Virus record (IMG/VR): IMGVR_UViG_3300011375_000006
Origin: an uncultured virus (IMG/VR IMGVR_UViG_3300011375_000006)
Taxonomy: Duplodnaviria; Heunggongvirae; Uroviricota; Caudoviricetes
Direction: 5' to 3' (one strand)
Length of the DNA stretch: 64,000 nt
Shown: positions 1 through 64,000 of the stretch, piece by piece
Layout of the letters: each line of letters starts with the position of its first letter
Position numbering within the stretch: position 1 is the first letter of the stretch
Made by a program: the position numbers and the translations under genes
Notes under the pieces: generated by a model
Told to the model about the DNA's origin: nothing
Seen by the model: the letters and a program-made list of their open reading frames with translations, nothing else
The model's database searches: none

Positions 1-228
1 TTAATGAGAGGATTGCAGGCTCTCTTGTTGCAGGATCCTGAAGATCTGATCTTTCAGGTGCAATTTTTCTTTTTTAAGCCGGGCGACCTCTTCACAGTAC
101 CCCCTGCCATTTGCGCCTTCACGGCGGCTTATCTCCTGGTTCAGGGCGTTATGCTTTGCGAGAAGCGATTCGAAACGTGGATGTTCAGCTTTGAGACGGG
201 GAATTAAATCATTGTACTCTGGGAACAT
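1..228 (-). CDS. ydcH: YdcH/DUF465 family small coiled-coil protein (host gene flanking the prophage)
   Basis: MFPEY..LI.RLK....RF..L..KHN.L and LKKEKL.LKD motifs; RBS GGAAGG upstream. Confidence 0.8.
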   Translation of the reverse strand: MFPEYNDLIPRLKAEHPRFESLLAKHNALNQEISRREGANGRGYCEEVARLKKEKLHLKDQIFRILQQESLQSSH

Positions 229-480
229 AAGCCTTCCTCTGTAAAGTGGATGACGGCGCCGCCTTTGCAGACGACACCTCTACTCTACGACCTTTTCATG
301 AGAGGAGGCAATTAATGTGACTGTTTTGTGACCAGGATCCGGCTCGGCAGGCAGGGATTTCCCCGGGGCAAAGAAACGTGACCGTTCAGGTCACTCCGCC
401 CAGTCAGGCTTGTTTAAAATAGGCGGTAGTTAAAACTGATTGTGCGTTGAAGTGAATTAAAAGCAGTCATAAAGCAATGC

Positions 481-539
481 ATTAGCGCAAGACAAATCGA
501 CACCTTCAGTGGTTTTGAGTTGTTTTGCGCTAATTTTTT
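481..539 (+). terminator. Long hairpin plus T-tract at the prophage left end (tI/sib-like)
   Basis: ATTAGCGCAAGACAA (481-495) / TTGTTTTGCGCTAAT (520-534), 14/15 inverted repeat, then TTTTTT; orientation fits an int transcript crossing attP. Confidence 0.5.
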
Positions 540-557
540 GCCCCATCCATGCCCCAT
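539..557. repeat. Tandem TGCCCCAT repeats, candidate integrase arm-type sites near the att end
   Basis: TGCCCCAT at 539-546 and 550-557, immediately after the last phage gene. Confidence 0.4.
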
Positions 558-880
558 CACATCACCGGCGCGTCATCATCCCGCGTCCGGTTGACCAGCC
601 ACGTCACCACGCCTATCACCTCCACATCATCAAGAGCTTCGCCTTCTATCGCTTCTCCATCTTCCGTGATTAACGATTTACCCGCTGGCCTGGCAAAATA
701 GTTACGTCCGAGCCAACTGACCAAAACGTACTCGCCCGCTTTTGGCCGCGAACCCTTTTCAACAACTGCATAGCCAGATGATGTCTCAATGACGAGGCTG
801 TTAGCGTTAATGCCGCAAATCGATTCCGGTGTTAACCGTGACTCAACATAGTCTGCTGCCGGGGACGGGAAACCGCTCAT
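557..880 (-). CDS. Short UmuD'-like protein, probably catalytically degenerate
   Basis: Starts MSGFPSPAADYVE (UmuD' N-terminus) and ends V.GVVT; GGAGG RBS before ATG at 880; LexA box upstream. Confidence 0.7.
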   Translation of the reverse strand: MSGFPSPAADYVESRLTPESICGINANSLVIETSSGYAVVEKGSRPKAGEYVLVSWLGRNYFARPAGKSLITEDGEAIEGEALDDVEVIGVVTWLVNRTRDDDAPVM

Positions 881-897
881 GATGACCTCCTTACTAT

Positions 898-917
898 TAC
901 TGTATGTACATACAGTA
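898..917. promoter_or_regulatory. LexA (SOS) box
   Basis: Perfect palindrome TACTGTATGTACATACAGTA (CTGT-N8-ACAG). Confidence 0.9.
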
Positions 918-961
918 ATTTTGTGAGAGAAGGAGATCAATACGAAGCGGCCTATCAATAA

Positions 962-1360
962 TTACTTCTGAGGTTGTTCAGGCCAGTCGATGTCTGGCGC
1001 TGTTGATGTGTCCACGGCTGCCAATGCATCGATGTAGTCCATCCACGCATTCAATTGCGTCATTTCGCTGGTTGTTAATTTCCTGCCCATCAACAGTTTC
1101 GTTTGCCAGACGATAATCCGACTGGTTGCGTAGTCAATTCGTGACTGACGGTCTGCTTCCGCTTTGGCTATCAGCTCTTCTTGCGTTGGCATCGCTTCCG
1201 GTGACGGTGTGAAATCCTTGCCGTCATACAGCCAGCCAATGCCAACTGAACCGTCAGTTTTAACAGCGAAGCCATCATCAGGTTGCCATTCTGTTTCACC
1301 ATCCCAAACGACAATGTTTATTACAATGCCGTCTTTTACTACCGCATAGGTGCTACCCAT
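962..1360 (-). CDS. Tail fibre assembly protein (Tfa-like C-terminus)
   Basis: W.DYIDAL..VDTSTAPDIDWPEQP C-terminus; follows the fibre gene. Confidence 0.85.
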   Translation of the reverse strand: MGSTYAVVKDGIVINIVVWDGETEWQPDDGFAVKTDGSVGIGWLYDGKDFTPSPEAMPTQEELIAKAEADRQSRIDYATSRIIVWQTKLLMGRKLTTSEMTQLNAWMDYIDALAAVDTSTAPDIDWPEQPQK

Positions 1361-2661
1361 TATGCATACTCCCAAATGATTACCATGCCATCATTGCCGC
1401 GATTACCATTACCTGTTCCTGAACCGCCTTGACCACCACCGCCGGGACCGCCCTGTCCGGATATCATTGACGAACCGCCGGGACCACCGGCGGTGGTGCC
1501 ACCAGCAACGGATGGTTTTTCAGAAACACCAGCCTGCCCATGACCACCGCGAGTATTGATATCACCTCCCGCGCCTATACCTCCAGCACCACCAGCACCA
1601 GCGCTGCTGCTGGTTGATACTGAAATGGCTGAATTCCCGCCCGTGCCACCTGAAGCACTAAATCCGGTACCAAAAGTGGTAGCGCCCCCAGGCTGGCCAG
1701 AAGTCCCCACGTCAACAACAGCACCAGCACCGCCCTGTCCGACCGTGTATGGAATCGGCGTTTGACTTGTGATTGGTATGTATTTTTTAGAATAACCGCC
1801 ACCGCCGCCACCGCCGCCCGCTGCGTTGAAATTTTGCGATGCTTTTGCATAGCCGCCGCCACCGCCGCCACCGACGATTTCGGCAACGATAGCTTTAACA
1901 TTCGCTCCGGGTGTATATGACCCTGAGGTTACTAAAACCTTTGGTGCACCCAAAAGGCGACCAGGAACGCCAAGAATCGTGGTGTCCTGATAGATATCAG
2001 TTCCATCGCAAATAACCTCTGCGGTAAACCCGGCAGGAATTGACACACCCGTACCTGAGGTGGTTTTAAAGGTGACGGTAAACGCGCCGGAGCAGTTGTT
2101 CACAACCGTCCACGATTTCCGCCAGGCTGGCACGATGACATTGATGTTTGCTGTCAGCGTACCGGTTAACACAATGCGGTCACGTGACGCCTGTAGAGTT
2201 GACAGTGTCACACTGGATGAGCCTAAACCTGTAACGCTGGTAACGCCGTAAGAATCAGCTGGCACCCAACCAGTAAGTGGCGTAGCCGCGGATGTTTCGG
2301 GGTTGTTTGTGTTGCCATCAACCGTATTTAGCCAGTAGCCGTCACCAGCGGAGTTCGCCAGCCTTGCCCCGACTGGATAACCACTCACGCTGGATGAAAA
2401 CGTGGAATCATAACCATATCCGCCGCCTGCCTGAGCCCAGCGGATGGCAGATGTAATGTCATTCAGGACACCATTAAAATCCGTCCCGAAAGGCGGGATG
2501 CCACCTGCGGCAATTGGTGTTCTGGTTAACGGCGGGAATCCATCTGTATAGGACGCCCGGCCACCTGACACCCCAATCTGGGACGCTACAGGGATATCCT
2601 GTTTAGAACCACTGTTAGCAAATGGCACCGGTAACAATTTAGGTAAATTGCTAATTTGCAT
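1360..2661 (-). CDS. Tail fibre protein with glycine-rich C-terminal domain
   Basis: N-terminal baseplate anchor ASYTDGFPPLT...G.DFNGVL; Gly-rich tip; position after DUF2612 gene. Confidence 0.85.
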   Translation of the reverse strand: MQISNLPKLLPVPFANSGSKQDIPVASQIGVSGGRASYTDGFPPLTRTPIAAGGIPPFGTDFNGVLNDITSAIRWAQAGGGYGYDSTFSSSVSGYPVGARLANSAGDGYWLNTVDGNTNNPETSAATPLTGWVPADSYGVTSVTGLGSSSVTLSTLQASRDRIVLTGTLTANINVIVPAWRKSWTVVNNCSGAFTVTFKTTSGTGVSIPAGFTAEVICDGTDIYQDTTILGVPGRLLGAPKVLVTSGSYTPGANVKAIVAEIVGGGGGGGYAKASQNFNAAGGGGGGGGYSKKYIPITSQTPIPYTVGQGGAGAVVDVGTSGQPGGATTFGTGFSASGGTGGNSAISVSTSSSAGAGGAGGIGAGGDINTRGGHGQAGVSEKPSVAGGTTAGGPGGSSMISGQGGPGGGGQGGSGTGNGNRGNDGMVIIWEYA

Positions 2662-3325
2662 TTTGTATTCCTGTGTCCGGGAAGAAAATTCCCTGCTCAA
2701 ACGGTTGAAGGCCTGCTTCGGCAAACCCGAAGGTGGTTTGTGGGTCAACTATCATCAGGCCAACTGACACGCCTGCTGGTTTTGTTATTGCATTCGAATT
2801 AAGAACTATTGCCCGCTCTACATCGCTTAAATCAAAGAGAAAGACATATCGAATCGACATGACTCCGGTAACTGCGACGAATACTTGTCCTTTAGTTCCA
2901 AACAGGTAATTAAGCAGGCGGTTAATATTAGGTATTGAGCAGTCGGTAATATTCGACATGGCTTTTGCCATTATCAAAATACGGTATGCATCATTGCTCA
3001 GGCGGTATGTCTGCGACTGAAGTGGACCGTTATAAAAAGGTGCTTCATTAAATGGCTTGGGTGAATTATTTTCAGCGGAAGTTAATGCCTCATCAAAGCC
3101 AAAATATGTGGAAGATTGCTCAACTTTAAGCAATCGTGATACGCCAACTATCTTCCCCCACACATCCAGCCCGTACGTATCAGCCGTGGAGATATCCCAC
3201 ACTGATCTGATGAATTCTTCAGTGAAATCATCCAGGTCGAGTGCGTCATTAAATGTTTCTATCAGGCTTCTAAGTTTTGGACTGTCTGCGTATTGTGTGA
3301 GGATTGTGTCCTTCACATTTCTCAT
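2651..3325 (-). CDS. Baseplate wedge protein (DUF2612, P2 gpI-like)
   Basis: QYADSPKL, GLDVWGKIVGVSR and PAGV motifs; follows baseplate J. Confidence 0.8.
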   Translation of the reverse strand: MRNVKDTILTQYADSPKLRSLIETFNDALDLDDFTEEFIRSVWDISTADTYGLDVWGKIVGVSRLLKVEQSSTYFGFDEALTSAENNSPKPFNEAPFYNGPLQSQTYRLSNDAYRILIMAKAMSNITDCSIPNINRLLNYLFGTKGQVFVAVTGVMSIRYVFLFDLSDVERAIVLNSNAITKPAGVSVGLMIVDPQTTFGFAEAGLQPFEQGIFFPDTGIQNAN

Positions 3326-4557
3326 ACGAGGGTTACCGTAATATCGTTAGCGTCGAGAGTGGGGATCTGGTCAACGCCATATTCGACTGATGAGGCAAAT
3401 GTTGTTCCGTTCTTACTGACCGTGAGAGACAGGACATTGACCACGGAAGGGTCAATCTTATTCACCACAGAGTAATAACCACCGGCGAAAAGTTTCGAAC
3501 CGATGCGGGCTTTCGGAACCAAATCACTCTCACCATTAAAAGCTTTAATAACCTGTTCTTTTACCAGGTCGCCGATATTTGATGGCAGTGATGCGTTATT
3601 CGCAATTTCAACTTTAAAATACGTTCTTGAAGGCGACGGGGTATTCCAGGCGATCGTATATTGCGGCGGGTTGTTCGTTCCCTGCGTGGTATCCGTCACT
3701 ACATAAGACGTATTACCGACCATGCCGCATCCGGCCTGATTCTTAATATAAATTGCGTTCGCAATATCAGCCGCGTTACCACCATATGCAGCCACGTAGA
3801 CACTGTGCGCCGGAACCGGGTAATTTGTTGCACCGATATTCACAGTGACACCAGAGTGATTTGACCACACATAAGCATCGGTCACCCCGTCAACGTCCAG
3901 TACTGCGGCGTAAATCGACTCCGGGGTGCCTTTCGCGTTCAGGGCGACAGATTGTTTGCGCCGGTATTCAAAATTAGCCCGGGTCTCAACATCGTTACCT
4001 GCCGAACCCGCCGCAGCATTCGTAATCCCTGACCATCCGGATATACCGCGATAGATTCGGCTTAGAGAGCCTACCGGGCACGGTATGGGCCCGCTGGTCA
4101 GGTTCTGAAAGACGATATCAATCGTCCCTGTTGCGGGTATTACGGCATCAGTTAGCGATGTATAGATATAACCCGCTTCATCCTGAGCCGTGCTTCCTGC
4201 CGGGATGGGCGTCCCCACAAGCCCGGTAACGGTGGCCGTTACAGTTGTCCCCGTGGCGGCTATGCGGTCAATGAAATAAATGCGCCCGATAGCATCCTGA
4301 AAGCGCCCGGATGCGTAATCAGGGTTGATGTTGTTTGCGATATAGAGAAGCTGGTCGTTTTTGTCGGCGATGATTGCCGCATCGCTTTGCGCCATCTGGC
4401 CCTGCGGGGTTGTGAGGCTTTTACTCATCCCGCCACCGAAGGAGTTATCCAGATCTACCAGTCGCCCGTCGAGGATATCAATCTCATCCGGCACCGAGAG
4501 ACCGATGTCAGAAAACTCAGCAGCGGGAACTGCCGTTGTTGCGATTACTGTCGCCAT
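3322..4557 (-). CDS. Baseplate J/gp47-like protein
   Basis: TPQGQ, P.YASGRFQDAIG and G.DVET motifs; size and position. Confidence 0.85.
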   Translation of the reverse strand: MATVIATTAVPAAEFSDIGLSVPDEIDILDGRLVDLDNSFGGGMSKSLTTPQGQMAQSDAAIIADKNDQLLYIANNINPDYASGRFQDAIGRIYFIDRIAATGTTVTATVTGLVGTPIPAGSTAQDEAGYIYTSLTDAVIPATGTIDIVFQNLTSGPIPCPVGSLSRIYRGISGWSGITNAAAGSAGNDVETRANFEYRRKQSVALNAKGTPESIYAAVLDVDGVTDAYVWSNHSGVTVNIGATNYPVPAHSVYVAAYGGNAADIANAIYIKNQAGCGMVGNTSYVVTDTTQGTNNPPQYTIAWNTPSPSRTYFKVEIANNASLPSNIGDLVKEQVIKAFNGESDLVPKARIGSKLFAGGYYSVVNKIDPSVVNVLSLTVSKNGTTFASSVEYGVDQIPTLDANDITVTLV

Positions 4558-4565
4558 GCGAGGCC

Positions 4566-4925
4566 TCAGAATTGGATTGTGCTGGAGATGTTATTCGTGT
4601 CTGTGATGGTCATGACGCCGGAGCATTTCCGATCGCCTTTCCCGATAGCCACCGTGCAGGCCGCTGACTGAACGTAGGGGAGTTTTAAAGCCTCAGTTTG
4701 CATCTTGGTATTAATAAGCTGCGTGCCGGGCCAGTGGCCCAAAATACGCTGGTAATAAGGGATGCCCAGTGAGGTGTCGTACCATGACTCACCGAGGAAT
4801 GTCAGACAGGCACAGGCAACGTCCTGAGCTACGGCGTAGGGATTGTCGGTTATTGCCATATTGCCGAAGCTATCGAGGCTGATATCCCATGAGTCGGTTT
4901 CAAGCAGCAAAGATTTTGTGATCAT
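4566..4925 (-). CDS. Baseplate wedge/sheath initiator (gp25/W-like)
   Basis: WDI.LD..GN, TFLGE.WYDT..GIPY motif. Confidence 0.75.
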   Translation of the reverse strand: MITKSLLLETDSWDISLDSFGNMAITDNPYAVAQDVACACLTFLGESWYDTSLGIPYYQRILGHWPGTQLINTKMQTEALKLPYVQSAACTVAIGKGDRKCSGVMTITDTNNISSTIQF

Positions 4926-4926
4926 A

Positions 4927-5211
4927 TCAGCCCGCCCATATACGTGATGGTGACTGAGGGTTGACGGTATATTTCTTCAGGAATTTGAGTTTCAGATCAT
5001 CATTGATGACACGCAGATTGACGTGGTAACCGTCTAAAGGAGTGTATTCCGTTTCCGGCTCACCCGGGTTAACCGGAACCTGCACGACACCAACAATATC
5101 TACCAGAACTTCCGGGTGATAATAGCTTCCTTCAACGTCCTCAAAGCCTGATTTCAGCAACTGCTTCCTCATCTCTTTTTCATTACTGAACCGCAGATAA
5201 ATATCTTTCAT
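4927..5211 (-). CDS. Small partner protein of the upstream fibre (putative chaperone)
   Basis: MKDIYLRF...GYHVNLR...P..P.R.WA; overlaps the stop of the fibre gene. Confidence 0.55.
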   Translation of the reverse strand: MKDIYLRFSNEKEMRKQLLKSGFEDVEGSYYHPEVLVDIVGVVQVPVNPGEPETEYTPLDGYHVNLRVINDDLKLKFLKKYTVNPQSPSRIWAG

Positions 5212-6668
5212 CTGAGCCCCTTAATTTGTATGTCGGATAATGCGGAATGCCAGATACGTAAATTTCGAATGTGCCCGAACAATGGCCGGTTAACTTCTTT
5301 TGTATTCCCAACATATAGAGGAGAAACAAATCCTGGAGAGGTGGTCTGGGTGCCCGAGGTCTTCCCTGATGGAGTTATTGTTGTCAGCCCTGTCGGAGTT
5401 TTAACACTGGTAAAAACCTGTCCATCAATAAACCCTGACACCAGAGCTCCCGCATTAGTTTGTCCTCCAAAGCTATTAACCGCACCTGTTGTATTGAAAG
5501 CGGTATCCCACGCGCTTCCAGCTATGCTTCCACGCGTGCTGAATATGCGTGGAGCGGCGTTTGGTGGGGATGTTGACTGCCATAGTCTTGTAACTGTGCA
5601 TGCTATTGTTACAGTATCAAAACCGCCATTTAGTGAGGTAAGGCTAGCCAAATCGTCAGCCCTCGTAACGGCTGAAGCTGCAGTAGGGATATAAGATGTA
5701 GACAGCGGACCTGTCTCAAGCTGAGGCATTTGCAGGCGTATTTCTGTTCCGGCCGGCACAACGGTTTGCCCTACTCTTGGAAGCGCTCGTAACTGGAAGA
5801 AATAACTGTCTGCGGTCGATGCGGTAAATGTGCAGGAAAATGTGTAATAGCCATCGCTGTCCAGGACGGATTTGTTTACTGTCATTCCGGTGAATGGGGT
5901 TACGGTGCCGCTTATATAATCAAGCGTACAATCCGTAATAAACCCCGCCCCGTTTGCGACACGCACCCGCAGTCTGCCATTGGTTGCTTTGGTTCTGCAT
6001 GAAATACTTGCAGTACCGCCTACCGCAAGAGAAACAGATGCACTGTTGGCGATCATGCTTAGTTCGCTAATATCGGCAGTAACTGTCAATACACCAGTCA
6101 CAGCTTGTGTGGTTCCATCTGCCTGCTGGGTTTTAGTTACGCCTGACGTGGCCCAGTTAGTTGGATTATCCGAGTTTAAATAAAGGTTGGTACTCGCCCC
6201 TTCAATCAGCAATCCATCTTTTTCAAATCGAGCCTCATTAATTGCCGCTGTCTGCAATACGCCTGATTTGTCGATATACGTCGCGGTTGATGCTCTGGTG
6301 AATGACAGCAATTTAGTGCTTACCGGATACCCGGCAATCATTTTTAAATCGTCACTGAGTGGCGCCCACATATCCGGGAACGGCGGCGCGACATAACCCG
6401 TGGCAGCGGCTGAACTGGCGGCCTCTGCGGCGCTCTGTGCTGCGGATGCTGCTGAAGCGGACGCACTGGTTTCGCTGGACTTTGAAGCTGTCTCAGAAGC
6501 TTTTGCGGCTGCTTGCGATGCTCCTGCCTGTTGTGCTGCCCCGGCGGCCTGCCCGGTAAGCTCTTCAACATTGGCCTGCAGGTTGTCGGCGACGATGACG
6601 CACTGAGCCGCAGCGTTCTCCGCTACTGTTGCGTATTGCGCTGCGCGTCGAATATCAATAGTGGACAT
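5208..6668 (-). CDS. Second fibre/receptor-binding protein with Ala/Ser-rich stalk and lectin-like C-terminus
   Basis: Stf-like AAASA repeats, FTRASTATY...GLLIEG..TNL block, C-terminal GHIRNLRIW..ALSD. Confidence 0.7.
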   Translation of the reverse strand: MSTIDIRRAAQYATVAENAAAQCVIVADNLQANVEELTGQAAGAAQQAGASQAAAKASETASKSSETSASASAASAAQSAAEAASSAAATGYVAPPFPDMWAPLSDDLKMIAGYPVSTKLLSFTRASTATYIDKSGVLQTAAINEARFEKDGLLIEGASTNLYLNSDNPTNWATSGVTKTQQADGTTQAVTGVLTVTADISELSMIANSASVSLAVGGTASISCRTKATNGRLRVRVANGAGFITDCTLDYISGTVTPFTGMTVNKSVLDSDGYYTFSCTFTASTADSYFFQLRALPRVGQTVVPAGTEIRLQMPQLETGPLSTSYIPTAASAVTRADDLASLTSLNGGFDTVTIACTVTRLWQSTSPPNAAPRIFSTRGSIAGSAWDTAFNTTGAVNSFGGQTNAGALVSGFIDGQVFTSVKTPTGLTTITPSGKTSGTQTTSPGFVSPLYVGNTKEVNRPLFGHIRNLRIWHSALSDIQIKGLR

Positions 6669-6691
6669 AGTGGATTCCGTATTTTGGGCGT

Positions 6692-6749
6692 AAAAAAGCC
6701 CCGGCGATTGCCGAGGCTGGATACAAAAAAACCCACCTGATGGTGGGTT
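6692..6749 (-). terminator. Two tandem rho-independent terminators inside the tail operon
   Basis: Plus strand AAAAAAGCCCCGGCGATTGCCGAGGCT (6692-6718) and AAAAAAACCCACCTGATGGTGGGTT (6725-6749). Confidence 0.7.
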
Positions 6750-6754
6750 AGTTT

Positions 6755-7249
6755 TCACATTGCTTTTTTGGCTTCTTCAACCTTCAACTTCATATCCTTA
6801 ATATCCGATGCAGGGAAAGTTAAATCATCACCTTCACCAAGAGATATCTTCATTGCAGAACCTGAAAGTGCTATCTCGTTGAGATATTTTTTACCTTCGG
6901 GGGATTTTGGTTGCATGATCCCGATTGAACCCATGCAGGCATATTGAAACTTAACAAATTTCCCGTTTATTTTTAAAGGAGAACCTTGAGTAACTTCCAT
7001 TGACGCCTTTCCATCAAAGCATGTTGCACCTGAAGTTCCTGGTGACCTTAAATCGAGCAACGAAACCAACCATGTATCTGTATTTACTACAGCTAAAACA
7101 ATAGGCTTACTTTCAACCTCTTCAGGGGCAAGCGTTGGGATAGAGTTGTTATAAAGAAACCATTTAGCCATTCCTGCCGCATGGGAATTGAATGCCGACA
7201 GAGATGTCATAATCATGCAAGATAATAATATTCTTCTCGCTCTCATCAT
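6755..7249 (-). CDS. Exported hypothetical protein (AT-rich moron-like)
   Basis: Signal peptide MRARRILLSCMIMTSLSAFNSHA; visibly lower GC than neighbours. Confidence 0.6.
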   Translation of the reverse strand: MMRARRILLSCMIMTSLSAFNSHAAGMAKWFLYNNSIPTLAPEEVESKPIVLAVVNTDTWLVSLLDLRSPGTSGATCFDGKASMEVTQGSPLKINGKFVKFQYACMGSIGIMQPKSPEGKKYLNEIALSGSAMKISLGEGDDLTFPASDIKDMKLKVEEAKKAM

Positions 7250-7959
7250 TGAGGTCCTTGTGTGTTGGCGTTACCTGATTCTACACCGCCATGCACATGT
7301 GTAGAAAGCTTAATGCCATTCCCCTGAACCTCTCCGGTGGCTGTAATGCTTCCGCCGAACGTAGCGTTACCGGCATAGCTGCCCGCTCCCTGAGTTAGCT
7401 GACCGTTTGCTTCAATAACTGGTGAGTTAAGCGCAATTTTGGCATCAGCGTTCAGGCTGATAATGTTGCCGTTAACGTTGATAACAAGCGGTGAGACAAT
7501 ATCAATTCCGTCATCAGCAAACTTAATATATTGAGTGGGACCGCTGTTAAGAATGCCACCCATATAGATGGCATCCCCATAGCTGTGTGACCTTGCCGAA
7601 GCAGGCAAGGCAGGCGCAGCGGTTTTCTTTGCCGTCCTGATGTCCTCGTCACAGCATGCTATCCAACCGATATCACCAACAACCGGGTCCATGATTACTG
7701 CGCTACTGCCTCTTTGCAGCCTGAAAACAGGAGCGTTATAAATAACCCCTCTCTCAATCAGAGCGCCAGTGCCATCACTACCGTGGATCATCGGCTGAAC
7801 ATCAACAAAGCTCATTTCGCTTTCGTTGCCGGGATAAGTGGCCTTGACCATCGCAAGGGTAATGAATGCTTTCCCCGACAGGAATTTCTCCATTATGAAC
7901 TTTTGAACATTTGCATCGGTCGAAATATCATCTGGCCTAATTTTGAATTTGTATGTCAT
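7246..7959 (-). CDS. Baseplate central spike (gpV/Gp138-like)
   Basis: OB-fold-type VDVQP and DPVVGDIG; C-terminal metal-binding HxH (THVHGGV). Confidence 0.85.
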   Translation of the reverse strand: MTYKFKIRPDDISTDANVQKFIMEKFLSGKAFITLAMVKATYPGNESEMSFVDVQPMIHGSDGTGALIERGVIYNAPVFRLQRGSSAVIMDPVVGDIGWIACCDEDIRTAKKTAAPALPASARSHSYGDAIYMGGILNSGPTQYIKFADDGIDIVSPLVINVNGNIISLNADAKIALNSPVIEANGQLTQGAGSYAGNATFGGSITATGEVQGNGIKLSTHVHGGVESGNANTQGPQ

Positions 7960-8812
7960 TTGGTAGTCCGTATGGATACATAGTCAGCCCGCACTGCGTG
8001 AACCAGGGGCCGCCCTCTTGCCAAGTGGACAGGATGTACTGCGAATTATTTATGCCGTACAAACCAGAGGCGTTGGGCAAGTCTGTTTGCATTTGCAGGT
8101 TCCTGCCTCTTACCAGCAGGCTGCTGAAGATTGTCGTAATATTGACACCCCAGCCATTAAATATCGGATAACCAATTAGTCCACTTTGAGCCGATACCAT
8201 AGGGACCGTTTTATCTATGGTGTCTCCTTCCTTCCACACATAGATCGCCCCGTTCCTGAAGTCCCAATTAAGGTTATGAGCGCGGGCACACGATGTTATC
8301 TGCTCAACATAATTACCTGTATAAAACGGGTCAGACTCAACATTATTTACTGAATCACCTATTACAGCCTGGTAACCAATTATCTTTGCAATAGAGGAGA
8401 TAATATCTGCAACTTTTGTGTCTCCCTGAACATGAAAATCCTTCAATGGAATTGACTGGTCATAACCGGTTGAAGTCGCCTGGATTATAAGCGGCGCATC
8501 CGGCATTCTCCCAAGGTCGGTGTAACACGATCCAATTGAACCAGTAAATATGAGCTCATCATTGGCCCACACCTTCATCATGTTCTGAATGGTTCGTTCA
8601 TACTGGATGCCTTTGAAACTGAGCATTGCCATACGCCCAAGATCAAGTCCGTAGACTTCAGCATTCAGCACGGTCCCGGAAACTCCACCATAACCACCAA
8701 CATTGACGCTGGCCTTTATATTGTCGATCGTAAGTGTGTCATTCCCTGTTTCATCAAATGCCCCGGCACTTAACTTAAACTGGAACTTAAGACTGCGCTT
8801 TTGATAAGTCAT
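7937..8812 (-). CDS. Baseplate hub protein
   Basis: SGLIGYP motif; position before the spike. Confidence 0.7.
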   Translation of the reverse strand: MTYQKRSLKFQFKLSAGAFDETGNDTLTIDNIKASVNVGGYGGVSGTVLNAEVYGLDLGRMAMLSFKGIQYERTIQNMMKVWANDELIFTGSIGSCYTDLGRMPDAPLIIQATSTGYDQSIPLKDFHVQGDTKVADIISSIAKIIGYQAVIGDSVNNVESDPFYTGNYVEQITSCARAHNLNWDFRNGAIYVWKEGDTIDKTVPMVSAQSGLIGYPIFNGWGVNITTIFSSLLVRGRNLQMQTDLPNASGLYGINNSQYILSTWQEGGPWFTQCGLTMYPYGLPNDIQIQN

Positions 8813-9120
8813 GATGCTGCGCTCATTTCTTGCTCAGTGGCGTAATAAAGCTTAAACCTGTCGCCAAGCTCTGAGTAAAACGGATCATCAATACCTTTGG
8901 TATCACAAAAAAACATCTCACCTTTAAACCCGAGGTATGGATAACGGATAATCTTGTTTCCGTTAAGACAAAGGACGCCCTGCGCAACCCACAAGTTGTT
9001 AACTGCGACATCCATATAAATACCACTGGTTCTCTGGACAATTCTCAGGGTAGTCCTCTGTCCGTCAAGGTTTAGGTCTATTGTCTGCCCTTTAACTGGT
9101 TGAATACTGATTATTTGCAT
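8809..9120 (-). CDS. Small baseplate (plug-like) protein
   Basis: IRYPYLGFKG, DP.YSELG.RF.LYY; synteny. Confidence 0.6.
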   Translation of the reverse strand: MQIISIQPVKGQTIDLNLDGQRTTLRIVQRTSGIYMDVAVNNLWVAQGVLCLNGNKIIRYPYLGFKGEMFFCDTKGIDDPFYSELGDRFKLYYATEQEMSAAS

Positions 9121-9929
9121 CAGGTTATCACCTTAACCAGTTCCGTGACTGATTTTGAAAGGCCGTCAATTGCCGATGTCGCCGCGCCGTTTATTGCAGT
9201 TGTTGCAGTCTTGGTTACGTCCGAAATAGTGGTGGTAACTTTGGTGGCAATGTCAGAATAAGCGCTGGAAAAAGACTGTTTTAGCCCTGACAAAGCGCCG
9301 CTAACATCACTCTGGGTTGCATCCTTTGCTCCACCCTGAAGCGGTGGATTATTGGCAGCGCTGTCGCCTTTCTTTTTGTTATTACTGGTTGTATCCGTTT
9401 CTGCTGTCGTGCTGCTTACTTTTACCTCAGCCTCTTCAAGTACCGACTGAAATATCGCCTCTACAGTGAGCAGAGTCACATCCCTTTCCGATGTGCGATA
9501 GTTGTATCTGATGAGGTCGTATTTCTCATATGTTGTATCTGGCGTTTCGATGTCATACAACTTTGTGTCGTTAACCATGGAATCCAGCGCGGAAAGAATC
9601 CCGGTGCGACTTGTAAGAGAGAAATTGGTGATGTTGGGTAAAGCACCAGTAAACCCTGACAACCCCTCAAGAACGAACAACACCCGAATTAAGGGTGGCC
9701 GTTTTACCTTGTTGTACGAGGTGTAAGACCCCTTTTCTACAGGGGCATTTACTACTACTGCCTCCGCGCCATACTCAACGCCAAGAAATGATGTGGGGTT
9801 AATCGCCTTTCCACTACCGTCAGCGTAGTAAATACCATACCCCGGATACAGTACGCTGTTGATGACGGAGAATAACCCTCCGCCTTTTATCGCGTTAAGT
9901 AGCGTTGTTTCATTAATGGAAAATGCCAT
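9120..9929 (-). CDS. Tail tube initiator/baseplate protein
   Basis: APVEKGSYTSYNKV..P motif; directly after the tape measure gene. Confidence 0.6.
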   Translation of the reverse strand: MAFSINETTLLNAIKGGGLFSVINSVLYPGYGIYYADGSGKAINPTSFLGVEYGAEAVVVNAPVEKGSYTSYNKVKRPPLIRVLFVLEGLSGFTGALPNITNFSLTSRTGILSALDSMVNDTKLYDIETPDTTYEKYDLIRYNYRTSERDVTLLTVEAIFQSVLEEAEVKVSSTTAETDTTSNNKKKGDSAANNPPLQGGAKDATQSDVSGALSGLKQSFSSAYSDIATKVTTTISDVTKTATTAINGAATSAIDGLSKSVTELVKVIT

Positions 9930-9930
9930 G

Positions 9931-11781
9931 TCACTGACCTGTATTATATGCAGATACCAGGGCGTTACGCCGTACAGTTCGCTCAACGTCAGCACCAAGC
10001 GCATTAACACTGGAAGCGCTTGTTTGCATATTCATTTCACCAATGTGGATGTCGGTTTTATTGGAGACTCCCTGCATTGGCGAAGGAGTTACCCTGCTTG
10101 CCATTGCCTGAGAACCCAACTGGATTCCACCCAGGATATTTGTATCGCTAATATATTTTCCTGACTGACCATTTTCATGATCAATGATGCCGCGCATTAA
10201 GTTAAAAATGGTTTCCGTGTCCGACGAGTTAAGAATTTCGTCAGCGCCTTTCCCCAATTTTTTTGCTATCGCTGAAATATATGCCCCGGTGTCATTTTCA
10301 GACGATGGAGCATAAGTGTTAATGATTTCCCGTATTGTGTCCTTACCACGGCTGAAATAGAGCTGTAGCTGTTTATATAATGCAGCAATGCCCTGTTGCA
10401 TCGTTTCAAACACGGCAAACCTTCCGTTCGGTCCACCTTCTTTTGTCGCTCCGGCCTGCCCTACGTAATTGAGGTTACCAGGGTTGTTGTTTCTCAACCC
10501 TCTTGTTGTGGTCCCGTAAGCACCGTACGCATCATTCTCATGGGCGTTTCCTTTTTGGGTGCCGTAAGCGCCATACGTATTGTCGATGTCGTTAAAACCA
10601 AGACTTCTCCACCATTGCATGATTTTATCTGTAGGTGTGTTTCCGGATTCCTGGGAAGCCTTTTGCTTTTCAAGCATTTTATTAACAAGATACTCGCCTG
10701 TGCTTACTCCCTGCTTTTCGGCTTCTTTGTCAGCCTGCCCTAATTTATCCCAGGCACTGACAACGGCCATTGCTGCAATGACAGGACCGAAAGCCGCTGC
10801 CACCCGTCCGATCGCGCCAAGCATGCCCAAGGCCCAAGATCCGACAACAAAAGCCAGTAGGATTTTGAGTGCGTTTTCCCAACCTCCAACCGCTTCAGCC
10901 GCCCCTGAAATTTCAGTAGCGCACTTACTAAAGAATTCTTCAATTTGCGGCCCGTGATTGGTTATCCAGTTACCCAGTTGAATCAGTAGCGGTGGGATTT
11001 TCTCAAGATACGGCAGCATTGCTTTATAAAGCGTTTGACCGGCAGCTTCGAAGTTTCTTTTTAAAGTAACAAACTGAACGTTTAGCTTAGTTGCATCACC
11101 AACTAGTGACTCCGTGGCTTTTGATTGCTGCTCAAACAATCGTTGATTATTGAGGAATGACCCATTATTGAGAGCTTGTATGGTTGCGTTATCAAGATTT
11201 AAATCCTTACCAACCTTTCTTTGTGCGTCCTTGCTAAATTTATCCCAACCCTCAGCTAATTGCCTGAAAATGTCACCCGAGTTCATTTTATTCAGGTCAA
11301 ACCGCTTGCCAATTATTCCCTCAATCCCCCCTAACGTTTTAGTAAGAGGGTTATTCGAGATATCGCCACCACCACGAAACTCAGTAATCAGATCCTGAAA
11401 ATTCTGAAGAACTCCCACTATCTTTTCACCACTCGACCCTGCCGCCTCTGCCGCGCCGGTAAAGCCATCTAGCTCTTTAGCGGTCATATCGAGCGCTTTT
11501 GATGAAACGCCCAACTGAGTAAGGCTGCTGGTCATCTCAGTTACGAAGTTTTTAACTCCGTACAGGGAAAGGGACACGCCAGCAAGAGCAATGATTTCGT
11601 TTCGGATTGAGCCAAAAAAAGAAGCAGCCCTTTTACCGGCCGCCTCCATGTCTTTCGCTGTTCTTTCTGCATCATTTCTGGTGTCATCAAGACCGTCAGA
11701 AACTTCCTTCTGACCTTTCTTAAAGCCTGACGAATCAAGGCCCAGCGTGACGACCAGCGCGTCGATAATCGTTCCTGCCAT
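9931..11781 (-). CDS. Tape measure protein with C-terminal lysozyme-like domain
   Basis: IIDALVVTLGLD..GF N-terminus, hydrophobic segment, RGLRNNNPGNL...GRFAVF motif. Confidence 0.85.
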   Translation of the reverse strand: MAGTIIDALVVTLGLDSSGFKKGQKEVSDGLDDTRNDAERTAKDMEAAGKRAASFFGSIRNEIIALAGVSLSLYGVKNFVTEMTSSLTQLGVSSKALDMTAKELDGFTGAAEAAGSSGEKIVGVLQNFQDLITEFRGGGDISNNPLTKTLGGIEGIIGKRFDLNKMNSGDIFRQLAEGWDKFSKDAQRKVGKDLNLDNATIQALNNGSFLNNQRLFEQQSKATESLVGDATKLNVQFVTLKRNFEAAGQTLYKAMLPYLEKIPPLLIQLGNWITNHGPQIEEFFSKCATEISGAAEAVGGWENALKILLAFVVGSWALGMLGAIGRVAAAFGPVIAAMAVVSAWDKLGQADKEAEKQGVSTGEYLVNKMLEKQKASQESGNTPTDKIMQWWRSLGFNDIDNTYGAYGTQKGNAHENDAYGAYGTTTRGLRNNNPGNLNYVGQAGATKEGGPNGRFAVFETMQQGIAALYKQLQLYFSRGKDTIREIINTYAPSSENDTGAYISAIAKKLGKGADEILNSSDTETIFNLMRGIIDHENGQSGKYISDTNILGGIQLGSQAMASRVTPSPMQGVSNKTDIHIGEMNMQTSASSVNALGADVERTVRRNALVSAYNTGQ

Positions 11782-12020
11782 TAACGGGCCTCATTTGCTC
11801 TGTTGATGACCATTTTGTTGTAACTGTCCACCGTGGATATTTCGAGCAGCCACCACAAATCCTCAGTGCCAAGCGTCGTGCTCAGTTCTGTCAGTGTTGC
11901 CATGCCCGAGCTGAGCACAGTCGCTATGGTTTTGGGGACGTTGACATAATCAGCCAGGCCATGAACGGTATCGGTCATGACCGGGGGAATGTCTAACTGG
12001 CGGCGGCCTGAGAAAAACCC
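11781..12020 (-). CDS. Frameshifted extension (gpT-like) of the tail assembly chaperone
   Basis: The -1 frame from G-GGT-TTT (12020-12014) reads FSGRRQLDIPPV straight into ORF MTDTVHG. Confidence 0.7.
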   Translation of the reverse strand, partial: GFFSGRRQLDIPPVMTDTVHGLADYVNVPKTIATVLSSGMATLTELSTTLGTEDLWWLLEISTVDSYNKMVINRANEAR

Positions 12021-12397
12021 ACGTGTAGCTTGAACACCTCTGCGCGAAGTTTCAGGCGGGTGGAGACCTCTTCGATATCGCTGTCGACGAGAGAGCGCAC
12101 AATGTTGCGGTTTGAAGGGTCAGGGATGATTTTGACGCACTTCATCAGCTCATCCAGAAGCGGCTTTGCATCCAGCGGGTCAACTTTAGCCAACATGCCA
12201 AAACCGATACGCGCCATCTCATGCATACCCATATCAGCTATATTGTCCGGCACTTCAACACCGTTTTTAGCCATCGCAAGACCTGCACGGATAGCCCACC
12301 ACTCCGCCTCTGTGGCTGGCATCTCAGTAATGCGGAACAGCTTGCCAGTGTCGCGGTTATCGCCGTCTACTGAGTAGTCAATTTCTTTACGTGCCAT
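11993..12397 (-). CDS. Tail assembly chaperone (gpG-like)
   Basis: Lies between tube and tape measure genes; slippery heptamer near the 3' end. Confidence 0.8.
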   Translation of the reverse strand: MARKEIDYSVDGDNRDTGKLFRITEMPATEAEWWAIRAGLAMAKNGVEVPDNIADMGMHEMARIGFGMLAKVDPLDAKPLLDELMKCVKIIPDPSNRNIVRSLVDSDIEEVSTRLKLRAEVFKLHVGFSQAAAS

Positions 12398-12405
12398 GAT
12401 ATGCC

Positions 12406-12849
12406 TTATGCCTGGTAGTTTTCGCCAACAACATTTTCCCAGTCGATCTGGTATGTCGCCGCCTGCAATACGCGCTGAGCGTCGGGGATTGCCTTAACTC
12501 GCACCAGAACGCCGTTTGTGAGGGTATACTTGCGCCCGATAGCCGGAAGGATGATTGTCGCGTTACAGCGGAATACAGCCTTGGACGTTTGCGATGTTAA
12601 CTGCCATGTTTCAAAAACATCACGGCTCGGGCTGTCAGGCATGATGGTGATGGTCTGAAGGTACTGACCGAACACGAAGCCGCCAGATAGTTTACCGTCA
12701 GCGCCACGCACCGTTACCGCCATTTCGGTATCACCCAGGGCAAACATGGCATCCGCTGCGTACCCTTCCAGCGTCTGGGCGCTGGGGTAAAGGTTGGTCA
12801 CAGTGAGAGCGAAAATAGCGTCAGCACTGGTAATAGTATTTCCTGCCAT
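12406..12849 (-). CDS. Tail tube protein
   Basis: 147 aa directly after sheath; GADGKLSGG motif. Confidence 0.8.
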   Translation of the reverse strand: MAGNTITSADAIFALTVTNLYPSAQTLEGYAADAMFALGDTEMAVTVRGADGKLSGGFVFGQYLQTITIMPDSPSRDVFETWQLTSQTSKAVFRCNATIILPAIGRKYTLTNGVLVRVKAIPDAQRVLQAATYQIDWENVVGENYQA

Positions 12850-12860
12850 TTACTTGCTCC

Positions 12861-14339
12861 TTACTGGACCATGATGGATGCGAGGGTGATTTTCTGAACA
12901 CTGCCGCCGTCCGTGTAGTAGAAAGAACATCCCGGACGGATGCGGTCTGCTCGCTGTTGCGCCGTTGCTTTCGGGATATACAGATACCAACCCTTGGACA
13001 CAATCGACGCTGCCACATCCACCCCAACCGCATTCTTGATTTCATCGCGTTGTGATGCAGACAAATCAATGCCGGTACGGATTCCTCCAAACACTTTCCC
13101 TTGCTCGATGGTGTCAGCAAACGACGCTTCAATAGCAGCGTCGCCCCGGGTGTTATAGGGGAGAGATCGATTGGATTTAAACAGGTCAATCGCGTTTCGC
13201 ATCAGACGAGAGTTAAGCCAGATCTGGAAGCAGAAGCTGTCGAACCATTTAAAATCGCCGGTGATATTACCTTCAGCCCAGTACTGAGTATCAAAATCGT
13301 TGGCGGTGTACGCACCATAGAAGTTGTACCCATTGGCTTTAAGGGCAGTGCAATCGGCGCTGGATGTGACGTTTGCAACAAGGCCGGACTGCTCGCGATA
13401 TTTAAACGGGACGCGGCCTTCCTGACGATCAAAGTCGAGGCTGGCGGCATAACCCAGCGCAGAAGCTGCATAAGTCTGATCGCCGTAAACCGGCAGCACG
13501 TTCTGGTAGTTGTACGTCTCAATGAGCTTATAAGTCAGCGTTGACGTACTGCCCTGCACTTTAGCGTCAGCCTCATCGTAATGAGCAACATAACCAAAAC
13601 GGTAGTTTTCACTGTTTACCCAGGAGGAAAACGCCAGGTGCTGCGCTTCATCGCACTCAAACGAGGTGGTGAACAGCGCCCAGTTCTGGGTTTTATCCAG
13701 CACCGATACCATCAGGGAGGGAACATTAGCAATGTCTGCGCCCTGAGAGATGATGGCACCGGTAGCCGCAGTAAACCGCAGCGCTGTAGCCGCCGTGCCG
13801 GTTGCGTAGTTGATGGTGCTTGCCGCGCCGGTCGTGCTTGATTTGATGATGAATGCTTTTTGTACCGTGTCGTATACCACATCAACACCAGAACCCAGCG
13901 CCGTCTTAATGATTGTCGCGGCCTGCGCAAAGCTGGTTGCCGCCGTCAGGACGATATTGGTAGATGTCTTGACGGTTCCGTCTACGGTGAGGATCAGAGT
14001 TCCGCTGATGAGTTTTAACTGGTCAAGCGTCATGTCTGACAGCGAACCAGAGCGCAACCATGCTGATACAGCAGCTTCATTGAACTGCGCAAACAGCAGG
14101 GAACCAGGCTTTTTAGTGGAACCGTCATAGCCATTGAAATAGATGGCGGCCATGCCGTATTCGGTCGAAGTAAAGCCGAAATAACGACCAACGTCTTCTT
14201 TGTTCGCAAACGATGGAACACTACCCACCGGCGCATACTGACTGTCTGTTAAAACAAGACCGTTTAAATCTACCGCGCTACCGCCCGCAGGCAGTACCCC
14301 GGGGTTTATCTGCACATCTTCGCGCAAGGAAATTGCCAT
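12861..14339 (-). CDS. Tail sheath protein (DUF3383)
   Basis: 492 aa; NGYNFYG..., [11 protein letters not shown]-terminus. Confidence 0.85.
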
Positions 14340-14891
14340 TTATGGGCTCTCCGGTGGATATTTTAAATCTGCGGCGATAACGCCAACTGTGATGCTGTCA
14401 AAGAAATCCTGACGCGTGGAAACGTTCGGGTTGTATTGCCCGATAAAATCCATCGTCCAGCGGCTTTCGTATTGTTGCTCGCCGTTAATCATCGTTGTCT
14501 GATGCGGGTCGGAGCAGTAGAGAGGAATTAATGTGTTGCCGTTTTGCCTGAACCATTCACAGGCATATTCTGAGCGGATCAGCGTACCGATAATTGCAGC
14601 GTTATCCGCCGCGCTTTCTCCGTAGCAGTCAATCTGACAGGGCCACTGCGTACTACGGCTGGTTTGCTGAACACCTTCGCCATAGATGCCGTTATCAGCG
14701 TATCTGACGCGGTTGGTTGAAAGGCCGACCTGCCTCATGGGTGTCATGATAATGAAGTCACCCAGCGGCATTGGCGTAAGGTTCTGCTGCCCGTCCAGCA
14801 CGCTGTCTATCGTCAGTCCTGTTATATCCATCAGAAACGCCTGAAGCGGTATTAACAGGTCAATCTCTTTGATGTCGATAGTGGCGCTCAT
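14340..14891 (-). CDS. Tail terminator/neck protein
   Basis: QIDCYG, PLYCSDP, EQQYESRW; immediately before sheath. Confidence 0.7.
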   Translation of the reverse strand: MSATIDIKEIDLLIPLQAFLMDITGLTIDSVLDGQQNLTPMPLGDFIIMTPMRQVGLSTNRVRYADNGIYGEGVQQTSRSTQWPCQIDCYGESAADNAAIIGTLIRSEYACEWFRQNGNTLIPLYCSDPHQTTMINGEQQYESRWTMDFIGQYNPNVSTRQDFFDSITVGVIAADLKYPPESP

Positions 14892-15256
14892 GGTGACCTC
14901 TGGAGATTAACGATTACCCGGCACCAGTCCGGCCACAACTCCGCCACTTTCACGACCAGCCATTTGTCGTTACCGACCATGAGAATGTCGCCGCCTTTCT
15001 GCTCGGGCCGGTTCACACCATTGAAATTCCCGTTCAGATAAGCTGATCGCAAAATTCCCTGAATGTTGACCGCATCAATTTGCTTCAGGTCAGTGGATGA
15101 CAGTTCCTGAAACTGAACAGACACATCAACATTGTTGTAGGAAGGTACGCGCTTTCCGCCTGGTAAAGTGGTGAATCCGGTATTGACCTGAAAAATCCCA
15201 GCAACGTTCGGGTTAATCCTGCTGGTTAGTCCGTTTGCAATGCCTCTCAGATTCAT
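14888..15256 (-). CDS. Head closure/head-tail connector protein
   Basis: KGGD and WLVV.V.E.WPDW; synteny. Confidence 0.65.
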   Translation of the reverse strand: MNLRGIANGLTSRINPNVAGIFQVNTGFTTLPGGKRVPSYNNVDVSVQFQELSSTDLKQIDAVNIQGILRSAYLNGNFNGVNRPEQKGGDILMVGNDKWLVVKVAELWPDWCRVIVNLQRSP

Positions 15257-15708
15257 TCTTCACCGTCCCTGATATCGTAATCGACGCTGTTAAGCATGTG
15301 ACCGGTGTCAATCAGCGGCTTATCGAAACCTTTCTTCTCGATAGTCACCGGTGAAAGAGGAGGCTCCATTAACTCTCTGATTGATTGCTGCAACTGTCCT
15401 TTGATGTGCTCACCCATAAGGCCAAGGGTCTGCTCACCATCGAAGTCTGTAGCCTGCGCAATCCGACCAATGTCGTCAGGCCAGGTGTCTTTGTTGTCGG
15501 CAATCATGTTTCTGAAGAAAGGACGGGGAGGCTGGTTATTGGCTGGGTTTCCGAACTCGTTAGCAGCGGCTACCATCGCCACCTGCTGACCGTCCGGATA
15601 GGTTGCATTCTCAAGAAATCCAACCCGCAAAACCTTGCCTTCCCCCAGCTTTTCCGCCATTTCAGCAAGCTTTCGCTCAAGCGCATCACCACCACTGAAT
15701 GACGACAT
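15253..15708 (-). CDS. Neck/tail completion protein
   Basis: NEFG....PPRPFFR and KPLIDTG.M motifs; start at MSSFSGG with GGAGG RBS. Confidence 0.7.
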   Translation of the reverse strand: MSSFSGGDALERKLAEMAEKLGEGKVLRVGFLENATYPDGQQVAMVAAANEFGNPANNQPPRPFFRNMIADNKDTWPDDIGRIAQATDFDGEQTLGLMGEHIKGQLQQSIRELMEPPLSPVTIEKKGFDKPLIDTGHMLNSVDYDIRDGEE

Positions 15709-15710
15709 AG

Positions 15711-16154
15711 CTACCTCCGCCAGTTGGCCCTGCGATAGTAATGACCGGGATAGTTGGAAGGTGAAGCACCAGGCACGTAGCGAACGGTCCTGTAAGCGGC
15801 TGTGGCCTGCCAGTAAGCAGCGCCGTAAGGCGTTTGTAGATACCACCATGAAGCCTGGCTTTGCGGGACGTCAGCGAGGGATACAGAGACTGACCCCTCT
15901 GAGGCGCTCGCTACGCGCCCAACCAACCCGGAAGGTGCCTGACCGCCGACGCCAGAATTCATCGCGGCGATATGAGCAACCAGCATATTGAGATAAACAG
16001 CCCGGACATCAACATCCGTGACGGGGCTGCAATCGGTGTTGTTCAGGTAGACCGTTGCCTCTGCAAAGTATGCATTCAACAGGTCATCACTCACCGAGGC
16101 GAACTCGGGATAACGCGCCATGAACGCGTCAATGTCAAAGACAACGATCGCCAT
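15711..16154 (-). CDS. Head-tail adaptor (DUF4054)
   Basis: [27 protein letters not shown]. Confidence 0.8.
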
Positions 16155-16480
16155 TATTTACCGTCCGCTTTTTCGATACCCGGCATCGGCTTGTCCTGCG
16201 GCAAACCTTCCAGACCGGAACGGCGATCGGCATTTTCTTTCGCTTTGGATTCGGCGCTGTTAGTTTTGGCCTGCGCGAATACAAGCTCGTTTTTCACATA
16301 CGCCTGGTCAGCGTGAATCTTCATCCACTTATCGAAAGCGTCCTTATCGACGTTCTCAGTCAGGCCGTAGCCACCGATGACGTTTGAGGAATTAGCGCCG
16401 TTCAGGACGACGCTGTAACCTTCCACTTCCAGCACAATGCCGTTAGGCAGTTTGCAGCCAACTACAACAACTTCAGCCAT
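16154..16480 (-). CDS. Conserved virion-associated protein
   Basis: [18 protein letters not shown]; follows the capsid gene. Confidence 0.55.
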
Positions 16481-16482
16481 GA

Positions 16483-17517
16483 TCAGACTCCCAACATAGT
16501 GGCAATTGCCAGCGGTTGACGGATGATTGCACCCCAGGTGCCACCGGATTTTTTCTGCTTCCAGGATGACTCTTCAGTCACCACAGCATGCGCACGCATT
16601 TTTTCAGTGAATGCGGCGTAGGCGGTGTCCTGCTCACCCAGACGGTCGGCAATCAACTGAACCATTTCACCGGCTGGCGTTGAGTACTCAACAGCGGTTT
16701 CAATTTTCAGGTTCGGGAAGTTTTTCTTCAGCAGATCGGTGACGTTGACGTTATACATATTCGTCTTCGCCAGGTTCACGGACATAGCCGGGGACATCGC
16801 CAGAGTCATGCTGGTATTCATATCCAGCAGACCTTTAGTCTGGGATACCAGTTGGCCGAAAAGCTTCAGGATGTCGTCATACACCGCCTGGCCGTCTTTG
16901 GTGTTCCAGGTCAGTGCGCTGCCGGTGCCGGTAGCGTTCGGCGAGATGGAGGCTGGCAAAGACGGATCGTTAAGCAGGCCGTAGTTCTGCAATCCCTGAA
17001 TACCGTAGAAATAGGATTTGTTCTGGAACTTGTTCAGCACCAGCGCAGAAGCCACGTTCAGTTCAGCCGCATAACCGATACGCGCAGCGCCGTACATATC
17101 CAGCTCACGCTCACCCCAGCGGGTATGGGTCTGGTAGTGGTAGGACTGGCGAGGAACCCAGTTAACGTTCGCCGCGGTCATGCCGTTGTTATTGTAATCG
17201 CCATAAGAGCTGACTTCACCGGCAGATTCCACGACCGGGAATTGCGCAGTAAGCGTTGTCCAGTCACCCTTTTTCACTTCGCCGATGATTTCAGCGGCTT
17301 TCATCGGGGTAACCAGAATGCGGATCAACTCAGGGTCAACGTAGTTGGTGAAGAATGCAGGCACGCCGGAGCTACCAGTGGTAACCATGGCCGGCTGGGC
17401 ATCCATTGCCAGCGCGAAGTTTTCGGCAAACTCCGGCTTCAGGTAGTCCTTCGCACCAGGCAAAATAATGCCGTATTTACCGCTAGCCGCGGCGTAGTGT
17501 TTCTGAAATTCGTTCAT
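16483..17517 (-). CDS. Major capsid protein (DUF2184-like)
   Basis: 344 aa; [23 protein letters not shown]. Confidence 0.85.
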
Positions 17518-17996
17518 TACTTGCTCCAGGTGCTGATTTTGACAAGCTCGTTAGCGTCGCAGGCGCTAGCAGCATAGAAAGGCGTCTCAATCGCGCCAGA
17601 AATGGTTGCGCCAGCCGCGCCGGTTTTAACGGTGCCGTCAGCCAGGACAGCAAAGATTTTCTGACCGCGAGTTGCAGCGGTAGCGGTGCGGGCCCAGAAA
17701 TCGCCAGCAACCATCAGCGTGGTTTCACGGCCTTTCTGGATAACGTTTGATGCTGCGCCCAGCCAGTCGGTGATTACTGCCTGACCGTCACGATGAACGA
17801 AGCCAGCCGGAACGCCTGTGCCGGTGTTAGTTGCCACACCGTTAACGGCCCACGCGAAACGGCCAATGGTTACGCCGCCGTCGCCAGCCACAAGAGCCGC
17901 CTCGCCAGCCGCATACGTTGCGTGAGGATTGGTGCTTGCAAAGCCACCTTCGACGCCGGGAGCCGGGTATTGATTGATTACACTCTGAAAAGGCAT
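17517..17996 (-). CDS. Capsid cement/decoration protein
   Basis: PAPGVEG.FAS.NP, GRFAW, GDFW; lies between protease/scaffold and capsid genes. Confidence 0.7.
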
Positions 17997-17997
17997 C

Positions 17998-19320
17998 TTA
18001 GAACCCTCGTTTCAGTTTGCCAGCGGTCGGGAAAGCCTTCTCGAAGTCGCCGAATGATGCGGAATCCTGTGCAATAGCAGGACGTGAATTTTCTTTCTGG
18101 CTGATCGCCATTTTGACCAGTGACGGGAACGCGGACGGGTGTACACCGTTGATGTCAACGCCTGACTGTTCCAGCGCGGTGCGATAAACGTCTTCAGCGG
18201 AGTCCATCGCTACCACGTCGCCAATCAGCGGGCGCACGGCCTGCTCGGCTTCGCGAACGGCGCGGAAGTTTTCTGCGGCTTTTTTGGTTGCGGCATCAGC
18301 AGCCAGACGGATAGCGGCATCCATTGCAGGTTTATCCACTTTGTCTTTCTCTTTGTCGTCTTTCTTGTCGTCGTCACTGTCTGCGTCCATCGCGGCAGCA
18401 GGGGCCAGAGACGCGGCGATTTTGGCGATCACTTCTTCAGACACACCAGCTTCACGCAGCAGAGAGATAATCGCTTCGTGGTCGCTGTCGCAGGTCACTT
18501 TTACTTCTTCTTCCGGTTCTACGGTCTGCTCGGATGCTTCGATGATTTCAACCAGCTCTTCCGGTTCAATCTCCATGTCAGCAGCAAGACGGGATTTGCA
18601 GAGTTTCGCCACGGCCTGTGCGATCGCTTGCGGCGATTTGTTTGCGTTCAGGATGGCGGTCAGTTCTTTGGGTGCTGCATCCTGAGCCAGACGCGGCTTC
18701 AGATACGCTCCCAGCGCGGCACGGATGGCAACGCCTTTGCGGTCTAACTTCATGTATTTAAGCTCCAGTGGGAGTGAATCAGCGACCAGTACGTCGCTAC
18801 CTGCGCGGCCTGTTTCGACCAGGGCAACGTGGTTTCCGACGATGTCACGCATGACGCCGTCATATTCCTCGCCGTCCGGTGTCGTGCCGGGTGTCATGTC
18901 AGCGACGTACTGATACGACGATGACAGTTCTTCTTGCTCCTCTGTCTCAATCCCGGCAATGGCGGAGTTGTCCCACACGGAAAGACCGTTAGTGAGATAA
19001 GTGCCGTCAAAGTCTGCATTTGAATGCGTTACCCCTACGCGGTATTCGCGGGGCGGGTCGCCGGGGAAATCAGGGGTGTGAATACAGAGAAGTGGAATGT
19101 TGTTGAATGTCGGTGCGGCTTTCTTCAGTTCTTCAGGGTGACGCCAGAGCCGGTATATCTTGTCAGGCTCCAGCCCCAGCGCTTCAGCGTTCGGAATTTC
19201 ACGCCCGTAGTAGGGGCACACATTGGCCTTGCTGATGTTGCTGATAGCTACCTGAAGACGACCAACTTTATCGAATGAGCGCACGGATGCGCGGTCAAAC
19301 GCTAACCGTTCGATAGTCAT
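17998..19320 (-). CDS. Prohead protease/scaffold (DUF2213)
   Basis: ELSSSY and GNHVALV..GRAG.DV motifs; acidic scaffold region. Confidence 0.85.
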
Positions 19321-19332
19321 GTATGTTTCCGT

Positions 19333-20142
19333 TTAATTAAGACCAGGTATGACTGGAGACCATGTGCAGCGGCAGTTAATCTCTTCACCAGGAAGGGTCC
19401 ACTTACCGTCAAGATACATCCCCTTGCTCAGGTCGAACTCTTTCCCGTCTGCCTTAACATGGGAGGGTCGAGGCTCTTTACCTGCATGAGAATGACGCCA
19501 GATGCCTTTGGTGATGCCCAGCGATTGCTGCCTTGCTGTCTGCATGACAGACGTCGCTTTGTTGTTCTGGTCTCTGGCGATGAGAGCTGCGCGGCGGCGC
19601 GTGATGCCGTAGCGCTTTTCCAGTTCATCGGTCAGATATGCCAGGTCGCGCCCGCGAGACACGGAGCGCATGACCAGACCTTCCACCTGCGTCAGGTATT
19701 GCTCGGGGATGCTTTTAATCAGATTGACGTTTTCGGTGATGGTCGCCTGCAATGCGTTATTCATGGCTGGCGTCATTTTGAACTCAACCGTAAACCCGGC
19801 TGACTCCAGCGCGTTATATAGCGACACGTCTGAGTTATCCATGGCGTCACTGGTGAAGCGCCTGGCCAGTTTCGCGGCAATATTATCAAACCGCTTTTGC
19901 CATCGCCTGGCTAACTTTCTCATCGCATCACGCATAAACACAGCCGGGGATGCGTCCATAGCCACCGCCGCGCCGCTCGCTTTATAGTTTGCGGTTAGCC
20001 AGAACACCATGGATTTCTGCATCTCCCTGACCAGCTTATCCAGTTCCTTTCGATACCACGCTTCAACGCCTGCGTTAGGTCTCACCGGCCTTATCGTCTG
20101 GGTCGATTTCTTCGTCTTTTTCGAGGTCGATTTCGATTTCAT
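19333..20142 (-). CDS. Head morphogenesis/minor head protein (Mu gpF/SPP1 gp7-like); start uncertain
   Basis: [20 protein letters not shown]. Confidence 0.85.
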
Positions 20143-21595
20143 CGCTTAAATCCAGTGAGTGATAAGGACTGTCCGGGTCGTCGGCTATCTTCTCGCGTAC
20201 CTCGTTGGCAGACAGCGCCTGAACCTGTGCGACATAGACAGCGTCCGTCTGTGCGTCTACCAGGCGGATATCTGCTTTCTCTTTCGCGCTCATCTCGTAA
20301 AGAGGCTCGAATTCAAAGTAAATATCCGGGTCGATGTCGCCGAACTCAGAAAGCTGAATAACGTCCAGAACGCGCTTGAGAGGCGTTTTAAATATCGACT
20401 GCTGTAACGAGTGGATGTAGTCGTAAAAGACGCGTATCTCACCATCTGATGAGGCATTAAGTCCATTTGGGGTGATGCCAAGCAGCTTAACTAGTGGAAT
20501 GCTTGAAACTGAGGCCATTTGCTCCTGCGCCTGCGCCTGTAGCATGTCCAGACCGCTAAGCGGTGCGTTAACAAACTCCACCGTTTCCGGCTGCTCTTTG
20601 TTGTTATCCTTGGCGAATGCCCCGCGATTGTCCCGGCACTGGTTAAACATCATCAGGCGCATCAGAAGGTTTTCGGCACCGCCGCCTTGTAGCACCTGGC
20701 TCATATCAGTACCGATTACCGGGATGCTGAATGAGTGGATCATGTCGCTAACGCTGTCGCGAGTCCTGAGCCAGTTATTAACGTATGGCTCAGCTATCTG
20801 AATCAGTGACAGGCCGCGAAAGTTGTAGCTTGCCTTCAGCAGATCTGGCACCTGACGCGATACGAAATCAATCATGCGACTGGCGTGTACCGTCTTGCCC
20901 ATCACAAACCACTGAGTCGGTTTGTAGAAGTCAGGGCTTAGCGGGTTCTGCGCGTTATAGACGCCGGGGTAAGTCCAGACCGGCTCAATCACCTGAAACC
21001 CTTTCAGGCTACCTTTGGGGATTTTCTTCTCGCTGATGAACAGCTTGCTCTGAAGCTCATTATCATCTTTCCAGGCCGAAACGTTTTTTGGTGACAGTAC
21101 GTCGATATAAATCTGCCCGCCGCCAAAATACCCGTCATGCTCAGCAGCCTCACGGAATTTGTCGCGTACATGGAAGCGTTCGAGCGCATCGTAAAGTTGT
21201 TTAACGCGGTCTGACTTGTCGTCATCTCCTACAGTCTTAAGCTTGATCCACTTACGCGTCATCTCTTCGGCGATAGTGCCAACCATCTTCCGGTATTCAG
21301 GCTTCTGCGCCATCATCGACAGGTAAGGATAGCCGGGGAAGCTGTCCATATTCCCCCAGGCATAGCCCATCGCGTAAGCGTCGTTTATCTCTGCGTACGG
21401 AGTGGAATCCATCGCCAGAACGGCGCTACGAATTGCCTCGGGTATTACCCCTTTTGGCGGCTCATAACGCTTATGCTCTCTTTGGGGTTTCGGCTGGACT
21501 TCTGCTACTGCGGTGGGGTTAATCTTCATCTGTGCCTTTTCAGGCTCCTTCACCGGCTCAGGCGCGGCGACTTGTTTCTTCTTAAACGGCCACAC
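20075..21595 (-). CDS. Portal protein (DUF1073 family)
   Basis: [24 protein letters not shown]...YD. Confidence 0.85.
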
Positions 21596-23254
21596 TTAAA
21601 TTCTCCTGAGTTGGCTCGGGTCGATGACCATCGGCTGGCGACCGGAAATAAGGTTGTCGTCAATAGCATCCATCCAGGTATCAAGGATGTCGTCATTGTC
21701 GTGACTGTCGTCAGCAGAGAACGCAGCACATTCGGTCATGGCGGTGATAACCCATGAGGTTGTCCCGGCAATGCTTCCGTCTTCGTAGCGGGTGTGAAGT
21801 ACAACCGCGCCATTAGCATCATGCGTGGCTGGCACATACACCTTACCTGTCTTTATCTGCGGGATGACGTTGAGGCAGCGAACCAGTTTGTTCTGACCTG
21901 CACCGCGTGGGATTTCTTTCACCGGGATGTTGTTGCGCTTCTTCAGTGTGGTAATCAGGCCTTGTCCGGCCTGCTTCTCTTCGATTGCCATGTGTCGCAT
22001 TGGCATGATTCGAAGCGATCCCTGCATACGCCACTTCTCCCAGACTTCCTCCGCTTTCTTCAGGAGGTCTTCCGGGTCCCAGCGGCCTCGCACGACATCA
22101 ATGATGTAGAGGTTGCCGTCAACACCCATGCCAACAAGCGTGAACACGGTGTAGTCGAGCCAGTCCTCAACCTTGCCGCTGTTGGTATCAACGTATACGG
22201 CACGGTGGGTGAGTTTTGGCAGTGTGGTGTATGTCTGGAACCAGTCGGTATCAATGATGCCACCGGTGAGCGCCATCGGGTTCTGCTGGTACTGAGACAG
22301 GAATGTGTAACGGTCTCGCTCCCACAGGGCAACAAGGTCGTTGACGTCTTCCATCTGCGGCCAGTATGACCAGTAGCGCGTGCCGGACACTTCGACCGAT
22401 TCGGTGTCTTTAACAGTATCCCAACACAGGGAGCGCCACGGCTCAGGCAGGGACTGAATATATTTTTCGTCAATCAGGGCTGGGATAGCGACGTGATGGA
22501 AGTCGACACCCATGCCACCTGATAACATGAAGCCGGTAGCGTCGTCGGTGTGTAGCCTCTGCTGAATGCTCACGAATGGCGTCGGGTGGTCTTTCGACTT
22601 ATCACCACGGCGCGAGCGGATGGTGTTGACCAGCAGCGTGTTAGCGCTGTTACGCTTGGTCTCGCTGAGCATGTCGACCGGCTTGTTGTAGTCGTCCAGC
22701 ATAACCATGCCGGAGAACTCCGGACCGAAGTAGCCACCACGGCCGCCGGTAATCTGCCCGTTACTGGAGCGCGATACTGTCTGACCTATTGAGCGACCGC
22801 GATCATCTTTAATCTCCCACTCTTCCGCCTGGTTTACACCGAAAGAGCACGGCCAGAACTCCTGATACTCCTTGCTGGCGATAATGTCGCGGGTACGTCG
22901 CGAATTGCGCTTAACCAGCGTGTCAGCAAAGGAGATGTTCAGATTACGGAAGCGTTTTAACCGCCCTTCCTGCACCAGTGCATTGACGTAGGCAGGAAAG
23001 TGAATGGAGAAGAATTCTGTCTTTGTGCCGCCGGGAGGAATGTTGATTATCAGGTTTCCCGGCTCAAGCCGACCCGCTATCAGATCATCAATCTTCGATG
23101 CCATCAGGCGGTGATGCCAGTTAACCAGTAACCGATCACCCTGAATCAACTCAAACCACAGACGGGTAAAGTTGAGAAACGATTTGGTGGACTTGGAACG
23201 AATGATGACGCGCTCAGGGAATGACAGATCATCCCATTCGAGTATTTCGTTCAT
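21596..23254 (-). CDS. terL: Terminase large subunit (myovirus module)
   Basis: IINIPPG..KT Walker A, LDD Walker B, QRLH, SQYQQ.P, DD.LD. Confidence 0.9.
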   Translation of the reverse strand: MNEILEWDDLSFPERVIIRSKSTKSFLNFTRLWFELIQGDRLLVNWHHRLMASKIDDLIAGRLEPGNLIINIPPGGTKTEFFSIHFPAYVNALVQEGRLKRFRNLNISFADTLVKRNSRRTRDIIASKEYQEFWPCSFGVNQAEEWEIKDDRGRSIGQTVSRSSNGQITGGRGGYFGPEFSGMVMLDDYNKPVDMLSETKRNSANTLLVNTIRSRRGDKSKDHPTPFVSIQQRLHTDDATGFMLSGGMGVDFHHVAIPALIDEKYIQSLPEPWRSLCWDTVKDTESVEVSGTRYWSYWPQMEDVNDLVALWERDRYTFLSQYQQNPMALTGGIIDTDWFQTYTTLPKLTHRAVYVDTNSGKVEDWLDYTVFTLVGMGVDGNLYIIDVVRGRWDPEDLLKKAEEVWEKWRMQGSLRIMPMRHMAIEEKQAGQGLITTLKKRNNIPVKEIPRGAGQNKLVRCLNVIPQIKTGKVYVPATHDANGAVVLHTRYEDGSIAGTTSWVITAMTECAAFSADDSHDNDDILDTWMDAIDDNLISGRQPMVIDPSQLRRI

Positions 23255-23255
23255 A

Positions 23256-23732
23256 TCAGTCCAGGCCTTTTAGTTTCTCCTCCATTGCTGCCTGAGCTGC
23301 TGCATAATCTGCCGGGGTATAGTTGACGACCTGAACCGGTCCGCCATCTGCACCTTCAATAGCGTGATCAATTTTGTCTCGCCATGCTTTCTTCTGCCTG
23401 TTCTTAAGCCAGAATATCGCCGCGGCCGTGTCTGGAGGGTAATGCTTTTTGATTTGCGTTTTGACTATCTGGTTATCAATAACGCGGATATCTGTATCAG
23501 GGGCGACGTATCCCATCGCTCTCTGGTAAAGACTGTCGACCACTTCCGCATCAACAAGGTCTTTCCCCTTTTTTACGGCCTCCGAAAACTCAGAATGGTC
23601 GAGTTTCCATTTGCTGATAGTTGATACAGCTACAGCAAAAAAGTCTGCTAATTGTTCGTCGGTGTAGCCAAGCATGCACAGCTTGCGAGCCTGCTCGGCG
23701 TACGCCTTCTGGTACTTGGTTGGCCTGGCCAT
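23256..23732 (-). CDS. terS: Terminase small subunit (myovirus module)
   Basis: RPTKY, HTH, PPDTAAAIFWLKNRQ...WRDK. Confidence 0.9.
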   Translation of the reverse strand: MARPTKYQKAYAEQARKLCMLGYTDEQLADFFAVAVSTISKWKLDHSEFSEAVKKGKDLVDAEVVDSLYQRAMGYVAPDTDIRVIDNQIVKTQIKKHYPPDTAAAIFWLKNRQKKAWRDKIDHAIEGADGGPVQVVNYTPADYAAAQAAMEEKLKGLD

Positions 23733-23744
23733 AATTGTTTACTC

Positions 23745-23972
23745 TTACGGTTTGAATGACTTGGAGTATTTTTTAGACAGTTCCCGAGACTTTATGGCAA
23801 TCCATTCCCATTTAAATAATGGAAATTTACTGCCGTGGATCAGTCCTAAGTACCATGCCCTGAATAACTTAAGGCCAATGAATGCCTCTATCGGATTGTT
23901 TGCTCTGTAGCTATACCCGTACCCTCTGGCAATATATCTACCATTTTCCATGTGGATGTGTATCAGGCTCAT
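23745..23972 (-). CDS. Hypothetical protein (AT-rich accessory)
   Basis: ORF packed in the operon between lysis and terS. Confidence 0.45.
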   Translation of the reverse strand: MSLIHIHMENGRYIARGYGYSYRANNPIEAFIGLKLFRAWYLGLIHGSKFPLFKWEWIAIKSRELSKKYSKSFKP

Positions 23973-23973
23973 G

Positions 23974-24162
23974 TTATTTCTCGTACTGAATGTTTATTTG
24001 CACCAATTCCATCACTCTTCGCTTCAGTTCTTCAGAGAACCAAAGTGCATTGGCAGCATTTAAGGTATTACCAGAAAGCTCTCGCTCCAGATTCTTTGAG
24101 ACCTCTTCGACCTGTTCATGAGAGGGAGTGATTATTTTAAGCGTCACAAGAATATCCATCAC
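23974..24162 (-). CDS. Hypothetical protein
   Basis: ORF translationally coupled to the upstream gene. Confidence 0.45.
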   Translation of the reverse strand: MMDILVTLKIITPSHEQVEEVSKNLERELSGNTLNAANALWFSEELKRRVMELVQINIQYEK

Positions 24163-24368
24163 ATCATCCCCGCCGCTTTCAGCTTGGCCAGTAATGCGTT
24201 GAAGTCAGTTACCAGACCAGCCACATCTGTTGCCGTGGTGTTTGCCTGGTTGGTCATTTTCTTTACGCCGCCGATTGTTGACGTAGTTGCTGCGGGAACG
24301 ACTAACGGATCATCAGGTGTCGTCACATCAAACGGATACCCGCCAGTTGACATAGCTCGTTTTGACAT
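24159..24368 (-). CDS. Head-fibre-like small protein
   Basis: PAAT..TIGGVKK and DVAGLV.DFNALLAKLKAAG motifs. Confidence 0.6.
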   Translation of the reverse strand: MSKRAMSTGGYPFDVTTPDDPLVVPAATTSTIGGVKKMTNQANTTATDVAGLVTDFNALLAKLKAAGMM

Positions 24369-24564
24369 AAAAGCCTCGGAGTTGATAAGAGAGTTGGTTA
24401 TCCCGGCCTGTGTACCAGTAGCTGTTTAGTGCCGTACTTATGGATGAATTTATCCATCTTTCGCTCATCCGGCGTGACCGGGAATACTTCGCAGACTCTG
24501 CGCACGGCCCAGCGATAGATAGGAACCCACCACGCTTTTGTGTAGTGGACTTCATAGTGATATT

Positions 24565-24852
24565 TCACCTGGTCGCCCTCACCGCTTTAATTCGTCTTAT
24601 GGAGGCTATGCGACCATTGCAGTCGTCGAGCGCATCAAGAAGCTGCGAGTTAAGTACCAGGCTGTCACCAAACGTCATCCCTTTCGGCACGTCAGGTACA
24701 AAGCAGTCAGTCAGCAGGCTGGCCGGGATTGGCACCTGTGGCGCTGTTACCATTTCGTACTCGACTGGCCTGTCCGCGCAACCCATCAACAACAGAATCA
24801 GGAACAGGGATGATGCTGCACCGGTTGTCTTTAAGTGCCTGTTTGATTTCAT
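24565..24852 (-). CDS. o-spanin (Rz1-like lipoprotein)
   Basis: Lipobox LLMGC; PASLL.DC..P; overlaps the i-spanin 3' end. Confidence 0.8.
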   Translation of the reverse strand: MKSNRHLKTTGAASSLFLILLLMGCADRPVEYEMVTAPQVPIPASLLTDCFVPDVPKGMTFGDSLVLNSQLLDALDDCNGRIASIRRIKAVRATR

Positions 24853-25144
24853 CCTGAAGCCTCTGGTTTGTTTTTTCGGCTGCATCCCGGCGATTCGCTT
24901 CTTCTCTGGCGATCTGATTTGTTTGCTCCAGTGCCTGAGTGAACTTGGCAAAGGTGTCGGCAAAGTAATCATTCTTGCTTCTGAGGTTTTCAATGCGGTC
25001 TGCTTTTGCCCTGTCCTCTGCAACCAGAGCCTGATTCTCTCGTTTCAGTTGCTGGTTTGTTTTGTAGAGGCTGAAGAGAAAGAAACAGATGATTACCGCG
25101 AACAGTAGCGGGATATAGTTTTTCAGCGTTGAGAGGTTCAGCAT
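24707..25144 (-). CDS. i-spanin (Rz-like)
   Basis: N-terminal TM, coiled coil, C....VP..V. Confidence 0.8.
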   Translation of the reverse strand: MLNLSTLKNYIPLLFAVIICFFLFSLYKTNQQLKRENQALVAEDRAKADRIENLRSKNDYFADTFAKFTQALEQTNQIAREEANRRDAAEKTNQRLQDEIKQALKDNRCSIIPVPDSVVDGLRGQASRVRNGNSATGANPGQPAD

Positions 25145-25764
25145 AAAACGCCCTCCGCAACTTTCAGGCGGGCCTGTCTGTCTGCAAGACCGTTAAGTCC
25201 GCCATTAATGGCACGGGTCATTCCCGTAAAGTCGCCTGAATCGGCAAAGGTATTGAGCTTGTTCGCCTTCCAGAACCATCCGGCAGAACGGGCAGCGTTT
25301 TGAGGTTCGGTCAACAGGTCAGGATTGTTTATCAGGTCCAGACCAAGCGCTTTACCACATGCATCGTAATTGGCGCGGAAGGTGATTTGCTTCAGCCCCC
25401 TGCCACGGAATCGCCATCCGTCGCCGGTCAGGTTGTTACCGTAGCGACCGCCATAAACGATATTCGCAATCGCCGCCTGTCTTGCGGGTGATAATGCCGG
25501 TTCTCCTGGCTTACGGCCAAGTTGCTCTCTTTGTGCTGCAGTGAGTCGGCCTCCAAAGATTGAAAGACCCTGCACAGAATAATTAAGTGATTCCTGAACC
25601 GACCGGAAACCACCTGATTCAGTACCAACCTGAGCGATAAAGGCCGCTTTACGCTTTGGAGTATCAATGCCGAACTCATTCATTGCGGCGACGATATGCG
25701 GATACCACTTATCAGCCAGGATGGCATTTAGCCCGGCCGCTTTCATAAACTGTTCTTTAGTCAT
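25138..25764 (-). CDS. Endolysin, glycoside hydrolase family 19
   Basis: FIAQVG.ESGG, ESLNYS, FRGRGLKQIT, INGG.NGL.DR. Confidence 0.9.
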   Translation of the reverse strand: MTKEQFMKAAGLNAILADKWYPHIVAAMNEFGIDTPKRKAAFIAQVGTESGGFRSVQESLNYSVQGLSIFGGRLTAAQREQLGRKPGEPALSPARQAAIANIVYGGRYGNNLTGDGWRFRGRGLKQITFRANYDACGKALGLDLINNPDLLTEPQNAARSAGWFWKANKLNTFADSGDFTGMTRAINGGLNGLADRQARLKVAEGVLC

Positions 25765-26080
25765 TGGCTTCCTCACCACCTGACACTTTGTTCAGGAATC
25801 GCTTTTCAAGAGATTTGATGAAGGAGGAGCCAGCCCAACCTGCGAGACCACATGCAGCACCCATTACTTCAGGGGGCCATGCGTAGTGAACTGCAAATAA
25901 AGCCATCGTCAGTCCGGCAAATATCGACACGATGAGCTGAAGGCAAAGGGTACGCCAACTGAACATCTCACCTTTGAGGACTTTATATGAGTAACTCGCG
26001 ATTGCGCCGATGATCGTCATGCCGAAAGCGATTAAGATCGACCAGAGATTGGGATCGCTTTTATATGGCATTTTGTTCAT
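25757..26080 (-). CDS. Holin with dual-start motif (Met-Asn-Lys-Met)
   Basis: Three hydrophobic segments, charged C-terminus, starts at 26080 and 26071; hairpin over the RBS. Confidence 0.85.
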   Translation of the reverse strand: MNKMPYKSDPNLWSILIAFGMTIIGAIASYSYKVLKGEMFSWRTLCLQLIVSIFAGLTMALFAVHYAWPPEVMGAACGLAGWAGSSFIKSLEKRFLNKVSGGEEAND

Positions 26081-26138
26081 TTCCACCCCCAGATTAGGGG
26101 ACTTGTTCAAGACATTCGGAATGTTGGAGATAGTCCAC

Positions 26139-26735
26139 TGAACAAATCCGAGATACGTTGAATACGTGATTCTTTGATTTGTTCGTGACCGGAAACATGA
26201 GCAGATCAGGCGTGAGTTGCGCTAACAATTCATGCCGCTCATTCACGAAGCCCAGCCACAGTGCTGGGTTTTTCTTTTTTGTAAAGCGCATCGCACCGTA
26301 GCCACAGCGGATAAGGTGGGGGTTTCGTCTGTCTGGTTTTTGATGGGATACGCTTTCAGAAACGTCGTGATGAGCCGAATGCGGGAGTGATTCGGCTCAT
26401 TTAATGATGAGAATGTGTGGTGGCCGGTACTGAACTCCGGCATTGCCTACCCATAGTGAATCAGTTTTTCCGCTCGAGTCCGGAAAGGCATGGGGAACTG
26501 TCCACCCGAAACCAGCGCATCAGCCTGCGCATTCACCACAACGGAAAGAGCACTGCATGGTTTTACCATTACATCCGAAGATTTATCTGGTGTAGTCAAT
26601 GCTCTTACCTGTTATAGGCTCCGTTTCGTGGAGCTGACGGCGGGTGATCAATCCGCACCTGTCGGGTACTTATTTTCAGCGTTAATGCTCGTGCCCGTGA
26701 GTAAGCTTACTCGTGAGAAAACTTATTCCCGGGTA
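26139..26735 (-). ncRNA. Structured late-leader RNA modules between tR' and the holin
   Basis: Consecutive inverted repeats with no credible ORF; includes AACAGGTAAGAGCATTG/CAGTGCTCTTTCCGTT stem and a tRNA-like fold (26416-26540). Confidence 0.6.
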
Positions 26736-26740
26736 CAAAT

Positions 26741-26777
26741 AAAAAAGCCCCGAGCTATTAACTCAGGGCTGTTTTTT
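26741..26777. terminator. tR'-like bidirectional terminator
   Basis: AAAAAAGCCCCGAG-CTATTAA-CTCAGGGCTGTTTTTT. Confidence 0.75.
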
Positions 26778-26977
26778 GATTGTTAGCTGGTAACCAGCCA
26801 GAACGCAATATGTCTTCATGATTCATACTGCGCCACTTCTAACAACCACAAACCTCTCAGCTTGCGATGGTTGGAGTACCAGACGATGCGTCGAAGTGAC
26901 CAACTAGGCGGAATCGGTGGTGAGAGCCGCCTCTGTTATCTCACCACCCCGCTCTTCGCTTTACGCTCCCGAGCATA
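26741..26977 (-). ncRNA. Lambda 6S-like pR' leader RNA
   Basis: Minus strand ACCGATTCCGCCTAGTTGGTCACTTCGACG.ATCGTCTGG.ACTCCAACCATCGCA matches my recollection of the lambda pR' transcript. Confidence 0.7.
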
Positions 26978-26983
26978 TCAATA

Positions 26984-27011
26984 AATATACAGTTACATTT
27001 CGCGAAAGCAA
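26984..27011 (-). promoter_or_regulatory. Late promoter pR'
   Basis: TTGCTT-N16-TATATT just downstream of Q. Confidence 0.6.
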
Positions 27012-27034
27012 TAGATTTAGAAAATATTTCTTCG

Positions 27035-27652
27035 TTACGCAGCAATTAGAGAATTATCATTCTCTATCTCACGCTTTAACGCATAAAACATTTCCGCATC
27101 CAGTACTTTTTCGCACCACACAACACGCCGTCGACATTGCTGGATGTCCATGCCAGTGACTGAGCTAATCAGCCTGGCAATGTCTTGCGTGCACTTGCGC
27201 TCGCAATATTGCTTAATAGCTACATCGCGAACGGGGCTTTCCCTGTGAAACGTTTTGACCATTACACGCTCAACAAAAGCGGCATCATCTGATTCTTTGG
27301 CGAGAGCGATGATGTTGCTTACTGAGGACTGAGGGATGATTATTTCACGGGCTTTTCGGTAAAGGTTATCGCCGCGAAGCCCATCTTCCTCATAAAGCCG
27401 CATGACAACGTCCTCAATTTGCTTTGCCTTGTCATCACTCCACTGGCTACGAATCATCAGCCTGCCGATTACGTTAATCGCCCCACCCGGTGAATCATCC
27501 CCGGCGTTAACCTTTCCCCACACCTGAAGCATATAGTGGACCCATGCTTTCTGTCGTGAGTTGATGGTTTTCTTTGGGTGCTTCCATACGCGCCGGAAAT
27601 GGGCGTCTTCTGCAAAATTAACCATGTTGAAAACTGGTGATAGTCGCATCAC
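27035..27652 (-). CDS. Q: Late antiterminator Q
   Basis: Last gene before pR'/lysis; C-terminal HTH TQDIAR.I...RRRV.W. Confidence 0.75.
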   Translation of the reverse strand: MMRLSPVFNMVNFAEDAHFRRVWKHPKKTINSRQKAWVHYMLQVWGKVNAGDDSPGGAINVIGRLMIRSQWSDDKAKQIEDVVMRLYEEDGLRGDNLYRKAREIIIPQSSVSNIIALAKESDDAAFVERVMVKTFHRESPVRDVAIKQYCERKCTQDIARLISSVTGMDIQQCRRRVVWCEKVLDAEMFYALKREIENDNSLIAA

Positions 27653-27829
27653 TCCGCCCTCTCAATATTCATTTCCAATGCATTGAGGACATATCGGTAA
27701 ATAGCGTCTTGCCATTTTCAGCCACGTGTCGATTGATTTCGTCTCGCGCAGCCTTCAGAACGCTTAATGGAACAGAAACCCGTATCTGAAGCTCTCTGTT
27801 GCGCTTTTTTAATTCCGCTAAGGCATCTT

Positions 27830-28012
27830 TCACGCTGCATCCTCCGGGCCGTCCGGCTTGTTAATCCCCAATCGGTTGATCACCTCTCGGCGCATAGCTT
27901 CAAGGCGCTGACGAGTTTCCTCGTTAGTCTGTAATGCCTTGTCGATATTGGTGAGCATCTCCCGGTCTTTGTGGCGCTGCTGTGCTGAGTTGATGTCTGT
28001 TACTGACATGAC
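27830..28012 (-). CDS. Nin-region hypothetical protein (start uncertain)
   Basis: Coiled-coil ORF in the nin operon, probable start MSVTDI. Confidence 0.5.
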   Translation of the reverse strand, partial: VMSVTDINSAQQRHKDREMLTNIDKALQTNEETRQRLEAMRREVINRLGINKPDGPEDAA

Positions 28013-28182
28013 TGGCCTCCTGACAAAGACTTGATGAACCGGTATTTGCACATCACGTAATTACCCTTGCGTATAGCCCTGAGCGATTTAAGGCGCATTT
28101 TGTGCCGGTAGCTCTGGATGGGTAGCCAGACAAAGAGAAGTGCCGCCCAGACGCCAACAGCGATGTAGAATTCGATGTTCAT
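28000..28182 (-). CDS. Small membrane protein
   Basis: N-terminal TM segment; coupled to rusA. Confidence 0.5.
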   Translation of the reverse strand: MNIEFYIAVGVWAALLFVWLPIQSYRHKMRLKSLRAIRKGNYVMCKYRFIKSLSGGQSCQ

Positions 28183-28574
28183 GCAACCTCCATGACTTCT
28201 GTGATCAACGGTAATCGCTCGCTAACTTCAGTAACGATCAGCACAAGCATTCCGCCTTTAATCGCCTGACAGCGCTTGATGCGCATATCGTCTATCTGAC
28301 CGTCATCCAGCCAGAAGCCCGCACTGGTGAGTGCGTCAAAAACGGCTTTGGGCAGGTTATCCAAATCACGTTTGCGGTTATCAGGGGGTGCTGCGTGGAT
28401 GGTGATTCTGATGCGTGGGGTTATTTTGATGTCTAGCTGATGCTGTTGGATTATCTGAATTACTTCTTGTCGGTATCGTTTTCCCCAGTCGCTGATGTAG
28501 TGAATGCCTCTTGAGTGTCGCCAGTACCGGTTATTGCTTGGCGGCCATGGCAACTTTATCCGGTATTCGTTCAT
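28179..28574 (-). CDS. rusA: Holliday junction resolvase RusA
   Basis: LPWPPSNN.YWRH, PPD.R.RDLDN..KA..DALT, DD.QID. Confidence 0.95.
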   Translation of the reverse strand: MNEYRIKLPWPPSNNRYWRHSRGIHYISDWGKRYRQEVIQIIQQHQLDIKITPRIRITIHAAPPDNRKRDLDNLPKAVFDALTSAGFWLDDGQIDDMRIKRCQAIKGGMLVLIVTEVSERLPLITEVMEVA

Positions 28575-28861
28575 GTGCGTATAAGCCCCTCCTTGAGCCA
28601 GATAACCTGAGTCCTTGCCATCCCCTCAAGGGCGCACTCTTTGGCGTACTCAGCATCAACTACGCGTGTTCTGCGGTCGATTTCGTCATGACAAGCTGAA
28701 CATGCAATGGTTGCTATCAGGTCTGGCGGCTTAATTCCCACGCCACATATGCCTGCAAGCCTGATGTGTGCCAGTACAGAGGTTTCAGCGTTGTGATTGC
28801 AAATACCCGGAATTCGTACCTGGCATTCCCGGCCTCGCGCCGCTTTTTTCAGGTCACTCAT
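28571..28861 (-). CDS. DUF1364 (YbcO-like) Zn-binding putative nuclease
   Basis: ARGRECQVRIPG.CN, ACSACHDEID.R. Confidence 0.85.
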   Translation of the reverse strand: MSDLKKAARGRECQVRIPGICNHNAETSVLAHIRLAGICGVGIKPPDLIATIACSACHDEIDRRTRVVDAEYAKECALEGMARTQVIWLKEGLIRT

Positions 28862-29036
28862 CTTCCTCATCTCCTGCCAAATATCCGTTGGGGTCGCGAT
28901 ATACCACGCTCTCCAGAGCACAGGATTCGCAACAGTAGGTTTCGTCTTCAGCTAATGGGTTAGCGCAGCTACAGCAGTAACCAGCGCGGGTAATGGATTG
29001 CTTTTCGTAATGGTGGGAGGATTCAGGAGTTAGCAT
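28854..29036 (-). CDS. ninF: NinF-like protein
   Basis: YE.QS..RA, C.SC..PL..DE...CE.C, DPN. Confidence 0.75.
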   Translation of the reverse strand: MLTPESSHHYEKQSITRAGYCCSCANPLAEDETYCCESCALESVVYRDPNGYLAGDEEDE

Positions 29037-29394
29037 GGCTGGAGTCCTGCATCATGAGAAAAACAATCATCGCTGCGCGGAGTGGGTTGTCATGCCGGAT
29101 GCGTTCGCCCTCTATGTAATATGCTGGAGATGCTACCCATCCACCTCCGTCATCAGGTTCAGCGAACACATCGAATGCTATGCAGATTTTCTTACTGACA
29201 ATAATCGGCCACGCGTCTGCGGGATTGTTGCAGTAGTCAGGGATGTCTATTTGATCCCATCCATCACCTGTCGGTCCGCAATCGTAAAAGCATGAATTGT
29301 CTCCACTGAGGCTCATGTGTTTAATGTCGGGGTTGAATACCGCTAATACCTCGCAGTTAATTTCGAAATCACTTAGCTTGCTGTAGTCAGTCAT
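29023..29394 (-). CDS. NinX/DUF2591 family protein
   Basis: DYS.LSDFEIN, DYCNNPADAWPII, NPLRAAMIVFL. Confidence 0.85.
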   Translation of the reverse strand: MTDYSKLSDFEINCEVLAVFNPDIKHMSLSGDNSCFYDCGPTGDGWDQIDIPDYCNNPADAWPIIVSKKICIAFDVFAEPDDGGGWVASPAYYIEGERIRHDNPLRAAMIVFLMMQDSSHANS

Positions 29395-29563
29395 GTCTTT
29401 TCCTCGCACGCATACGGTCACATTTCACCTGGGTGAGATGAACGGTATACGGGAATTATTTAATGTCGGATGGGTTTGGTTCTGGCTTGCGTTTAGTGCG
29501 GGCTGTAACGCGGAAAATCATATTGTCTATCGCGATTTGGGTAACGCTTCGTCGTCGTGTCAT
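29387..29563 (-). pseudogene. ninE: ninE-like gene with internal stop
   Basis: MTRRRSVTQIAIDNMIF...PSDIK*FPYTVHLTQVK.DRMRARKRHD; TAA at 29456-29458 (codon 36). Confidence 0.7.
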
Positions 29564-29569
29564 ATCACC

Positions 29570-30019
29570 TCAGAAAAAGGCGTATAGCTGATTCAGCACG
29601 TTCTGGTCGGTAGTGCGGCCAAAGACATGCTTTATCGCTGCGTTAATCATGGCGTTGTAACAGCGCTCGAATTCATCGGCTTCCATGCTGGCGTAAGACA
29701 GGCTCTTTGCTTCTGTCCTCACTTCACCGTTCAGCCTTACCGTCTGCTCGTAGAATCCTGCCAGTATCGTCAGGTCTTTGCGGAACCTGTCGAATTGCGT
29801 GGCTTCGTCCATATGCTCTAACCCGGCACGATTAGCGCACCAGTGCTGGAAGCAGAAGTTGAAGAAGGCGAACATCTTGCGGTGAAAAGCGGGCTGTCTG
29901 GTTAACTTGAATTCGGCTGTGTACATCTCGCCGTTCTTGAACTTGGTCAGGCGGGGTAAATCATGCTCAAACGCCGGGGCGAATACTCCCCCTGCCGTCT
30001 TTATCATCTCGATTTGCAT
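29570..30019 (-). CDS. DUF1367 (YbcN-like) protein
   Basis: R.PAFHRK.FAFF, FD.FRK.LTI.AGFY, AKSLSYA.M. Confidence 0.85.
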   Translation of the reverse strand: MQIEMIKTAGGVFAPAFEHDLPRLTKFKNGEMYTAEFKLTRQPAFHRKMFAFFNFCFQHWCANRAGLEHMDEATQFDRFRKDLTILAGFYEQTVRLNGEVRTEAKSLSYASMEADEFERCYNAMINAAIKHVFGRTTDQNVLNQLYAFF

Positions 30020-30176
30020 TAATAATTCTCACAATGTCGCGATGGATACAGGGATATTCTCGGCAGCCGCCTAAATTGACGTTGTAGGAGGAACCGATGA
30101 GATCGGGATAGTAGTAATGACCAATCCACTTTTTGAATTGCCAGCGACGCCACATAAACCATGCGATTACCGACAT
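29967..30176 (-). CDS. Hypothetical protein
   Basis: ORF filling the operon. Confidence 0.35.
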   Translation of the reverse strand: MSVIAWFMWRRWQFKKWIGHYYYPDLIGSSYNVNLGGCREYPCIHRDIVRIINANRDDKDGRGSIRPGV

Positions 30177-30177
30177 A

Positions 30178-30507
30178 TCACCTGTCCCCTTTTACTGTAA
30201 GACCAGCGGCGCGAATTGCTCTTACCACCGCATCCGTGGTTTGCTGTCTACCATCAGTATGCCCACTGGCATAAGCGCCATCCTCGCCATCTTTCCAGAA
30301 ATCGTCATTGGCTTCAGGCCAGTCAATATCAATCTCAATAGCTGCTCGACTGGCTTTCCATGCGTCATATTGTCCGTCTATATCTTGATCAACAAAGTAA
30401 TCGTGCTCCGGTGAGTAAATTTCGTCCCACGTCTCACGTGGCGTTGTCTCATAGAACTCTTCCCACCATTTTTGAAACAGTTCTCTACTGTTCATATTCC
30501 CCTCCAC
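30178..30507 (-). CDS. Nin-region hypothetical protein
   Basis: SRE.F..WW, AW.ASRAAIEI, AIRAAG..VKG mosaic motifs. Confidence 0.65.
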   Translation of the reverse strand: MEGNMNSRELFQKWWEEFYETTPRETWDEIYSPEHDYFVDQDIDGQYDAWKASRAAIEIDIDWPEANDDFWKDGEDGAYASGHTDGRQQTTDAVVRAIRAAGLTVKGDR

Positions 30508-30525
30508 ATGACAGCAGGCTGGCTG

Positions 30526-30633
30526 CTACTTAATGTTATTCCAGTGCCATTTCGCCAATTTCCTGCCCAGATATTCGCAGAGAAATACGACCCCCAATCC
30601 CAGGCCACAGCCAATAAGCCAGGGCCAGTTCAC
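30526..30633 (-). CDS. 35-aa membrane peptide (below ORF-track cut-off)
   Basis: GTG start overlapping the upstream stop; MNWPWLIGCGLGLGVVFLCEYLGRKLAKWHWNNIK. Confidence 0.4.
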   Translation of the reverse strand: MNWPWLIGCGLGLGVVFLCEYLGRKLAKWHWNNIK

Positions 30634-31094
30634 TCTCCCACCTCCATCAGCTCATGCGGGTAGTCACCGAACTCAGCCAGCAGAGTTGCTGATATTTCTT
30701 TTGCGATATCCTCAAACCCTGTCGCGTCGCGCGGCTTTTCCGTAAATCCTTTCTCAGTTAGCAACTCTATGACTCTGGAGAACGCCCGATGGTTTAAGTT
30801 GTCCGGCAGCCAAAAGTGGAATGCGCTGCCCTTCCGGTGTTGGTCAGACCCCAGCACTCCACGCTCAATCAACTTGTGAATACGGCGCATTGATTGATTA
30901 TTGCCGATTGGGAAGTCGATGAAGTTGCTTCGGAATGCCGTGCATACATGGGTTGCGTACCGCATATAAAACTTATCGTTAGGGGTAAGCCCGCGTTGAT
31001 TACCAAAGTAATTATGCGTAGACGTGTACGGCAACCGGCTGACAACGCCTTTCCAGATTGCAGAAAGAAAGTCTCGATCTGATATTTTCATCAC
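30630..31094 (-). CDS. Hypothetical protein (possible winged helix)
   Basis: Coupled ORF; ..RRIHKLIERG.L segment. Confidence 0.55.
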   Translation of the reverse strand: MMKISDRDFLSAIWKGVVSRLPYTSTHNYFGNQRGLTPNDKFYMRYATHVCTAFRSNFIDFPIGNNQSMRRIHKLIERGVLGSDQHRKGSAFHFWLPDNLNHRAFSRVIELLTEKGFTEKPRDATGFEDIAKEISATLLAEFGDYPHELMEVGE

Positions 31095-31453
31095 TTGCTC
31101 TCCATCAGCTCATCGGGAATGTCTACCTCATCGCCAAGCTTTGCAGCTACTACAGCGCGGCAAATGGCGATTTGTGGTGTGCTGCCAAATCCCTCTAACA
31201 TTTCTTCATTTTCTGAAAATCTTGCCATCCACTCAGTTCTGTCAGACGAGGCAGGGGTAATAGTCATTCCAAATCTGGCTATCATTGCCCCGCACTGAGA
31301 CCATGCCACAGAAGGCTGAATAATCACGTATGCATCCATCTCCATGTCGTAAGAAACAAAGCGCCCTTCATGCATCATGACTGGAAAATTGGAGGCTTTT
31401 ATAACCGCCCAATCCAGCGCCTTGCCGCTAAGCTCTGATGTTTTTACTTTCAC
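31091..31453 (-). CDS. NinX-like protein
   Basis: VKTSELSG.ALDWAV, PS..WSQCG.MI, G.TP.IAICRAVVA.KLGDEV. Confidence 0.75.
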   Translation of the reverse strand: MKVKTSELSGKALDWAVIKASNFPVMMHEGRFVSYDMEMDAYVIIQPSVAWSQCGAMIARFGMTITPASSDRTEWMARFSENEEMLEGFGSTPQIAICRAVVAAKLGDEVDIPDELMESK

Positions 31454-31617
31454 GATTGCACCTCGATTTCTTCTACGCTTTCAACTTCCATAGCGTGATA
31501 TCGTGTAAAGCCAGCGCCGAGAAAATAACTGAACTCGTTATCTCCGTGGTCAGTTAGGTCGAAAACGTTATCAATGGTTTCGCTGATACCGTCCAAATAA
31601 TTGATTTTTACTTTCAC
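31450..31617 (-). CDS. 55-aa hypothetical protein
   Basis: GTG start with AGGGG RBS; stop overlaps the next start. Confidence 0.5.
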   Translation of the reverse strand: MKVKINYLDGISETIDNVFDLTDHGDNEFSYFLGAGFTRYHAMEVESVEEIEVQS

Positions 31618-31628
31618 GATTTATCCCC

Positions 31629-31775
31629 TTATAGACCGAAAACTGACATCCACCACTTCGATAAGGCGATAACCGGCGGCAGGAAAATCATCACAGCAAG
31701 GAAAAGAGCAAATCCCATAACTATTCCGCCTAAAGCTCCGCTTTCCGGACGCCAAAATTTTAATGATTGCTTCAT
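31629..31775 (-). CDS. Small membrane protein
   Basis: GAGGA RBS; MKQSLKF... with a TM segment. Confidence 0.5.
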   Translation of the reverse strand: MKQSLKFWRPESGALGGIVMGFALFLAVMIFLPPVIALSKWWMSVFGL

Positions 31776-31818
31776 ATCTCTATCCTCAAATAAAAAGGCC
31801 ACTGTGTAAGTGGCCCTG

Positions 31819-32127
31819 TTAGTGGGTGGTCGGCGTAGATGCCCAGCAGGATTCATCGTCCCGCTCTTTCCATCGCAACCAGATAATTTCATAAACAAAC
31901 GGAATGAAGGCTGAGAAGAACTTTGACCACTGTTCATCACTGAAGCCTGTCGCCTCGTCAACCATGCGCTCAATCGGATGGATACGTGATGGTGGCCGGC
32001 TTACTTCGTAGATTCGCTCGAACTGTGCGATCAGCTCTTCTTCGTCCAGACATTTCTTCAGAACGGCAATGAAGCGCGGGTTTAACAAATGCGCTTTCAC
32101 CTCATTTGAGAGATCAGCTTTCATCAA
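31819..32127 (-). CDS. Hypothetical protein
   Basis: PIERMVDEATG...FIPFV...IW motif; coupled ORF. Confidence 0.6.
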   Translation of the reverse strand: MMKADLSNEVKAHLLNPRFIAVLKKCLDEEELIAQFERIYEVSRPPSRIHPIERMVDEATGFSDEQWSKFFSAFIPFVYEIIWLRWKERDDESCWASTPTTH

Positions 32128-32295
32128 AACCCCCTTATGTGAGATTCAAGCCTAAGCGCGTTATCCGCGGCCATTCGTCGGGCGCTGTCGATTCTCATCT
32201 GGTCCTCGGGGTTCTCTCCCGACACAAGAGTTAATTCGGCACAAATTCGGTAGAGATAATTTTTAGCTCTCTCCATGGCTTCTTTGTCGCCCTTC

Positions 32296-33663
32296 TTAGC
32301 ATTCGTAGTCATCGTGATACTCCATGGTTTCATTTCGTGAAAACGCGTATGGATCAAGTCCGGAGTGGGCGTTGCTGAAGAAATATGTTTTCTCAGCCCC
32401 CGGGGCATGTCGTGACTTGGTACAGATGATTTCTGTCACGCCTTTAAGCTCGGTCTGCGGGTTATATTTCTCATCGCGGTAGACCATGAAAATTACATCC
32501 GCCTCCTGCTCAATGACGCCAGATTCACGCAGGTCAGAGTTAACGGGTCGTTTGTTGGACCTTTCTTCGACCTTCCTGCTTAGCTGTGAAAGAGCGATAA
32601 CCGGGCAGCGTAATTCCTTTGCCAGATTCTTCAGGCCTGTTGCTATTTCCCCAACGGACTGGTTCATGTTTTCCGGGTTCGTCATTTTCATCTTCTGGAT
32701 GTAGTCGATGACAATAACGCCAAGCCCGCCGAGCTTTTTATGCATCCTCCGGGCTTCGGAGCGGATCTGGTGAACGCTTAGTGATGTTTTGTCGTTGATG
32801 TGAATCGGGGCGCGGGTAAATTCTTCGAGGCACCGGCCTACTTTCGCCCATTCCAGATCCTGATTCTTCCCGTTCTCACCAAGTAGACCTTCCTTGCTCA
32901 CGCCTGCACGGTGAAAAGCGATGCGCTGAGATATTTGCTCAATTGGCATTTCCAGGCTGAAGAAAAGCACCGGCTTTTTGCTCTTCAGAGCCACCGTTTC
33001 TGTGGCGGTCGTGCTGAACATGGTTTTACCCATGCCAGGTCTTCCACCAACGACGATGAAGTCAGTGTTATTGAATCCGCCGAACGCTTTGTCGATGTCG
33101 GTCATGCCAAGCTGGGTCCTGTGTTTCCACATGTCACCATTCAGAATGGACTCAACCTCTTCAATGGCTATTTCAATCCCGTCCAGGATATGGCGGGTTC
33201 CCGCATCCCTGAATACTTCGACCTCACCAATACTGGCCTGAATATTGCCGATGATGTCCTGTACGCTCTCCGTGGTTGGCTCAGTGAGCTTCTGAATGCC
33301 TTCCTGAAGCATCTGAACCATAGTTCGCCCTGAGGTAAATTCCTTCAGCTTCTGGACGTATGTGGGAAGGTTTCGCAGTGACGGAATGTCTTTGGTAGTT
33401 TCGGCCAGGTAACCAAATCCGCCGACCTTATCCAGCTCACCTCTTGCCTCAATGTCAGAGGTCACGGTCAGAAGGTCTACAGGTGACCCAATTGAATTAA
33501 GTCGCTTCAGGGTCGCCAGTACGACTTTGTGCCCGTATACAGTGAAGTCGTTTTCATCGAGCCCTTCGATGGCGTCCAGTGCCGCATCAGAGAACTCATC
33601 CCGGGCCAACATGATCGTTCCGAGCACGTTACGCTCGATGTATAAATCAACAAATCTGCTCAT
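32296..33663 (-). CDS. DnaB-like replicative helicase
   Basis: GGRPGMGKT, FSLEM, IDYIQ, LSQLSR, SDLRESG.IEQ.AD. Confidence 0.95.
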   Translation of the reverse strand: MSRFVDLYIERNVLGTIMLARDEFSDAALDAIEGLDENDFTVYGHKVVLATLKRLNSIGSPVDLLTVTSDIEARGELDKVGGFGYLAETTKDIPSLRNLPTYVQKLKEFTSGRTMVQMLQEGIQKLTEPTTESVQDIIGNIQASIGEVEVFRDAGTRHILDGIEIAIEEVESILNGDMWKHRTQLGMTDIDKAFGGFNNTDFIVVGGRPGMGKTMFSTTATETVALKSKKPVLFFSLEMPIEQISQRIAFHRAGVSKEGLLGENGKNQDLEWAKVGRCLEEFTRAPIHINDKTSLSVHQIRSEARRMHKKLGGLGVIVIDYIQKMKMTNPENMNQSVGEIATGLKNLAKELRCPVIALSQLSRKVEERSNKRPVNSDLRESGVIEQEADVIFMVYRDEKYNPQTELKGVTEIICTKSRHAPGAEKTYFFSNAHSGLDPYAFSRNETMEYHDDYEC

Positions 33664-34841
33664 GCAGGCACTCCTTTTCGCTGCCTGTGTTCGTTGATGG
33701 CCTGCTCATACACCTGACCCCAGTTCTTGGGGTTTAGCACCCAATCAAGTGTCAGCCATGGCTTTGTGTCAGCTGAGGCAAACAGAGACGATTGCTTGAT
33801 GAGATCGAATGCAGTTCCGATATGTTTGGCTTCTCGCCAGTTTCCAGAATTTGTTTTCCCGTTCCAGACTGCCTCCAGATTTCCGTAAGCCGGGCGGCGT
33901 CTGTTCCATTCGTGCAAAGCGATAGCTTTCGACGGGAATTTCTCATTCCACATACCGATCAGCACTTCATGAGGACATGAAACAGGATTCTGTGTACCGC
34001 CATCAGCCCAAATCAGAGCGTCCGAAAGGTATCCATCGAATCGGGTCATGGTGCAAATGTTGTTTGGCTTAGGAACTGTCTTGCGCTGCTTCCAGCACGT
34101 AATCGCCCACCTGACAACCAGCTTGACCTCATCGACCGTGTAACAAACGCCTTTTGTCTTGGCAGTACTAAGAGCCTTTTCAAACGCAGCTGCTGATGAA
34201 CATCTTGATCCTGAAAGCTGGTTGTAATACTCAAGACAATCCATGGCGAGTGCTTCAACCCCCTCTGGGGGATATAGGGGGGTTTTATTATTCTTATTAA
34301 CTACATTCTTATTCTGTTCGACGGGTGGTTCGACGGATGGTTCGACGCCTACCAGTCTTAAACCCGCGCCGTTACTGGGTTTAGGTTCGACGGGTGGTTC
34401 GACGGATGGTTCGACGGATGGTTCGACGCCTGAAACGCCCTGATATTCACAGTAATTAGTGATCGTTATCACGGTTCCAAATGGCGTCCCTTTGGTGTTA
34501 ATCATTCCTTCCCGTGAGAAGAAATTGAGCATCCTTTCTACTGACTTAGCGCTTTTTTCGTTACCTTCCTGATCGCGTAATTTCCGGGCCATTATCGAGG
34601 TCGTTGTTACGAGTTGACCAGCCTCAAGAAACCACTCACGACCAGCGAATTCAACCATACCGGGCTTAAATCTCGCCTGGCTGAGCAACCTCACCCACAG
34701 GGCAAGCTTCGCTGTATCTGTTGCCCATGGTGCATCCAGAGCGCTTCTGAACAGAGCGAAGTGGCCAGACTTTCTGTTGTCCACGCATGAGCTCCTGGAG
34801 GGCGATCCCTCCGTTCTGCTAACTAACTTAACGACGCCCAT
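33660..34841 (-). CDS. Replication initiator (O-like)
   Basis: N-terminal wHTH (GQLVTT..., GTVITITNY..YQ), internal iterons, upstream of DnaB. Confidence 0.85.
   Translation of the reverse strand: MGVVKLVSRTEGSPSRSSCVDNRKSGHFALFRSALDAPWATDTAKLALWVRLLSQARFKPGMVEFAGREWFLEAGQLVTTTSIMARKLRDQEGNEKSAKSVERMLNFFSREGMINTKGTPFGTVITITNYCEYQGVSGVEPSVEPSVEPPVEPKPSNGAGLRLVGVEPSVEPPVEQNKNVVNKNNKTPLYPPEGVEALAMDCLEYYNQLSGSRCSSAAAFEKALSTAKTKGVCYTVDEVKLVVRWAITCWKQRKTVPKPNNICTMTRFDGYLSDALIWADGGTQNPVSCPHEVLIGMWNEKFPSKAIALHEWNRRRPAYGNLEAVWNGKTNSGNWREAKHIGTAFDLIKQSSLFASADTKPWLTLDWVLNPKNWGQVYEQAINEHRQRKGVPA
34316..34431. repeat. Replication origin iterons (7 copies of ~12-bp GGTTCGACG-core unit, in 3+4 clusters)
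   Basis: GGTTCGACGG(G/A)T tandem repeats next to AT-rich tract 34283-34315. Confidence 0.85.
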
Positions 34842-34992
34842 TTTTCCCCCTGACCTTTGCCAGTGCTAATCTGAATTCACCAATAAAACGAGCGGCAAAC
34901 GCCCGGTTATTAGCGGCTGCTATCACCAACCCATCAGGTGAATCAGGGTGCCGAATCTCTTCATTTTCCTGGTGCTTTCTGCTCTTTCGCAT
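34828..34992 (-). CDS. 54-aa protein between cII and O
   Basis: AGGAG RBS; MRKSRKHQENEEIRHPDSPDGLVIAAANNRAFAARF. Confidence 0.6.
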   Translation of the reverse strand: MRKSRKHQENEEIRHPDSPDGLVIAAANNRAFAARFIGEFRLALAKVRGKNGRR

Positions 34993-35009
34993 TAAAATAT
35001 CTCCTGTTG

Positions 35010-35089
35010 ATTGTGTTGGCGTAACACAGTGACTAAAAATCCAATGTGATTTGCTCCGAACGCTCAGTTACCGCTGGGCGTTTTTTATT
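35010..35089 (+). ncRNA. oop: OOP-like antisense RNA to cII (5' end approximate)
   Basis: Terminator GAACGCTCAGTTACCGCTGGGCGTTTTTTATT, near-identical to recalled lambda oop; antisense to the cII 3' end. Confidence 0.7.
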
Positions 35090-35326
35090 TGTCAGCAGTG
35101 CTGCAACTTCCCTGGCTAAACGCGCCAGCTCGTCATCGACAACACCCCACTCCAGAACGGCGAGAAGCATCGATAATTTCGGAATCCAGTCCCGTTTCCA
35201 CCGGCTAATCTGCGCTTTATCCACACCTACAGCTGCGGCTGTTTTTTCAGTGCCGAGTAATGCGATTTTGTTGAGTAATGCGCTCTCAATGCGGAGCGCC
35301 TCATTGCGTTTGTTTGCGTGATCCAT
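35033..35326 (-). CDS. cII: CII transcriptional activator
   Basis: ANKRNEALRIESALLNKIA.LGTEKTA.AVGVDK.QISRWKRDWIPK. Confidence 0.97.
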   Translation of the reverse strand: MDHANKRNEALRIESALLNKIALLGTEKTAAAVGVDKAQISRWKRDWIPKLSMLLAVLEWGVVDDELARLAREVAALLTNKKRPAVTERSEQITLDF

Positions 35327-35336
35327 TTCGTAGTAT
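35304..35336 (+). promoter_or_regulatory. pRE with CII site
   Basis: TTGCGTTTGTTTGC (TTGC-N6-TTGC) then TAGTAT. Confidence 0.85.
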
Positions 35337-35409
35337 TTCCATTAGTGAATAGTTAATGAGCGCACACCCATAACGGGTGACGCATAGATTTGTAGTCTTT
35401 TGGATTACT

Positions 35410-35442
35410 GCCCTTTTTCAGGGCGGGGATGTGTAAAGAGCG
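35410..35442 (-). promoter_or_regulatory. nutR (boxA-boxB)
   Basis: CGCTCTTTACACA then GCCCTGAAAAAGGGC on the minus strand. Confidence 0.9.
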
Positions 35443-35449
35443 GTGTTAC

Positions 35450-35677
35450 TTAAGCGGCTAACAAGTTTTTCTTACTCAGTTCTAGCATTTCATTGGCCTG
35501 ATATTTACCGCCAGATAACTGCTCAATTTTCGATGCGTAATTCGTTTTCCCGAAAAACTCAGTCTTGGGGAGGAATCCGTTTTTGAGCCACTTGTAGACG
35601 GCTCGCTCACTAACTCCACAAGCCTTAGCCACCTCTGGGATGCCGACGCATTTAATCGGTTCATCTAAGTTTTGCAT
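35450..35677 (-). CDS. cro: Cro-like repressor
   Basis: HTH IPEVAKACGVSERAVYKW; divergent from cI. Confidence 0.9.
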   Translation of the reverse strand: MQNLDEPIKCVGIPEVAKACGVSERAVYKWLKNGFLPKTEFFGKTNYASKIEQLSGGKYQANEMLELSKKNLLAA

Positions 35678-35693
35678 GGGCCATTCCTTTTTC

Positions 35694-35762
35694 GTACTTT
35701 CAGTTCGCATTATGGTTGAACTGAAAGTTTTTGCAAGTGCTTTACTATCGAACTCATGGTTC
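35694..35762. promoter_or_regulatory. oR operators with pR and pRM
   Basis: GTACTTTCAGTTC (35694), GAACTGAAAGTTT (35718), GAACTCATGGTTC (35750); TACTAT 7 nt before the cI ATG suggests a leaderless mRNA. Confidence 0.75.
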
Positions 35763-36469
35763 ATACTGAAAAATTGCGTGGTGAATTTGCTCAGCGGCTA
35801 GCGCAAGCCTGTAAAGAAGCTGGGTTAGATGAGCATGGAAGGGGCATGGCGATAGCCAGGGCTCTTAACGTTTCATCAAAAGGGGTCAGCAAATGGTTTA
35901 ACGCTGAAGCCCTGCCTCGCCAAGAAAAAATCAATGCTCTGGCGAAGTATTTGAAAGTTGATGTTGTCTGGCTTCAGCATGGCGTGGCTTCTGGCAAGGG
36001 TGATGCTGATTCAGATTCGGTTTCATTTGCTGGGGTTATGAAAAAAGGATTGGTTAGAGTGGTGGGAGAGGCCGTTCTTGGGCTAGATGGAGCCATCGAA
36101 ATGACAGAAGATCTTGATGGCTGGCTGAAAATTTATAGTGATGATCCTGATGCTTACGGTTTGCGTGTAAAGGGAGACAGCATGTGGCCTCGCATCAAAT
36201 CTGGTGAGTACGTACTGGTTGAGCCTAATACTTTAGTACGGGCGGGTGACGAGGTTTTTGTGCGGACATCTGAAGGTCATAACATGATTAAAGTACTCGG
36301 CTATGACCGAGACGGCGAGTATCAATTTACAAGCATTAATCAAGACCATCGCCCCATAACCTTACCCTACGATGATGTAGCAAAAATAGAGTACGTTGCA
36401 GGGGTTCTGAAGCAATCGCGGCACATGGATGATGATGAGGCGCGCGAGTGGTTAAGAAACAGGTCGTGA
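35756..36469 (+). CDS. cI: CI repressor (HTH + S24 peptidase)
   Basis: HTH; V.GDSM.P catalytic Ser; MIK catalytic Lys. Confidence 0.95.
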   Translation: MVHTEKLRGEFAQRLAQACKEAGLDEHGRGMAIARALNVSSKGVSKWFNAEALPRQEKINALAKYLKVDVVWLQHGVASGKGDADSDSVSFAGVMKKGLVRVVGEAVLGLDGAIEMTEDLDGWLKIYSDDPDAYGLRVKGDSMWPRIKSGEYVLVEPNTLVRAGDEVFVRTSEGHNMIKVLGYDRDGEYQFTSINQDHRPITLPYDDVAKIEYVAGVLKQSRHMDDDEAREWLRNRS

Positions 36470-36643
36470 CTGCTAGCAGTGGCCTGAGGATATCTTTGAG
36501 TAGGGATCAGTAGTGATTTTCTCATGTATATAATCACAGCAAGGCTTGACTTTTGTAAAATTAATCATATTTGAGTTGTCAAGGTCTGTCTTTCAGGTAC
36601 ACTTCAATCAAGCTCCTATATGCGAGCTTTTGAGGAGAACAAA

Positions 36644-36940
36644 ATGAAAATCTTACGTTGCATGGCCTACCAGCAGGATGGTGTATTTGTCGCTGCATGT
36701 TTAGACCTATCTCTTGCAGCGCAAGCAGACACTATGCGTGAAGCTATGGATAAGCTTGAATCTCAAATTAAAGATTTCCTTACTGAGGCGCTTTCTGAAC
36801 CTCAGTACGCAGAACAACTGTTAAAAAGAAAGGCTCCACTTTCTATGTGGTTGAAGTATTGGGTGGTTGCATTTCAGGTTTTCGTGAGAAAACGCGAGCA
36901 AGCCAAGCTGTTCGCGGAACCCTGTGATTCACTTGCATAG
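36644..36940 (+). CDS. HicB-like antitoxin without a DNA-binding domain
   Basis: VAACLDL.LAAQ.DT..EA...L...I; GAGGAG RBS. Confidence 0.7.
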   Translation: MKILRCMAYQQDGVFVAACLDLSLAAQADTMREAMDKLESQIKDFLTEALSEPQYAEQLLKRKAPLSMWLKYWVVAFQVFVRKREQAKLFAEPCDSLA

Positions 36941-36949
36941 GTGAAGTGA

Positions 36950-37234
36950 ATGTTTCGGAAAAAATTAACGCCATTGAAGTACGAAGAAGTCATCAGGGGC
37001 TTAAAGAAGATGGGATTTGAAATGAAGCCCAGGTCCGGAACATCTCACGAGCAATGGATCTTAAAAAATAGCAAAGGGAAGTGGGTGGTTACTGTAGATC
37101 AGCATCACGCTCCGTTTTCCAAGGACTTAATAAAATCCATGGCAAAGCAAGCAGGGATCAAGGACAGACATTTCCACGCCCTGTGCCGTGGCGATGCCAC
37201 ACTTGAGCAAATAGGTTTTGAAATAGTCAGCTAA
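36950..37234 (+). CDS. hicA: HicA family toxin
   Basis: EVIRGLKKMGF...GTSHEQW...VTV..H...LIKSM.KQAG. Confidence 0.85.
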   Translation: MFRKKLTPLKYEEVIRGLKKMGFEMKPRSGTSHEQWILKNSKGKWVVTVDQHHAPFSKDLIKSMAKQAGIKDRHFHALCRGDATLEQIGFEIVS

Positions 37235-37258
37235 CCCGGCCACCGCGCCGGGTTTTTT
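37233..37258 (+). terminator. Terminator after hicA (timm-like)
   Basis: AACCCGGC-CACCGC-GCCGGGTTTTTT. Confidence 0.85.
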
Positions 37259-37266
37259 ATTGCCCG

Positions 37267-37476
37267 TTAGTCAATCGCAGCACTTCCCTTTCGCACTATC
37301 TCCGCCGCATCCCTGTTAACCCCTTTCCCAATCACGTTACCCGTTTCTTTTCGGTACTGCTCCAGCTTTTCAACGACCGCTTCCTGAGTTATCGGCTGAT
37401 TGGCGAGCGATAGCTCCATAATCGCCCGCCCCATAGCTGCAACCATCATGTTCACGCGCTCCTCGTCCAGACTCAT
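37267..37476 (-). CDS. Small hypothetical protein
   Basis: Helical 69-aa ORF convergent on the terminator. Confidence 0.55.
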   Translation of the reverse strand: MSLDEERVNMMVAAMGRAIMELSLANQPITQEAVVEKLEQYRKETGNVIGKGVNRDAAEIVRKGSAAID

Positions 37477-37602
37477 AGCCAATCCCCGCTCAGATTTTGA
37501 CCATCACAAGCTATCACAGGTGGATTGATAAGGCATTTACAAAAATAAATAACCTTATAAATCAATATCGAACCAAGAGAACGAAAGATTTATTAAAATT
37601 TC

Positions 37603-37644
37603 GTACTTATGGTTCTTGCATAACTCGAACTATTGGTTCAATAT
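37603..37644 (+). promoter_or_regulatory. oL/pL
   Basis: GTACTTATGGTTC (37603) and GAACTATTGGTTC (37627) match the oR consensus; TTGCAT-N17-CAATAT. Confidence 0.75.
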
Positions 37645-37683
37645 AAGTCCATCAGCAGGACGCACTAATCACCAGGACGGTGA

Positions 37684-37714
37684 TGCTCATTAACAGAGGG
37701 CCCTGAAAAAGGGC
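37684..37714 (+). promoter_or_regulatory. nutL (boxA-boxB)
   Basis: TGCTCATTAACA then GCCCTGAAAAAGGGC. Confidence 0.85.
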
Positions 37715-37732
37715 AAATACACCGAAGCAGAC

Positions 37733-37809
37733 AGCTTCTGGATGATGTGAATTGCAGCCGCCAGACGGCAACCGCGAGGATAAGCGACGCGGCGCATCAT
37801 CCAAAAGCT
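37733..37809 (+). promoter_or_regulatory. RNase III-type stem in the N leader
   Basis: AGCTTCTGGATGATGTG / CGCATCATCCAAAAGCT, followed by lambda-like AACTGACAGGAG. Confidence 0.7.
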
Positions 37810-37826
37810 AACTGACAGGAGGATGT

Positions 37827-38084
37827 ATGAACGCACAAGAACGCCGCCGCGAACGACGCGCCGCTAAACAGGCAGACTGGAAATCAGCTAACCCCCTGTT
37901 AGTGGGTATCAGCGCCAAGCCGGAGCGAATTACGCTGAAGCTTAACCGCAAGGTTGACCGTGTGGCTAAGGCATTAATCGCGCAGGACACAAAGTATTAC
38001 GACAGTGCAGACAACCGTTGCCTGCCAGAAGTAGCGATGTACAGCGCGGGATATCGTAAATCAAACAACGTTACAGCGAGGTAG
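37827..38084 (+). CDS. N: Early antiterminator N
   Basis: MNAQERRRERRAAKQADWKSANPLLVG arginine-rich motif. Confidence 0.95.
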   Translation: MNAQERRRERRAAKQADWKSANPLLVGISAKPERITLKLNRKVDRVAKALIAQDTKYYDSADNRCLPEVAMYSAGYRKSNNVTAR

Positions 38085-38086
38085 GT

Positions 38087-38224
38087 ATGGAAGATTACTG
38101 GCTTGGCGTATGCGTGGGCTGGCTTCTAGGAATGGCGCTGACGTCGTGGTTGGAACGGGGGCGCATTAAAGCCTACAAAAATCATATTGCCGCATTAGAA
38201 ATGGTTATCGAGAAACTTAAATAG
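38087..38224 (+). CDS. 45-aa membrane peptide
   Basis: GAGGT RBS; MEDYWLGVCVGWLLGMALTSW. Confidence 0.5.
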   Translation: MEDYWLGVCVGWLLGMALTSWLERGRIKAYKNHIAALEMVIEKLK

Positions 38225-38261
38225 CAGAGCGCGTTACAGCGCGGTAAACAAAGGGGTGTGT

Positions 38262-38438
38262 ATGAAATTCGAAAATATTCCAGAGGATGTGCGCAGTGCG
38301 ATGATTGAAACGTATCAATTAGCAGTATGTAGTGAAAGGGCGCCAGCCGATGAGACCAGCGCTGCCTTGCAGAAAAAAAGACTGGAACTGCTCGCAGATA
38401 ATCTACGTAGCGGGTTTAAAAAGCTTATTTCTGATTAG
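38262..38438 (+). CDS. Hypothetical protein
   Basis: MKFENIPEDVR...; AAGGGG RBS. Confidence 0.5.
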   Translation: MKFENIPEDVRSAMIETYQLAVCSERAPADETSAALQKKRLELLADNLRSGFKKLISD

Positions 38439-38610
38439 CGGCTTCTTTCTGCACTTCTTCAAACCGATCTTTGATTTTATTGAAGGCGTTGATGAACGCA
38501 CTGCCGCGATCACTTACGTTATTGAAAGCGCCTGCTTTAGCCATCTCCAGAACCGCCTGGTAGGCGGCATCTACAGGATAGAGCACTACATCAACATTAC
38601 TGTTAGACAT
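38425..38610 (-). CDS. Counter-oriented small moron protein
   Basis: AAGGA RBS; P..AAYQ.VLE..KAG.F. Confidence 0.55.
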   Translation of the reverse strand: MSNSNVDVVLYPVDAAYQAVLEMAKAGAFNNVSDRGSAFINAFNKIKDRFEEVQKEAANQK

Positions 38611-38789
38611 TGTCTATTTCCTTAAATTGCCTGTGGAATAAGCAATTTAGCAGTTTCCTTTGTCTGTGGAAAGTGAAGGAAATCACGCGCCGGGCGTGGC
38701 TAAACATCCCGGCAATCATTCAAAGGTCGCTTAGGCGGCCTTTTTTATTAGCAACGTTAACAGAGGTGAGGGATATCAAATACCGATTA

Positions 38790-38928
38790 AGCGCTGTGTA
38801 TTCATTCTTCTGAGTGGATACACCGAGCAATATCGCTCGTAATCAGTCAGGAGCGAAGACCTGTCTGGTTAGATTGAGAAATCATCCCTTGATGTTTATT
38901 TGCCCGGCTTAATGTCGGGCATTTTTTT
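38790..38928 (+). ncRNA. Candidate Hfq-type sRNA in the pL operon
   Basis: Several hairpins, single-stranded AAATCATCCCTTGATGTTTATTT, then terminator GCCCGGC-TTAAT-GTCGGGC-ATTTTTTT; no ORF. Confidence 0.55.
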
Positions 38929-38997
38929 AGCTGCATCTGAGTAATGGTTAATCAGCCATTAGCCACATGCAATCACACAATCAACAGGAGCATACCC

Positions 38998-39171
38998 ATG
39001 CAAGCACTAGCAATTGCAGGGGCGGCATCGGTTCGCCCTTTCGACCCAATTTTATCTATTCAGCATTCACGCAAACATATTTTAACAGGCGCTGACTTTA
39101 AACAACCCCGCCTTAAAAGCTGGCTTGAGCGCCTTGTTGAGTTCCTGAACCAAAAGGCAATGCAGCCATGA
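38998..39171 (+). CDS. CIII-like protein
   Basis: MQA.AIAG start and W..RL...LNQ end resemble lambda CIII; AGGAG RBS; position. Confidence 0.55.
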   Translation: MQALAIAGAASVRPFDPILSIQHSRKHILTGADFKQPRLKSWLERLVEFLNQKAMQP

Positions 39172-39261
39172 ATACGCCGTTAAAGACTGGTCAGACGATG
39201 CGTTTATTCGCCTGATGAAAGACCTGTTAAAGCCTGAAAAGAAAGAACAGGAGAAGCAGCA

Positions 39262-39555
39262 ATGAAGCTCTCATTTAAAGAACGTCAGGAACTCGACCAG
39301 ATTGTCGCGACACTGACCGATTACGATAACGAGCAAATCAGTAATCAGGTTGACCGACTGGCTGCCAAAGCCAACCCGTTAATTAGCGCCCTGCTCGACT
39401 TCCAGCCCGACGAATTCACAAAGGATGCGGTATCCATCATGGAAGATGGCGAGGCGCTTGAAGCTGCGTTTATCGCGGTTATTGAGGAGCGTATTAAGTG
39501 GGAATACGCGCTGGGTATTTTCATGAACCGGCACAGTTATAAAGGAGCGGCGTGA
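39262..39555 (+). CDS. Hypothetical protein
   Basis: ORF coupled to the exonuclease gene. Confidence 0.6.
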   Translation: MKLSFKERQELDQIVATLTDYDNEQISNQVDRLAAKANPLISALLDFQPDEFTKDAVSIMEDGEALEAAFIAVIEERIKWEYALGIFMNRHSYKGAA

Positions 39556-40376
39556 TGGAAAGCGGCGTTTATTACAACCTTCCCGCAGATGAATATCACA
39601 GGGACGAGGCAATCGGATCCACTTCAGTTAAATCAATCAGCATCAGTCCGGCAAACCTGTACTTCAACCCATTCAAGGGAAGCAAATCTGCGCATCTGGG
39701 TAGTGCCATTCACTCAGCATTGCTGGAGCCAGATTTATTCAAAAGAGACTACTTGTTAATGCCAGACGTAGCATCAAGAAGCATGAAGGAATACAAAAAC
39801 GCAGCCGAATGGACAAGACCGGATTACATTCTGGTCGGAAGTGAGGTTGAAACAGTAAACCGGATGTTCGATTCATCCAGGCTGAATGACGACTTCATGC
39901 ACTACATGAATACGAAGGGGCATTCAGAAGTATCTGTGTTTGCTGAATGTCCTGAGACGGGCTTAAAACTTAAATGCCGGTTCGACAGACTGTCAGAATC
40001 TCTACCCTACCCCCTTGATATTAAAAGTTGCAGGGATGCAACAGAGCGAGGATTTAGTAACGCATTCGGTCAGTATAAATATCACATTCAGGCGGCCTTC
40101 TATCTTTATGTCCTCAAGCTGGCTACCGGGATTGAATATAACCAGTTCGCATTCTTCGCCATTGAAAACTCGCCGCCTTATCGGAATTGCATGTATTACA
40201 TCGGTGAAGATTCACTGGAGCTTGGTTACCGGGAAATGTTCGCAGCCCTAAAAAAGTTGAAGGAATGCAACGCCGATGAATCATTAAAGTACGAAGGGAT
40301 TGTACTCCCATCAAACGAAATTAACGTTCCGGCCTATTTACTGGATGAAGAATACTCAGATGAGGTAATTCTCTAA
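39552..40376 (+). CDS. RecE/exonuclease VIII-like PD-(D/E)XK nuclease (DUF3799)
   Basis: EYH, GSAIH...LEP, KCRFD, D.KS, YHIQAAFY. Confidence 0.85.
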   Translation: MMESGVYYNLPADEYHRDEAIGSTSVKSISISPANLYFNPFKGSKSAHLGSAIHSALLEPDLFKRDYLLMPDVASRSMKEYKNAAEWTRPDYILVGSEVETVNRMFDSSRLNDDFMHYMNTKGHSEVSVFAECPETGLKLKCRFDRLSESLPYPLDIKSCRDATERGFSNAFGQYKYHIQAAFYLYVLKLATGIEYNQFAFFAIENSPPYRNCMYYIGEDSLELGYREMFAALKKLKECNADESLKYEGIVLPSNEINVPAYLLDEEYSDEVIL

Positions 40377-40957
40377 TGGACCTGTCACGCACAATTATTC
40401 CCAAATCCGACCAGATTAACTTTGAAGATGTTCAGTCACAAAGCATCACTGCCGTAATCAAATCAGTACGCGCCGGTAATTCCGAACAGCCCGTTTTTAT
40501 TGACCTTGAAGGATTTGATGGTCGCCCTTACAAGCCATCTAAATCAATGCGTCGCGTTTTAATCGGTGGCTGGGGCGCTGATGGTCATTCGTGGGTTGGT
40601 CGTTCTCTGACACTTATTGGTGACCCGTCCGTTAAGTTCGGCGGTGTCGCTGTCGGCGGCATCAAGATTTCTGCAATGAGCGATGTTGAAGGTGACTTTT
40701 CTATGATGCTTTCAGTATCTCGCGGTAAGCGACAGGAGCATCGTGTTAAAAGACTTGAGGTGACCAAGAAAATTACCGACCCGCAGGAGATACTCAACTG
40801 GTTTAGCTCCAACGCTTTGAAGGCCGACTTAACGTCATTGAAAACCGCTTACGACCGGGCGAATAAAGCGCTGGAAGGCAATGTAGAGCACCTCAATAAA
40901 CTCAAAGAAGTTTACGAGATAAGGCAAAAAGAGCTCGAACAAAATGTACAGGCGTAA
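40376..40957 (+). CDS. Putative recombination partner (candidate SSAP/SSB)
   Basis: TI.PKSDQ.N.ED, KP.KSMRRVL...WG.D...W.G; sits in the RecT/Bet slot. Confidence 0.5.
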   Translation: MDLSRTIIPKSDQINFEDVQSQSITAVIKSVRAGNSEQPVFIDLEGFDGRPYKPSKSMRRVLIGGWGADGHSWVGRSLTLIGDPSVKFGGVAVGGIKISAMSDVEGDFSMMLSVSRGKRQEHRVKRLEVTKKITDPQEILNWFSSNALKADLTSLKTAYDRANKALEGNVEHLNKLKEVYEIRQKELEQNVQA

Positions 40958-41153
40958 AGATATTTACGCAGTTCGAAGCAATCAACTCAGCCAGGGAAGG
41001 CCATGGTCAGACAAGGAAATAGAAACAGTTAAGCGCCTCGCCGGAACAATCAAAACCAAAGCAATCGCTCGCAAAATCAACCGCTCATATGAATCTCTGC
41101 GCCAGATGGCAAAGCGCGAAGGGATTCGCTTTGTCCGAAGGAACACATCATGA
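40944..41153 (+). CDS. Small HTH/Myb-like protein
   Basis: W...E...., IARKINRS..S.R..A. Confidence 0.6.
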   Translation: MYRRKDIYAVRSNQLSQGRPWSDKEIETVKRLAGTIKTKAIARKINRSYESLRQMAKREGIRFVRRNTS

Positions 41154-41311
41154 ATGGTCAATACAACCCCGATATATCCCCCGGCGACCTGGTAATTCGT
41201 CGCAGATTTAAGCCAATGCCAGACCGCGAAGAATTACTCAAACGCCACAGTTTTCCCGGCCCGGATGATAACCGCTACATCAGCCTGATGATTAAAGGAG
41301 TGCGGAAATGA
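41150..41311 (+). CDS. 53-aa lambdoid protein (DUF2737-like)
   Basis: YNP.I.P.DL..R....PMP.REELLKR.SFP. Confidence 0.6.
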   Translation: MNGQYNPDISPGDLVIRRRFKPMPDREELLKRHSFPGPDDNRYISLMIKGVRK

Positions 41312-41730
41312 CAGATAACAATAAACATCTGGTTCGTGTTGGACACGAATTTGAGGCGGCAATGAGTGACGACACGCCGATCATCACGATTGCGAAGATG
41401 GTGACCGAGCTTGCATCGGCGCTGGACGTGCAGAGTGCGCGTAGTGATGCGCTGGATGTTGATAATTCGGCGCTTAACAAGTTCATCAAAGATGATTGCT
41501 GGATTTGGGATGACAAGAGTGAAGAGTATTTCGACGCTGCTGACTGTATGCCAGAAACCCCCGCAACGGGCGCATGGGTGAACGAACAGCGGGCGGCGGG
41601 TGCGACTCGGGTCGAAACCAATTTACGGGCTTGCTATGAAGAATTCCCCGAATCATCACGGGACATCGTAGACGAGTGCATCCAAATCGCTGCCAATGCC
41701 GCAGCACAGCTTCGCGGGGGCCAGGTATGA
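41308..41730 (+). CDS. Eae-like protein
   Basis: ELAS.LDV, ETPAT.AW..E.RA.G, AAQLR.G. Confidence 0.65.
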   Translation: MTDNNKHLVRVGHEFEAAMSDDTPIITIAKMVTELASALDVQSARSDALDVDNSALNKFIKDDCWIWDDKSEEYFDAADCMPETPATGAWVNEQRAAGATRVETNLRACYEEFPESSRDIVDECIQIAANAAAQLRGGQV

Positions 41731-42482
41731 TCCATTACCACGGCGGGCCAATAACGCCCGACACCTGCGCGCTAAAGGCGTGGCGAGCGAGGCACGCTTT
41801 CATCTCGTTCGCCCATGCCGGCCAGATAAATCTCGCATCTGAATACTGCCAGTCATTCGCATTGGACAACGGTGCATTCACAGCATGGAAAGCAGCTGGC
41901 AAAAACAAAATCGACTGGAGTGATTATTACGAGTTCGTCGCGAGATGGAAAAACCACCCTGGCTTTGATTTTGCGATCATTCCTGACGTCATCGACGGCG
42001 GCGAGGACGAGAACGAGTCGCTACTGGATGAGTGGCCGCACGGCGCGTTTTTCGGCGTTCCGGTCTGGCACATGAACGAATCCGATGGGCGTTTTATCAG
42101 GCTCTGCAATGAATATCCGCGCGTAGCAATCGGTAGTTGCGGTGACTACGACGTTAAACGCCCAAACCTCGCCGTGGCGCGGATGAAAGACCTGATTCGC
42201 CACGTCACTGACGATCACGGCCAGCCGATTACTAAGCTGCACGGCTTGCGGATGCTTAACCCGCTAATTTTCACCAAACTGCCCCTCGCGAGCGCCGACA
42301 GTACGAACGTTGCCAGGAATATCGGCATCGACAAGGCCTGGTCAGGAGCATACGCGCCAGCAAGCAAAGAGACGCGCGCCGCGCTGATGGTTGAGCGGAT
42401 CGAGTCACATAACAGCCCCGGCTCACTCGCGTACTGCGAGAAACGAGACCGGTTCGACTTTCAATTACAGCTGGCGGTGTGA
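41727..42482 (+). CDS. TGT/DpdA-like TIM-barrel protein
   Basis: LDNGAF, PDVI, PVWH, HGL and SADST motifs in TGT-like order. Confidence 0.55.
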   Translation: MIHYHGGPITPDTCALKAWRARHAFISFAHAGQINLASEYCQSFALDNGAFTAWKAAGKNKIDWSDYYEFVARWKNHPGFDFAIIPDVIDGGEDENESLLDEWPHGAFFGVPVWHMNESDGRFIRLCNEYPRVAIGSCGDYDVKRPNLAVARMKDLIRHVTDDHGQPITKLHGLRMLNPLIFTKLPLASADSTNVARNIGIDKAWSGAYAPASKETRAALMVERIESHNSPGSLAYCEKRDRFDFQLQLAV

Positions 42483-42483
42483 A

Positions 42484-43140
42484 ATGACCATGACAGCAGA
42501 ACAACTGGCGCAACTGCGCGAAGTTGGCGAAAAACGGTTTCTTTTCACTGCGACCGTGAAACATGTGGAAGGGTATCAGACGTTCTTTGTGGACGCGGAA
42601 ACACAGGAAAAAGCCGAGGCCGGAATCGAAAATGGCGAGGGGCAGATTTACGAGCAGGAGCTGGATGTTACCGACCTTGACGACTTCATACTTGACCGCG
42701 TGACCACCACTGATGATTTCGGCGACTACCCGCCAATATCTGAAGCTGACCTGGTGCGTATGGAATACAACGCGGCGCTTTGCGAGATGCTACCCGGCAT
42801 CCAGTACATGGATCTGCCAGACGGAGGAAGCGTTACGCCTCTGGAGCAAATGCGCCGGATGGTTGCTGATTATCGCCAGCGGATCGCTGAACTGGAGTCG
42901 ACAAAACGGGATTCCGCAAGATGGTTCAAGGCGTTTGAAAAAGCTGTTTCCGTTGGTGCCCGGTATGAGGAGCGCATAGCTGAACTGGAAGCGCGGACGG
43001 TCACTGTGAAGTTGCCCGAATCGCCAGGCCCAATGTCTTTAGGCGCAAAAACTGTTTACTGCGGGATTGTGGCGGATGTTGTTGCGTCTTTTCAGCAAGC
43101 CTGCGCAGCTGCTGGCATCAATTTAACGGTGGAGGGGTGA
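42484..43140 (+). CDS. Ead/Ea22-like mosaic protein
   Basis: YMD.PDGG.VT..EQ, RIAELEARTV.VKLP, AAGI. Confidence 0.6.
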   Translation: MTMTAEQLAQLREVGEKRFLFTATVKHVEGYQTFFVDAETQEKAEAGIENGEGQIYEQELDVTDLDDFILDRVTTTDDFGDYPPISEADLVRMEYNAALCEMLPGIQYMDLPDGGSVTPLEQMRRMVADYRQRIAELESTKRDSARWFKAFEKAVSVGARYEERIAELEARTVTVKLPESPGPMSLGAKTVYCGIVADVVASFQQACAAAGINLTVEG

Positions 43141-43145
43141 GGGAT

Positions 43146-43328
43146 ATGAAACTTGAATTTACTCCGGCCCAACTTGAGGCTCTTAAACGCCTGACTGATG
43201 ACGTCGATTCTATGATTGGTTGCGGTGAATCCGAGTCGGATACGACATGGGCAAAGAACGTTGACTTAATAGACCGGATGTTAAAGAAAAACGGCCTTTC
43301 ACGATATTTTAAGCAGGAGCGGGACTAA
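43146..43328 (+). CDS. Hypothetical protein
   Basis: ORF with GAGG RBS in the operon. Confidence 0.5.
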   Translation: MKLEFTPAQLEALKRLTDDVDSMIGCGESESDTTWAKNVDLIDRMLKKNGLSRYFKQERD

Positions 43329-43330
43329 CC

Positions 43331-44161
43331 ATGACAATCAACGAACGCGTATCAGATGAGCGCATCGCGAATCTAATCGAAGTGCTGAGCTTTTATTCAC
43401 CAGAAGATAAGCACCTGGCTAACAATGAGTCAGAACTGGCGTCAGCGCTACGCGAGCTACAGCAGTACCGCGCCGCCGCTGAGAAGCCGGTAGCCTGCAT
43501 TGACCGGGCTAACCTGGATTACTTTGATTCTGGAGCTGGCGCTGATGTCTGGCCTGCATCAGAGTCTGATTCAGATGATGTGTTGCTCTACGCAGCACCA
43601 CAGTTACCGCAGCCAGCGCCGGTAGCTGTGCCTGATGAGATGGAAATGGATGATGACTTTGATAGCGCGTTTGAACACGGAAAAGCTGTTGGCTGGAACG
43701 CCTGCCGCGCCGCCATGCTTCAGGGTAAAGCCGAACCTGTTAGCCAGCCTTACACGTTGCCGTTGGACTACCTGCAAGGCTACAAAGACGGTTGCGAGTG
43801 GTCCGCTCTAATGGCAGAAGCTAATCATCCGCAAACAGGTGACTGGCTTTACGATGATCCACTGGAGTTAGCTAAAGCTATCCGCAAGGGGCCGGATATG
43901 TTGCCAACAGCGCCTGATTTTCGGGAAATCCCGAATTCGTCAACCAACAATTGTCGGGAAAACGCGGATTCGTCAACCAAATGCTGGTGTCACACCTGCC
44001 GCCCGGTAACGATGACCGATATGCGATTCGTCGTGTGCCCTGAATGTGGAAACAAGCGCTGCCCTCACGCTAATGACCACAGGAACGCTTGCACCGGAAG
44101 TAATGAACCTGGACAGGAAGGCAGCGCATACCCCGACGCACCGAAGCAGGAGGCTGAATGA
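43331..44161 (+). CDS. Eaa-like mosaic protein with C-terminal Cys cluster
   Basis: PVA, LYAAPQ, GWNACRAAML, CPECGNKRCPHANDH. Confidence 0.7.
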   Translation: MTINERVSDERIANLIEVLSFYSPEDKHLANNESELASALRELQQYRAAAEKPVACIDRANLDYFDSGAGADVWPASESDSDDVLLYAAPQLPQPAPVAVPDEMEMDDDFDSAFEHGKAVGWNACRAAMLQGKAEPVSQPYTLPLDYLQGYKDGCEWSALMAEANHPQTGDWLYDDPLELAKAIRKGPDMLPTAPDFREIPNSSTNNCRENADSSTKCWCHTCRPVTMTDMRFVVCPECGNKRCPHANDHRNACTGSNEPGQEGSAYPDAPKQEAE

Positions 44162-44355
44162 TGCGCACCGTAGAGTTGACTAACGCGGCGCTGGTATTCA
44201 CCGACGCAGCAACCGGTCAGGGATATCTTCGCGTTCTGAACGAGTGGGAAGCCAAACTGGTTTCTGCACAACTTACCGCGCTGGATGATGGCGAAATGAA
44301 AGCCGTCCCTGTTCACCCGGTAGAGATTCGCAAGATGAAGCCGGGCGGTGAGTGA
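44158..44355 (+). CDS. Hypothetical protein
   Basis: Translationally coupled ORF. Confidence 0.55.
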   Translation: MMRTVELTNAALVFTDAATGQGYLRVLNEWEAKLVSAQLTALDDGEMKAVPVHPVEIRKMKPGGE

Positions 44356-44693
44356 TGCCTGAATCAGCAGCAGTACGCAAAGCAAAGCAGCGTGCCCGCC
44401 AGGCCGCCGCTGGTGAGCGCAAGCTTGAATTGACGCTCGATGCGCAGGAGCTGGAAATGCTGGCGCGTAACTGCGCCGCCCGGCGCCCCGGCAAAGACCC
44501 ATACGACATGGCGGAGTATATCTCGTTGTTGATTCGCCAGGACGATGCCCGCGCCCGTGGCCGCATTAAGTCGATCAGCACCAGGCAATGTGGCAAGTGC
44601 GGCGATCGGCTCCCGGTAAATAGTTGCCCCTGCCAGGGTGATTCACAATGCTGGGTAACCAGCGGATGGCATGAAGTTAAGTTAGTAGTGTGA
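44352..44693 (+). CDS. Putative RHH-like/Zn-finger DNA-binding protein typical of epsilon15-like phages
   Basis: RKA.QRARQ...G.RKLEL.LD, EYI.LLIR.D, CGKCG....C.C. Confidence 0.6.
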   Translation: MMPESAAVRKAKQRARQAAAGERKLELTLDAQELEMLARNCAARRPGKDPYDMAEYISLLIRQDDARARGRIKSISTRQCGKCGDRLPVNSCPCQGDSQCWVTSGWHEVKLVV

Positions 44694-44745
44694 CATGTCA
44701 CGGAAACGTAACCGCAACCCTCTTGCAATAATCGCCTCCTGATTA

Positions 44746-44764
44746 TACTGTTTATGCATACAGT
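44746..44764. promoter_or_regulatory. LexA (SOS) box overlapping a -10 element
   Basis: TACTGTTTATGCATACAGT; TATACT at 44744-44749. Confidence 0.8.
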
Positions 44765-44781
44765 GTTTATCGGGAGGCATC

Positions 44782-45102
44782 ATGATTATTCGCTATCTCC
44801 TTGAGTCAAAATATTTCATTCTTTCGCCCGGCGACGTTCTGAAGTCGTCCGTCCTGTGCGCCGACCAGGATAAACAGATTTTCGTGATCTGGTATTGCTC
44901 GCCAGGCTGGCACGTCGCGGAGTACCTCTGGCACCGGCGCTGGGAAAAACTGACCAGCAATGTCTTTGAGAATGAGGCCTACGCCTACCAGTACGCGGTT
45001 GATTTCTTCATGGCCAGGCGGGAAAAGAAATTGCCGCCGCGAATGTCGTTTGACGCGCATCTTGAGCAGCTTGGCGTAAAAGTTCACGGTATTGCGCTAT
45101 AG
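44782..45102 (+). CDS. Hypothetical protein, probably SOS-regulated
   Basis: GGAGG RBS just downstream of the LexA box. Confidence 0.65.
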   Translation: MIIRYLLESKYFILSPGDVLKSSVLCADQDKQIFVIWYCSPGWHVAEYLWHRRWEKLTSNVFENEAYAYQYAVDFFMARREKKLPPRMSFDAHLEQLGVKVHGIAL

Positions 45103-45122
45103 CGGTAACAGCATGGTATTCT

Positions 45123-45139
45123 GTTACCATTGCGGTAAC
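45123..45139. promoter_or_regulatory. TTACC-N5-GGTAA operator upstream of terS
   Basis: GTTACCATTGCGGTAAC; same palindrome at 48405-48421. Confidence 0.6.
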
Positions 45140-45156
45140 AATTTCGTGAGGATGCC

Positions 45157-45732
45157 ATGGCGAAACGACCATCAACACAGTTTAAGCATCTGACGGTTAT
45201 CCAGGAGGCTTACTGTCAGGAGTACATCAAATCCCCTGAGAATCAGACTCAGGCGGCGATTAATGCAGGTTATTCACCCAAGACAGCCGCAAAGTTTGCC
45301 AGTCAGAATATGCGTGATGAGCGCATCCAGAAACGGATTGCTGAGTTGATGACTGAGCGTAACAAACGCCTGAAGGTCAGTGCGGATTATGTCCTGAACC
45401 GGCTGGTGGAGATCGACCAGATGGACGTGATCGACATCCTCAATGACGACGGTGGATTAAAGCCGATCAGTCAGTGGCCAAAGATATGGCGCACCACGCT
45501 GAGTGGACTGGATATCTCGACAACGATCACCAACTTCGACGAAACCACGCTGGAAAACATGCTCAAGAAAATCAAATGGCCGGACAAGGTGAAGAACCTC
45601 GAGCTGATTGGTAAGCACGTCGACGTCAACGCGTTCAAAGACCGCGTGGAGGTATCAGGCACGGTCACCATTGCCGACCGCATGGCAGCCGCCAGGAAGC
45701 GCCTGAAAGAACGGCAGGGCGGTGAACAGTGA
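45157..45732 (+). CDS. terS: Terminase small subunit (podovirus module)
   Basis: N.TQAAI.AGYS.KTA, KIKWPDKVKNLELIGKH. Confidence 0.9.
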   Translation: MAKRPSTQFKHLTVIQEAYCQEYIKSPENQTQAAINAGYSPKTAAKFASQNMRDERIQKRIAELMTERNKRLKVSADYVLNRLVEIDQMDVIDILNDDGGLKPISQWPKIWRTTLSGLDISTTITNFDETTLENMLKKIKWPDKVKNLELIGKHVDVNAFKDRVEVSGTVTIADRMAAARKRLKERQGGEQ

Positions 45733-47204
45733 CCGCCGCAGCCATGTCGCCGGAAGAGCAGCTTGTTGAAGACATTGCCAGCTTTACGCACGATCCGCTG
45801 GGATATGCGCTGTATGCGTTCCCCTGGGGCGAAGATGGCGGAGAACTGGCGCACGCTGCCGGGCCTCGCCAGTGGCAGGCTGATACATTCCGGGAAATAG
45901 GCGAGCACCTTCAAAACCCGGCGACGCGGCACCAGCCGTTGATGATTGCCCGCGCATCCGGTCACGGTATCGGTAAATCGGCGTTTATCTCAATGCTGAT
46001 TAACTGGGGCATGTCCACCTGCGAGGACTGCAAGGTTGTTGTGACCGCCAACACCGAAAACCAGCTGCGCACCAAAACATGGCCGGAAATCATCAAGTGG
46101 TCGAACATGGCGATCACCAGGGACTGGTTCACTACCACTGCAACCGCGATGTACAGCAACGATCCGGGCCACGACAAGCGCTGGCGCGCCGACGCCATTC
46201 CATGGAGTGAGCACAACACCGAAGCGTTTGCCGGTCTGCACAACGAGCGTAAGCGCATCATCGTGGTATTCGATGAAGCCTCCAATATCGCAGATCTGGT
46301 ATGGGAGGTTGCCGAGGGCGCGCTGACGGACGAAGACACCGAAATTATATGGGTGGCGTTCGGTAACCCGACGCGTAACACCGGGCGTTTCCGTGAGTGC
46401 TTCCGCAAGTATAAGCACCGCTGGAAGGCAAAGCAGATCGACAGCCGAACGGTGGAAGGCACGAACAAGGAGCAGCTCCAGAAGTGGGTGGACGACTACG
46501 GCGAGGATAGCGATTTTGTGAAAGTACGCGTGCGCGGGATATTCCCGGATGCGTCAGAGCTGCAGTTTATCCCGACAGGTCTCACTGACGAGGCGATGAA
46601 GCGCGTGGTGACCGCTGCGCAGGTGGCGCACGCTCCGGTGATTATCGGAGTTGACCCGGCTTATTCCGGCGTGGATGAAGCGGTGATATACCTGAGGCAG
46701 GGGCTGCACAGCAAAGTGTTATGGACTGGCAGTAAAACCACCGACGATCTGATTATGGCGAAGCGCATCGCTGACTTCGAGGACCAGTACCAGGCTGACG
46801 CGGTGTTTATCGATTTCGGCTACGGCACCGGCCTGAAGTCCATCGGCGACGGCTGGGGACGCTCCTGGCAGCTTGTGCCGTTCGGCGGCGCATCGACTGA
46901 CCCGCAGATGCTCAACAAGCGTGGTGAGATGTTCAACAGTTGCAAAACGTGGCTTAAGCTTGGCGGTGCGCTGGATGACCAAGAAACAGCTGATGATTTG
47001 TCGGCGGCAGAGTACAAGGTGCGGGTGGACGGCAAGATAGTTATGGAGCCGAAAGAGGATATCAGAGACCGTATCGGGCGATCTCCAGGCAAGGGCGATG
47101 CGCTGCTGCTGACCTTTGCTTTCCCGGTGGCGAAGCGGTTGCGCATTCCGGGGCAGGATGGGCAGCAGGGCCGGGCCATCACTGAATACGATCCGTATGC
47201 TTAA
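45729..47204 (+). CDS. terL: Terminase large subunit (podovirus module)
   Basis: ASGHGIGKS, FDEAS, GNPTR, GVDPA, SP..GDA. Confidence 0.93.
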   Translation: MTAAAMSPEEQLVEDIASFTHDPLGYALYAFPWGEDGGELAHAAGPRQWQADTFREIGEHLQNPATRHQPLMIARASGHGIGKSAFISMLINWGMSTCEDCKVVVTANTENQLRTKTWPEIIKWSNMAITRDWFTTTATAMYSNDPGHDKRWRADAIPWSEHNTEAFAGLHNERKRIIVVFDEASNIADLVWEVAEGALTDEDTEIIWVAFGNPTRNTGRFRECFRKYKHRWKAKQIDSRTVEGTNKEQLQKWVDDYGEDSDFVKVRVRGIFPDASELQFIPTGLTDEAMKRVVTAAQVAHAPVIIGVDPAYSGVDEAVIYLRQGLHSKVLWTGSKTTDDLIMAKRIADFEDQYQADAVFIDFGYGTGLKSIGDGWGRSWQLVPFGGASTDPQMLNKRGEMFNSCKTWLKLGGALDDQETADDLSAAEYKVRVDGKIVMEPKEDIRDRIGRSPGKGDALLLTFAFPVAKRLRIPGQDGQQGRAITEYDPYA

Positions 47205-47368
47205 TTTCAGCAGGTTACATCACTCGGAATACAGGGGTGTAAGTATTTTATCAATGAAATCAGAGCCCTCAAAATTGAGGCGGGCCTTTAAAAGGCAGAT
47301 TTCTAGCCTTTTAGTTCATCCAGTAGGACTCCTTGAAATCAAGGCCTCTTAAGTGCTCTGAATCAATC

Positions 47369-47393
47369 AAAAAGCCCGCGCATCGGCGGGCTT
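47369..47393 (-). terminator. Terminator of the leftward accessory operon
   Basis: Plus strand AAAAAGCCCGC-GCATCG-GCGGGCTT. Confidence 0.7.
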
Positions 47394-47416
47394 AATGTGA
47401 GACATAGCTCAGTTTT

Positions 47417-47542
47417 TTAGTAGTCATCATCACTATCTTTCATCGCAGATCGGAAGACCAGCGCAGCGATACCTACCACAACCGCCGCGCCGCCGATGGC
47501 GAGCCACATCCACAAACTAAGTTCGCTCATGATTCGCTTCAT
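47417..47542 (-). CDS. 41-aa single-TM peptide
   Basis: MKRIMSELSLWMWLAIGGAAVVVGIAALVFRSAMKDSDDDY. Confidence 0.5.
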   Translation of the reverse strand: MKRIMSELSLWMWLAIGGAAVVVGIAALVFRSAMKDSDDDY

Positions 47543-47559
47543 CGTGACATGTCACCGCA

Positions 47560-47853
47560 TCAATCAGTTGTATTCCCGCCTATGGAAAATGGCAAGTTAT
47601 TGCTTACGAGCTCATCAATTTTATTCTGAGCGGCATCGCGTGCTTGCTGTAGCTTCTCTATAGAGGCTTTCTTTTCAGAGATGATTTTTTTTAGGCCTTC
47701 TCGCATTTCCTTATCGAAAACGATATCAATGCCGAGACCACTAAGCTGGATTGTTTTCCCTTGTTCAGCGCGTTCAACAGCGCCATGTAATGCAGACAAT
47801 TCATAGCACAAGTCATCGATTATTCGATCAATGTTTCTTACGGAGATGGTCAT
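47560..47853 (-). CDS. Hypothetical coiled-coil protein
   Basis: AAGGTG RBS before MTISVRN. Confidence 0.6.
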   Translation of the reverse strand: MTISVRNIDRIIDDLCYELSALHGAVERAEQGKTIQLSGLGIDIVFDKEMREGLKKIISEKKASIEKLQQARDAAQNKIDELVSNNLPFSIGGNTTD

Positions 47854-47865
47854 GGTTATCACCTT

Positions 47866-48405
47866 AAAAAAATGCCCGGCGAACCGGGCGAACAAAAGCC
47901 AATGGGAGTTACGGGGTTTACAACAGAAAGCCATCGCGATGACGTTCTGGTGTAAAAAGGGCGGCATCAGGAAAGGATTCAAAAAAACCTGTGCCGCCAA
48001 GATTTACACTGGTACTGCGTTATCACGGTCCTAAGCGTGATTCTGTCGTGGGCCAGATGCTTATCTTCTGGTTGCCTCAATGGGCTGCAATTCACCACAA
48101 CGGAAAGAGCACTGACTTCGAGCAGACCTTGCGCGCAGGAACGACGATCAATCTCAATGCTTTTACCTGTTGCGTCCTCGTCTCTTCCGAGGTGTCACAC
48201 CGTACCGCCACGATGGTGAGTCGTTGGTTCGTGCTATGACCCGATGGCTTGCACATTCCGGCTACCCGTTCGGGGATAAGTAACATCAAGGAACCCCGTC
48301 GGACCGCTGCGACGCATGTGCCATACGCCGTACATCTTGCCGGTTACGTCTCCGGCGAGGGCTTCCACCTCTCGTCTGGCTTTTCCACGCAAGCGCGTGC
48401 TTGTG
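47866..48405 (-). ncRNA. ~540-nt multi-module structured non-coding transcript (candidate sRNA array)
   Basis: Bounded by a TTGACA-N17-TACCTT promoter and GCCCGG-TTCG-CCGGGC-ATTTTTTT terminator; tiled with stems; no credible ORF. Confidence 0.7.
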
Positions 48406-48442
48406 TTACCTAAAAGGTAATAATTACACCGTAATATGTCAA
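48405..48442 (-). promoter_or_regulatory. Strong sigma70 promoter with overlapping operator
   Basis: TTGACA (48442-48437), 17-bp spacer, TACCTT (48419-48414); GTTACCTAAAAGGTAAT covers the -10. Confidence 0.75.
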
Positions 48443-48510
48443 TACCCTACGCTAAATAATCCTTATGTGGTTAAATTGGTAATAATTTAATCGTGTGCGG
48501 AGTCATTGAA

Positions 48511-48717
48511 ATGTGCATGGGTAGCTCACCATCAGTACCGGCAGCGCCGGAAATCCAGGCGGCACCGCAGGAGCAGGACGCGGCTGTTGTTGCATCCCGC
48601 GACGATGAAATGCGCCGCCGTCGTGCCGCAGCAGGCCGCAACTCCACGCTGCTGACCGGCGCACAGGGTGACACCTCAGCCGCTAATACCAGCGGTAAAA
48701 CGCTGCTGGGCCAGTAA
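48511..48717 (+). CDS. Small protein preceding the portal gene
   Basis: MC.G..P.VP, RRR..AGR.ST.LTG, GKTLLGQ. Confidence 0.75.
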   Translation: MCMGSSPSVPAAPEIQAAPQEQDAAVVASRDDEMRRRRAAAGRNSTLLTGAQGDTSAANTSGKTLLGQ

Positions 48718-48726
48718 GGGATCGTC

Positions 48727-50409
48727 ATGGCCGGGACAAACGAAACCATCAAAGAGCAATTGCTGAAACAGTTTGCTCAACTGGAAAATGACCGGTCGTC
48801 ATTCGATCCGCACTGGCGCGACCTCACTGATTTCATCAACCCTCGCGGCTCACGCTTCCTCACTTCTGAGGTGAATCGCGGCGAGCGGCGCAACACCAAA
48901 ATCGTTGACCCAACGGCGACCATGGCAAACCGGACACTGTCCAGCGGCATGATGTCCGGCATCACCAGCCCGGCCCGTCCGTGGTTCCGTCTGGCGACGC
49001 CTGACCCTGACATGATGGATTACGGCCCGGTTAAGCTGTGGCTCGAAATCGTGCAGCGCCGCATGAACGACATGTTCAATAAGTCGAACCTTTACCAGTC
49101 ACTGCCCCTGCTTTACGGCAGCCTGGGCACGCTGGGCACCGGCGCTATGGCTGTGCTTGAAGATGACGACGACATTATCCGCACGATGATGTTCCCGATT
49201 GGCAGCTACTGGCTGGCAAACTCTCCACGCGGGAGCGTTGATACCTGCTTTCGCAAGTTCTCAATGACCGTTCGTCAGATCGTCATGGAATTTGGCCTGG
49301 ATAAGGTCAGCACGTCAGTTAAAAGCATGTGGGAGTCGGGCAACTACGAGCAGTGGATCGAAGTGATGCACTCTGTTTTCCCGAACATAAACCGCGATAC
49401 GGCAAAGCTCGACAGCAAAAACAAGCTGTATAAGTCCGTCTATTTCGAGGTTGGCGGCGACAGTGACAAAGTGCTGCGCGAATCAGGCTACGACGAATTC
49501 CCCATCATGGCGCCGCGCTGGGAAGTCAACGGCGAGGACGTCTACGGTTCATCCTGCCCTGGCATGATTGCCCTTGGTCAGGTTAAAGCCCTTCAGCTTG
49601 AGCAGAAGCGCAAGTCACAACTGATCGACAAAGCCACTAATCCGCCTATGGTCGGGCCTTCATCGCTTAAAAACCAGCGAGTTTCCCTGCTGCCTGGCGA
49701 CATCACGTATATCGACCAGATGGGCAATCAGGATGGCTTCAAACCTGCTTACCTGGTTAACCCGAACACGGCCGACCTGCTGGCCGACATTCAGGATACG
49801 CGGCAGGTGATCAACAGCGCCTACTTCGTTGACCTGTTCATGATGCTGCAGCAAATCAACACGCGCTCAATGCCGGTTGAAGCTGTTATCGAGATGAAAG
49901 AGGAAAAGTTACTGATGCTCGGTCCGGTTCTGGAACGTCTCAACGACGAATGCCTTAACCCGCTGATTGACCGCGCTTTCTCGATGATGGTGAAAAAGAA
50001 CATGCTTCCTCCGCCTCCGGATGTGCTTAGCGGCACGCCGCTGCGCGTGGAATACATCTCCGTTATGGCGCAGGCGCAGAAGTCTATCGGCCTGTCCAGC
50101 CTCGCCAATACCGTGACGTTTATCGGTCAGCTTGCAGCGGCGAAACCTGAAGCGCTCGACAAGCTGAACGTGGATCAGGCGATCGACACGTTCGCCGACA
50201 TGTCCGGGGTATCTGCAACGGTCATCCTTCCTCAGGAGCAGGTGAACAAAATCCGCCAGGACCGCGCACAACAGCAACAGATGCAGCAAAACGCAGCCAT
50301 GGCAATGGCGGCGGCGCAGGGCGCCAAGACTCTAAGCGAAGCGCAAACATCAGATCCAAGCGCACTGACAGCGCTCACCCGCGCAGCGGCGGGAGGTAAT
50401 CAGCAATGA
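48727..50409 (+). CDS. Portal protein (T7 gp8/epsilon15-like)
   Basis: GITSPARPWF.L, EEKLLMLGPVLERL..E.L.PLI.R, VEYIS.MAQAQK. Confidence 0.93.
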   Translation: MAGTNETIKEQLLKQFAQLENDRSSFDPHWRDLTDFINPRGSRFLTSEVNRGERRNTKIVDPTATMANRTLSSGMMSGITSPARPWFRLATPDPDMMDYGPVKLWLEIVQRRMNDMFNKSNLYQSLPLLYGSLGTLGTGAMAVLEDDDDIIRTMMFPIGSYWLANSPRGSVDTCFRKFSMTVRQIVMEFGLDKVSTSVKSMWESGNYEQWIEVMHSVFPNINRDTAKLDSKNKLYKSVYFEVGGDSDKVLRESGYDEFPIMAPRWEVNGEDVYGSSCPGMIALGQVKALQLEQKRKSQLIDKATNPPMVGPSSLKNQRVSLLPGDITYIDQMGNQDGFKPAYLVNPNTADLLADIQDTRQVINSAYFVDLFMMLQQINTRSMPVEAVIEMKEEKLLMLGPVLERLNDECLNPLIDRAFSMMVKKNMLPPPPDVLSGTPLRVEYISVMAQAQKSIGLSSLANTVTFIGQLAAAKPEALDKLNVDQAIDTFADMSGVSATVILPQEQVNKIRQDRAQQQQMQQNAAMAMAAAQGAKTLSEAQTSDPSALTALTRAAAGGNQQ

Positions 50410-50705
50410 CAGACCTCTATGAAGATGAACAGCCGAGCGCTGAGCAACTGAAGCGCATGGCAGAGCGCGAAGAGCGAGACGCCGAAGATATCCGTTTTGT
50501 TATGGGCTCCGAGCGTGGCCGCCGCGTTGTGTGGCAGGTGCTTGGACAGGGAAAGGTGTTTGCCGCCTGCTTTGCCGCTGATCCGCATATCACAGCTTTC
50601 AACGAAGGGCAGCGCAATCTGGCGCTGGCGCTGTTTCAGCGCGTTATGACCTGCTGCCCCGAACTCTATCTGAAGATGGCTGATGAAGCCGCTAAACAGG
50701 AGTGA
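50406..50705 (+). CDS. Conserved small protein (Bbp19-like)
   Basis: VM.SE.GRRVVW, AFNEGQRN. Confidence 0.75.
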   Translation: MTDLYEDEQPSAEQLKRMAEREERDAEDIRFVMGSERGRRVVWQVLGQGKVFAACFAADPHITAFNEGQRNLALALFQRVMTCCPELYLKMADEAAKQE

Positions 50706-50707
50706 TC

Positions 50708-51430
50708 ATGAATTTGTTTGAACGTTTACTTTATCGCCGACTTTGCAACGAGCAGCCTGCCGATGGCGGTGCAGCTCCGGCCGCTTCCGCACCGGCAGTG
50801 ACTGCCACTGAGCAATCACAGGGCGATGCATCTCAGCAACCAGGGGCGCAGGCAGAAGGCCAGTCTCAGGATAACGCTGAGCAAAAGCCGGATCCCACTA
50901 CCGAGCAGCCGAAAAAGGATGAAGAGAAGCCTGGCGAAAAGAAAGACGGAAAAGAAGAAAACAAAAAACCTGAAGGCGCGCCGGAAACCTATGAATTCAA
51001 AGCCGCTGAAGGCGTTGAACTGGATACGGAAGCCCTGAAGGACTTCGAACCGGTGGCACGCGAACTGAACCTGACTAATGAGCAGGCGCAGAAGCTGGTG
51101 GACGCATACCCGAAAATCCTGGCTGGCGTGCAGCAGCGTCAGGTTGAAGCCTGGCAAAAACAAACTCAGGACTGGGCGGCGGATGTGAAAGCCGACAAAG
51201 AGATTGGCGGCGACAAACTCACCGCCAGCCTGAGCAAAGCGCAACAGGCGCTGGAAACGTTCGGCACTCCCGAGCTCAAAGAATACCTGAACGAAACCGG
51301 CCTCGGTAACCACCCCGAACTGGTGAAAGCGTTCGTGAAAATCGGTAAGGCCATGTCGGAAGACAACATGGTCTCCGCCGGAAATACCGGCCAGCGTAGT
51401 GCTGCCGAAGTGCTCTATGGCAAAAACTAA
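50708..51430 (+). CDS. Capsid scaffolding protein
   Basis: Low-complexity N-terminus; APE.YEF, GLGNHPE.VK.F.KIGK.MSED. Confidence 0.8.
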   Translation: MNLFERLLYRRLCNEQPADGGAAPAASAPAVTATEQSQGDASQQPGAQAEGQSQDNAEQKPDPTTEQPKKDEEKPGEKKDGKEENKKPEGAPETYEFKAAEGVELDTEALKDFEPVARELNLTNEQAQKLVDAYPKILAGVQQRQVEAWQKQTQDWAADVKADKEIGGDKLTASLSKAQQALETFGTPELKEYLNETGLGNHPELVKAFVKIGKAMSEDNMVSAGNTGQRSAAEVLYGKN

Positions 51431-51444
51431 GAGAGGATATAACC

Positions 51445-52428
51445 ATGGCTGTTAAAGGCTTAACTGCGCTGACGCTGGCAGACTGGGGTAAGCGCGTAGA
51501 TCCCAACGGGAAGGTCGATAAAATTATTGAGCTTCTCGGTCAAACTAACCCGATCCTTCAGGATATGCCGTTTGTCGAAGGCAACCTGCCAACCGGGCAC
51601 CGCACCACTATCCGCACCGGCTTGCCCGCTGCTACGTGGCGACTGTTGAACTACGGCGTTCCGCAGGGTAAATCAACCACTGCGCAGGTTACCGATACTG
51701 TCGGTATGCTGGAAACCTACGCAGAGGTAGATAAATCGCTGGCAGATCTGAACGGCAATACCGCCGAATTTCGTCTGTCGGAAGACCGTGCATTCATTGA
51801 AGGCATGAACCAGCAGATGGCGCAAACGCTGTTTTACGGCGATACCAGCGTCAACCCGCAGCAATTCATGGGCCTTTCTTCCCGCTACTCCAGCAAATCC
51901 GCCGGTAACGGTCAGAACATTATCGACGCTGGCGGCACCGGCACCGATAACACTTCTATCTGGCTGGTGGTTTGGGGTGAAAACACGGTGCATGGCATCT
52001 TCCCGAAAGGCCAGAAAGCTGGCTTGCAGCATCAGGATTTGGGTGAGCAAACCCTTATCGATGCCAATGGCGGCAAATACCAGGGCTATCGTACCCACTA
52101 TAAGTGGGATAACGGCCTTGCTCTGCGCGACTGGCGCTATGTTGTTCGCATCGCGAATATCGATGTCAGTGATCTGAGCGGCGGCAGCGCAGCCAACATC
52201 GTCAAACTGATGGTAGCCGCACTGCATCGCATCCCGAACCGCGGCATGGGCAAACCGGTGTTCTATATGAACCGCACCATTGCCCAGGCGCTTGACCTCC
52301 AGTCTCTGGACAAAGCGTCGCTGGCGCTGTCCGTCAAAGAGACCGAAGGCGAATTCTGGACCACGTTCCGTGGCATCCCAATCCGTGAAACCGACGCGAT
52401 TCTGGAAACTGAATCCCGCGTTGTGTAA
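51445..52428 (+). CDS. Major capsid protein (epsilon15 gp7-like)
   Basis: TLADW.KR, EGNLPTGH.TT.RTGLP, DWRYVVRIANID. Confidence 0.92.
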   Translation: MAVKGLTALTLADWGKRVDPNGKVDKIIELLGQTNPILQDMPFVEGNLPTGHRTTIRTGLPAATWRLLNYGVPQGKSTTAQVTDTVGMLETYAEVDKSLADLNGNTAEFRLSEDRAFIEGMNQQMAQTLFYGDTSVNPQQFMGLSSRYSSKSAGNGQNIIDAGGTGTDNTSIWLVVWGENTVHGIFPKGQKAGLQHQDLGEQTLIDANGGKYQGYRTHYKWDNGLALRDWRYVVRIANIDVSDLSGGSAANIVKLMVAALHRIPNRGMGKPVFYMNRTIAQALDLQSLDKASLALSVKETEGEFWTTFRGIPIRETDAILETESRVV

Positions 52429-52480
52429 CGCCTGTCATTAACGAATGGGCCTTAACGGGCCCATAAATGGAGATAAAGAG

Positions 52481-52924
52481 ATGATCCTCGACAAACCGTT
52501 GATGTTCTCCGAATCACAGGCGGTTACGGCGTCTGCTGCTTCGACTGATGTGATTGACCTTGGCCCGATTGACGGCACGCGCCGCGACATCGGCGTGGGT
52601 GAGCCGCTGGAATGGTTCGTTAACGTCAATACCACGGCGACCGCCGCCGGTGCTGCAACTCTTAACGTCAACCTTCAGACCAGCCCGGACAACTCCACCT
52701 GGACGACCATTGCGAGTTCCGGCGATCTGGCGCTGGCCGCGCTGACTGCTGGTAAACGCATCGTTTCCCAGAAAGTGCCGCAGGGTGTTCAGCGCTACCT
52801 GCGCCTGAACTATGTCGTAGGCACCGGGCCGCTGACCGCCGGCGCTTTCACCTCGGGTATCAATCTGGATGTGGATGGCAACAACACCACGTTCTACGCG
52901 ACCCGTTCCAAAATCACTGGTTAA
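52481..52924 (+). CDS. Capsid cement protein (Bbp16-like)
   Basis: MILD..LMFS..QA.TA.AAST.VIDL, RYLRLNY.V. Confidence 0.8.
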   Translation: MILDKPLMFSESQAVTASAASTDVIDLGPIDGTRRDIGVGEPLEWFVNVNTTATAAGAATLNVNLQTSPDNSTWTTIASSGDLALAALTAGKRIVSQKVPQGVQRYLRLNYVVGTGPLTAGAFTSGINLDVDGNNTTFYATRSKITG

Positions 52925-52935
52925 GGAATAAGTAA

Positions 52936-53304
52936 ATGACTCAGGAAAAAGCGAAGTACCGCGTTCTGCGTCTGTCTTTTATCGGCAACCAGTTGCTGGA
53001 TGAAGGCGCGGAAGTGGAATACGACGGCGAACCTGGCAGCGCGCTGGAGCCGCTCAACGATGCCGCTGAGGCTGCCAAGAAGAAAGCCATGAAGAAACAT
53101 GGGCATTCAGCCTATGACGTTAAACCGGCAACGGGGAACGTTCTGGATGGCGGCTCTAACGAAGTATCCAGCGGCGCTATCAGCGACGATCTGGCATCGC
53201 TTCGACAGCAGTACGAAGACCTTTTCAACGAGAAGCCCGGCAACATGAAGGCCGAAACGTTGAAAGAGCGTATCGCCGATAAGCGTAAAGAGCTGGGCGT
53301 TTAA
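52936..53304 (+). CDS. Hypothetical virion-region protein
   Basis: YRVLR.S.I, YDGEPG.ALEP. Confidence 0.65.
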   Translation: MTQEKAKYRVLRLSFIGNQLLDEGAEVEYDGEPGSALEPLNDAAEAAKKKAMKKHGHSAYDVKPATGNVLDGGSNEVSSGAISDDLASLRQQYEDLFNEKPGNMKAETLKERIADKRKELGV

Positions 53305-53356
53305 GCCTCAGGTGTTGAACAGAGGGGCTTCGGCCCCTTTCTTGCAGGAGCGTATT

Positions 53357-53680
53357 ATGGAACTCGTAAACCTCAAAACCGGCACCGATACCTACCAGGA
53401 CGAAAGCGGCAAAACGCATACCCGCGACGATTACCCGTGGGGTCTGTGTATCAATCTCGACAATGAAACGTTGAAAAAACTCGGTGCCACGCCGCAACCG
53501 GTAGGTTCTGAAGTCATGATTACTGCCCGCGCCATTATCAAAAGCACTTCCTCTCGCGAAAGTGAAGACGGCGCCCGCCATGATGCCAGCCTGCAAATCA
53601 CTGATATGGCGATCGCCGCAGCCAGCCAGCAGGAACAAAAAAGTGCCGCTGAAACTCTGTACGGAACCGGGGGTGAGTAA
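53357..53680 (+). CDS. Capsid staple protein (epsilon15 gp10-like)
   Basis: YPWGL.I.L..E.L.KLG, LQITDM, AAETLYG. Confidence 0.75.
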   Translation: MELVNLKTGTDTYQDESGKTHTRDDYPWGLCINLDNETLKKLGATPQPVGSEVMITARAIIKSTSSRESEDGARHDASLQITDMAIAAASQQEQKSAAETLYGTGGE

Positions 53681-54285
53681 TGCCTTCCGTCATCGAGATC
53701 TGCAACCGGGCGTTAAGCAACATTGGTAACAGCCGCAGTATTAACAGCCTGAACGAGGCCAGCAAAGAAGCGGGCGAATGCTCCCTGCATTTTGACGCCT
53801 GCCGCGACGCGGTGCTGTCTGATTTCGACTGGAACTTTGCCACCAGGCGCGTGGCGCTGGCCGACACAAACAGCCCGCCGCCAGACTGGCAATACGCTTA
53901 CCGATATCCGACTGACTGCCTTCGTATCACCGCGATCATGGTGCCTGGTGTGCGTAACCCCGCATCGGCTGATCGTGTTCAGTATGAAGTTGGCGCAGAT
54001 TCCAGTGGCACCGGCAAGCTTATTTATACGGATCAGCCTCAGGCCTGGCTGAAGTACGTTATGCGAATCACCGACGTGAACATGTTTGATGCCATTTTTC
54101 AGGAAGCCCTTGCCTGGCGACTGGCGGCTGCAATCAACATGGCGCTGACCGGTAGCGCGGATCTCGGTAACAACGCACTGAATATGTACTATCGCGTCAT
54201 TCTCAGTGCCGGTTCTCACAGCATGAACGAGTCGCAGGAGCCGGTTCAGCCTGAAAGCGAATTCACCATTGCGAGGTTGTCATAA
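53680..54285 (+). CDS. Tail adaptor (T7 gp11-like)
   Basis: EICN.ALS.IG, WNFA, W.YAY.YP.DCLR. Confidence 0.85.
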   Translation: MPSVIEICNRALSNIGNSRSINSLNEASKEAGECSLHFDACRDAVLSDFDWNFATRRVALADTNSPPPDWQYAYRYPTDCLRITAIMVPGVRNPASADRVQYEVGADSSGTGKLIYTDQPQAWLKYVMRITDVNMFDAIFQEALAWRLAAAINMALTGSADLGNNALNMYYRVILSAGSHSMNESQEPVQPESEFTIARLS

Positions 54286-56882
54286 TGGCTATCAGCTGGA
54301 TCCAGCCGTCATTCGCTGGTGGTGAAATTGGCCCGTCTCTGTACGGTCGCATTGATATGGCTAAATATCAGATAGCGCTGCGCAAGTGCGATAATTTTAT
54401 CGTGCGGCAATACGGCGGCGTTGAGAACCGCCCTGGCACGCGTTTTGTTGGCGCAGCAAAATATCCCAATCGCAAATGCCGCCTTATTCCGTTTCAGTTC
54501 TCAACCGTACAGACGTATGCGCTGGAGTTTGGTCACGGATACATGCGCGTTATCAAGGATGGCGCTTATGTTCTGAACAGCAGCAATGTGATTTATGAAC
54601 TGGCTATGCCCTATGCAGAAGCCGATCTGTTCCGGATTAAATATACGCAGAGTGCGGACGTTTTAACGATCGTTCACCCGTCATACCCGCCAAAAGAATT
54701 ACGCCGGTACGCGCATGACAACTGGCAGATAGTCGATGTGGAAACGAAGAACGGTCCATTCGAAGATATCAACGTTAACGAAGCGATCACTGTTTATGCC
54801 AGTGACGAAACTGGAGTTGTAACGCTCACCGCCAGCCAGCCAATTTTTGGCGCTGAGCAGGCAGGGAAACTTTTTTATCTTGAGCAGCCTGCGATTGATT
54901 CCGTCCCTATATGGGAGACCGACAAAGTCATTTCCAGTGACGCCGTTGAATCTCAGTCATTTGATACTGAGGCAGAAGCAAGTGCGTTTGCCGTAACCCT
55001 TGATCCCGATGACATAATCAGTATCGCGCAAAGCCCAATAACGAATAAATGGGTGGTGACGTACAACCTTGGTTTCGTGCGCCGTGCCGACGGAAACTAT
55101 TATCTGGCAGTTTCGACCGGCAAAACCGGTACGCTGCGCCCGAGTCATACCGAGGGTACAGCATGGGATGGCTGGGGCGGCGACACTGGTGTGAAGTGGG
55201 AATACCTGCATTCCGGTTTCGGTATCGTAAGGATTACCGCTGTTTCTGGTGACGGTTTAACAGCAACCGCAACAGTAATTTCACGCATTCCATCCAATGT
55301 GGTGGGGAGCACCAAAGCGTCGTATAAATGGGCTCGCTACGCATGGAACAGTGTCAATGGATACCCGGGAACAGTCGCCTACTATCAGCAGCGCCTCTTC
55401 TTTGCCGCGTCCTGGGCTTACCCGCAAACCATCTGGGGCAGCCGTACTGGGGATTACAAGGATTTTGGTAAAAGCATCCCATTACAGGACGATGACAGAA
55501 TTATCTACACCTATGCTGGTCGGCAGGTTAATGAAATTCGGCATCTGATTGACGTCGGATCATTGGTTGCGCTGACGTCTGGTGGCGAATACGTGATAAC
55601 TGGCGACCAGAATAAAGTCCTGACGCCAGGCTCTTTCGCTTTCAGCTCGCAGGGTTCTAACGGATCAAGCGATGTACCTCCCATTGCGGTGGCAAATATT
55701 GCCCTGTTCATACAAGAGAAAGGCAGCATTGTCCGCGATCTGGCTTACTCCTTCGATGTTGACGGCTATCAGGGCAGTGATTTAACTATCCTGGCAAACC
55801 ACCTTTTCCAGAAGCATTCTGTGGTCGACTGGTCATTTTCTATCGTCCCATATTCAGCCGCCTGGTGCTGTCGTGATGATGGGCTGTTGATGGTGATGAC
55901 GTACCTGCGTGAACAGCAGGTATTTGCCTGGGCGCCGCAGTCAGGGCCGGGTAAGTTTGAAAGCACCTGCTCTATCAGTGAGGGTAGCGAAGATGCGGTG
56001 TATTTCATTGTTAACCGTTTTATTAACGGCCAGACGGTACGCTACATTGAGCGCCTTTCGAGCCGCATGTTTACTGATGAACTGGACGCTTTTTTTGTTG
56101 ATTCAGGTCTGAGCTATGACGGCAGAAACTACAGCGACAGGACGGCTACTATCACCGGTGGAACTGGTGATTGGGACTATCGCAACAACTATACGCTAAC
56201 GGTAAGTGGTGGCGAGTTTTTCTCTGCTGGTGACGTTGGCGTGCAAATACAGTTTCCTTACACAGGCACTGATCCCGACAATGGCGAGCTGGTGGCAATG
56301 GATTTACGCTGCGAGATACTTGCTGTGAACAGCGCCAATTCTGTCACCATTTCCGCTAACCGTAATGTTCCTCCTGTATTGCAGAACGCCGCAACCACCA
56401 ACTGGCGTGTTGCACGACGCACTTTCGGTGGGCTTTCGCATCTCGAAGGCCAGACGGTAAACATTCTTTCTGATGCCAACGTTGAACCGCAAAAGGTGGT
56501 TACCGGCGGCGCTGTCACGCTGCAAGAGCCCGGCGCGGTAGTTCACATTGGCCTGCCCATCAATGCTCAGTTTGAAACGCTGGACATCAACATTAACGGA
56601 CAAGAAACGCTGCTCGATAAAAAGCAAATCCTGCCTTCCGTGACTCTTATCGTTAATGCCAGCCGCGGCATTTGGGCAACCACTCCTGGCGGAAAATGGT
56701 ACGAATATCCGCAGCGCGAATTTGAGTTCTACGACGATCCGGTTAACGACTCCACAGGTAAAGTTGAAATTAAACTCGACAGTGTCTGGAGTAAAAGCAG
56801 CCGCGTGAAAATTCGCCAGACCGATCCGCTTCCGCTATCTGTCCTGGCTGTTATTCCTCGCCTTACCGTGGGGGGATTCTGA
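54285..56882 (+). CDS. Tail nozzle (T7 gp12-like)
   Basis: QPSF.GGE..P.L.GR.D, YP..V..YQQRL.F, Q.DPLP.SVL. Confidence 0.9.
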   Translation: MAISWIQPSFAGGEIGPSLYGRIDMAKYQIALRKCDNFIVRQYGGVENRPGTRFVGAAKYPNRKCRLIPFQFSTVQTYALEFGHGYMRVIKDGAYVLNSSNVIYELAMPYAEADLFRIKYTQSADVLTIVHPSYPPKELRRYAHDNWQIVDVETKNGPFEDINVNEAITVYASDETGVVTLTASQPIFGAEQAGKLFYLEQPAIDSVPIWETDKVISSDAVESQSFDTEAEASAFAVTLDPDDIISIAQSPITNKWVVTYNLGFVRRADGNYYLAVSTGKTGTLRPSHTEGTAWDGWGGDTGVKWEYLHSGFGIVRITAVSGDGLTATATVISRIPSNVVGSTKASYKWARYAWNSVNGYPGTVAYYQQRLFFAASWAYPQTIWGSRTGDYKDFGKSIPLQDDDRIIYTYAGRQVNEIRHLIDVGSLVALTSGGEYVITGDQNKVLTPGSFAFSSQGSNGSSDVPPIAVANIALFIQEKGSIVRDLAYSFDVDGYQGSDLTILANHLFQKHSVVDWSFSIVPYSAAWCCRDDGLLMVMTYLREQQVFAWAPQSGPGKFESTCSISEGSEDAVYFIVNRFINGQTVRYIERLSSRMFTDELDAFFVDSGLSYDGRNYSDRTATITGGTGDWDYRNNYTLTVSGGEFFSAGDVGVQIQFPYTGTDPDNGELVAMDLRCEILAVNSANSVTISANRNVPPVLQNAATTNWRVARRTFGGLSHLEGQTVNILSDANVEPQKVVTGGAVTLQEPGAVVHIGLPINAQFETLDININGQETLLDKKQILPSVTLIVNASRGIWATTPGGKWYEYPQREFEFYDDPVNDSTGKVEIKLDSVWSKSSRVKIRQTDPLPLSVLAVIPRLTVGGF

Positions 56883-57346
56883 TGATCGATATCCAGTTAT
56901 TGTCCGCGAATGAAGAGCATATCCAGTTAATCCTGCCGAATGTACGCCAGGCAGATATTGATGAGCTCTATGCGGTATCGCTTATGAGCACTGAAGATGC
57001 AATCCGTATCGGTATCCTCACAGCAACTATGGCCTGGTCTGGTTTCGCCAATGGTGAGCTGGTCACGATGTTCGGCGTATCGCCCGCATCAATGATCGGT
57101 GGCAACGGTATTCCCTGGCTGGTGAGCACCCACCTGGTGGAGAAATACCAGAAAACCTTTCTGCGCCGCAGCCGTTACGCGTTACAGGCGATGCTTGAGG
57201 TGTATCCGCGCCTTGAAAATTACGTTGATGAGCGCAACCACGTCGCAAAAGCCTGGCTGCACTGGCTTGGATTTCACCTTGAAGAGCCAGCGCCATACGG
57301 CGCGCTTGGCCTGAACTTTCACCGTTTCCATATGGAGAAAAAATAA
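56882..57346 (+). CDS. GNAT-like virion assembly protein (T7 gp13-like)
   Basis: R.AD..E, LEN.VD.RN.....WL.WLGF. Confidence 0.75.
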   Translation: MIDIQLLSANEEHIQLILPNVRQADIDELYAVSLMSTEDAIRIGILTATMAWSGFANGELVTMFGVSPASMIGGNGIPWLVSTHLVEKYQKTFLRRSRYALQAMLEVYPRLENYVDERNHVAKAWLHWLGFHLEEPAPYGALGLNFHRFHMEKK

Positions 57347-57885
57347 TGTGCGGACCGGTAGCATTTGTTGCAGCCTCCATCGCCATCTCGGCTATGCAGG
57401 CTTATAACCAGCATCAACAAGGCAAATATGCAAAAGCTGTGGCGAATCAAAACGCTGATATTGCAGAAGCTCAGGCGGAGGATGCCGTTAATCGCGGCAA
57501 CATCGCAGCGGATCAGCGACGTCGTGAAATGCGCCAGCGGCAGGGTACTCAGGCGGCGACTATGGGGGCGACTGGAGCCGATCTCGGTAGCGGTAACGCG
57601 CTGGATATCTTTGCCGATACTGCACAATTCGGCACCCTTGATGCACTGACGACGGTAAATAACGCACAGCGCGAAGCGTATGGTTATCAGGTTCAAGGCA
57701 TGAATGCTACAGCACAGGGCAATGCAGCTCAAAGCCAGGCAAGAGCAGCGGTAACCCAAACTATCCTTACCGCTCCGCTGAAGGCCTACGGCGCGTACCA
57801 GATGGGTGGCGGAACATGGTCGCCATTCACCCAATCCAGTGCAGCACCAATCAGTGCGGCGGTCGGCACGCCAACAGGGAGATAA
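57346..57885 (+). CDS. Internal virion/ejection protein (gp14-like)
   Basis: MC.P start, Ala/Gln-rich, G.Q.A...A.G. Confidence 0.75.
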   Translation: MCGPVAFVAASIAISAMQAYNQHQQGKYAKAVANQNADIAEAQAEDAVNRGNIAADQRRREMRQRQGTQAATMGATGADLGSGNALDIFADTAQFGTLDALTTVNNAQREAYGYQVQGMNATAQGNAAQSQARAAVTQTILTAPLKAYGAYQMGGGTWSPFTQSSAAPISAAVGTPTGR

Positions 57886-57889
57886 GACG

Positions 57890-60397
57890 ATGCCAACAGT
57901 ACCGACAGCAACCGGGCGGCAGGTTGAAAGCCGTGGCGTTCAAACGGGCGGATTCAACACATTTCAGGTTCCACAGACTGGCGCACTCATTGCTGACGCC
58001 GCTGATAAATACATGGGTGCATTTGCGGAAGCCAAGCAGCGCGCCAATGTCGCGATGGCACAGGATGCATCGTTGCAGTTAAGCGCAGTCGGCAGTGATC
58101 TGATGACGAACCCGGAAACGGGCCTGCTTAACCTGAAAGGAAAAAACGCCATTGGCAAGGGCCAGGTTTACACACAGCAGTTTGATGCTCAGGTTGAGCA
58201 GATCGCCGGGTCACTCCCTGACGAGCAATCACGCAACGCGTTTTTGCAGCAGGCGCAGCAGCAGCGTATCCAGTTTGCTAGTCAGGCCGGACGGCATGAA
58301 ATCGGGCAGATTAATGCTTATGAAGAGGGCCAGTTTCAGGCCACTCTGCTTAATAACGGCAAAATGGCGGCAGGTATGTACGGCGACAACGCCGCTTACG
58401 TCGCCGCAAATCAGCAAACTTTCCAGCAGATTGAGCAGTACGGCGCCGCGCATGGCTGGAGCGATGAGCAAATCCAGGCCAAGAAAATTGAGTTCAAAGA
58501 GAAGGTTGCCGATACCGCGCTGTCTCAATGGTCTGCAAATAACGCTGTTGGGTTTATTCAAAGCAACGGGGAGTTAAGCGATACGGCAATGGGCTCCCGC
58601 CGTGCGGTGTCAGGTGGTTCCGCAGGTGTACGCGGTATTCGCAACAACAACCCGGGCAACCTTGAATACAGTGATTCAAATCCGTGGGTAGGCCAGACGG
58701 GTAGCGATGGCCGGTTTGCCAAATTCGAGACGCCTGAGCATGGCATTCGTGCGCTGGGTCGCAACCTTATTTCTTACCAGAAGCAGGGGATCGACACGGT
58801 TAACGACATTATTAACCGTTGGGCACCGCCGGAAGATAACAATGATACTGCCTCTTATATCAAGGCCGTATGCGCACAACTTGGCGTTGAACCAAATCAG
58901 CCGGTTAATGCCTCAGATCCTGACACTCTGAAAGCACTTTGCGCTGCGATAATCCATCACGAAAACGGCGAGCAGCCATACGATGCACAACAACTCAGCA
59001 CTGGCGTTAATGCCGCGCTGGGTATCGCGGATCTTCCCTCCACCAACAAGCGCTATACCGGTAACGCAGCATTCGACGCGGCAAGCCCACAGGCGCAGGC
59101 TGCTTTCCTGCGCCAGTCTGAACAGATGCGCAACCAGCAGCAGGCCGAATATCGGGCCTTGCTGGATGGCCGCGTGCGTGATGCCAATGCTGCATATCAG
59201 CGCGGTGTTGAGTTTCCTGACGCACCGTCACAGACCGATTTTATGGCGGCTTACGGGGTGCGCGAGGGCAACGCCCGCTATACAGAATTCCGCAATAACC
59301 AGATCGCCGGCCAGTATATCGGCGCGTTTCGCACGCTCCCAACCAAAAGTATTGAGTCTGCCGTTAAGGGGCTTGAGCCTGGAACCGGGGAAACAGGAGA
59401 AGGGTATGCAGCGCGCGCCCAGACGTATGACGCCGTTGTGCGTGCGGCCAGTGAGGTTATCCGCCAGAGGCAGGCAGATCCGGTACAGTTCTCCCTTGCT
59501 TCCGGGCAGTCAAAGCCCATCAACCTTAACGACCAGGCTGGTTTCGCCGAAACAATCGCCCTCCGCGCTTCGCAGGTTGAAGGCCTGGCGCAGTCATACG
59601 ACACACCGTTGACCTTCTTTTCCAAAGATGAAGCAAACCAGATCGGTGCATTCTTCCGTGACGCGCCAGTCTCCCAGCAGTCCGCTTATCTTGACGCCAT
59701 TCATAAAAGCACTGGTGGCGGTAAAACCTATATGGCCGCACTACAGCAGATCAGCGTAAACGCGCCGTCGGCGGCTGTGGCTGGCATTCTGATGGATAAG
59801 CCTGGCGGCATGGTGGCGGAAAAAAACTGGTTTAACCCTGATGTAAACGTGTCTCCTGACATTGCGTCACAGACAATCCTGGCTGGTGCAGCGGCACGCA
59901 AAGGCAGTAAAGATGTGAAAGGTATGGTGATGCCGAAAGAAACCGACATGCGCATGGAATTTACCGACACGGTACAGGATGCATTTGCCGGTGACGCGCA
60001 GGGCGCAACGATGGCTTATGAGGTAGCGAAAGATTATTACGCTGGCGTCATGGCTAAAAAGGGTGATTTCTCAGGGGAACTTGATGCCAGCGTATGGAAG
60101 CAGGCGATCAACGTAGCTACCGGCGGAACGTACGACTATAACGGCATGGGCAACGTATTGCTGCCGTGGGGTATGGCTCCAGAGCAGTTTGATAAGCAGG
60201 TCAATCAGGCGTGGGAAAACCAGATAGTTAAAGCCGGTATCAAGGCACCGCAAGGCCAGTATGGTCTGCAAAGTTACGGTGACAGCCAGTACTTGATTAA
60301 ACTCGGCACCGGATACCTTCTTAAAGATGACGGAACCCCTGTGATCCTTGACCTTACTCAGCAGCGCCAGCGCTTTGCAGGAGGCATCCCACAATGA
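57890..60397 (+). CDS. Internal virion/ejection protein with lysozyme-like domain (gp15-like)
   Basis: MPTVPT start; RGIRNNNPGNL...GRFAKF.TPE.GIRAL. Confidence 0.8.
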   Translation: MPTVPTATGRQVESRGVQTGGFNTFQVPQTGALIADAADKYMGAFAEAKQRANVAMAQDASLQLSAVGSDLMTNPETGLLNLKGKNAIGKGQVYTQQFDAQVEQIAGSLPDEQSRNAFLQQAQQQRIQFASQAGRHEIGQINAYEEGQFQATLLNNGKMAAGMYGDNAAYVAANQQTFQQIEQYGAAHGWSDEQIQAKKIEFKEKVADTALSQWSANNAVGFIQSNGELSDTAMGSRRAVSGGSAGVRGIRNNNPGNLEYSDSNPWVGQTGSDGRFAKFETPEHGIRALGRNLISYQKQGIDTVNDIINRWAPPEDNNDTASYIKAVCAQLGVEPNQPVNASDPDTLKALCAAIIHHENGEQPYDAQQLSTGVNAALGIADLPSTNKRYTGNAAFDAASPQAQAAFLRQSEQMRNQQQAEYRALLDGRVRDANAAYQRGVEFPDAPSQTDFMAAYGVREGNARYTEFRNNQIAGQYIGAFRTLPTKSIESAVKGLEPGTGETGEGYAARAQTYDAVVRAASEVIRQRQADPVQFSLASGQSKPINLNDQAGFAETIALRASQVEGLAQSYDTPLTFFSKDEANQIGAFFRDAPVSQQSAYLDAIHKSTGGGKTYMAALQQISVNAPSAAVAGILMDKPGGMVAEKNWFNPDVNVSPDIASQTILAGAAARKGSKDVKGMVMPKETDMRMEFTDTVQDAFAGDAQGATMAYEVAKDYYAGVMAKKGDFSGELDASVWKQAINVATGGTYDYNGMGNVLLPWGMAPEQFDKQVNQAWENQIVKAGIKAPQGQYGLQSYGDSQYLIKLGTGYLLKDDGTPVILDLTQQRQRFAGGIPQ

Positions 60398-62190
60398 GTT
60401 ATTTCGGGCTCAATACGGTAAATCAGAACCAGCAACTGGATACCGCCGCGTCAAATCCGGCTGGTGTATCTGGCGATAACGATGTCGGATTCTTTGACAA
60501 TGCCGGTGGTGCGGCGCTGTCCGGGCTTTATTCTGGCCTGGTGGCGAAACCAGATCAATTGCTTTGGGCTGGTGTTGATACCGTTGTTTCTCCTATCGCG
60601 CAGTTCATCAACGAAAACACGCCAGTTCGTGACACGTCACAGGAGTTTATCGCAGAACAGCGAAAACTGGCGCAGGAACAGGTAAAGCGGCTCACGCCAG
60701 ACGCCGCCACAACCGGCACCGCCGGGCAGGTGCTTAACGGTCTGTTTGATATGGGATCGCAGGCGGTGGTGGGTACAGTGCTTGGCGGTCCTCTTGTTGG
60801 TGCGGCTGCTGTAACCTCCGGACAGGGCTTTTCAGAATTCGAACGGCTCCGAGCTGCTGGTGTGGACGTCGCTACGGCTCAGGATGTGGCGTTGGTTCAT
60901 GGTATTACCGCCGGTGCTGGCACGCTGATCCCAATGAGCCTGGGCCTGCGCGCTGGCGGCGCGCTGGCGGAAAGCATTGGCGCGCAGATTGCCCGCGGAG
61001 GTGAAAGTGCCGCGCGTAACGTGCTGGCGGCCACTGCCCGCGCCGCGCCGGATATCGCCTATGCCGCCGGAACAAACGTTGCTTTTGGCATGGCTCAGCG
61101 CGGTCTCACCGCCTCAACGCTGCGGAGCGGCGGTTATGATGAGATGGCAGCGCAGTACGATGTATTTGACCGCCAGGCGCTGGCGATCGATGCGGTGCTG
61201 GGCGTTGCGTTCGGTGGCATAGGCCGCTTCGTGAATTCCCGTGGCGAAACCGTTCGCCCGCCGGAATTTGCTCCCGCTGATGTGGATGCGGCGCTGGCAG
61301 CCAACGCATCGCAGCACGCTGAATTCGACGTGGCGCCAGGCGTGCCGGTTAACGTGTTGTCGCGTAACGCCCATATTCAGGCACTGCAAAAAGCAATGCG
61401 CGATGTGAGTGAGGGAAATCGCGTTGACGTCGCCAGCATCGCCGAGGCTGCCGATTTCAGCTCCGTGCCCGGCAGGCGCAACCTGATATCTCAGGCCATA
61501 GATGAAGCTCTTTTTACCGCCGAAGAAGGGGCGACGTCGCGCGCCGTGGAGACAAGAATTCTGGAAGAACAGGCCGCCCAGGTATTGCCGCTGGGTGAGC
61601 GTAAAGCACTTCAGTCTGAGATCGCCAATAGTGAACGTATCCTGGAAAACCTTAACACTGATCGCGCTGCCATCCTGGCAGAGGAACCTGTCGGAAGTGG
61701 TAAAGAACTGGCACAGGCAAGGGCTGATAAGCAGGCACGACTGCGGGCGGTAGACCAACGCATCAGCGAAACAACCGCCCGGCTGGAAACAGCCAGAAAC
61801 GATCTGGCACCGCATGAACCCGGCGGCGCAAACTTTGAGGCGAGGGCAGAACTGGCGCGCAGGCAGCAGGCAGAAACAGACTTGAATGCCCAGGCCATGT
61901 CTTACTACAAAACTGCTGAAGTACTAACCGCAGATGAAGCGGCCCCATTCAATAACACCCGCCCATTAACTCAGGTTGACCAGCAATCCACCCATGACAT
62001 TGACCTTAAGTTTGCTGAAGATTCACTTGCGGCATCGCCGGACATGTTGATCACGATACTTGATGATGACGGCAATCCGCAGTCCCGCAGCGCTCGCGAC
62101 GTTCTGGAAGAGGCTAAACGCGAGAATGAGCAGGCGATACAGGATTCCAGCCTGTTTGATGTGGCTGTAGCGTGTTTCTTGAGAGGATAA
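60394..62190 (+). CDS. Internal virion/ejection protein (gp16-like)
   Basis: Ala/Gly-rich with hydrophobic segments; ends AVACFLRG. Confidence 0.75.
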   Translation: MSYFGLNTVNQNQQLDTAASNPAGVSGDNDVGFFDNAGGAALSGLYSGLVAKPDQLLWAGVDTVVSPIAQFINENTPVRDTSQEFIAEQRKLAQEQVKRLTPDAATTGTAGQVLNGLFDMGSQAVVGTVLGGPLVGAAAVTSGQGFSEFERLRAAGVDVATAQDVALVHGITAGAGTLIPMSLGLRAGGALAESIGAQIARGGESAARNVLAATARAAPDIAYAAGTNVAFGMAQRGLTASTLRSGGYDEMAAQYDVFDRQALAIDAVLGVAFGGIGRFVNSRGETVRPPEFAPADVDAALAANASQHAEFDVAPGVPVNVLSRNAHIQALQKAMRDVSEGNRVDVASIAEAADFSSVPGRRNLISQAIDEALFTAEEGATSRAVETRILEEQAAQVLPLGERKALQSEIANSERILENLNTDRAAILAEEPVGSGKELAQARADKQARLRAVDQRISETTARLETARNDLAPHEPGGANFEARAELARRQQAETDLNAQAMSYYKTAEVLTADEAAPFNNTRPLTQVDQQSTHDIDLKFAEDSLAASPDMLITILDDDGNPQSRSARDVLEEAKRENEQAIQDSSLFDVAVACFLRG

Positions 62191-62196
62191 CTATTC

Positions 62197-64000
62197 ATGC
62201 GCCAGGAATGTATTAACGCAGTTCAACAGGCAGCGCAGCGCACCCTTACCGCTCGCGAAATCCAGAATATCGAAGATCGCATTTACCGCAATATGCGCCA
62301 GCTTGCACGTAATGATCCGGCATCCTGGCGGCAGATGACCGATGCGGAACGGCTGCGCCGCGCCGGGCAACTGGCGGCGGACGAATTGCAGCAGGAAGCA
62401 GGACTGAAGCGCCGCCGCGTTGCCCTGACTATTGCAGCGCGCCAGCGGCTGGACACATTCATTAACAGCTACCAGGGTACCGACGGGAAGCTGGGCGCTC
62501 TTAACCGCACGATCGCCTTCAGTGCTGACGGGAAATCTAATTTCCTGTCTGTCGAGTCGCGCGGAAAGGCCACGCGTGACTATGCGCTCAGCCAGATCCA
62601 GGAAGCGTTTGAAGCCGTTGATCCCCGCTTTTTCCACCTTTTCGAAGATGAAAAGGGAGTCCGTGATCTGGTATTCGAAATTCGCGGGCAGGACACGGGC
62701 AACGTCAAGGCGAAGAAGGGGGCAAAGGCCTGGTCAGACGTTACTGAACTACTGCGCCGCCGGTTCAACGATGCAGGTGGTGATATCGGCTATCTGGAAA
62801 ACTGGGGCATCCCTCAACACCACTCAATGGAGAAGGTCGGAAAGGTATCAAAAGAGAGGTGGGTAAGCGACGTAATCGGCAAACTGGACCGAAAATATTA
62901 CATCAAGGAGGATGGCCAGTTGATGAGCGACGCTGAGGTTACGGCGTTCCTCGGCGAGGCATACAACACGATTGCTACTGGTGGTCTGAACAAGCTGAGC
63001 GATTCCGGTCTGCGCTTGTCCGGAGCACGGGCCAATCGCGGCAATGCGTCACGCCAGATTCATTTTAAGGATGCTGATTCCTACCTTGAATACCAGAATC
63101 AGTACGGTGACAGATCCCTGTGGGAAGTGATGGTAGGGCATCTGGAGGGCATCAGCAAAGATATCGCGCTGGTAGAAACCTACGGCCCAAACCCGGATCA
63201 TGTTTTCCGGTCTATTCTCGATGAGGTGACAGCAGAGACCGCCACGGCTAACCCGCAACGGCGTGGCAGTATTAAAAATTTATCCAATAAAACTGAGAAT
63301 CTTTACAACTTCATTTCCGGGAAAACTCAGCCAATAGCCAACCCTCATATAGCGCAATGGTCGGATAACATCCGTAACTGGATGGTGGCAAGTCGCCTGG
63401 GGTCCGCGCTGCTGGCGTCATTCTCTGACCTGGGCACCATGTATCTTTCGGCGAAGGTAACCAATCTGCCGATGAACCAGCTTTTTCGCAACCAGCTTGA
63501 AGCGATGGACCCGACAAACCGCGTCGAGCTGGCCCGCGCGCGCCGCGCCGGTCTGGCGATGGAATCCCTGCTGGGCAGCGTTAACCGCTGGGCAATGGAT
63601 AATATGGGGCCGTCTAAAGCGCGGTGGGCAGCAACCGCAGTAATGCGGGCCAGCGGTCTTACCGCATGGTCAGACGCGCACAAACGCGCTTACGGCGTAA
63701 CGATGATGGGCAGCCTGGGCGAGGTCGTTTCACGATCGCCGGATTTGCGCAGCCTCGATGACGCGGATTTCCGTATTCTGAAAAGCAAAGGCATTACCGA
63801 GCAGGATTTCAGTGTGTGGAAGCTGGCAGATCAGGAAGACTGGGGGAAAGGCAACAACACAATGTTGACGCCGGAAAGCATTATGCGCATTCCTGACGAC
63901 GCGGTTAAACACCTGGGCGCGCCGGAGCGGGTTAAATTCGAGGCTATGCGTAAGCTACTTGGCGCGGTGGCGGAAGAGGTGGACATGGCGGTGATTACGC
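62197..64000 (+). CDS. Internal virion protein (gp17-like), truncated by the window end
   Basis: Frame MRQECINAVQQAAQR appears open to 64000; absent from the ORF track, consistent with no stop in the window. Confidence 0.8.
   Translation, partial: MRQECINAVQQAAQRTLTAREIQNIEDRIYRNMRQLARNDPASWRQMTDAERLRRAGQLAADELQQEAGLKRRRVALTIAARQRLDTFINSYQGTDGKLGALNRTIAFSADGKSNFLSVESRGKATRDYALSQIQEAFEAVDPRFFHLFEDEKGVRDLVFEIRGQDTGNVKAKKGAKAWSDVTELLRRRFNDAGGDIGYLENWGIPQHHSMEKVGKVSKERWVSDVIGKLDRKYYIKEDGQLMSDAEVTAFLGEAYNTIATGGLNKLSDSGLRLSGARANRGNASRQIHFKDADSYLEYQNQYGDRSLWEVMVGHLEGISKDIALVETYGPNPDHVFRSILDEVTAETATANPQRRGSIKNLSNKTENLYNFISGKTQPIANPHIAQWSDNIRNWMVASRLGSALLASFSDLGTMYLSAKVTNLPMNQLFRNQLEAMDPTNRVELARARRAGLAMESLLGSVNRWAMDNMGPSKARWAATAVMRASGLTAWSDAHKRAYGVTMMGSLGEVVSRSPDLRSLDDADFRILKSKGITEQDFSVWKLADQEDWGKGNNTMLTPESIMRIPDDAVKHLGAPERVKFEAMRKLLGAVAEEVDMAVIT

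Follow-up and report, generated by a model that had tools for sequence, protein, structure and literature searches.

A conserved RNA clamp that holds exchangeable small RNAs, next to a putative tRNA-type module, occurs twice in the genome of an uncultured virus of the Caudoviricetes, and the finding extends beyond phage lambda. The clamp, a 17-bp helix which we call stem A, is kept by compensatory changes, as shown below, and its payloads, the adjoining modules and the flanks are exchanged precisely at its two arms. With a probability of about 0.6, we read stem A as the constant frame around the parts of a non-coding RNA cassette built from modules: the transcript would be cut there to free the clamp together with its payload, and the arms would enable the trade of payloads. 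The window, as the whole stretch of DNA analysed is called here, is 64,000 nucleotides long (IMG/VR record IMGVR_UViG_3300011375_000006).

Stem A at two loci of the window and in phage lambda

On the minus strand, CAGTGCTCTTTCCGTTGTGGTGAAT is present in the window with 0 mismatches at 26531-26555 (locus 1) and 48090-48114 (locus 2), while shuffles expect 0.00 matches; even when 3 mismatches are allowed, the window has no third site. AACAGGTAARAGCATTGA is found at 26596-26613 and 48154-48171 (0.04 expected in shuffles), with a single-base difference (G/A) between the loci. An earlier note on this DNA had reported the arms at two sites with 25/25 and 17/18 identity; they were found at both, and both figures are right, the second because that one base separates the two copies of AACAGGTAARAGCATTGA. 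On the minus strand, stem A folds into 17 pairs, together with a bulged A and one U.U mismatch. The energies of the fold at loci 1 and 2 are -32 and -26 kcal/mol, respectively, vs -25.3 and -22 kcal/mol on the plus strand, and the covariance model of stem A scores 67 and 63 bits on the minus vs 23 and 28 bits on the plus strand. The minus strand is the RNA sense strand of stem A. The inserts between the 17-nt arms (41 nt at locus 1 vs 40 nt at locus 2) are mutually unrelated. When the 420 nt surrounding each copy were aligned, the flanking sequences showed no relationship either, the arms alone being common to the two loci. Fold and alignment thus agree with the proposal that the arms pair on the minus strand around unrelated 41- and 40-nt loops, and the enclosing pattern of stem A is real and unusual. 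The 25-nt arm is indeed identical at both loci, as had been claimed, but only 17 nt of it are stem, and its tail UGGUGAAU starts a second helix.

At locus 1, the late strand of a lambdoid prophage bears Q, a tR'-like terminator, stem A, holin, endolysin and spanin, in this order:

27035-27652, minus strand: Q-like antiterminator gene, upstream of locus 1 (phrog_753, E 5.7e-67)
26746-26770, minus strand: intrinsic terminator resembling tR', upstream of stem A by 132 nt
26597-26614, minus strand: 5' arm of stem A, U followed by AACAGGUAAGAGCAUUG (pairing, covariance model)
26556-26596, minus strand: payload A, 41 nt, two small hairpins predicted (fold)
26539-26555, minus strand: 3' arm of stem A, CAGUGCUCUUUCCGUUG (pairing, covariance model)
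26416-26540, minus strand: putative module B, in which UGUGGUG (26540-26534) could pair with CACCACA (26422-26416)
25757-26110, minus strand: holin gene, downstream of locus 1 (PHROG scan)
25138-25779, minus strand: endolysin gene, after the holin gene (PHROG scan)
24707-25144, minus strand: Rz-like spanin gene, after the endolysin gene (PHROG scan)

The module B of locus 1 begins with GAAUGCGCAGGCUGAUGCGC, like that of an E. coli prophage locus (L245).

The second frame stands 21.5 kb away from the first, between the terminase and portal genes of an epsilon15/phiV10/SPN1S-type virion module and on the strand opposite to them. It belongs to a non-coding unit in which stem A is preceded by a promoter-like TTGACA and followed by a short module, then by a conserved hairpin, a DicF-like RNA and, last, a terminator:

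48437-48442, minus strand: promoter-like TTGACA, present in phiV10 as well (seen by reading; a consensus scan did not call it)
48155-48172, minus strand: 5' arm of stem A, C followed by AACAGGUAAAAGCAUUG (pairing, covariance model)
48115-48154, minus strand: payload A, 40 nt (read from the sequence)
48098-48114, minus strand: 3' arm of stem A (0-mismatch match, covariance model)
48045-48101, minus strand: putative module B, 57 nt, in which GUUGUGG (48101-48095) could pair with CCACGAC (48051-48045)
47959-48012, minus strand: DicF-like sRNA with terminator hairpin (RF00039 over its full model length; 27.9 bits, gathering score 48, E 0.0014)
47874-47889, minus strand: intrinsic terminator closing the non-coding unit

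The TTGACA at 48437-48442 may be the start of this unit. The DicF-like RNA lies approximately 80 nt downstream of the frame, and a similar one occurs at the same place, after the tRNA slot, in phiV10, SPN1S and E. coli prophages. The conserved hairpin, AAUCACGC(N)UUAGGACCGUGAU at 48022-48042 of the window (minus strand), is also found in SPN1S (L242), phiV10 (L243) and the E. coli prophage loci L244 and L245; it follows the tRNA or tRNA-like module in all epsilon15-type relatives read, and diverged modules re-join there. The window is no E. coli DNA, its best matches in that species being approximately 80% identical. Hypothetical CDSs are annotated on the opposite strand inside the non-coding RNA unit of phiV10 (L243 1427-1678, covering the tRNA-Arg of this phage) and of SPN1S (L242 1049-1219), and these are probably not genes.

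The lambda copy just after tR', to which the earlier note had pointed, exists, with the same arms and a third unrelated loop. In NC_001416 the arms lie at 44790-44806 and 44844-44860 around an unrelated 37-nt insert, and the frame (44790-44860) starts approximately 10 nt after the U-tract of tR'. Both arms of locus 1 are identical to those of lambda, and locus 2 differs by one G>A in the 5' arm. The lambda-like position, on the late strand from the Q/tR' region to the holin gene, is shared by locus 1 and not by locus 2; locus 1 and the lambda late leader agree in their arms, in the place after tR' and in the order Q, terminator, stem and holin, whereas the lambda insert is unrelated to either insert of the window. 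Few stretches of DNA have been studied as much as the lambda late leader. Even so, the hairpin is unannotated there, with no feature for it in GenBank NC_001416 or J02459.

A helix kept by compensatory changes

For the covariation test, 127 distinct frames, diverged ones included, were aligned over the 17-pair helix. In this alignment 92.9% of the cells pair, vs 88.0 +/- 0.2% in shuffles (0/500 reach 92.9%), a percentage that is inflated because the frame finder, with its minima of 9/10 core pairs and 15 pairs overall, selected frames by pairing. When the partner strand is slid by 1-3 columns, pairing drops to 39-60%. Changes on both sides were found in 12 of the 17 pairs, amounting to 76 such cells vs 17.2 expected, that is, compensatory changes are above controls in frames picked by a pairing-based finder. 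By another route, a diverged frame, CAACGAUGAGAGCAUUG...CAGUGCUCUCAGCGUUG, was found at the locus 2 position in SPN1S and phiV10, where an A-U pair is replaced by G-C and the U.U mismatch by U-A. In tandem second frames, such as UAGUGAAGAGAGCAUUG/CGGUGCUCUCUUCACUA, the lower stem is wholly different yet complementary. Partner arms are nearly universal: they accompany 121 of the 122 copies anchored at the 5' arm, at a distance of 34-215 nt, and nearly all copies anchored at the 3' arm. Seventeen of the latter had appeared to be orphans, but the idea of partnerless 3' arms was rejected, almost all of them having a diverged 5' arm 27-98 nt upstream.

The orientation of the helix agrees with its being read as RNA. 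Variation in the stem includes G.U pairs, which are A.C mismatches on the opposite strand. The tRNA genes in the fetched flanks are on the strand of the frame in 26/26 cases (13 of 121 oriented loci). The nearest upstream ORFs encode Q-like proteins of four PHROG families in 19/76 cases and the nearest downstream ORFs encode holins in 8/73; the remaining nearest ORFs, many of which are probably spurious, mostly lack a PHROG match. Stem A always runs in the same direction as the late genes or the adjoining tRNAs.

The upper pairs, GAGCAUUG/CAGUGCUC, are nearly invariant and variation is confined to a few positions, a pattern that the finder partly forces. Recognition by RNase III does not depend on 17 bp being kept almost without change, and the near-exact conservation of the arms must therefore have another explanation. 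One tentative proposal, which we consider possible and less probable than the general frame reading, is that stem A serves as a slot for RNA cassettes which is recognized by its sequence: the invariant 8 bp would be read by a factor of the host or of the phage that excises the cargo, and the arms would allow exchange, with tRNA mimics, ribozyme-like folds and sRNA sponges as the exchanged cargo. If this were true, an integron-like market for non-coding RNAs would exist at the heads of phage operons, LPR2 of lambda (see below) being one cargo. At the gathering threshold Rfam has 0 matches in the window, and in lambda and 20 loci searched at E values up to 0.1-10 stem A is not covered by any Rfam family.

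Payloads, adjoining modules and their exchange at the arms

The earlier note had advised collecting frames and clustering their loops, and this brought out a constant scaffold around many unrelated inserts. A scan of viral contigs with both arms, in which the gap was fixed at 20-50 nt, recovered at least 120 loci with at least 24 insert families. The search was repeated with the 3' arm alone, because a scan with both arms fixes the range of insert lengths. The 120 loci obtained in this way hold inserts of 27 nt (7 loci), 37 nt (21), 39-50 nt (38), 53-58 nt (19), 70-101 nt (15), 136 nt (1) and 170 nt (3), and 42 insert families were distinguished among 103 loci. Pooled, there are 163 distinct inserts of 27-258 nt, mostly of 37-50 nt. 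One near-empty frame (L473 121-159, plus strand) has a loop of only 3-4 nt, between arms that are A/U-shifted yet complementary by compensatory changes, which means that a frame can do without a payload. This frame, from a bacterial genome of 3.2 Mb in the family Enterobacteriaceae, is preceded by a terminator and followed by a DicF-like hairpin. Given the 27-258 nt spanned by the 163 inserts and this near-empty frame, there is a preferred size class and no defined length, contrary to the defined-length RNA that had been claimed. The locus L287 from Kosakonia, taken at one point for a large insertion, proved to be an ordinary 45-nt member.

Both payloads of the window recur elsewhere, and they recur framed. 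Payload 1 is enclosed by both arms in 14/14 viral contigs, in which 8 types of upstream flank and 6 types of downstream flank occur. The 31 exact 18-mer matches to payload 2 consist of 28 real copies and 3 chance matches; 28/28 real copies are between arms, although two of them have lost 1 nt of the 5' arm and another has a damaged 3' arm. Exchange was compared among 83 elements (3321 pairs) over 150 nt upstream, the insert and 150 nt downstream. Sharing of the insert only was seen in 108 pairs, of both flanks but not the insert in 5, of the upstream flank only in 16, of the downstream flank only in 11, and of all three in 15. In the pair L145 and L170, which are 97-100% identical on both sides, a 40-nt insert is switched for a 53-nt insert exactly between the arms. 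In L126 and L152, the insert (40 vs 95 nt) and the module (tRNA-Arg vs non-tRNA) both differ and the sequences re-join at the conserved hairpin. That the scaffold is mobile, as the earlier note had it, is broadly supported by the 108 insert-only pairs and the L145/L170 switch, in which frame, insert and flanks reassort at the arms. Tandem double frames on one strand were found at 44 further loci. Other contexts also occur: the 27-nt type lies between a CI-like repressor gene and a recombination exonuclease gene, and some frames precede ParB-like or tail genes.

Most inserts fold into one or two small hairpins. In two 34-nt inserts, compensatory changes are found in both hairpins around a conserved linker. 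One insert family resembles an anticodon arm plus a T arm, and a T-arm hairpin under a strict definition is present in 6/163 inserts vs 0 in shuffles; an early impression that many payloads have T-arm hairpins shrank to these six. A 170-nt insert opens with a match to the type I hammerhead (L147 384-430, plus strand; 28.7 bits, gathering 34, E 0.005). No T-arm, anticodon-arm or hammerhead-like features are present in the two inserts of the window.

The simplest alternative is that stem A is merely a processing or stability site in the mRNA leader and that the loop is neutral filler. Payloads that are unrelated to each other, vary from 27 to 258 nt and can be nearly dispensed with would suit it, as would the lack of a significant match of either window payload elsewhere in the window. 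Filler, however, would hardly stay near-identical inside unrelated flanks, as payload families do (108 insert-only pairs, 14/14 and 28/28 copies framed), nor acquire compensatory changes in both hairpins, as the two 34-nt payloads have. The strict T-arm hairpins and the near-threshold hammerhead (28.7 bits against 34) also speak against neutrality, and the candidate product of the lambda frame is stable and Hfq-bound (see below). We therefore regard the alternative as unlikely, though the strongest of the competing explanations discussed from here on.

The last 8 nt of the 25-nt arm are the start of stem B, which closes the adjoining tRNA or tRNA-like module (module B). In SPN1S, phiV10 and three viral contigs, the last G of the 3' arm is also the first base of a true tRNA-Arg, which is tRNA-Arg(UCU) in the two phages and in the contigs L126 and L185, and the position of module B at locus 2 holds this tRNA-Arg(UCU) in SPN1S and phiV10 and a 115-nt tRNA-like RNA in an E. 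coli prophage. The latter (L244 1669-1783), which has the upstream flank and the 40-nt insert of locus 2, ends in a UUGUGGU...ACCACAA pair followed by C and CCA, and is labelled in RefSeq as a tRNA-Gly pseudogene. Its acceptor-type stem is intact, and a T arm and an encoded CCA are present; judged from these sequence features, this RNA may still function in a tRNA-like way and need not be the remnant of a gene. In another prophage, a module of approximately 190 nt is closed like the 115-nt one. The stem B test took the 7-mer formed by the last 3 bases of the arm and the next 4, and looked for its exact Watson-Crick partner downstream. A partner was found 59-164 nt downstream in 36 of 109 distinct 3'-anchored loci, vs 8 in an equal-size upstream control. 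The pairs fall into three covarying forms: GGU/ACC (26 loci), GCU/AGC (8 loci, lambda among them) and GAU/AUC (2 loci); 24 of the 36 partners are then followed by CC, and 13 of these 24 by CCCA. The versions in the window are shorter (UGUGGUG/CACCACA at locus 1 and GUUGUGG/CCACGAC at locus 2), and module B is given as putative there because minimum-energy folding did not pick its helix at either locus. ARAGORN finds 0 tRNAs in the window. In relatives, true tRNAs by ARAGORN and RF00005 are beside the frame and never inside it, the frame itself being no tRNA. An STnc100-like match (L221 316-436, plus strand; 37.1 bits, gathering 47) begins at the end of a 3' arm, that is, at the position of module B.

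The mosaic breakpoints at the arms, and the fact that the arms are inverted repeats, could be accounted for at the DNA level only, the arms being recombination linkers or else terminal inverted repeats that bound a very small transposable element. In L180 an HNH endonuclease gene (876-1388; phrog_99, E 1.8e-72) is directly upstream of a lambda-type frame, and the match of this leader to lambda starts just before the frame and continues onward; inside a frame, no endonuclease gene was seen. Neither version of the proposal predicts variation that preserves RNA pairing, G.U pairs included, or an orientation that always follows transcription. The interior of the element is unrelated between copies, whereas the members of a MITE family would have a conserved one. 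No target-site duplication was noticed by inspection of the flanks at both window loci and lambda, and no transposase was found in the PHROG scan of the nearest flanking ORFs. We consider an explanation confined to DNA very improbable. The repeat-spacer analogy drawn in the earlier note falls as well: the arms are inverted and not direct repeats, units are single or paired (two in the window, 21.5 kb apart), the inserts range over 27-258 nt, and there is no cas-like context. A closer likeness, by analogy only, is to integron gene cassettes and attC sites, since both have imperfect inverted repeats, a variable centre and exchangeable units. The differences are that the frame is without an integrase, that it holds RNAs of 27-258 nt and not genes, and that its helix is constrained on the RNA strand. 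The attC core consensus is GTTRRRY, which the 3' end of the frame, GTTGTGG, does not fit.

Release of the payload and occurrence among phages

Lambda provides the candidate for a released payload. Daniels et al. in 1988 (Virology 167:568), judging by the title, reportedly described RNase III processing sites in the lambda Q-dependent late RNA. In a preprint by Silverman et al. (2024), LPR2 is a lambda RNA seen as one band of approximately 63 nt, Hfq-bound and found mainly in the lytic cycle, the gene of which is close to 6S RNA in the late operon; PreS (LPR1) and fliC are its only RIL-seq partners there, and the authors suggest a sponge role (bioRxiv 10.1101/2024.10.31.621285). We take LPR2 as the trimmed lambda hairpin because 13 bp, the 37-nt insert and 13 bp add up to 63 nt (13 + 37 + 13), and, on this arithmetic, LPR2 is likely the product of the lambda stem A hairpin. 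In the parts of the lambda papers on LPR2 and on RNase III sites that were available to us, the stem is not presented as a frame common to many phages with exchangeable contents. L177 is a lambda-identical locus; among its public sequencing runs, searched as contigs only, one is clearly RNA, and its two contigs end short of the element.

The restriction of the RIL-seq partners of LPR2 to PreS and fliC, and the sponge suggested by the authors of that work, raise the possibility that the payload is a base-pairing guide or sponge RNA which the scaffold presents, by a pre-miRNA or repeat-spacer logic. The lambda payload can form an interrupted duplex of approximately 26 bp with the seed region of PreS/LPR1 (-30.9 kcal/mol, z about -2.8). 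This duplex is, however, equalled by 14/1000 shuffles and ranks approximately 30th of 4328 windows in the same 2.2 kb, where other windows do as well, and for this reason the pairing is weakly supported. A loop match within the window, such as the earlier note had suggested seeking among phage sequences, did not materialize in either orientation: the longest matches (12 and 10 nt) are reached by 40/300 and 272/300 shuffles, and the window inserts have no significant match elsewhere in the window. Most payloads are, moreover, tight hairpins, some like tRNA arms or a ribozyme, with no length constraint. A guide function as the general purpose of the scaffold appears distinctly unlikely to us, more so than the loop as neutral filler.

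Returning to the frame reading, we propose that stem A would be carried by Enterobacteriaceae phages at the heads of operons, enclosing a small folded payload of any of dozens of unrelated kinds, and that its 3' strand would run directly into the acceptor-type stem B of the adjoining tRNA or tRNA-like module. The transcript would be cut in or beside stem A, by RNase III in the helix and by RNase P at the adjoining tRNA-type stem. Such a cut would separate the leader from the mRNA and free the clamp-plus-payload hairpin as a stable small RNA, of which LPR2 is a likely example, and the conserved arms would supply the homology for payload trading between phages. The frame would then explain the mosaic hot spot between Q and the lysis genes. 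If it is a general release signal, phage non-coding RNAs could be found by their frame instead of their sequence, a likely origin and family would be at hand for LPR2, and dozens of natural payloads would be available for tests of effects on host and phage.

Known phage RNAs resemble the frame in part. The T4 species 1 and 2 RNAs are small stable RNAs in a phage tRNA cluster. The tRNAs and stable RNAs of phage late operons have the location and the co-transcription of the frame, and tRNAs need cutting from a long transcript, but stem A with its payload is not a tRNA, and the conserved part here is the frame and not the cargo. DicF is a prophage sRNA released by processing which itself lacks a constant clamp and swappable contents, and the DicF-like match at locus 2 is below the gathering score. 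In phages L and Sf6, tRNA genes stand at the head of the late operons (PMC8022706).

A published description of the frame was not found among Creative Commons papers in PMC and bioRxiv preprints, subscription journals being outside this scope, and the available part of the Pas/STnc100 preprint makes no mention of stem A. In phi80, which has a small RNA long known as an RNase P substrate, no stem A was seen on reading the late leader.

Among complete E. coli genomes, the 3' arm is present in 640/5426, at 678 places, 31 of them on plasmids, and annotation at the arm is lacking in 14/15 E. coli RefSeq places among those listed. With the covariance model at E values up to 1e-6, matches were obtained in 11/150 further genomes from the GTDB family, in 0/150 sampled from the order and in 0/150 from the class, in a scan that scored 31 first-look candidates per genome and may miss weak members. 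An exact 19-mer, searched in one genome per bacterial species, occurs at 42 places (L246-L287). At 20 of these the DNA is identical to that of lambda and sits on contigs that are small or have low coverage, in assemblies labelled as Pseudomonas, Shewanella, Oceanobacillus, Bradyrhizobium and other taxa, most likely as contamination with lambda DNA; several more look like chance matches, and such unrelated taxa were dropped as hosts. Among the genomes searched, the frame is found only in phages and prophages of Enterobacteriaceae in the GTDB sense, and the remaining taxa with the 19-mer are Klebsiella, Citrobacter, Enterobacter, Kluyvera, Raoultella, Kosakonia, Pluralibacter, Pseudocitrobacter, Superficieibacter, Rahnella, Rouxiella and Chimaeribacter.

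Follow-up and report, generated by a model that had tools for sequence, protein, structure and literature searches.

How does the early operon of a lambda-type prophage come to run, on one strand, into the particle genes of an epsilon15-like phage? The window (the whole 64,000-nucleotide stretch analysed, from an uncultured virus, IMG/VR IMGVR_UViG_3300011375_000006) comprises a lambda-type prophage, without an integrase of its own, fused to epsilon15-like particle genes. The lambda-type prophage fills positions 345-41,311 and the epsilon15-type late module occupies the pL strand from 44,370 onward, as far as the window end, while the approximately 3 kb between them (41,314-44,369) hold a pool of small "ea" genes (Table 1).

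Table 1. Features of the window, with strand and the basis of each assignment.
Feature	Position	Strand	Basis or remark
Host DUF465 protein gene	1-228	-	NCBIfam PRK11415 2.2e-34; Pfam DUF465
Phage arm of attR, lambdoid prophage	353-556	.	host similarity ends ~344-352
UmuD-like gene, phage-borne, next to att site	557-958	-	phrog_3469 6.8e-46
Myovirus virion module: terS, terL, portal, MuF-like, protease/scaffold, capsid, sheath, tape measure, baseplate, fibre, fibre assembly	962-23732	-	PHROG
Sheath	12861-14339	-	PHROG
Myovirus terS	23256-23732	-	PHROG
Lysis cassette (holin, endolysin, Rz-like) and Q antiterminator	24707-27652	-	PHROG
Q antiterminator	27035-27652	-	PHROG
Lambdoid pR operon: cro, cII, O-like, DnaB-like, NinB, HNH, RusA	28179-35764	-	PHROG
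cI repressor	35756-36469	+	phrog_4 1.1e-44
HicB/HicA-like pair, rexAB position	36620-37234	+	PF07927 9.2e-12; phrog_353
pL operon: N, cIII, RecE-like, 193-aa protein, DUF2737	37827-41311	+	PHROG, Pfam
N	37827-38084	+	PF11438 3e-17
cIII	38944-39171	+	PHROG/Pfam scans
RecE-like PD-(D/E)XK nuclease	39552-40376	+	PHROG/Pfam scans
DUF2737	41150-41311	+	PHROG/Pfam scans
140-aa ea gene (distant ead/Ea22-like)	41308-41730	+	phrog_492
Shared ea cassette	41727-44369	+	pieces in lambdoid and epsilon15-type relatives at 83-100%, except 43000-43400
DpdA-like, 251 aa	41727-42482	+	phrog_887 2.2e-97
ORF in shared cassette	to 43140	+	
63-aa ORF, shared cassette	between ORF ending 43140 and 276-aa ORF	+	
276-aa ORF	43331-44161	+	shared cassette
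65-aa ORF	44158-44355	+	shared cassette
113-aa ORF (phrog_536) and 106-aa ORF	44352-45102	+	first genes found only in epsilon15-type close relatives
Epsilon15-type late module: terS, terL, portal, protease/scaffold, capsid, tail tube/nozzle, internal virion proteins	45157-63999	+	PHROG, Pfam
terS	45157-45732	+	PF03592 2.4e-32
terL	45729-47204	+	
Portal	48727-50409	+	followed by protease/scaffold
Capsid	51445-52428	+	
Tail proteins	53680-56882	+	
Internal virion proteins	to 63999	+	

Two virion modules in one window

The left-hand part carries divergent cI and cro together with cII, N, cIII, O/P-type replication, nin, Q, lysis and late genes, as identified with PHROG and Pfam. The PHROG gene set on the minus strand bears out an earlier, sequence-only reading in which pR and Q serve a full myovirus module leftwards. 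The start position of cro is uncertain; a PR-like promoter lies at 35,709-35,736, and iterons at 34,316-34,443 fall inside the O-like gene. The cI protein is 100% identical to that of two related contigs, L006 and L016 (L-numbers denote IMG/VR loci or contigs, G-numbers the genomes compared). A strong terminator (37,233-37,254) directly follows the HicB/HicA-like pair.

The left end of the window is host DNA, from position 1 to about 344-352, where the similarity stops. Four Enterobacteriaceae genomes match bases 1-344 at 86-89% identity, and in them this stretch lies between ycgN and a DUF465 gene beside dsbB/nhaB; in G002 the DUF465 gene is flanked by ycgN and dsbB/nhaB. A host junction (attR) is present at the lambdoid late-gene end, and its arm at 391-557 is common to other dsbB-ycgN elements: bases 391-560 have 78-93% identity to DNA of 14 other genomes, and the arm was found in the dsbB-ycgN interval in two of the three regions located or fetched (G131 and G386), adjoining a gtrABC remnant in the annotated region of G131. 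The lambdoid L031, which has a different integrase, is similar to the window only from 553 and carries its UmuD-like homologue between int and tail-fibre genes. The lambdoid prophage is placed between the host DUF465/dsbB side and ycgN.

On the right, the order and similarity of the late genes are of epsilon15/phiV10 type (Uetakevirus-like), with 80-82% DNA identity over terS-terL to epsilon15, phiV10 and relatives. This module is open at the window end, about 20 kb into the epsilon15 part. That the whole could be one natural phage genome with such a layout is scarcely credible: intact open reading frames run throughout both modules, and nothing more speaks for it, but terminase, portal and capsid genes occur in two full sets, the phage DNA exceeds 63 kb as against 38-47 kb in complete relatives of either type, and none of 126 related loci joins a lambdoid upstream side to epsilon15 late genes downstream.

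The shared ea cassette and the joint

Nine small open reading frames lead from the end of the DUF2737 gene to 45,102, where terS follows. PHROG/Pfam, tblastn and repeat searches upheld the earlier observation that the pL operon continues on the same strand into epsilon15-like late genes with no integrase, att or host gene between; the claimed absence of host genes holds between the modules, and does not extend to the left end of the window. No strong plus-strand terminator was found at 38,921-47,651, so that N-modified pL transcripts are predicted to enter terS and terL.

Lambdoid xis and int (from L026) found no tblastn match in the window, nor did the epsilon15-type int, repressor and DnaT-like protein (from L040); the epsilon15-type RecT gave one weak partial match in the same search (40,748-40,936; 36% over 67 residues). 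The relatives L040, L001 and L087 possess the epsilon15-type int, early-left RecT/nuclease, repressor and DnaT/P-type replication genes. The window has a single occurrence of the att-side sequence (324-351) and no second att copy; neither long direct repeats nor tRNA genes were found in it. In lambdoid relatives xis-int stands after the 65-aa gene; here it is missing from the end of the pL operon, and could lie beyond the window end.

These results contradict a site-specific tandem or nested insertion that would have left each prophage complete. Prophage-in-prophage integration at att sites within prophages is described as common in E. coli in the available text of one study (PMC8112680), but the joint here falls between DUF2737 and the ea genes preceding terS. 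Neither int, xis nor an att core was found at 36-64 kb, the inner boundary has no att repeats and no integrase, and a search for an att or int remnant in 41.3-45.1 kb, a sign of tandem insertion, found none. An insertion of this sort should be bordered by epsilon15-type int, repressor and replication genes; these are absent, and we give this explanation hardly any weight.

The sequence-only reading had treated 41,300-45,160 as one junction; it is rather a cassette region common to both phage types. In a comparison that took in 21 lambdoid and 12 epsilon15-class loci, lambdoid-class loci matched the window up to 41,311 and none did so after 44,369, where lambdoid similarity ends and the relatives go on into xis, while no epsilon15-class locus matched before ~41,314. 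Matching 100-base bins at 41,300-44,300 were common to both classes at 83-100%, except for bin 43000 (epsilon15 class only); bins 43100-43300 (around 43,161-43,327) matched neither class. The joint therefore has sequence common to both parental types between flanks specific to each, relatives rather than the true parents being compared, which supports the earlier suggestion that shared ea genes were the site of exchange.

Sequence comparison points to the 140-aa gene as the most likely site of the join. This gene is a mosaic, with parts that are found in either class. Both classes conserve its first 142 bases; epsilon15-class similarity begins at 41,314-41,316 and lambdoid similarity extends across 41,143-41,455. 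Distant homologues occur in Stx lambdoids and in the epsilon15-like TL-2011b. The protein is 38.5% identical to ead/Ea22-like over 43% of its length, so that the family name is weakly founded; it had no Pfam or NCBIfam match, and BLASTP found no similarity to the BE311 gene called ead/Ea22-like.

Two contigs resemble the presumed parents. The lambdoid L006 matches 35,075-41,477 at 96-99% (colinear over 39,077-41,477 at 96%) and past 41,477 has its own ea genes, xis and int; on these matches it is a relative of the left-hand parent, which counts for recombination. The pL operon itself has counterparts only in lambdoid relatives. Contig L168 (7,617 bases) is colinear with 41,701-43,161 (97.8%) and 43,327-46,918 (one mismatch in 3,592), and its left end is 99-100% identical to the provirus fragment L038, which has epsilon15-type int, repressor and replication genes. 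By this similarity, L168 is an unrecombined epsilon15-type relative of the right-hand parent. Its close match from 41,701 on suggests a recent join, situated within the 140-aa gene or immediately behind it. The crossover point cannot be fixed, because that gene is a mosaic in both classes and the lambdoid L005 also carries 41,700-42,518 (98.3% identity).

Origin of the joint

Two sets of IMG/VR loci were collected, 46 through the 140-aa gene and 80 through the 113-aa gene (126 in total, seven contigs being in both). Lambdoid ea genes do lead to xis-int, as had been stated: 9 of the 46 loci have lambdoid N/cIII/DUF2737 upstream and xis-int downstream, as in L026, where xis and int are followed by host folD. 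The companion statement, that epsilon15-like phages carry ea-type genes upstream of terS, was likewise confirmed, with epsilon15-type repressor, RecT or DnaT upstream and terS/terL downstream in 6/46 and 44/80 loci, and the same layout in E. coli BE311 and in a prophage next to guaA in Klebsiella. Sixty of the 126 loci could be classed on both sides; 59 stayed within one phage type and one, L035, ran the reverse way. In this provirus of another sample, epsilon15 RecT, repressor and DnaT lead through ea genes to lambdoid xis-int, with the crossover in the 65-aa gene and a shared piece of only ~233 bases between unlike flanks. The reciprocal type of product envisaged earlier thus exists, in one of the 46 loci. 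The window's own arrangement was found in none of the 46 and 80 loci, nor among the best matches from 1,233 matching E. coli genomes, nor in 401 Enterobacteriaceae genomes.

We consider it somewhat probable (roughly 0.55) that the join is genuine and arose when a lambda-type prophage recombined, through homologous sequence, with the genome of an epsilon15-type (Uetakevirus-like) phage. From the observed anatomy, cassette sharing and near-identical unrecombined epsilon15-type relative we infer both the recombination and its topology. The class-specific flanks around a shared middle, L006, L168 and the reciprocal joint of L035 count for recombination, as do the RecE/RecT-type recombination genes encoded by both phage types; the lack of a second example in the loci and genomes searched counts against it. 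Both phage types of the host population carry the same ea gene pool, with one reading direction: in the lambdoid it closes the pL operon, immediately before xis-int, and in the epsilon15 type it closes the early-right operon, immediately before terS. A crossover within this pool, most likely in or just after the 140-aa gene, would couple lambdoid immunity and pL to epsilon15 late genes, and its second joint would lead from epsilon15 early genes to xis-int.

An assembly chimera is a serious contender. Here two ordinary prophages, one with its own xis-int and the other with its own early genes, would have been linked by an assembler that switched from one to the other within their common ea cassette. 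Between relatives from the two classes, cassette sequence is 97-100% identical over stretches of 0.4-1.1 kb, and many IMG/VR contigs end within ~1 kb of the 140-aa gene (for example L010, L012, L028, L038 and L039). Many related contigs end within or just past the cassette, and a stretch where this happens is as prone to false joins as to real crossovers. Additionally, the window starts at the exact stop codon of a host gene, suggesting a predicted provirus that had been trimmed out, possibly from a short-read assembly, and the missing second example favours this account too. Yet a false join and a true crossover yield identical sequence, and the window has no direct sign of error; the ~233 shared bases of the L035 joint are easily spanned by reads, and real exchanges of such a kind are well documented in the available part of PMC7430833. 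As to bridging of the joint, no sequencing run contained more than 0.47 of the sampled words, and the contigs compared do not span it.

If recombination made the joint, an inversion between two resident prophages is a topology that we put forward tentatively. Probes for ycgN-dsbB and guaBA lay on the same strand, 0.64-0.81 Mb apart, in 5/5 chromosomes tested; if the lambdoid points the way it does in the window and an epsilon15-like prophage sits at guaA, where such prophages usually lie, the cassette copies would form inverted repeats. An inversion is geometrically possible, assuming that the epsilon15-like partner occupies that site. A deletion looks unlikely, and we rate it as very improbable.

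A rather unlikely sub-case of recombination is a cointegrate, in which one crossover within the ea cassette would have brought a circular epsilon15-like genome into the lambdoid. The sequence-only reading, which proposed that the chimera may be unable to excise, did not consider this case. The lambdoid would then be merely interrupted, both phages would be recoverable through the reverse crossover, and xis-int-attL is predicted ~40 kb rightward, after a complete epsilon15-like genome and a second cassette copy. This single event needs no chromosome rearrangement and predicts the observed joint exactly, with no att or int there; its predicted right-hand joint has the L035 layout, and it agrees with the intact reading frames of both modules. 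However, the window stops 20 kb into the epsilon15 part, short of that joint, and in the sample of L035 an epsilon15 late contig (classed as provirus) ends at a gene boundary after lysis and Phd-type antitoxin genes, which is more easily reconciled with a host junction at that point than with phage DNA running on beyond it. A doubtful extension, less probable again, would make the ea cassette a portable landing pad between unrelated temperate phage families, allowing integrase-free lysogeny by a single crossover and exit by its reversal. Were this so, N-antiterminated pL would lie upstream of the epsilon15 late genes, and the window and the L035 type would represent, respectively, the left and right joints of a cointegrate.

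Comparison with known systems

An event of the kind proposed, homologous recombination between prophages, is already known, the partners here differing in virion type. In E. coli O157:H7, recombination at a 174-bp repeat carried by two prophages inverted 1.15 Mb and left a chimeric prophage pair (PMC7430833, available text). As proposed here, the short repeat shared by Sp6 and Sp14 was the crossover site, and two reciprocal chimeras, Phi804-7 and Phi804-15, arose independently of integrase. Both O157:H7 partners were lambda-like, however, and PCR and optical mapping gave proof of the event, whereas the window, known from sequence alone, has unrelated virion types, so that one of the products would hold two virion modules and no integrase.

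The prophage-in-prophage and tandem clusters of STEC/EPEC (PMC8112680, as far as its available text goes) likewise place two phage genomes at a locus with no host DNA between; the study describes inter-prophage recombination and inversions as well. The insertions in those clusters rely on att sites and integrases, in contrast to the joint in the window, which has neither att nor int. Against the canonical epsilon15/phiV10-type (Uetakevirus) prophage beside guaA, the late module of the window corresponds beginning with the 113-aa gene and terS, and terS is preceded by ea-type genes in both, but int, early-left, repressor and replication genes are replaced by a lambdoid pL operon with N.

The lambdoid exo-xis (ea) region likewise holds small variable genes, read from pL, between recombination genes and xis (PMC7093339, in the part available, among others), and distant homologues of the 140-aa gene are named ead/Ea22-like in RefSeq, as in that region; in the window it ends in terS rather than xis-int. 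Finally, relaxed homologous recombination by Rad52-like recombinases on short imperfect homology has been proposed as a source of phage mosaicism (PMC3945230, from its available text). As in those systems, both partners here carry RecE/RecT-type genes; there a phage picks up pieces of DNA, whereas here two whole modules would have been fused in the chromosome.

Gene content of the two virion modules

An ORF map combined with PHROG and Pfam scans revealed a complete lambda-type layout in the window. The sequence-only reading had described a lambdoid core serving a myovirus module and running into epsilon15-type late genes, and the gene order obtained here demonstrates that this description was correct. 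The principal features are collected in the following table.

Features of the lambdoid, cassette and epsilon15-type parts of the window
Feature	Position	Strand	Remark
Myovirus sheath	12861-14339	-	
Myovirus capsid	16483-17517	-	
Myovirus terS	23256-23732	-	
Other myovirus virion genes: terL, portal, MuF-like protein, protease/scaffold, tape measure, baseplate, fibre, fibre assembly		-	
Holin/endolysin/Rz		-	
Q	27035-27652	-	
Lambdoid rightward/late strand: cro, cII, O-like initiator, DnaB-type helicase, NinB, HNH nuclease, RusA	within 35,764-962	-	
Four iterons	34316-34443		inside O-like gene
cI	35756-36469	+	
HicB/HicA-like toxin-antitoxin pair	36620-37234	+	between cI and N
Strong terminator	37233-37254	+	directly after HicB/HicA-like pair
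N	37827-38084	+	PF11438, 3e-17
cIII		+	between N and RecE-like nuclease
RecE-like nuclease	39552-40376	+	
193-aa protein	40376-40957	+	follows RecE-like nuclease
DUF2737	41150-41311	+	
Nine small ORFs	DUF2737 to 45102	+	
DpdA-like (TGT-fold), 251 aa	41727-42482	+	phrog_887, 2.2e-97; stands alone in ea cassette
63-aa ORF	43137-43328	+	stands where contig L168 has a different 175-base stretch
Epsilon15-type terS	45157-45732	+	
Epsilon15-type terL		+	directly after terS
Epsilon15-type portal	48727-50409	+	
Epsilon15-type capsid	51445-52428	+	
Epsilon15-type protease, tail tube/nozzle proteins, internal virion proteins		+	module open at 64,000

In lambda the slot between cI and N is occupied by rexAB, whereas the window carries the HicB/HicA-like pair there. 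Part of the 193-aa protein weakly resembles RecT (36% over 67 residues); this is the sole tblastn match in the window to the RecT of the epsilon15-type contig L040, and on this basis the protein may be the annealing partner. At the DNA level the myovirus module matched only at 75-76%, to Klebsiella phages. Four lambdoid contigs (L006, L005, L002 and L010) have the pL region in common with the window at 88-99%, and their sole match to window bases 345-23732 was the UmuD-like gene region. Their late modules are quite different from that of the window; thus, no single lambdoid parent was found.

Within the ea cassette of small shared genes, the DpdA-like gene is present at 98% identity in both lambdoid L005 and the epsilon15-type contig L168. 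For the 63-aa ORF, PHROG, Pfam and NCBIfam searches were all negative, and none of the 33 classed relatives matched it at the DNA level. Beyond the cassette, the nucleotide identity of terS-terL with epsilon15, phiV10 and relatives is 80-82%. The E. coli and Klebsiella relatives possess a tRNA-Arg between terL and portal, whereas no tRNA was detected in the window, including that interval (47204-48727).

Relatives of the cassette and position of the join

We fetched 46 IMG/VR loci via the 140-aa protein at the left of the cassette (41308-41730) and 80 via the 113-aa protein encoded at its right edge (44352-44693), with seven contigs in both sets, and classed each locus upstream and downstream by marker proteins. 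A locus was lambdoid on both sides if N, cIII or DUF2737 lay upstream and xis-int downstream, and epsilon15-type on both sides if a repressor, RecT or DnaT lay upstream and terS/terL downstream. Nine loci of the 140-aa set were lambdoid on both sides, six were epsilon15-type on both sides and one, the provirus L035, combined an epsilon15-type upstream side with lambdoid xis-int; the remaining 30 were unclassable on at least one side. The 113-aa set yielded 44 loci that were epsilon15-type on both sides, none that were lambdoid on both sides and none with epsilon15-type upstream genes and xis-int downstream; lambdoid upstream markers occurred in none. The arrangement of the window, with lambdoid genes upstream and epsilon15 late genes downstream, was absent from both sets (0/46 and 0/80). 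The full lambdoid ending is exemplified by contig L026 (65-aa gene, xis of the HTH_17 type, int with PF00589 at 1.3e-44, then host folD). The epsilon15-type plan, found in L040, E. coli BE311 and a Klebsiella prophage, runs from guaA through int, leftward early genes, repressor, cro, replication genes and ea-type genes to terS.

The window, divided into bins of 100 bases, was then compared with 21 loci of the lambdoid class and 12 of the epsilon15 class, unclassed loci and L035 being excluded. Up to 41,300 only lambdoid loci matched. From 41,300 to 44,300 both classes matched at 83-100%, bar the bins at 41,600 (lambdoid only), 43,000 (epsilon15 only) and 43,100-43,300 (neither; ~43,161-43,327). 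From 44,300 onward matches came from the epsilon15 class only, lambdoid similarity ending at 44,369 by blastn. Epsilon15-class similarity always begins at the head of the 140-aa gene (41,314-41,316), and lambdoid similarity takes in DUF2737 plus the gene's initial 142 bases.

A crossover at the 65-aa gene (44,137-44,369), our first guess, was dropped since L168 is colinear with the window from 41,701. This contig of 7,617 bases is 99-100% identical over its left 2.7 kb to L038, a provirus with epsilon15-type int, repressor and replication genes, and has its own 274-aa version of the 140-aa gene. Its colinearity with the window extends over 41,701-43,161 (97.8%) and 43,327-46,918 (1 mismatch in 3,592). 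Leftward, lambdoid L006 matches 35,075-41,477 at 96-99% before continuing into its own ea genes, xis and int. Given these two matches, an L006-like left part and an L168-like right part appear to have been joined recently, in or just after the 140-aa gene. The position can be given no more finely because the 140-aa gene is a mosaic whose pieces occur in both classes and because lambdoid L005 also carries 41,700-42,518 (98.3%).

A joint of the opposite kind is found in L035, a 12,139-base provirus from a different sample. From its early-left genes as far as the 65-aa gene, by way of the repressor, the DnaT-like gene and the ea genes, it is colinear with epsilon15-type L040 and L042; the sequence from the 65-aa gene across xis and int shares 98.5% identity with lambdoid L026. 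The L026 counterpart of this xis-int pair adjoins folD, and the chimera is the reverse in kind of the window. L035 shows that both phage types can occur joined in the opposite order, and it is not the window's own counterpart since its crossover lies at a different cassette gene. The same sample contains a 28-kb epsilon15 late contig that starts 737 bases ahead of the 113-aa gene and ends with tailspike, holins, endolysin, spanin and a Phd-type antitoxin gene. Lambdoid contigs carry ea genes with 98-100% identity to those 737 bases, which is no proof of a lambdoid link because the ea genes are common to both types.

Integrase, att sequences and the host junction

Queries taken from L026 (lambdoid xis and int) and from L040 (epsilon15-type int, repressor and DnaT-like protein) returned no tblastn match in the window, and the att-side sequence 324-351 occurs there once. 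The earlier claim that the joint has neither integrase nor att is thus borne out, and the absence of both excludes tandem or nested insertion by site-specific integration.

Bases 1-344 are host DNA (86-89% identity with four Enterobacteriaceae genomes), with similarity stopping at ~344-352. They include a DUF465 gene, which in the bacterial genome G002 sits between ycgN and dsbB/nhaB. The window start (1-3) is exactly the stop codon of this gene, which suggests that the record is a cut-out predicted provirus and not a chromosome tile. Bases 391-557 were found again in 14 other genomes, lying between dsbB and ycgN in G131 and G386; in the annotated region of G131 the homologue adjoins a gtrABC phage remnant, an acyltransferase and an IS fragment. 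Assignment of 391-557 to the host (left boundary ~553) was rejected on account of that phage remnant, and we read the element as the probable phage arm of attR. The dsbB-ycgN interval looks like an integration site used repeatedly by phages. The attR phage arm (window 391-557; 2258-2407 of locus L172) occurs in this interval in other genera, and in the window a UmuD-like gene (557-958) adjoins it. An Rfam search of 1-1500 gave only two chance-level microRNA-like matches, at a hairpin (480-537).

Origin of the joint and comparison with known recombinants

Other copies of the joint were sought in several collections. No sequencing run contained half of the words sampled from the window, the best reaching 0.47. 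Logan contigs from four runs (X1-X4), compared with 36,000-52,000, were short, and none spanned from below 41,300 to above 44,400, a result that weighs neither for nor against the joint. One X1 contig equals the window over 39,177-41,384 (1 different letter) and ends at 41,384; in that run summed depth, which is not copy number, rises from ~9-10 to 22-27 over 41,340-42,407. Neither a 50-base stretch from the window end nor a gapped pattern from DUF2737 to the start of the DpdA-like gene had an exact match in viral_contigs or metagenome_contigs. The 276-aa cassette protein found seven loci in genome_contigs, none of them close. Comparison of 39,500-46,500 with 401 Enterobacteriaceae genomes recovered single-gene pieces in 24 and colinearity in none.

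We favour a real recombinant, at odds slightly better than even, in which a crossover between cassette copies would have joined the lambdoid pL region to epsilon15 late genes. An assembly chimera is a less probable yet substantial alternative: the ea cassette is the type of repeat at which related contigs break, and the first base of the window coincides with the end of a gene, as in a provirus cut from a draft assembly. Against this, a true crossover would leave sequence identical to that of a false join.

A real recombinant could have arisen by several routes. Inversion of the segment between two prophages would give both the window layout and an L035-type counterpart. In five of five chromosomes tested, probes for ycgN-dsbB and guaBA map to one strand at a spacing of 0.64-0.81 Mb, and with the orientations of the window and of the epsilon15-type loci L001 and L087 the two cassettes would be inverted repeats; this geometry nevertheless assumes an epsilon15-like partner at guaA in the window's host. 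Deletion between neighbouring prophages would need the two to be adjacent, which the usual epsilon15-type site beside guaA is not. A further route, absent from the sequence-only reading, is a cointegrate: an epsilon15-like genome in circular form that recombined once with the prophage would be inserted in its entirety, placing xis-int ~40 kb further right, but the window ends before the region that could show it.

The stretch from 38,921 to 47,651 yielded no strong plus-strand terminator-like site, and N-modified transcription from pL is therefore expected to read across the cassette as far as terS and terL. Should the joint prove real, it would mean that minor accessory genes common to phage families can act as crossover sites at which whole modules are fused or swapped between a lambdoid with a long tail and an epsilon15-type phage with a short one. 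Of the two products, one would hold two virion gene sets without an integrase and the other two integration systems without virion genes. Such a joint would bear on prophage lock-in and chromosome inversions, and on errors of prophage prediction and phage taxonomy from draft assemblies. If it is an artefact, it warns that the ea cassette breaks or misleads Enterobacteriaceae prophage assemblies.

Two large phage records considered as precedents, ST512-KPC3phi13.3 of Klebsiella (63 kb) and PH444 (115 kb), were discarded, each containing an epsilon15-type prophage of ordinary plan that retains int and early genes of its own, and a non-exhaustive literature search found no published lambdoid/epsilon15-type joint. 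Among the related events described in the parts of the literature consulted, a 174-bp repeat in two prophages of O157:H7 E. coli gave rise to a 1.15-Mb inversion and a chimeric prophage pair (PMC7430833), nested prophages form by site-specific integration (PMC8112680) and phage recombinases carry out relaxed recombination (PMC3945230). Inter-prophage recombination is thus already known; what sets this case apart is the pairing of unrelated virion modules, with the ea cassette as the bridge.

Follow-up and report, generated by a model that had tools for sequence, protein, structure and literature searches.

A gene-free, non-coding unit on the minus strand (positions 47866-48442), here called the RNA unit, occupies the terminase/portal interval of an epsilon15/phiV10-type prophage within the window, the whole 64,000-nucleotide stretch of DNA that was analysed. 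Its anatomy, its conservation, the covariation of its helices and the sharing of its modules with other phages were observed directly and point to a real non-coding transcription unit, the transcription of which we infer. Compensatory changes among homologues indicate that one module, a core RNA of ~165 nt, is a real structured and pseudoknotted RNA, and homology of the modules indicates that the array is the same kind of unit as the tRNA operons of phages P1 (the ban operon) and D6, with its parts reordered and set in a podovirus accessory slot. The reading we prefer, which we hold at about even chances, is that the unit would specify a repressor-controlled polycistronic RNA precursor on the tRNA-operon plan of temperate phages, that the precursor would be cut into stable RNAs, and that read-through of its terminators would feed two cargo genes.

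Genes on the plus strand bound the interval, with the large terminase gene (45729-47204) at one end and, at the other, a gp3-like gene of 74 aa (48493-48717) followed by the portal gene (48727-50409; Pfam Head-tail_con, E 1e-181), and all elements of interest between them lie on the minus strand. Each of the seven modules that the sequence-only reading had placed here was found on that strand and at about the proposed position. An Rfam scan, which that reading had suggested as a check, found no family at its gathering score in the window, and neither ARAGORN nor the Rfam tRNA model called a tRNA there. The whole-stretch fold had a z-score of only -1.9, with 3 of 100 shuffles equally good, and the claim of structure therefore rests on covariation. 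The whole unit matched 910 plasmid records, 878 of them non-mobilizable. A search of public sequencing runs returned 19 rows, none of which held half of the sampled words; one of these is on record as RNA, with a share of 0.08. Contigs from four sequencing runs carried parts of the stretch joined to other modules and gave no sign of expression or of transcript starts or ends.

The unit opens with a leftward promoter and operator (48406-48442, minus strand), read from the sequence and supported by a palindrome search and by conservation among homologues. The promoter consists of TTGACA (48437-48442), a 17-nt spacer and TACCTT (48414-48419). It had been described as near-consensus, which holds for the -35 element, the only consensus element, but not for the -10 element, which matches at 3 of 6 positions; this is why the promoter was missing from the list of a consensus scan. 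The promoter/operator block is nonetheless 86-88% conserved in 69 fetched loci and is also present in all four sequences of alignment A1. The palindrome TTACCTAAAAGGTAA (48406-48420) covers the -10 element and the start site, and an exact second copy, the only other one in the window, lies at 45124-45138, just upstream of an ORF (45157-45732) that directly precedes the terminase gene. Because the palindrome is identical at 16 of 17 bases to a site annotated 'repressor, lysogeny' in the epsilon15 GenBank record, operator control of the leftward promoter, as proposed from the sequence, is likely, and such control is already known for the epsilon15 phage group. On the basis of that annotation, the unit has the repressor-controlled promoter expected of a phage tRNA operon of the P1 ban-leader type.

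That the stretch is a protein-coding gene or pseudogene was considered and appears highly improbable. Stop-free frames of 83-98 codons overlap the region, and the records of several relatives annotate a 'hypothetical protein' over it. However, among 53 non-redundant homologues the distances between three conserved core blocks fell on all residues modulo 3 (A to B, 23/18/12; B to C, 27/16/10), so that spacing is not maintained in any frame. Insertions and deletions relative to the window were almost never multiples of three (4 runs with length mod 3 = 0, against 123 with mod 3 = 1 and 56 with mod 3 = 2), and substitutions within helices were compensatory. These patterns indicate that the RNA unit is not a conserved ORF, in agreement with the original view that it contains no credible reading frame.

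The core RNA (48166-48335, minus strand), which has no conserved reading frame, was defined by a covariance model (R1) and by covariation. Its helices comprise P1 (loop GGCAC), P2/P3, P4 enclosing P5 and P6 (loop CUCACCA), and the hairpin P7 (CCUCG-GAAGAGA-CGAGG), and a pseudoknot is formed by pairing of loop CACC with GGUG. Homologues were fetched using a 26-base anchor from the 3′ part of the core, which yielded at least 120 viral contigs; 105 distinct cores were reduced to 55 representatives of at most 95% likeness, and 53 of these were aligned with MAFFT after exclusion of two length outliers (L085, 208 nt; L094, 131 nt). RNAalifold placed 30 pairs on this alignment, 11 of them with compensatory changes. 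With the pseudoknot added there were 34 pairs, and 98.3% of cells were paired, compared with 32-45% when the 3′ partners were slid by 1-3 columns. Changes on both sides of a pair were seen at 11 pairs, against 2-5 in the slid controls, and the covariation score was reached by none of 500 shuffles.

Helices 7 and 8 are invariant by construction in the 53-core set, since the anchor lies on them. A second scan required a different base within GGUG. In all 68 variant types the loop was either CACC with GGUG or AACC with GGUU, and the AACC/GGUU lineage also exchanges the CCUCG/CGAGG of P7 for CCUGG/CCAGG. These linked changes fit the pseudoknot and P7, yet they represent a single evolutionary event. 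Frequent G-U pairs (e.g. columns 15-31, 18-28 and 156-164) make sense only if the RNA corresponds to the minus strand. Model R1 scored the window core at 169.6 bits over its full length, with every helix and the conserved loops present, the second best of the sources tested; this score is partly by construction, as the window core was in the R1 seed alignment, and copies outside the seed (P1, D6 and Stx-type) scored 106-123 bits. No Rfam family matched the core when positions 48030-48345 were searched at E 10.

The core is widespread. Using blastn it was found in 81 phage records, and 1620 of 5426 complete E. coli genomes contained a match, which covered at least 80% of the core in 116 of them. 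It occurs in P1, in Stx and lambdoid phages and in epsilon15-type prophages, with R1 scores of 170 bits in the lambdoid phage mEp390, 123 bits in both mEp460 and an Stx2a phage, 114 bits in P1 and 106 bits in the P1-like phage D6. In mEp390, mEp460 and Stx2a_1447 the core begins ~30-150 nt after a pL-type promoter beside cI, and it precedes a DicF-like terminator and the first ORF; none of the first ORFs after the unit that were inspected in lambdoid carriers (three in L127, two in L004) is annotated as N. In each core-carrying operon examined, the promoter in front coincides with or adjoins repressor sites that are either annotated or apparent (epsilon15 type, P1 ban and lambdoid pL).

Upstream of the core lie the 5′ leader hairpins (48336-48405, minus strand), identified by folding and by matches to D6 and P1. 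Within the matched region (48336-48412), 56 nt are 89% identical to positions 585-638 of the D6 locus (L129), just upstream of its tRNA-Asn, and the leader block is also present in P1; the leader hairpins are absent from the three relatives in alignment A1.

On its 3′ side the core is followed by a long spacer hairpin, P8 (48099-48172, minus strand), read from the sequences and from compensatory variants of its stem. It opens with CAAC-A-GG directly after the core and closes with CC-GUUG at the 5′ end of the tRNA-like element. The basal stem is AAAAGCA/UGCUCUUU in the window, AAAGGCG/CGCCGUUU after the D6 core, UAAGGGUA/UACCCUUA after D6 tRNA-Thr and UAAGGGCG/CGUCCUUU in the P1 leader. Because these basal-stem variants among the window, D6 and P1 are compensatory, the comparison indicates that the spacer stem is a real helix, which tolerates changes of sequence. 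In 74 of 83 loci the 3′ strand of the spacer was found together with GUUGUG. The hairpin had been likened to an RNase III substrate, and this likeness was borne out by its family: the epsilon15 record gives the label 'RNaseIII, mRNA processing' to a spacer-type hairpin that precedes the core.

The spacer leads into a minimal tRNA-like element (48048-48098, minus strand), identified by folding and by a D6 match, in which an acceptor-like stem (GUGG/CCAC) encloses two hairpins (loop AGAUAAGCA). The element is 90% identical to positions 876-925 of the D6 locus L129, located after tRNA-Thr, and matches to it occur in 58 phage records, P1 and P7 among them, with 81-92% conservation. It belongs to a family of tRNA-like scaffolds that share a plan of GUGGUG, a hairpin GCGCA-GGCUGA-UGCGC, a variable middle of 0-150 nt, a hairpin GCCGG-AGAUCAGCA-CCGGC and CACCAC, and the window element is the shortest form, without the variable insert. 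Other relatives carry larger scaffolds in the same slot, and in 22 of 83 loci with full flank the slot holds a bona fide tRNA-Arg(UCU), which scored 68-73 bits in L001 and L002; the module had been described as a tRNA-like junction. The window element lacks a T arm and keeps only 3 of the 5 bases of the loop-loop complementarity seen in the larger scaffolds (GCUGA/UCAGC), and it may be no substrate for RNase P. Derivation of the element from a decayed tRNA-Arg was considered and rejected, as its start, GUGGUGAAU, is that of the non-tRNA scaffolds and P1-type phages contain matches of 90%.

Beyond the tRNA-like element, a conserved hairpin (AAUCACG-CUUAGGA-CCGUGAU; 48022-48042, minus strand) is present in all 17 sequences of alignment A3, with one compensatory pair. 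It is followed by a DicF-like intrinsic terminator (47954-47998, minus strand) with the stem GGCGGCACAGG/CCUGAUGCCGCC, a 16-nt loop and CUUUUU, the stem of which is conserved among relatives and the loop variable. A further hairpin, UUUACACCAGA...UCUGUUGUAAA (47917-47956, minus strand), placed by RNAalifold on A3, re-uses the U-tract of this terminator, and its pair 132-151 is AU in eight sequences and GC in eight. A second intrinsic terminator, GCCCGGUUCGCCGGGC followed by U7 (47867-47889, minus strand), is nearly invariant in the 17 sequences; a terminator scan recovered it at 47874-47889, in line with the expected rho-independent terminator at the end of the array. A terminator scan that missed the DicF-like terminator of L127 was too strict to provide counts.

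The second terminator directly precedes AAGGUG and the ATG of cargo gene 1 (47560-47853, minus strand; 97 aa), which has no family match. Cargo gene 2 (47417-47542, minus strand), encoding 41 aa with a hydrophobic stretch, follows, and then a terminator at 47372-47393. Two terminators therefore lie between the leftward promoter and cargo gene 1, and a promoter scan between the RNA unit and this gene found no promoter-like site. Sequence past the first terminator is conserved and folded in A3.

The original proposal was that the precursor would yield Hfq-type base-pairing sRNAs, the pyrimidine-rich loops of which would pair, as anti-SD seeds, with mRNAs of the host, of defence systems or of rival phages. 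The resemblance of the hairpin at 47954-47998 to the terminator hairpin of DicF sRNA (RF00039) speaks for this: both have a GGCGG...CCGCC hairpin and a U-tract, and so a rho-independent terminator at the 3′ end, and both lie within a prophage early operon; P1 moreover annotates a dicF-like region in the equivalent operon. Regulators are also known to derive from tRNA 3′ trailers. However, the Rfam DicF model gave only 27.9 bits (47959-48012, minus strand) against a gathering score of 48, the sole sub-threshold hit in the window, and at E 0.1 it found nothing in the loci of four relatives or in the P1 region. The 5′ region and the loop also differ from DicF and vary among relatives, and so do the regions that would have to pair if the RNA, like DicF, recognised ftsZ and other target mRNAs. 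The putative seed loops AAUCCUUUCCU and AACUCCCAU vary or are deleted in relatives while stems are kept, the third, UUCCUUG, belongs to a structural loop within the core, and the most conserved part of the unit is a compact pseudoknot rather than a seed and terminator. We consider base-pairing sRNAs an improbable outcome of the precursor. The broader idea of a multi-RNA precursor held up by homology, given the tRNA-Arg(UCU) genes in the slot and the modules of the D6 tRNA operon, and its Hfq/anti-SD products are not supported, as the seeds are not conserved.

A different possibility, to which we give a minor but real share of likelihood, is a cis-acting antitermination leader, in which the core, acting like put RNA, and/or a boxA-like site would make polymerase resist the two terminators and Rho so that the cargo is expressed. 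The arrangement of the cargo genes, without a promoter-like site and behind two terminators, favours this, as does the position of the core at the start of pL-type operons in lambdoid phages without an N-like first gene. In the last respect the unit resembles HK022 put and the HK639 putL-like RNA, structured RNAs that open the early-left operons of such phages and that act in cis on RNA polymerase, at its beta-prime zinc-binding domain. Placement just after an early promoter and ahead of terminators is common to the window and the three lambdoid phages but is not found in P1 or D6, where more than 2 kb, with the dicF-like region, separates the ban promoter from the core downstream of it, and this weakens a put-like role. 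Furthermore, put RNA has ~70 nt and two stem-loops according to the available part of PMC9378689, whereas the core has ~165 nt, seven helices and a pseudoknot, and neither the HK022 loci (L130 and L131) nor the HK639 locus (L132) with its annotated putL-like RNA gave an R1 hit at E 10.

The boxA-like site, UGCUCUUUC (48103-48111), lies on the 3′ strand of the spacer hairpin and matches 8 of the 9 bases of the rrn boxA, UGCUCUUUA (lambda, CGCUCUUA; consensus sequences from the available part of PMC2724277). Its UGCUCU is kept in most of 52 variant types, and the bases that follow vary. In L030/L086 and in L080 the spacer is replaced by a short hairpin and a canonical GCUCUUUAACAA, with 21 of 22 nt in L030/L086 identical to the E. 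coli rrnH spacer, which also argues for antitermination. However, a boxA should be single-stranded for NusB/NusE, and in the window these bases form one strand of the spacer helix, where D6 swaps them by compensatory changes. In addition, epsilon15 lost the core and retained the downstream gene, and according to the available part of PMC10695390 plaque formation does not require the P1 genes that surround the core. Because epsilon15 has lost most of the core, and because of this property of the P1 genes, the RNA unit appears dispensable in the laboratory.

The closest counterpart of the RNA unit is the P1 ban operon, the annotation of which (NC_005856.1) comprises the C1 operator Op72, a 'dicF-like region', trnA, trnT, trnI and ban; the core is unannotated there, between trnI and ban, inside the C1-controlled operon. 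Both units combine a repressor-controlled promoter, a long non-coding array and protein genes, and the core is common to both. In D6 the leader is followed by tRNA-Asn and tRNA-Thr, and then by a spacer hairpin, the minimal tRNA-like element, another spacer hairpin and a scaffold. Next come tRNA-Ser(UGA), a further spacer hairpin and scaffold, tciA and tciB, and a tRNA (anticodon CAU) that abuts the core; behind the core lie a last spacer hairpin and scaffold and then protein genes. The leader, the plan of the spacer hairpin and the tRNA-like modules are common to the window and D6, and copies of the leader and of the minimal tRNA-like element are listed for P1 and P7. The units also differ: an intact tRNA is missing from the window, the core is the first part there but the last in P1, and the window phage is an epsilon15-type podovirus, with a repressor and an operator that are not the same as those of P1.

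Within its own phage group, the unit shares its position between terminase and portal, its promoter and its operator with the terL-gp3 interval of epsilon15 (AY150271.2) and of phiV10-type phages. The epsilon15 record annotates a terminator, an RNase III site and a repressor site, and phiV10-type relatives carry tRNA-Arg(UCU) in the slot. In epsilon15 a deletion runs from the P3 loop of the core to the 3′ strand of the DicF-like hairpin and leaves only a core fragment, whereas the window has the full core, another leader, and the tRNA-like element in place of the tRNA. A looser parallel is found in phage T4, in which two stable RNAs with no assigned function are co-transcribed and processed with the tRNAs of its gene cluster. 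T4 is virulent and its tRNA cluster is not under repressor control; the likeness, of stable non-tRNA RNAs beside phage tRNAs, is one of plan.

With these counterparts in view, the statement in the sequence-only reading that no such array had been described was too strong, since the P1 ban operon is annotated in the same layout (C1 operator, dicF-like region and tRNA genes). The promoter and operator, the tRNA in relatives, the RNase III site and the P1 dicF-like region are already annotated; the pseudoknot of the core family, the scaffold family and the link to the P1/D6 operon were added here, and the presence of the core in P1 was confirmed. Rfam 15 contains neither the core RNA family nor the spacer hairpin family nor the tRNA-like scaffolds. 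Literature searches, which included the conserved motifs of the core and the scope of which lay outside Kropinski 2007 (epsilon15), King 2011 (HK639 put) and the P1 genome paper, returned no description of the core, the spacer hairpins or the scaffolds. The available part of a preprint on the Pas sRNA concerns late-region sRNAs and not the RNA unit of the window.

The differences from these operons raise the question of whether a phage tRNA operon is decaying here and has left a remnant without function in this prophage. The slot holds neither a tRNA nor a variable insert, the loop-loop complementarity is degraded, part of the region ahead of the final terminator is deleted in the window relative to 16 relatives, and large deletions are tolerated, as in epsilon15. 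Against this, the core retains all of its helices and its high R1 score, the minimal tRNA-like element is conserved across phage records, and the promoter, the operator and both terminators are intact. A functionless remnant is, in our judgement, unlikely.

The reading of the unit as a source of processed stable RNAs is preferred over antitermination because it fits every context in which the core was found: the core always lies between processing-type neighbours, of which one is a tRNA or leader and the other a spacer hairpin. According to this reading, departure of the repressor from the operator would allow the leftward promoter to make one transcript, with the predicted order of leader hairpins, 165-nt core, long spacer hairpin, minimal tRNA-like element, conserved hairpin and DicF-like terminator. 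Host RNases would probably separate the modules, with the spacer hairpin cut by RNase III and the tRNA-like element by RNase P or RNase E; such cleavage is suggested by the shape of the elements and by the epsilon15 annotation. Polymerases that pass both terminators would express the two small cargo genes, and the released RNAs would presumably act on host machinery early after derepression.

What the released core might do can be stated only tentatively. It could represent a new class of phage functional RNA that imitates or sequesters a conserved host factor or acts as a ribozyme. Produced soon after derepression along with the tRNAs and scaffolds, it would form with them an RNA-only kit of counter-measures against host systems that attack tRNA or translation; we regard this as a speculative possibility. 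Among the swappable middles of the scaffolds are an anticodon arm like that of tRNA-Lys and a segment resembling 16S helix 11.

No annotation marks the core in P1, in epsilon15-type prophages or in lambdoid phages, those with Shiga toxin among them, and if it is cut out and stable it would be a common early product of these phages. The slot, which is filled by a real tRNA in some loci and by a scaffold with an exchangeable middle in others, is a natural place to seek RNA decoys against tRNA-cleaving defence. Since P1 in E. coli K-12 carries the core, these ideas are directly testable in a standard laboratory system.

In the type phage epsilon15 (L005 1217-1295, minus strand), a deletion has fused the loop of core helix P3 with the DicF-like hairpin's 3′ strand, with loss of most of the core together with the spacer hairpin and the slot, the position that in relatives holds tRNA-Arg(UCU) or a tRNA-like scaffold. 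The core RNA was also located, without annotation, between trnI and ban of phage P1 (L254 3252-3440). In phage D6 (L129 2331-2406), a tRNA with anticodon CAU lies immediately 5′ of the core and is absent from the annotation of the record.

Among the related loci that carry the core, the contents of the slot and of the tRNA-like scaffold varied. In L003 (1893-2007) and L045 the slot is occupied by a 115-nt tRNA-like gene, labelled by RefSeq as a pseudogenic tRNA-Gly, which has normal D and T arms, an anticodon loop of 11 nt and a long extra arm. The tRNA-like scaffold of L008, L065 and L110 folds as a full cloverleaf, and its anticodon-like arm shares the loop CUUUUAA with tRNA-Lys(UUU); no tRNA was called by ARAGORN for this scaffold. 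At five further loci (L032, L081, L036, L024 and L111) a variable insert in the middle of the scaffold contains GAUGGUGAGGUAAUGGCUCACCAUGGCGACGA, which is similar to 16S rRNA around position 254-282 (in L032, 29 nt at 90% identity, BLAST E 2e-4).

L030, L086 and L080 have, in place of the spacer and slot, a short hairpin and after it a canonical boxA, GCUCUUUAACAA; in L030 and L086 this replacement is located about 37-58 nt 3′ of the core. Compared with the boxA of the E. coli rrnH 16S-23S spacer (L133 2638-2659), L030 and L086 are identical at 21 of 22 nt.

As a separate observation, the early region of phage Stx2a_1447 (L127 128-316, minus strand) also contains a C4 antisense RNA and isrK, both at full Rfam score, and these adjoin the antirepressor gene.

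Two cargo ORFs lie on the minus strand at window 47417-47853. The first starts immediately 3′ of the second terminator (47867-47889) and encodes a 97-aa protein with no match in Pfam or PHROG, and the second encodes a 41-aa protein containing a hydrophobic stretch.

The operator-type palindrome, TTACCATTGCGGTAA, recurs as a second exact copy at window 45124-45138, just upstream of an ORF (45157-45732) that is directly followed by the terminase gene. This second operator copy suggests that the late genes are under direct control of the repressor.
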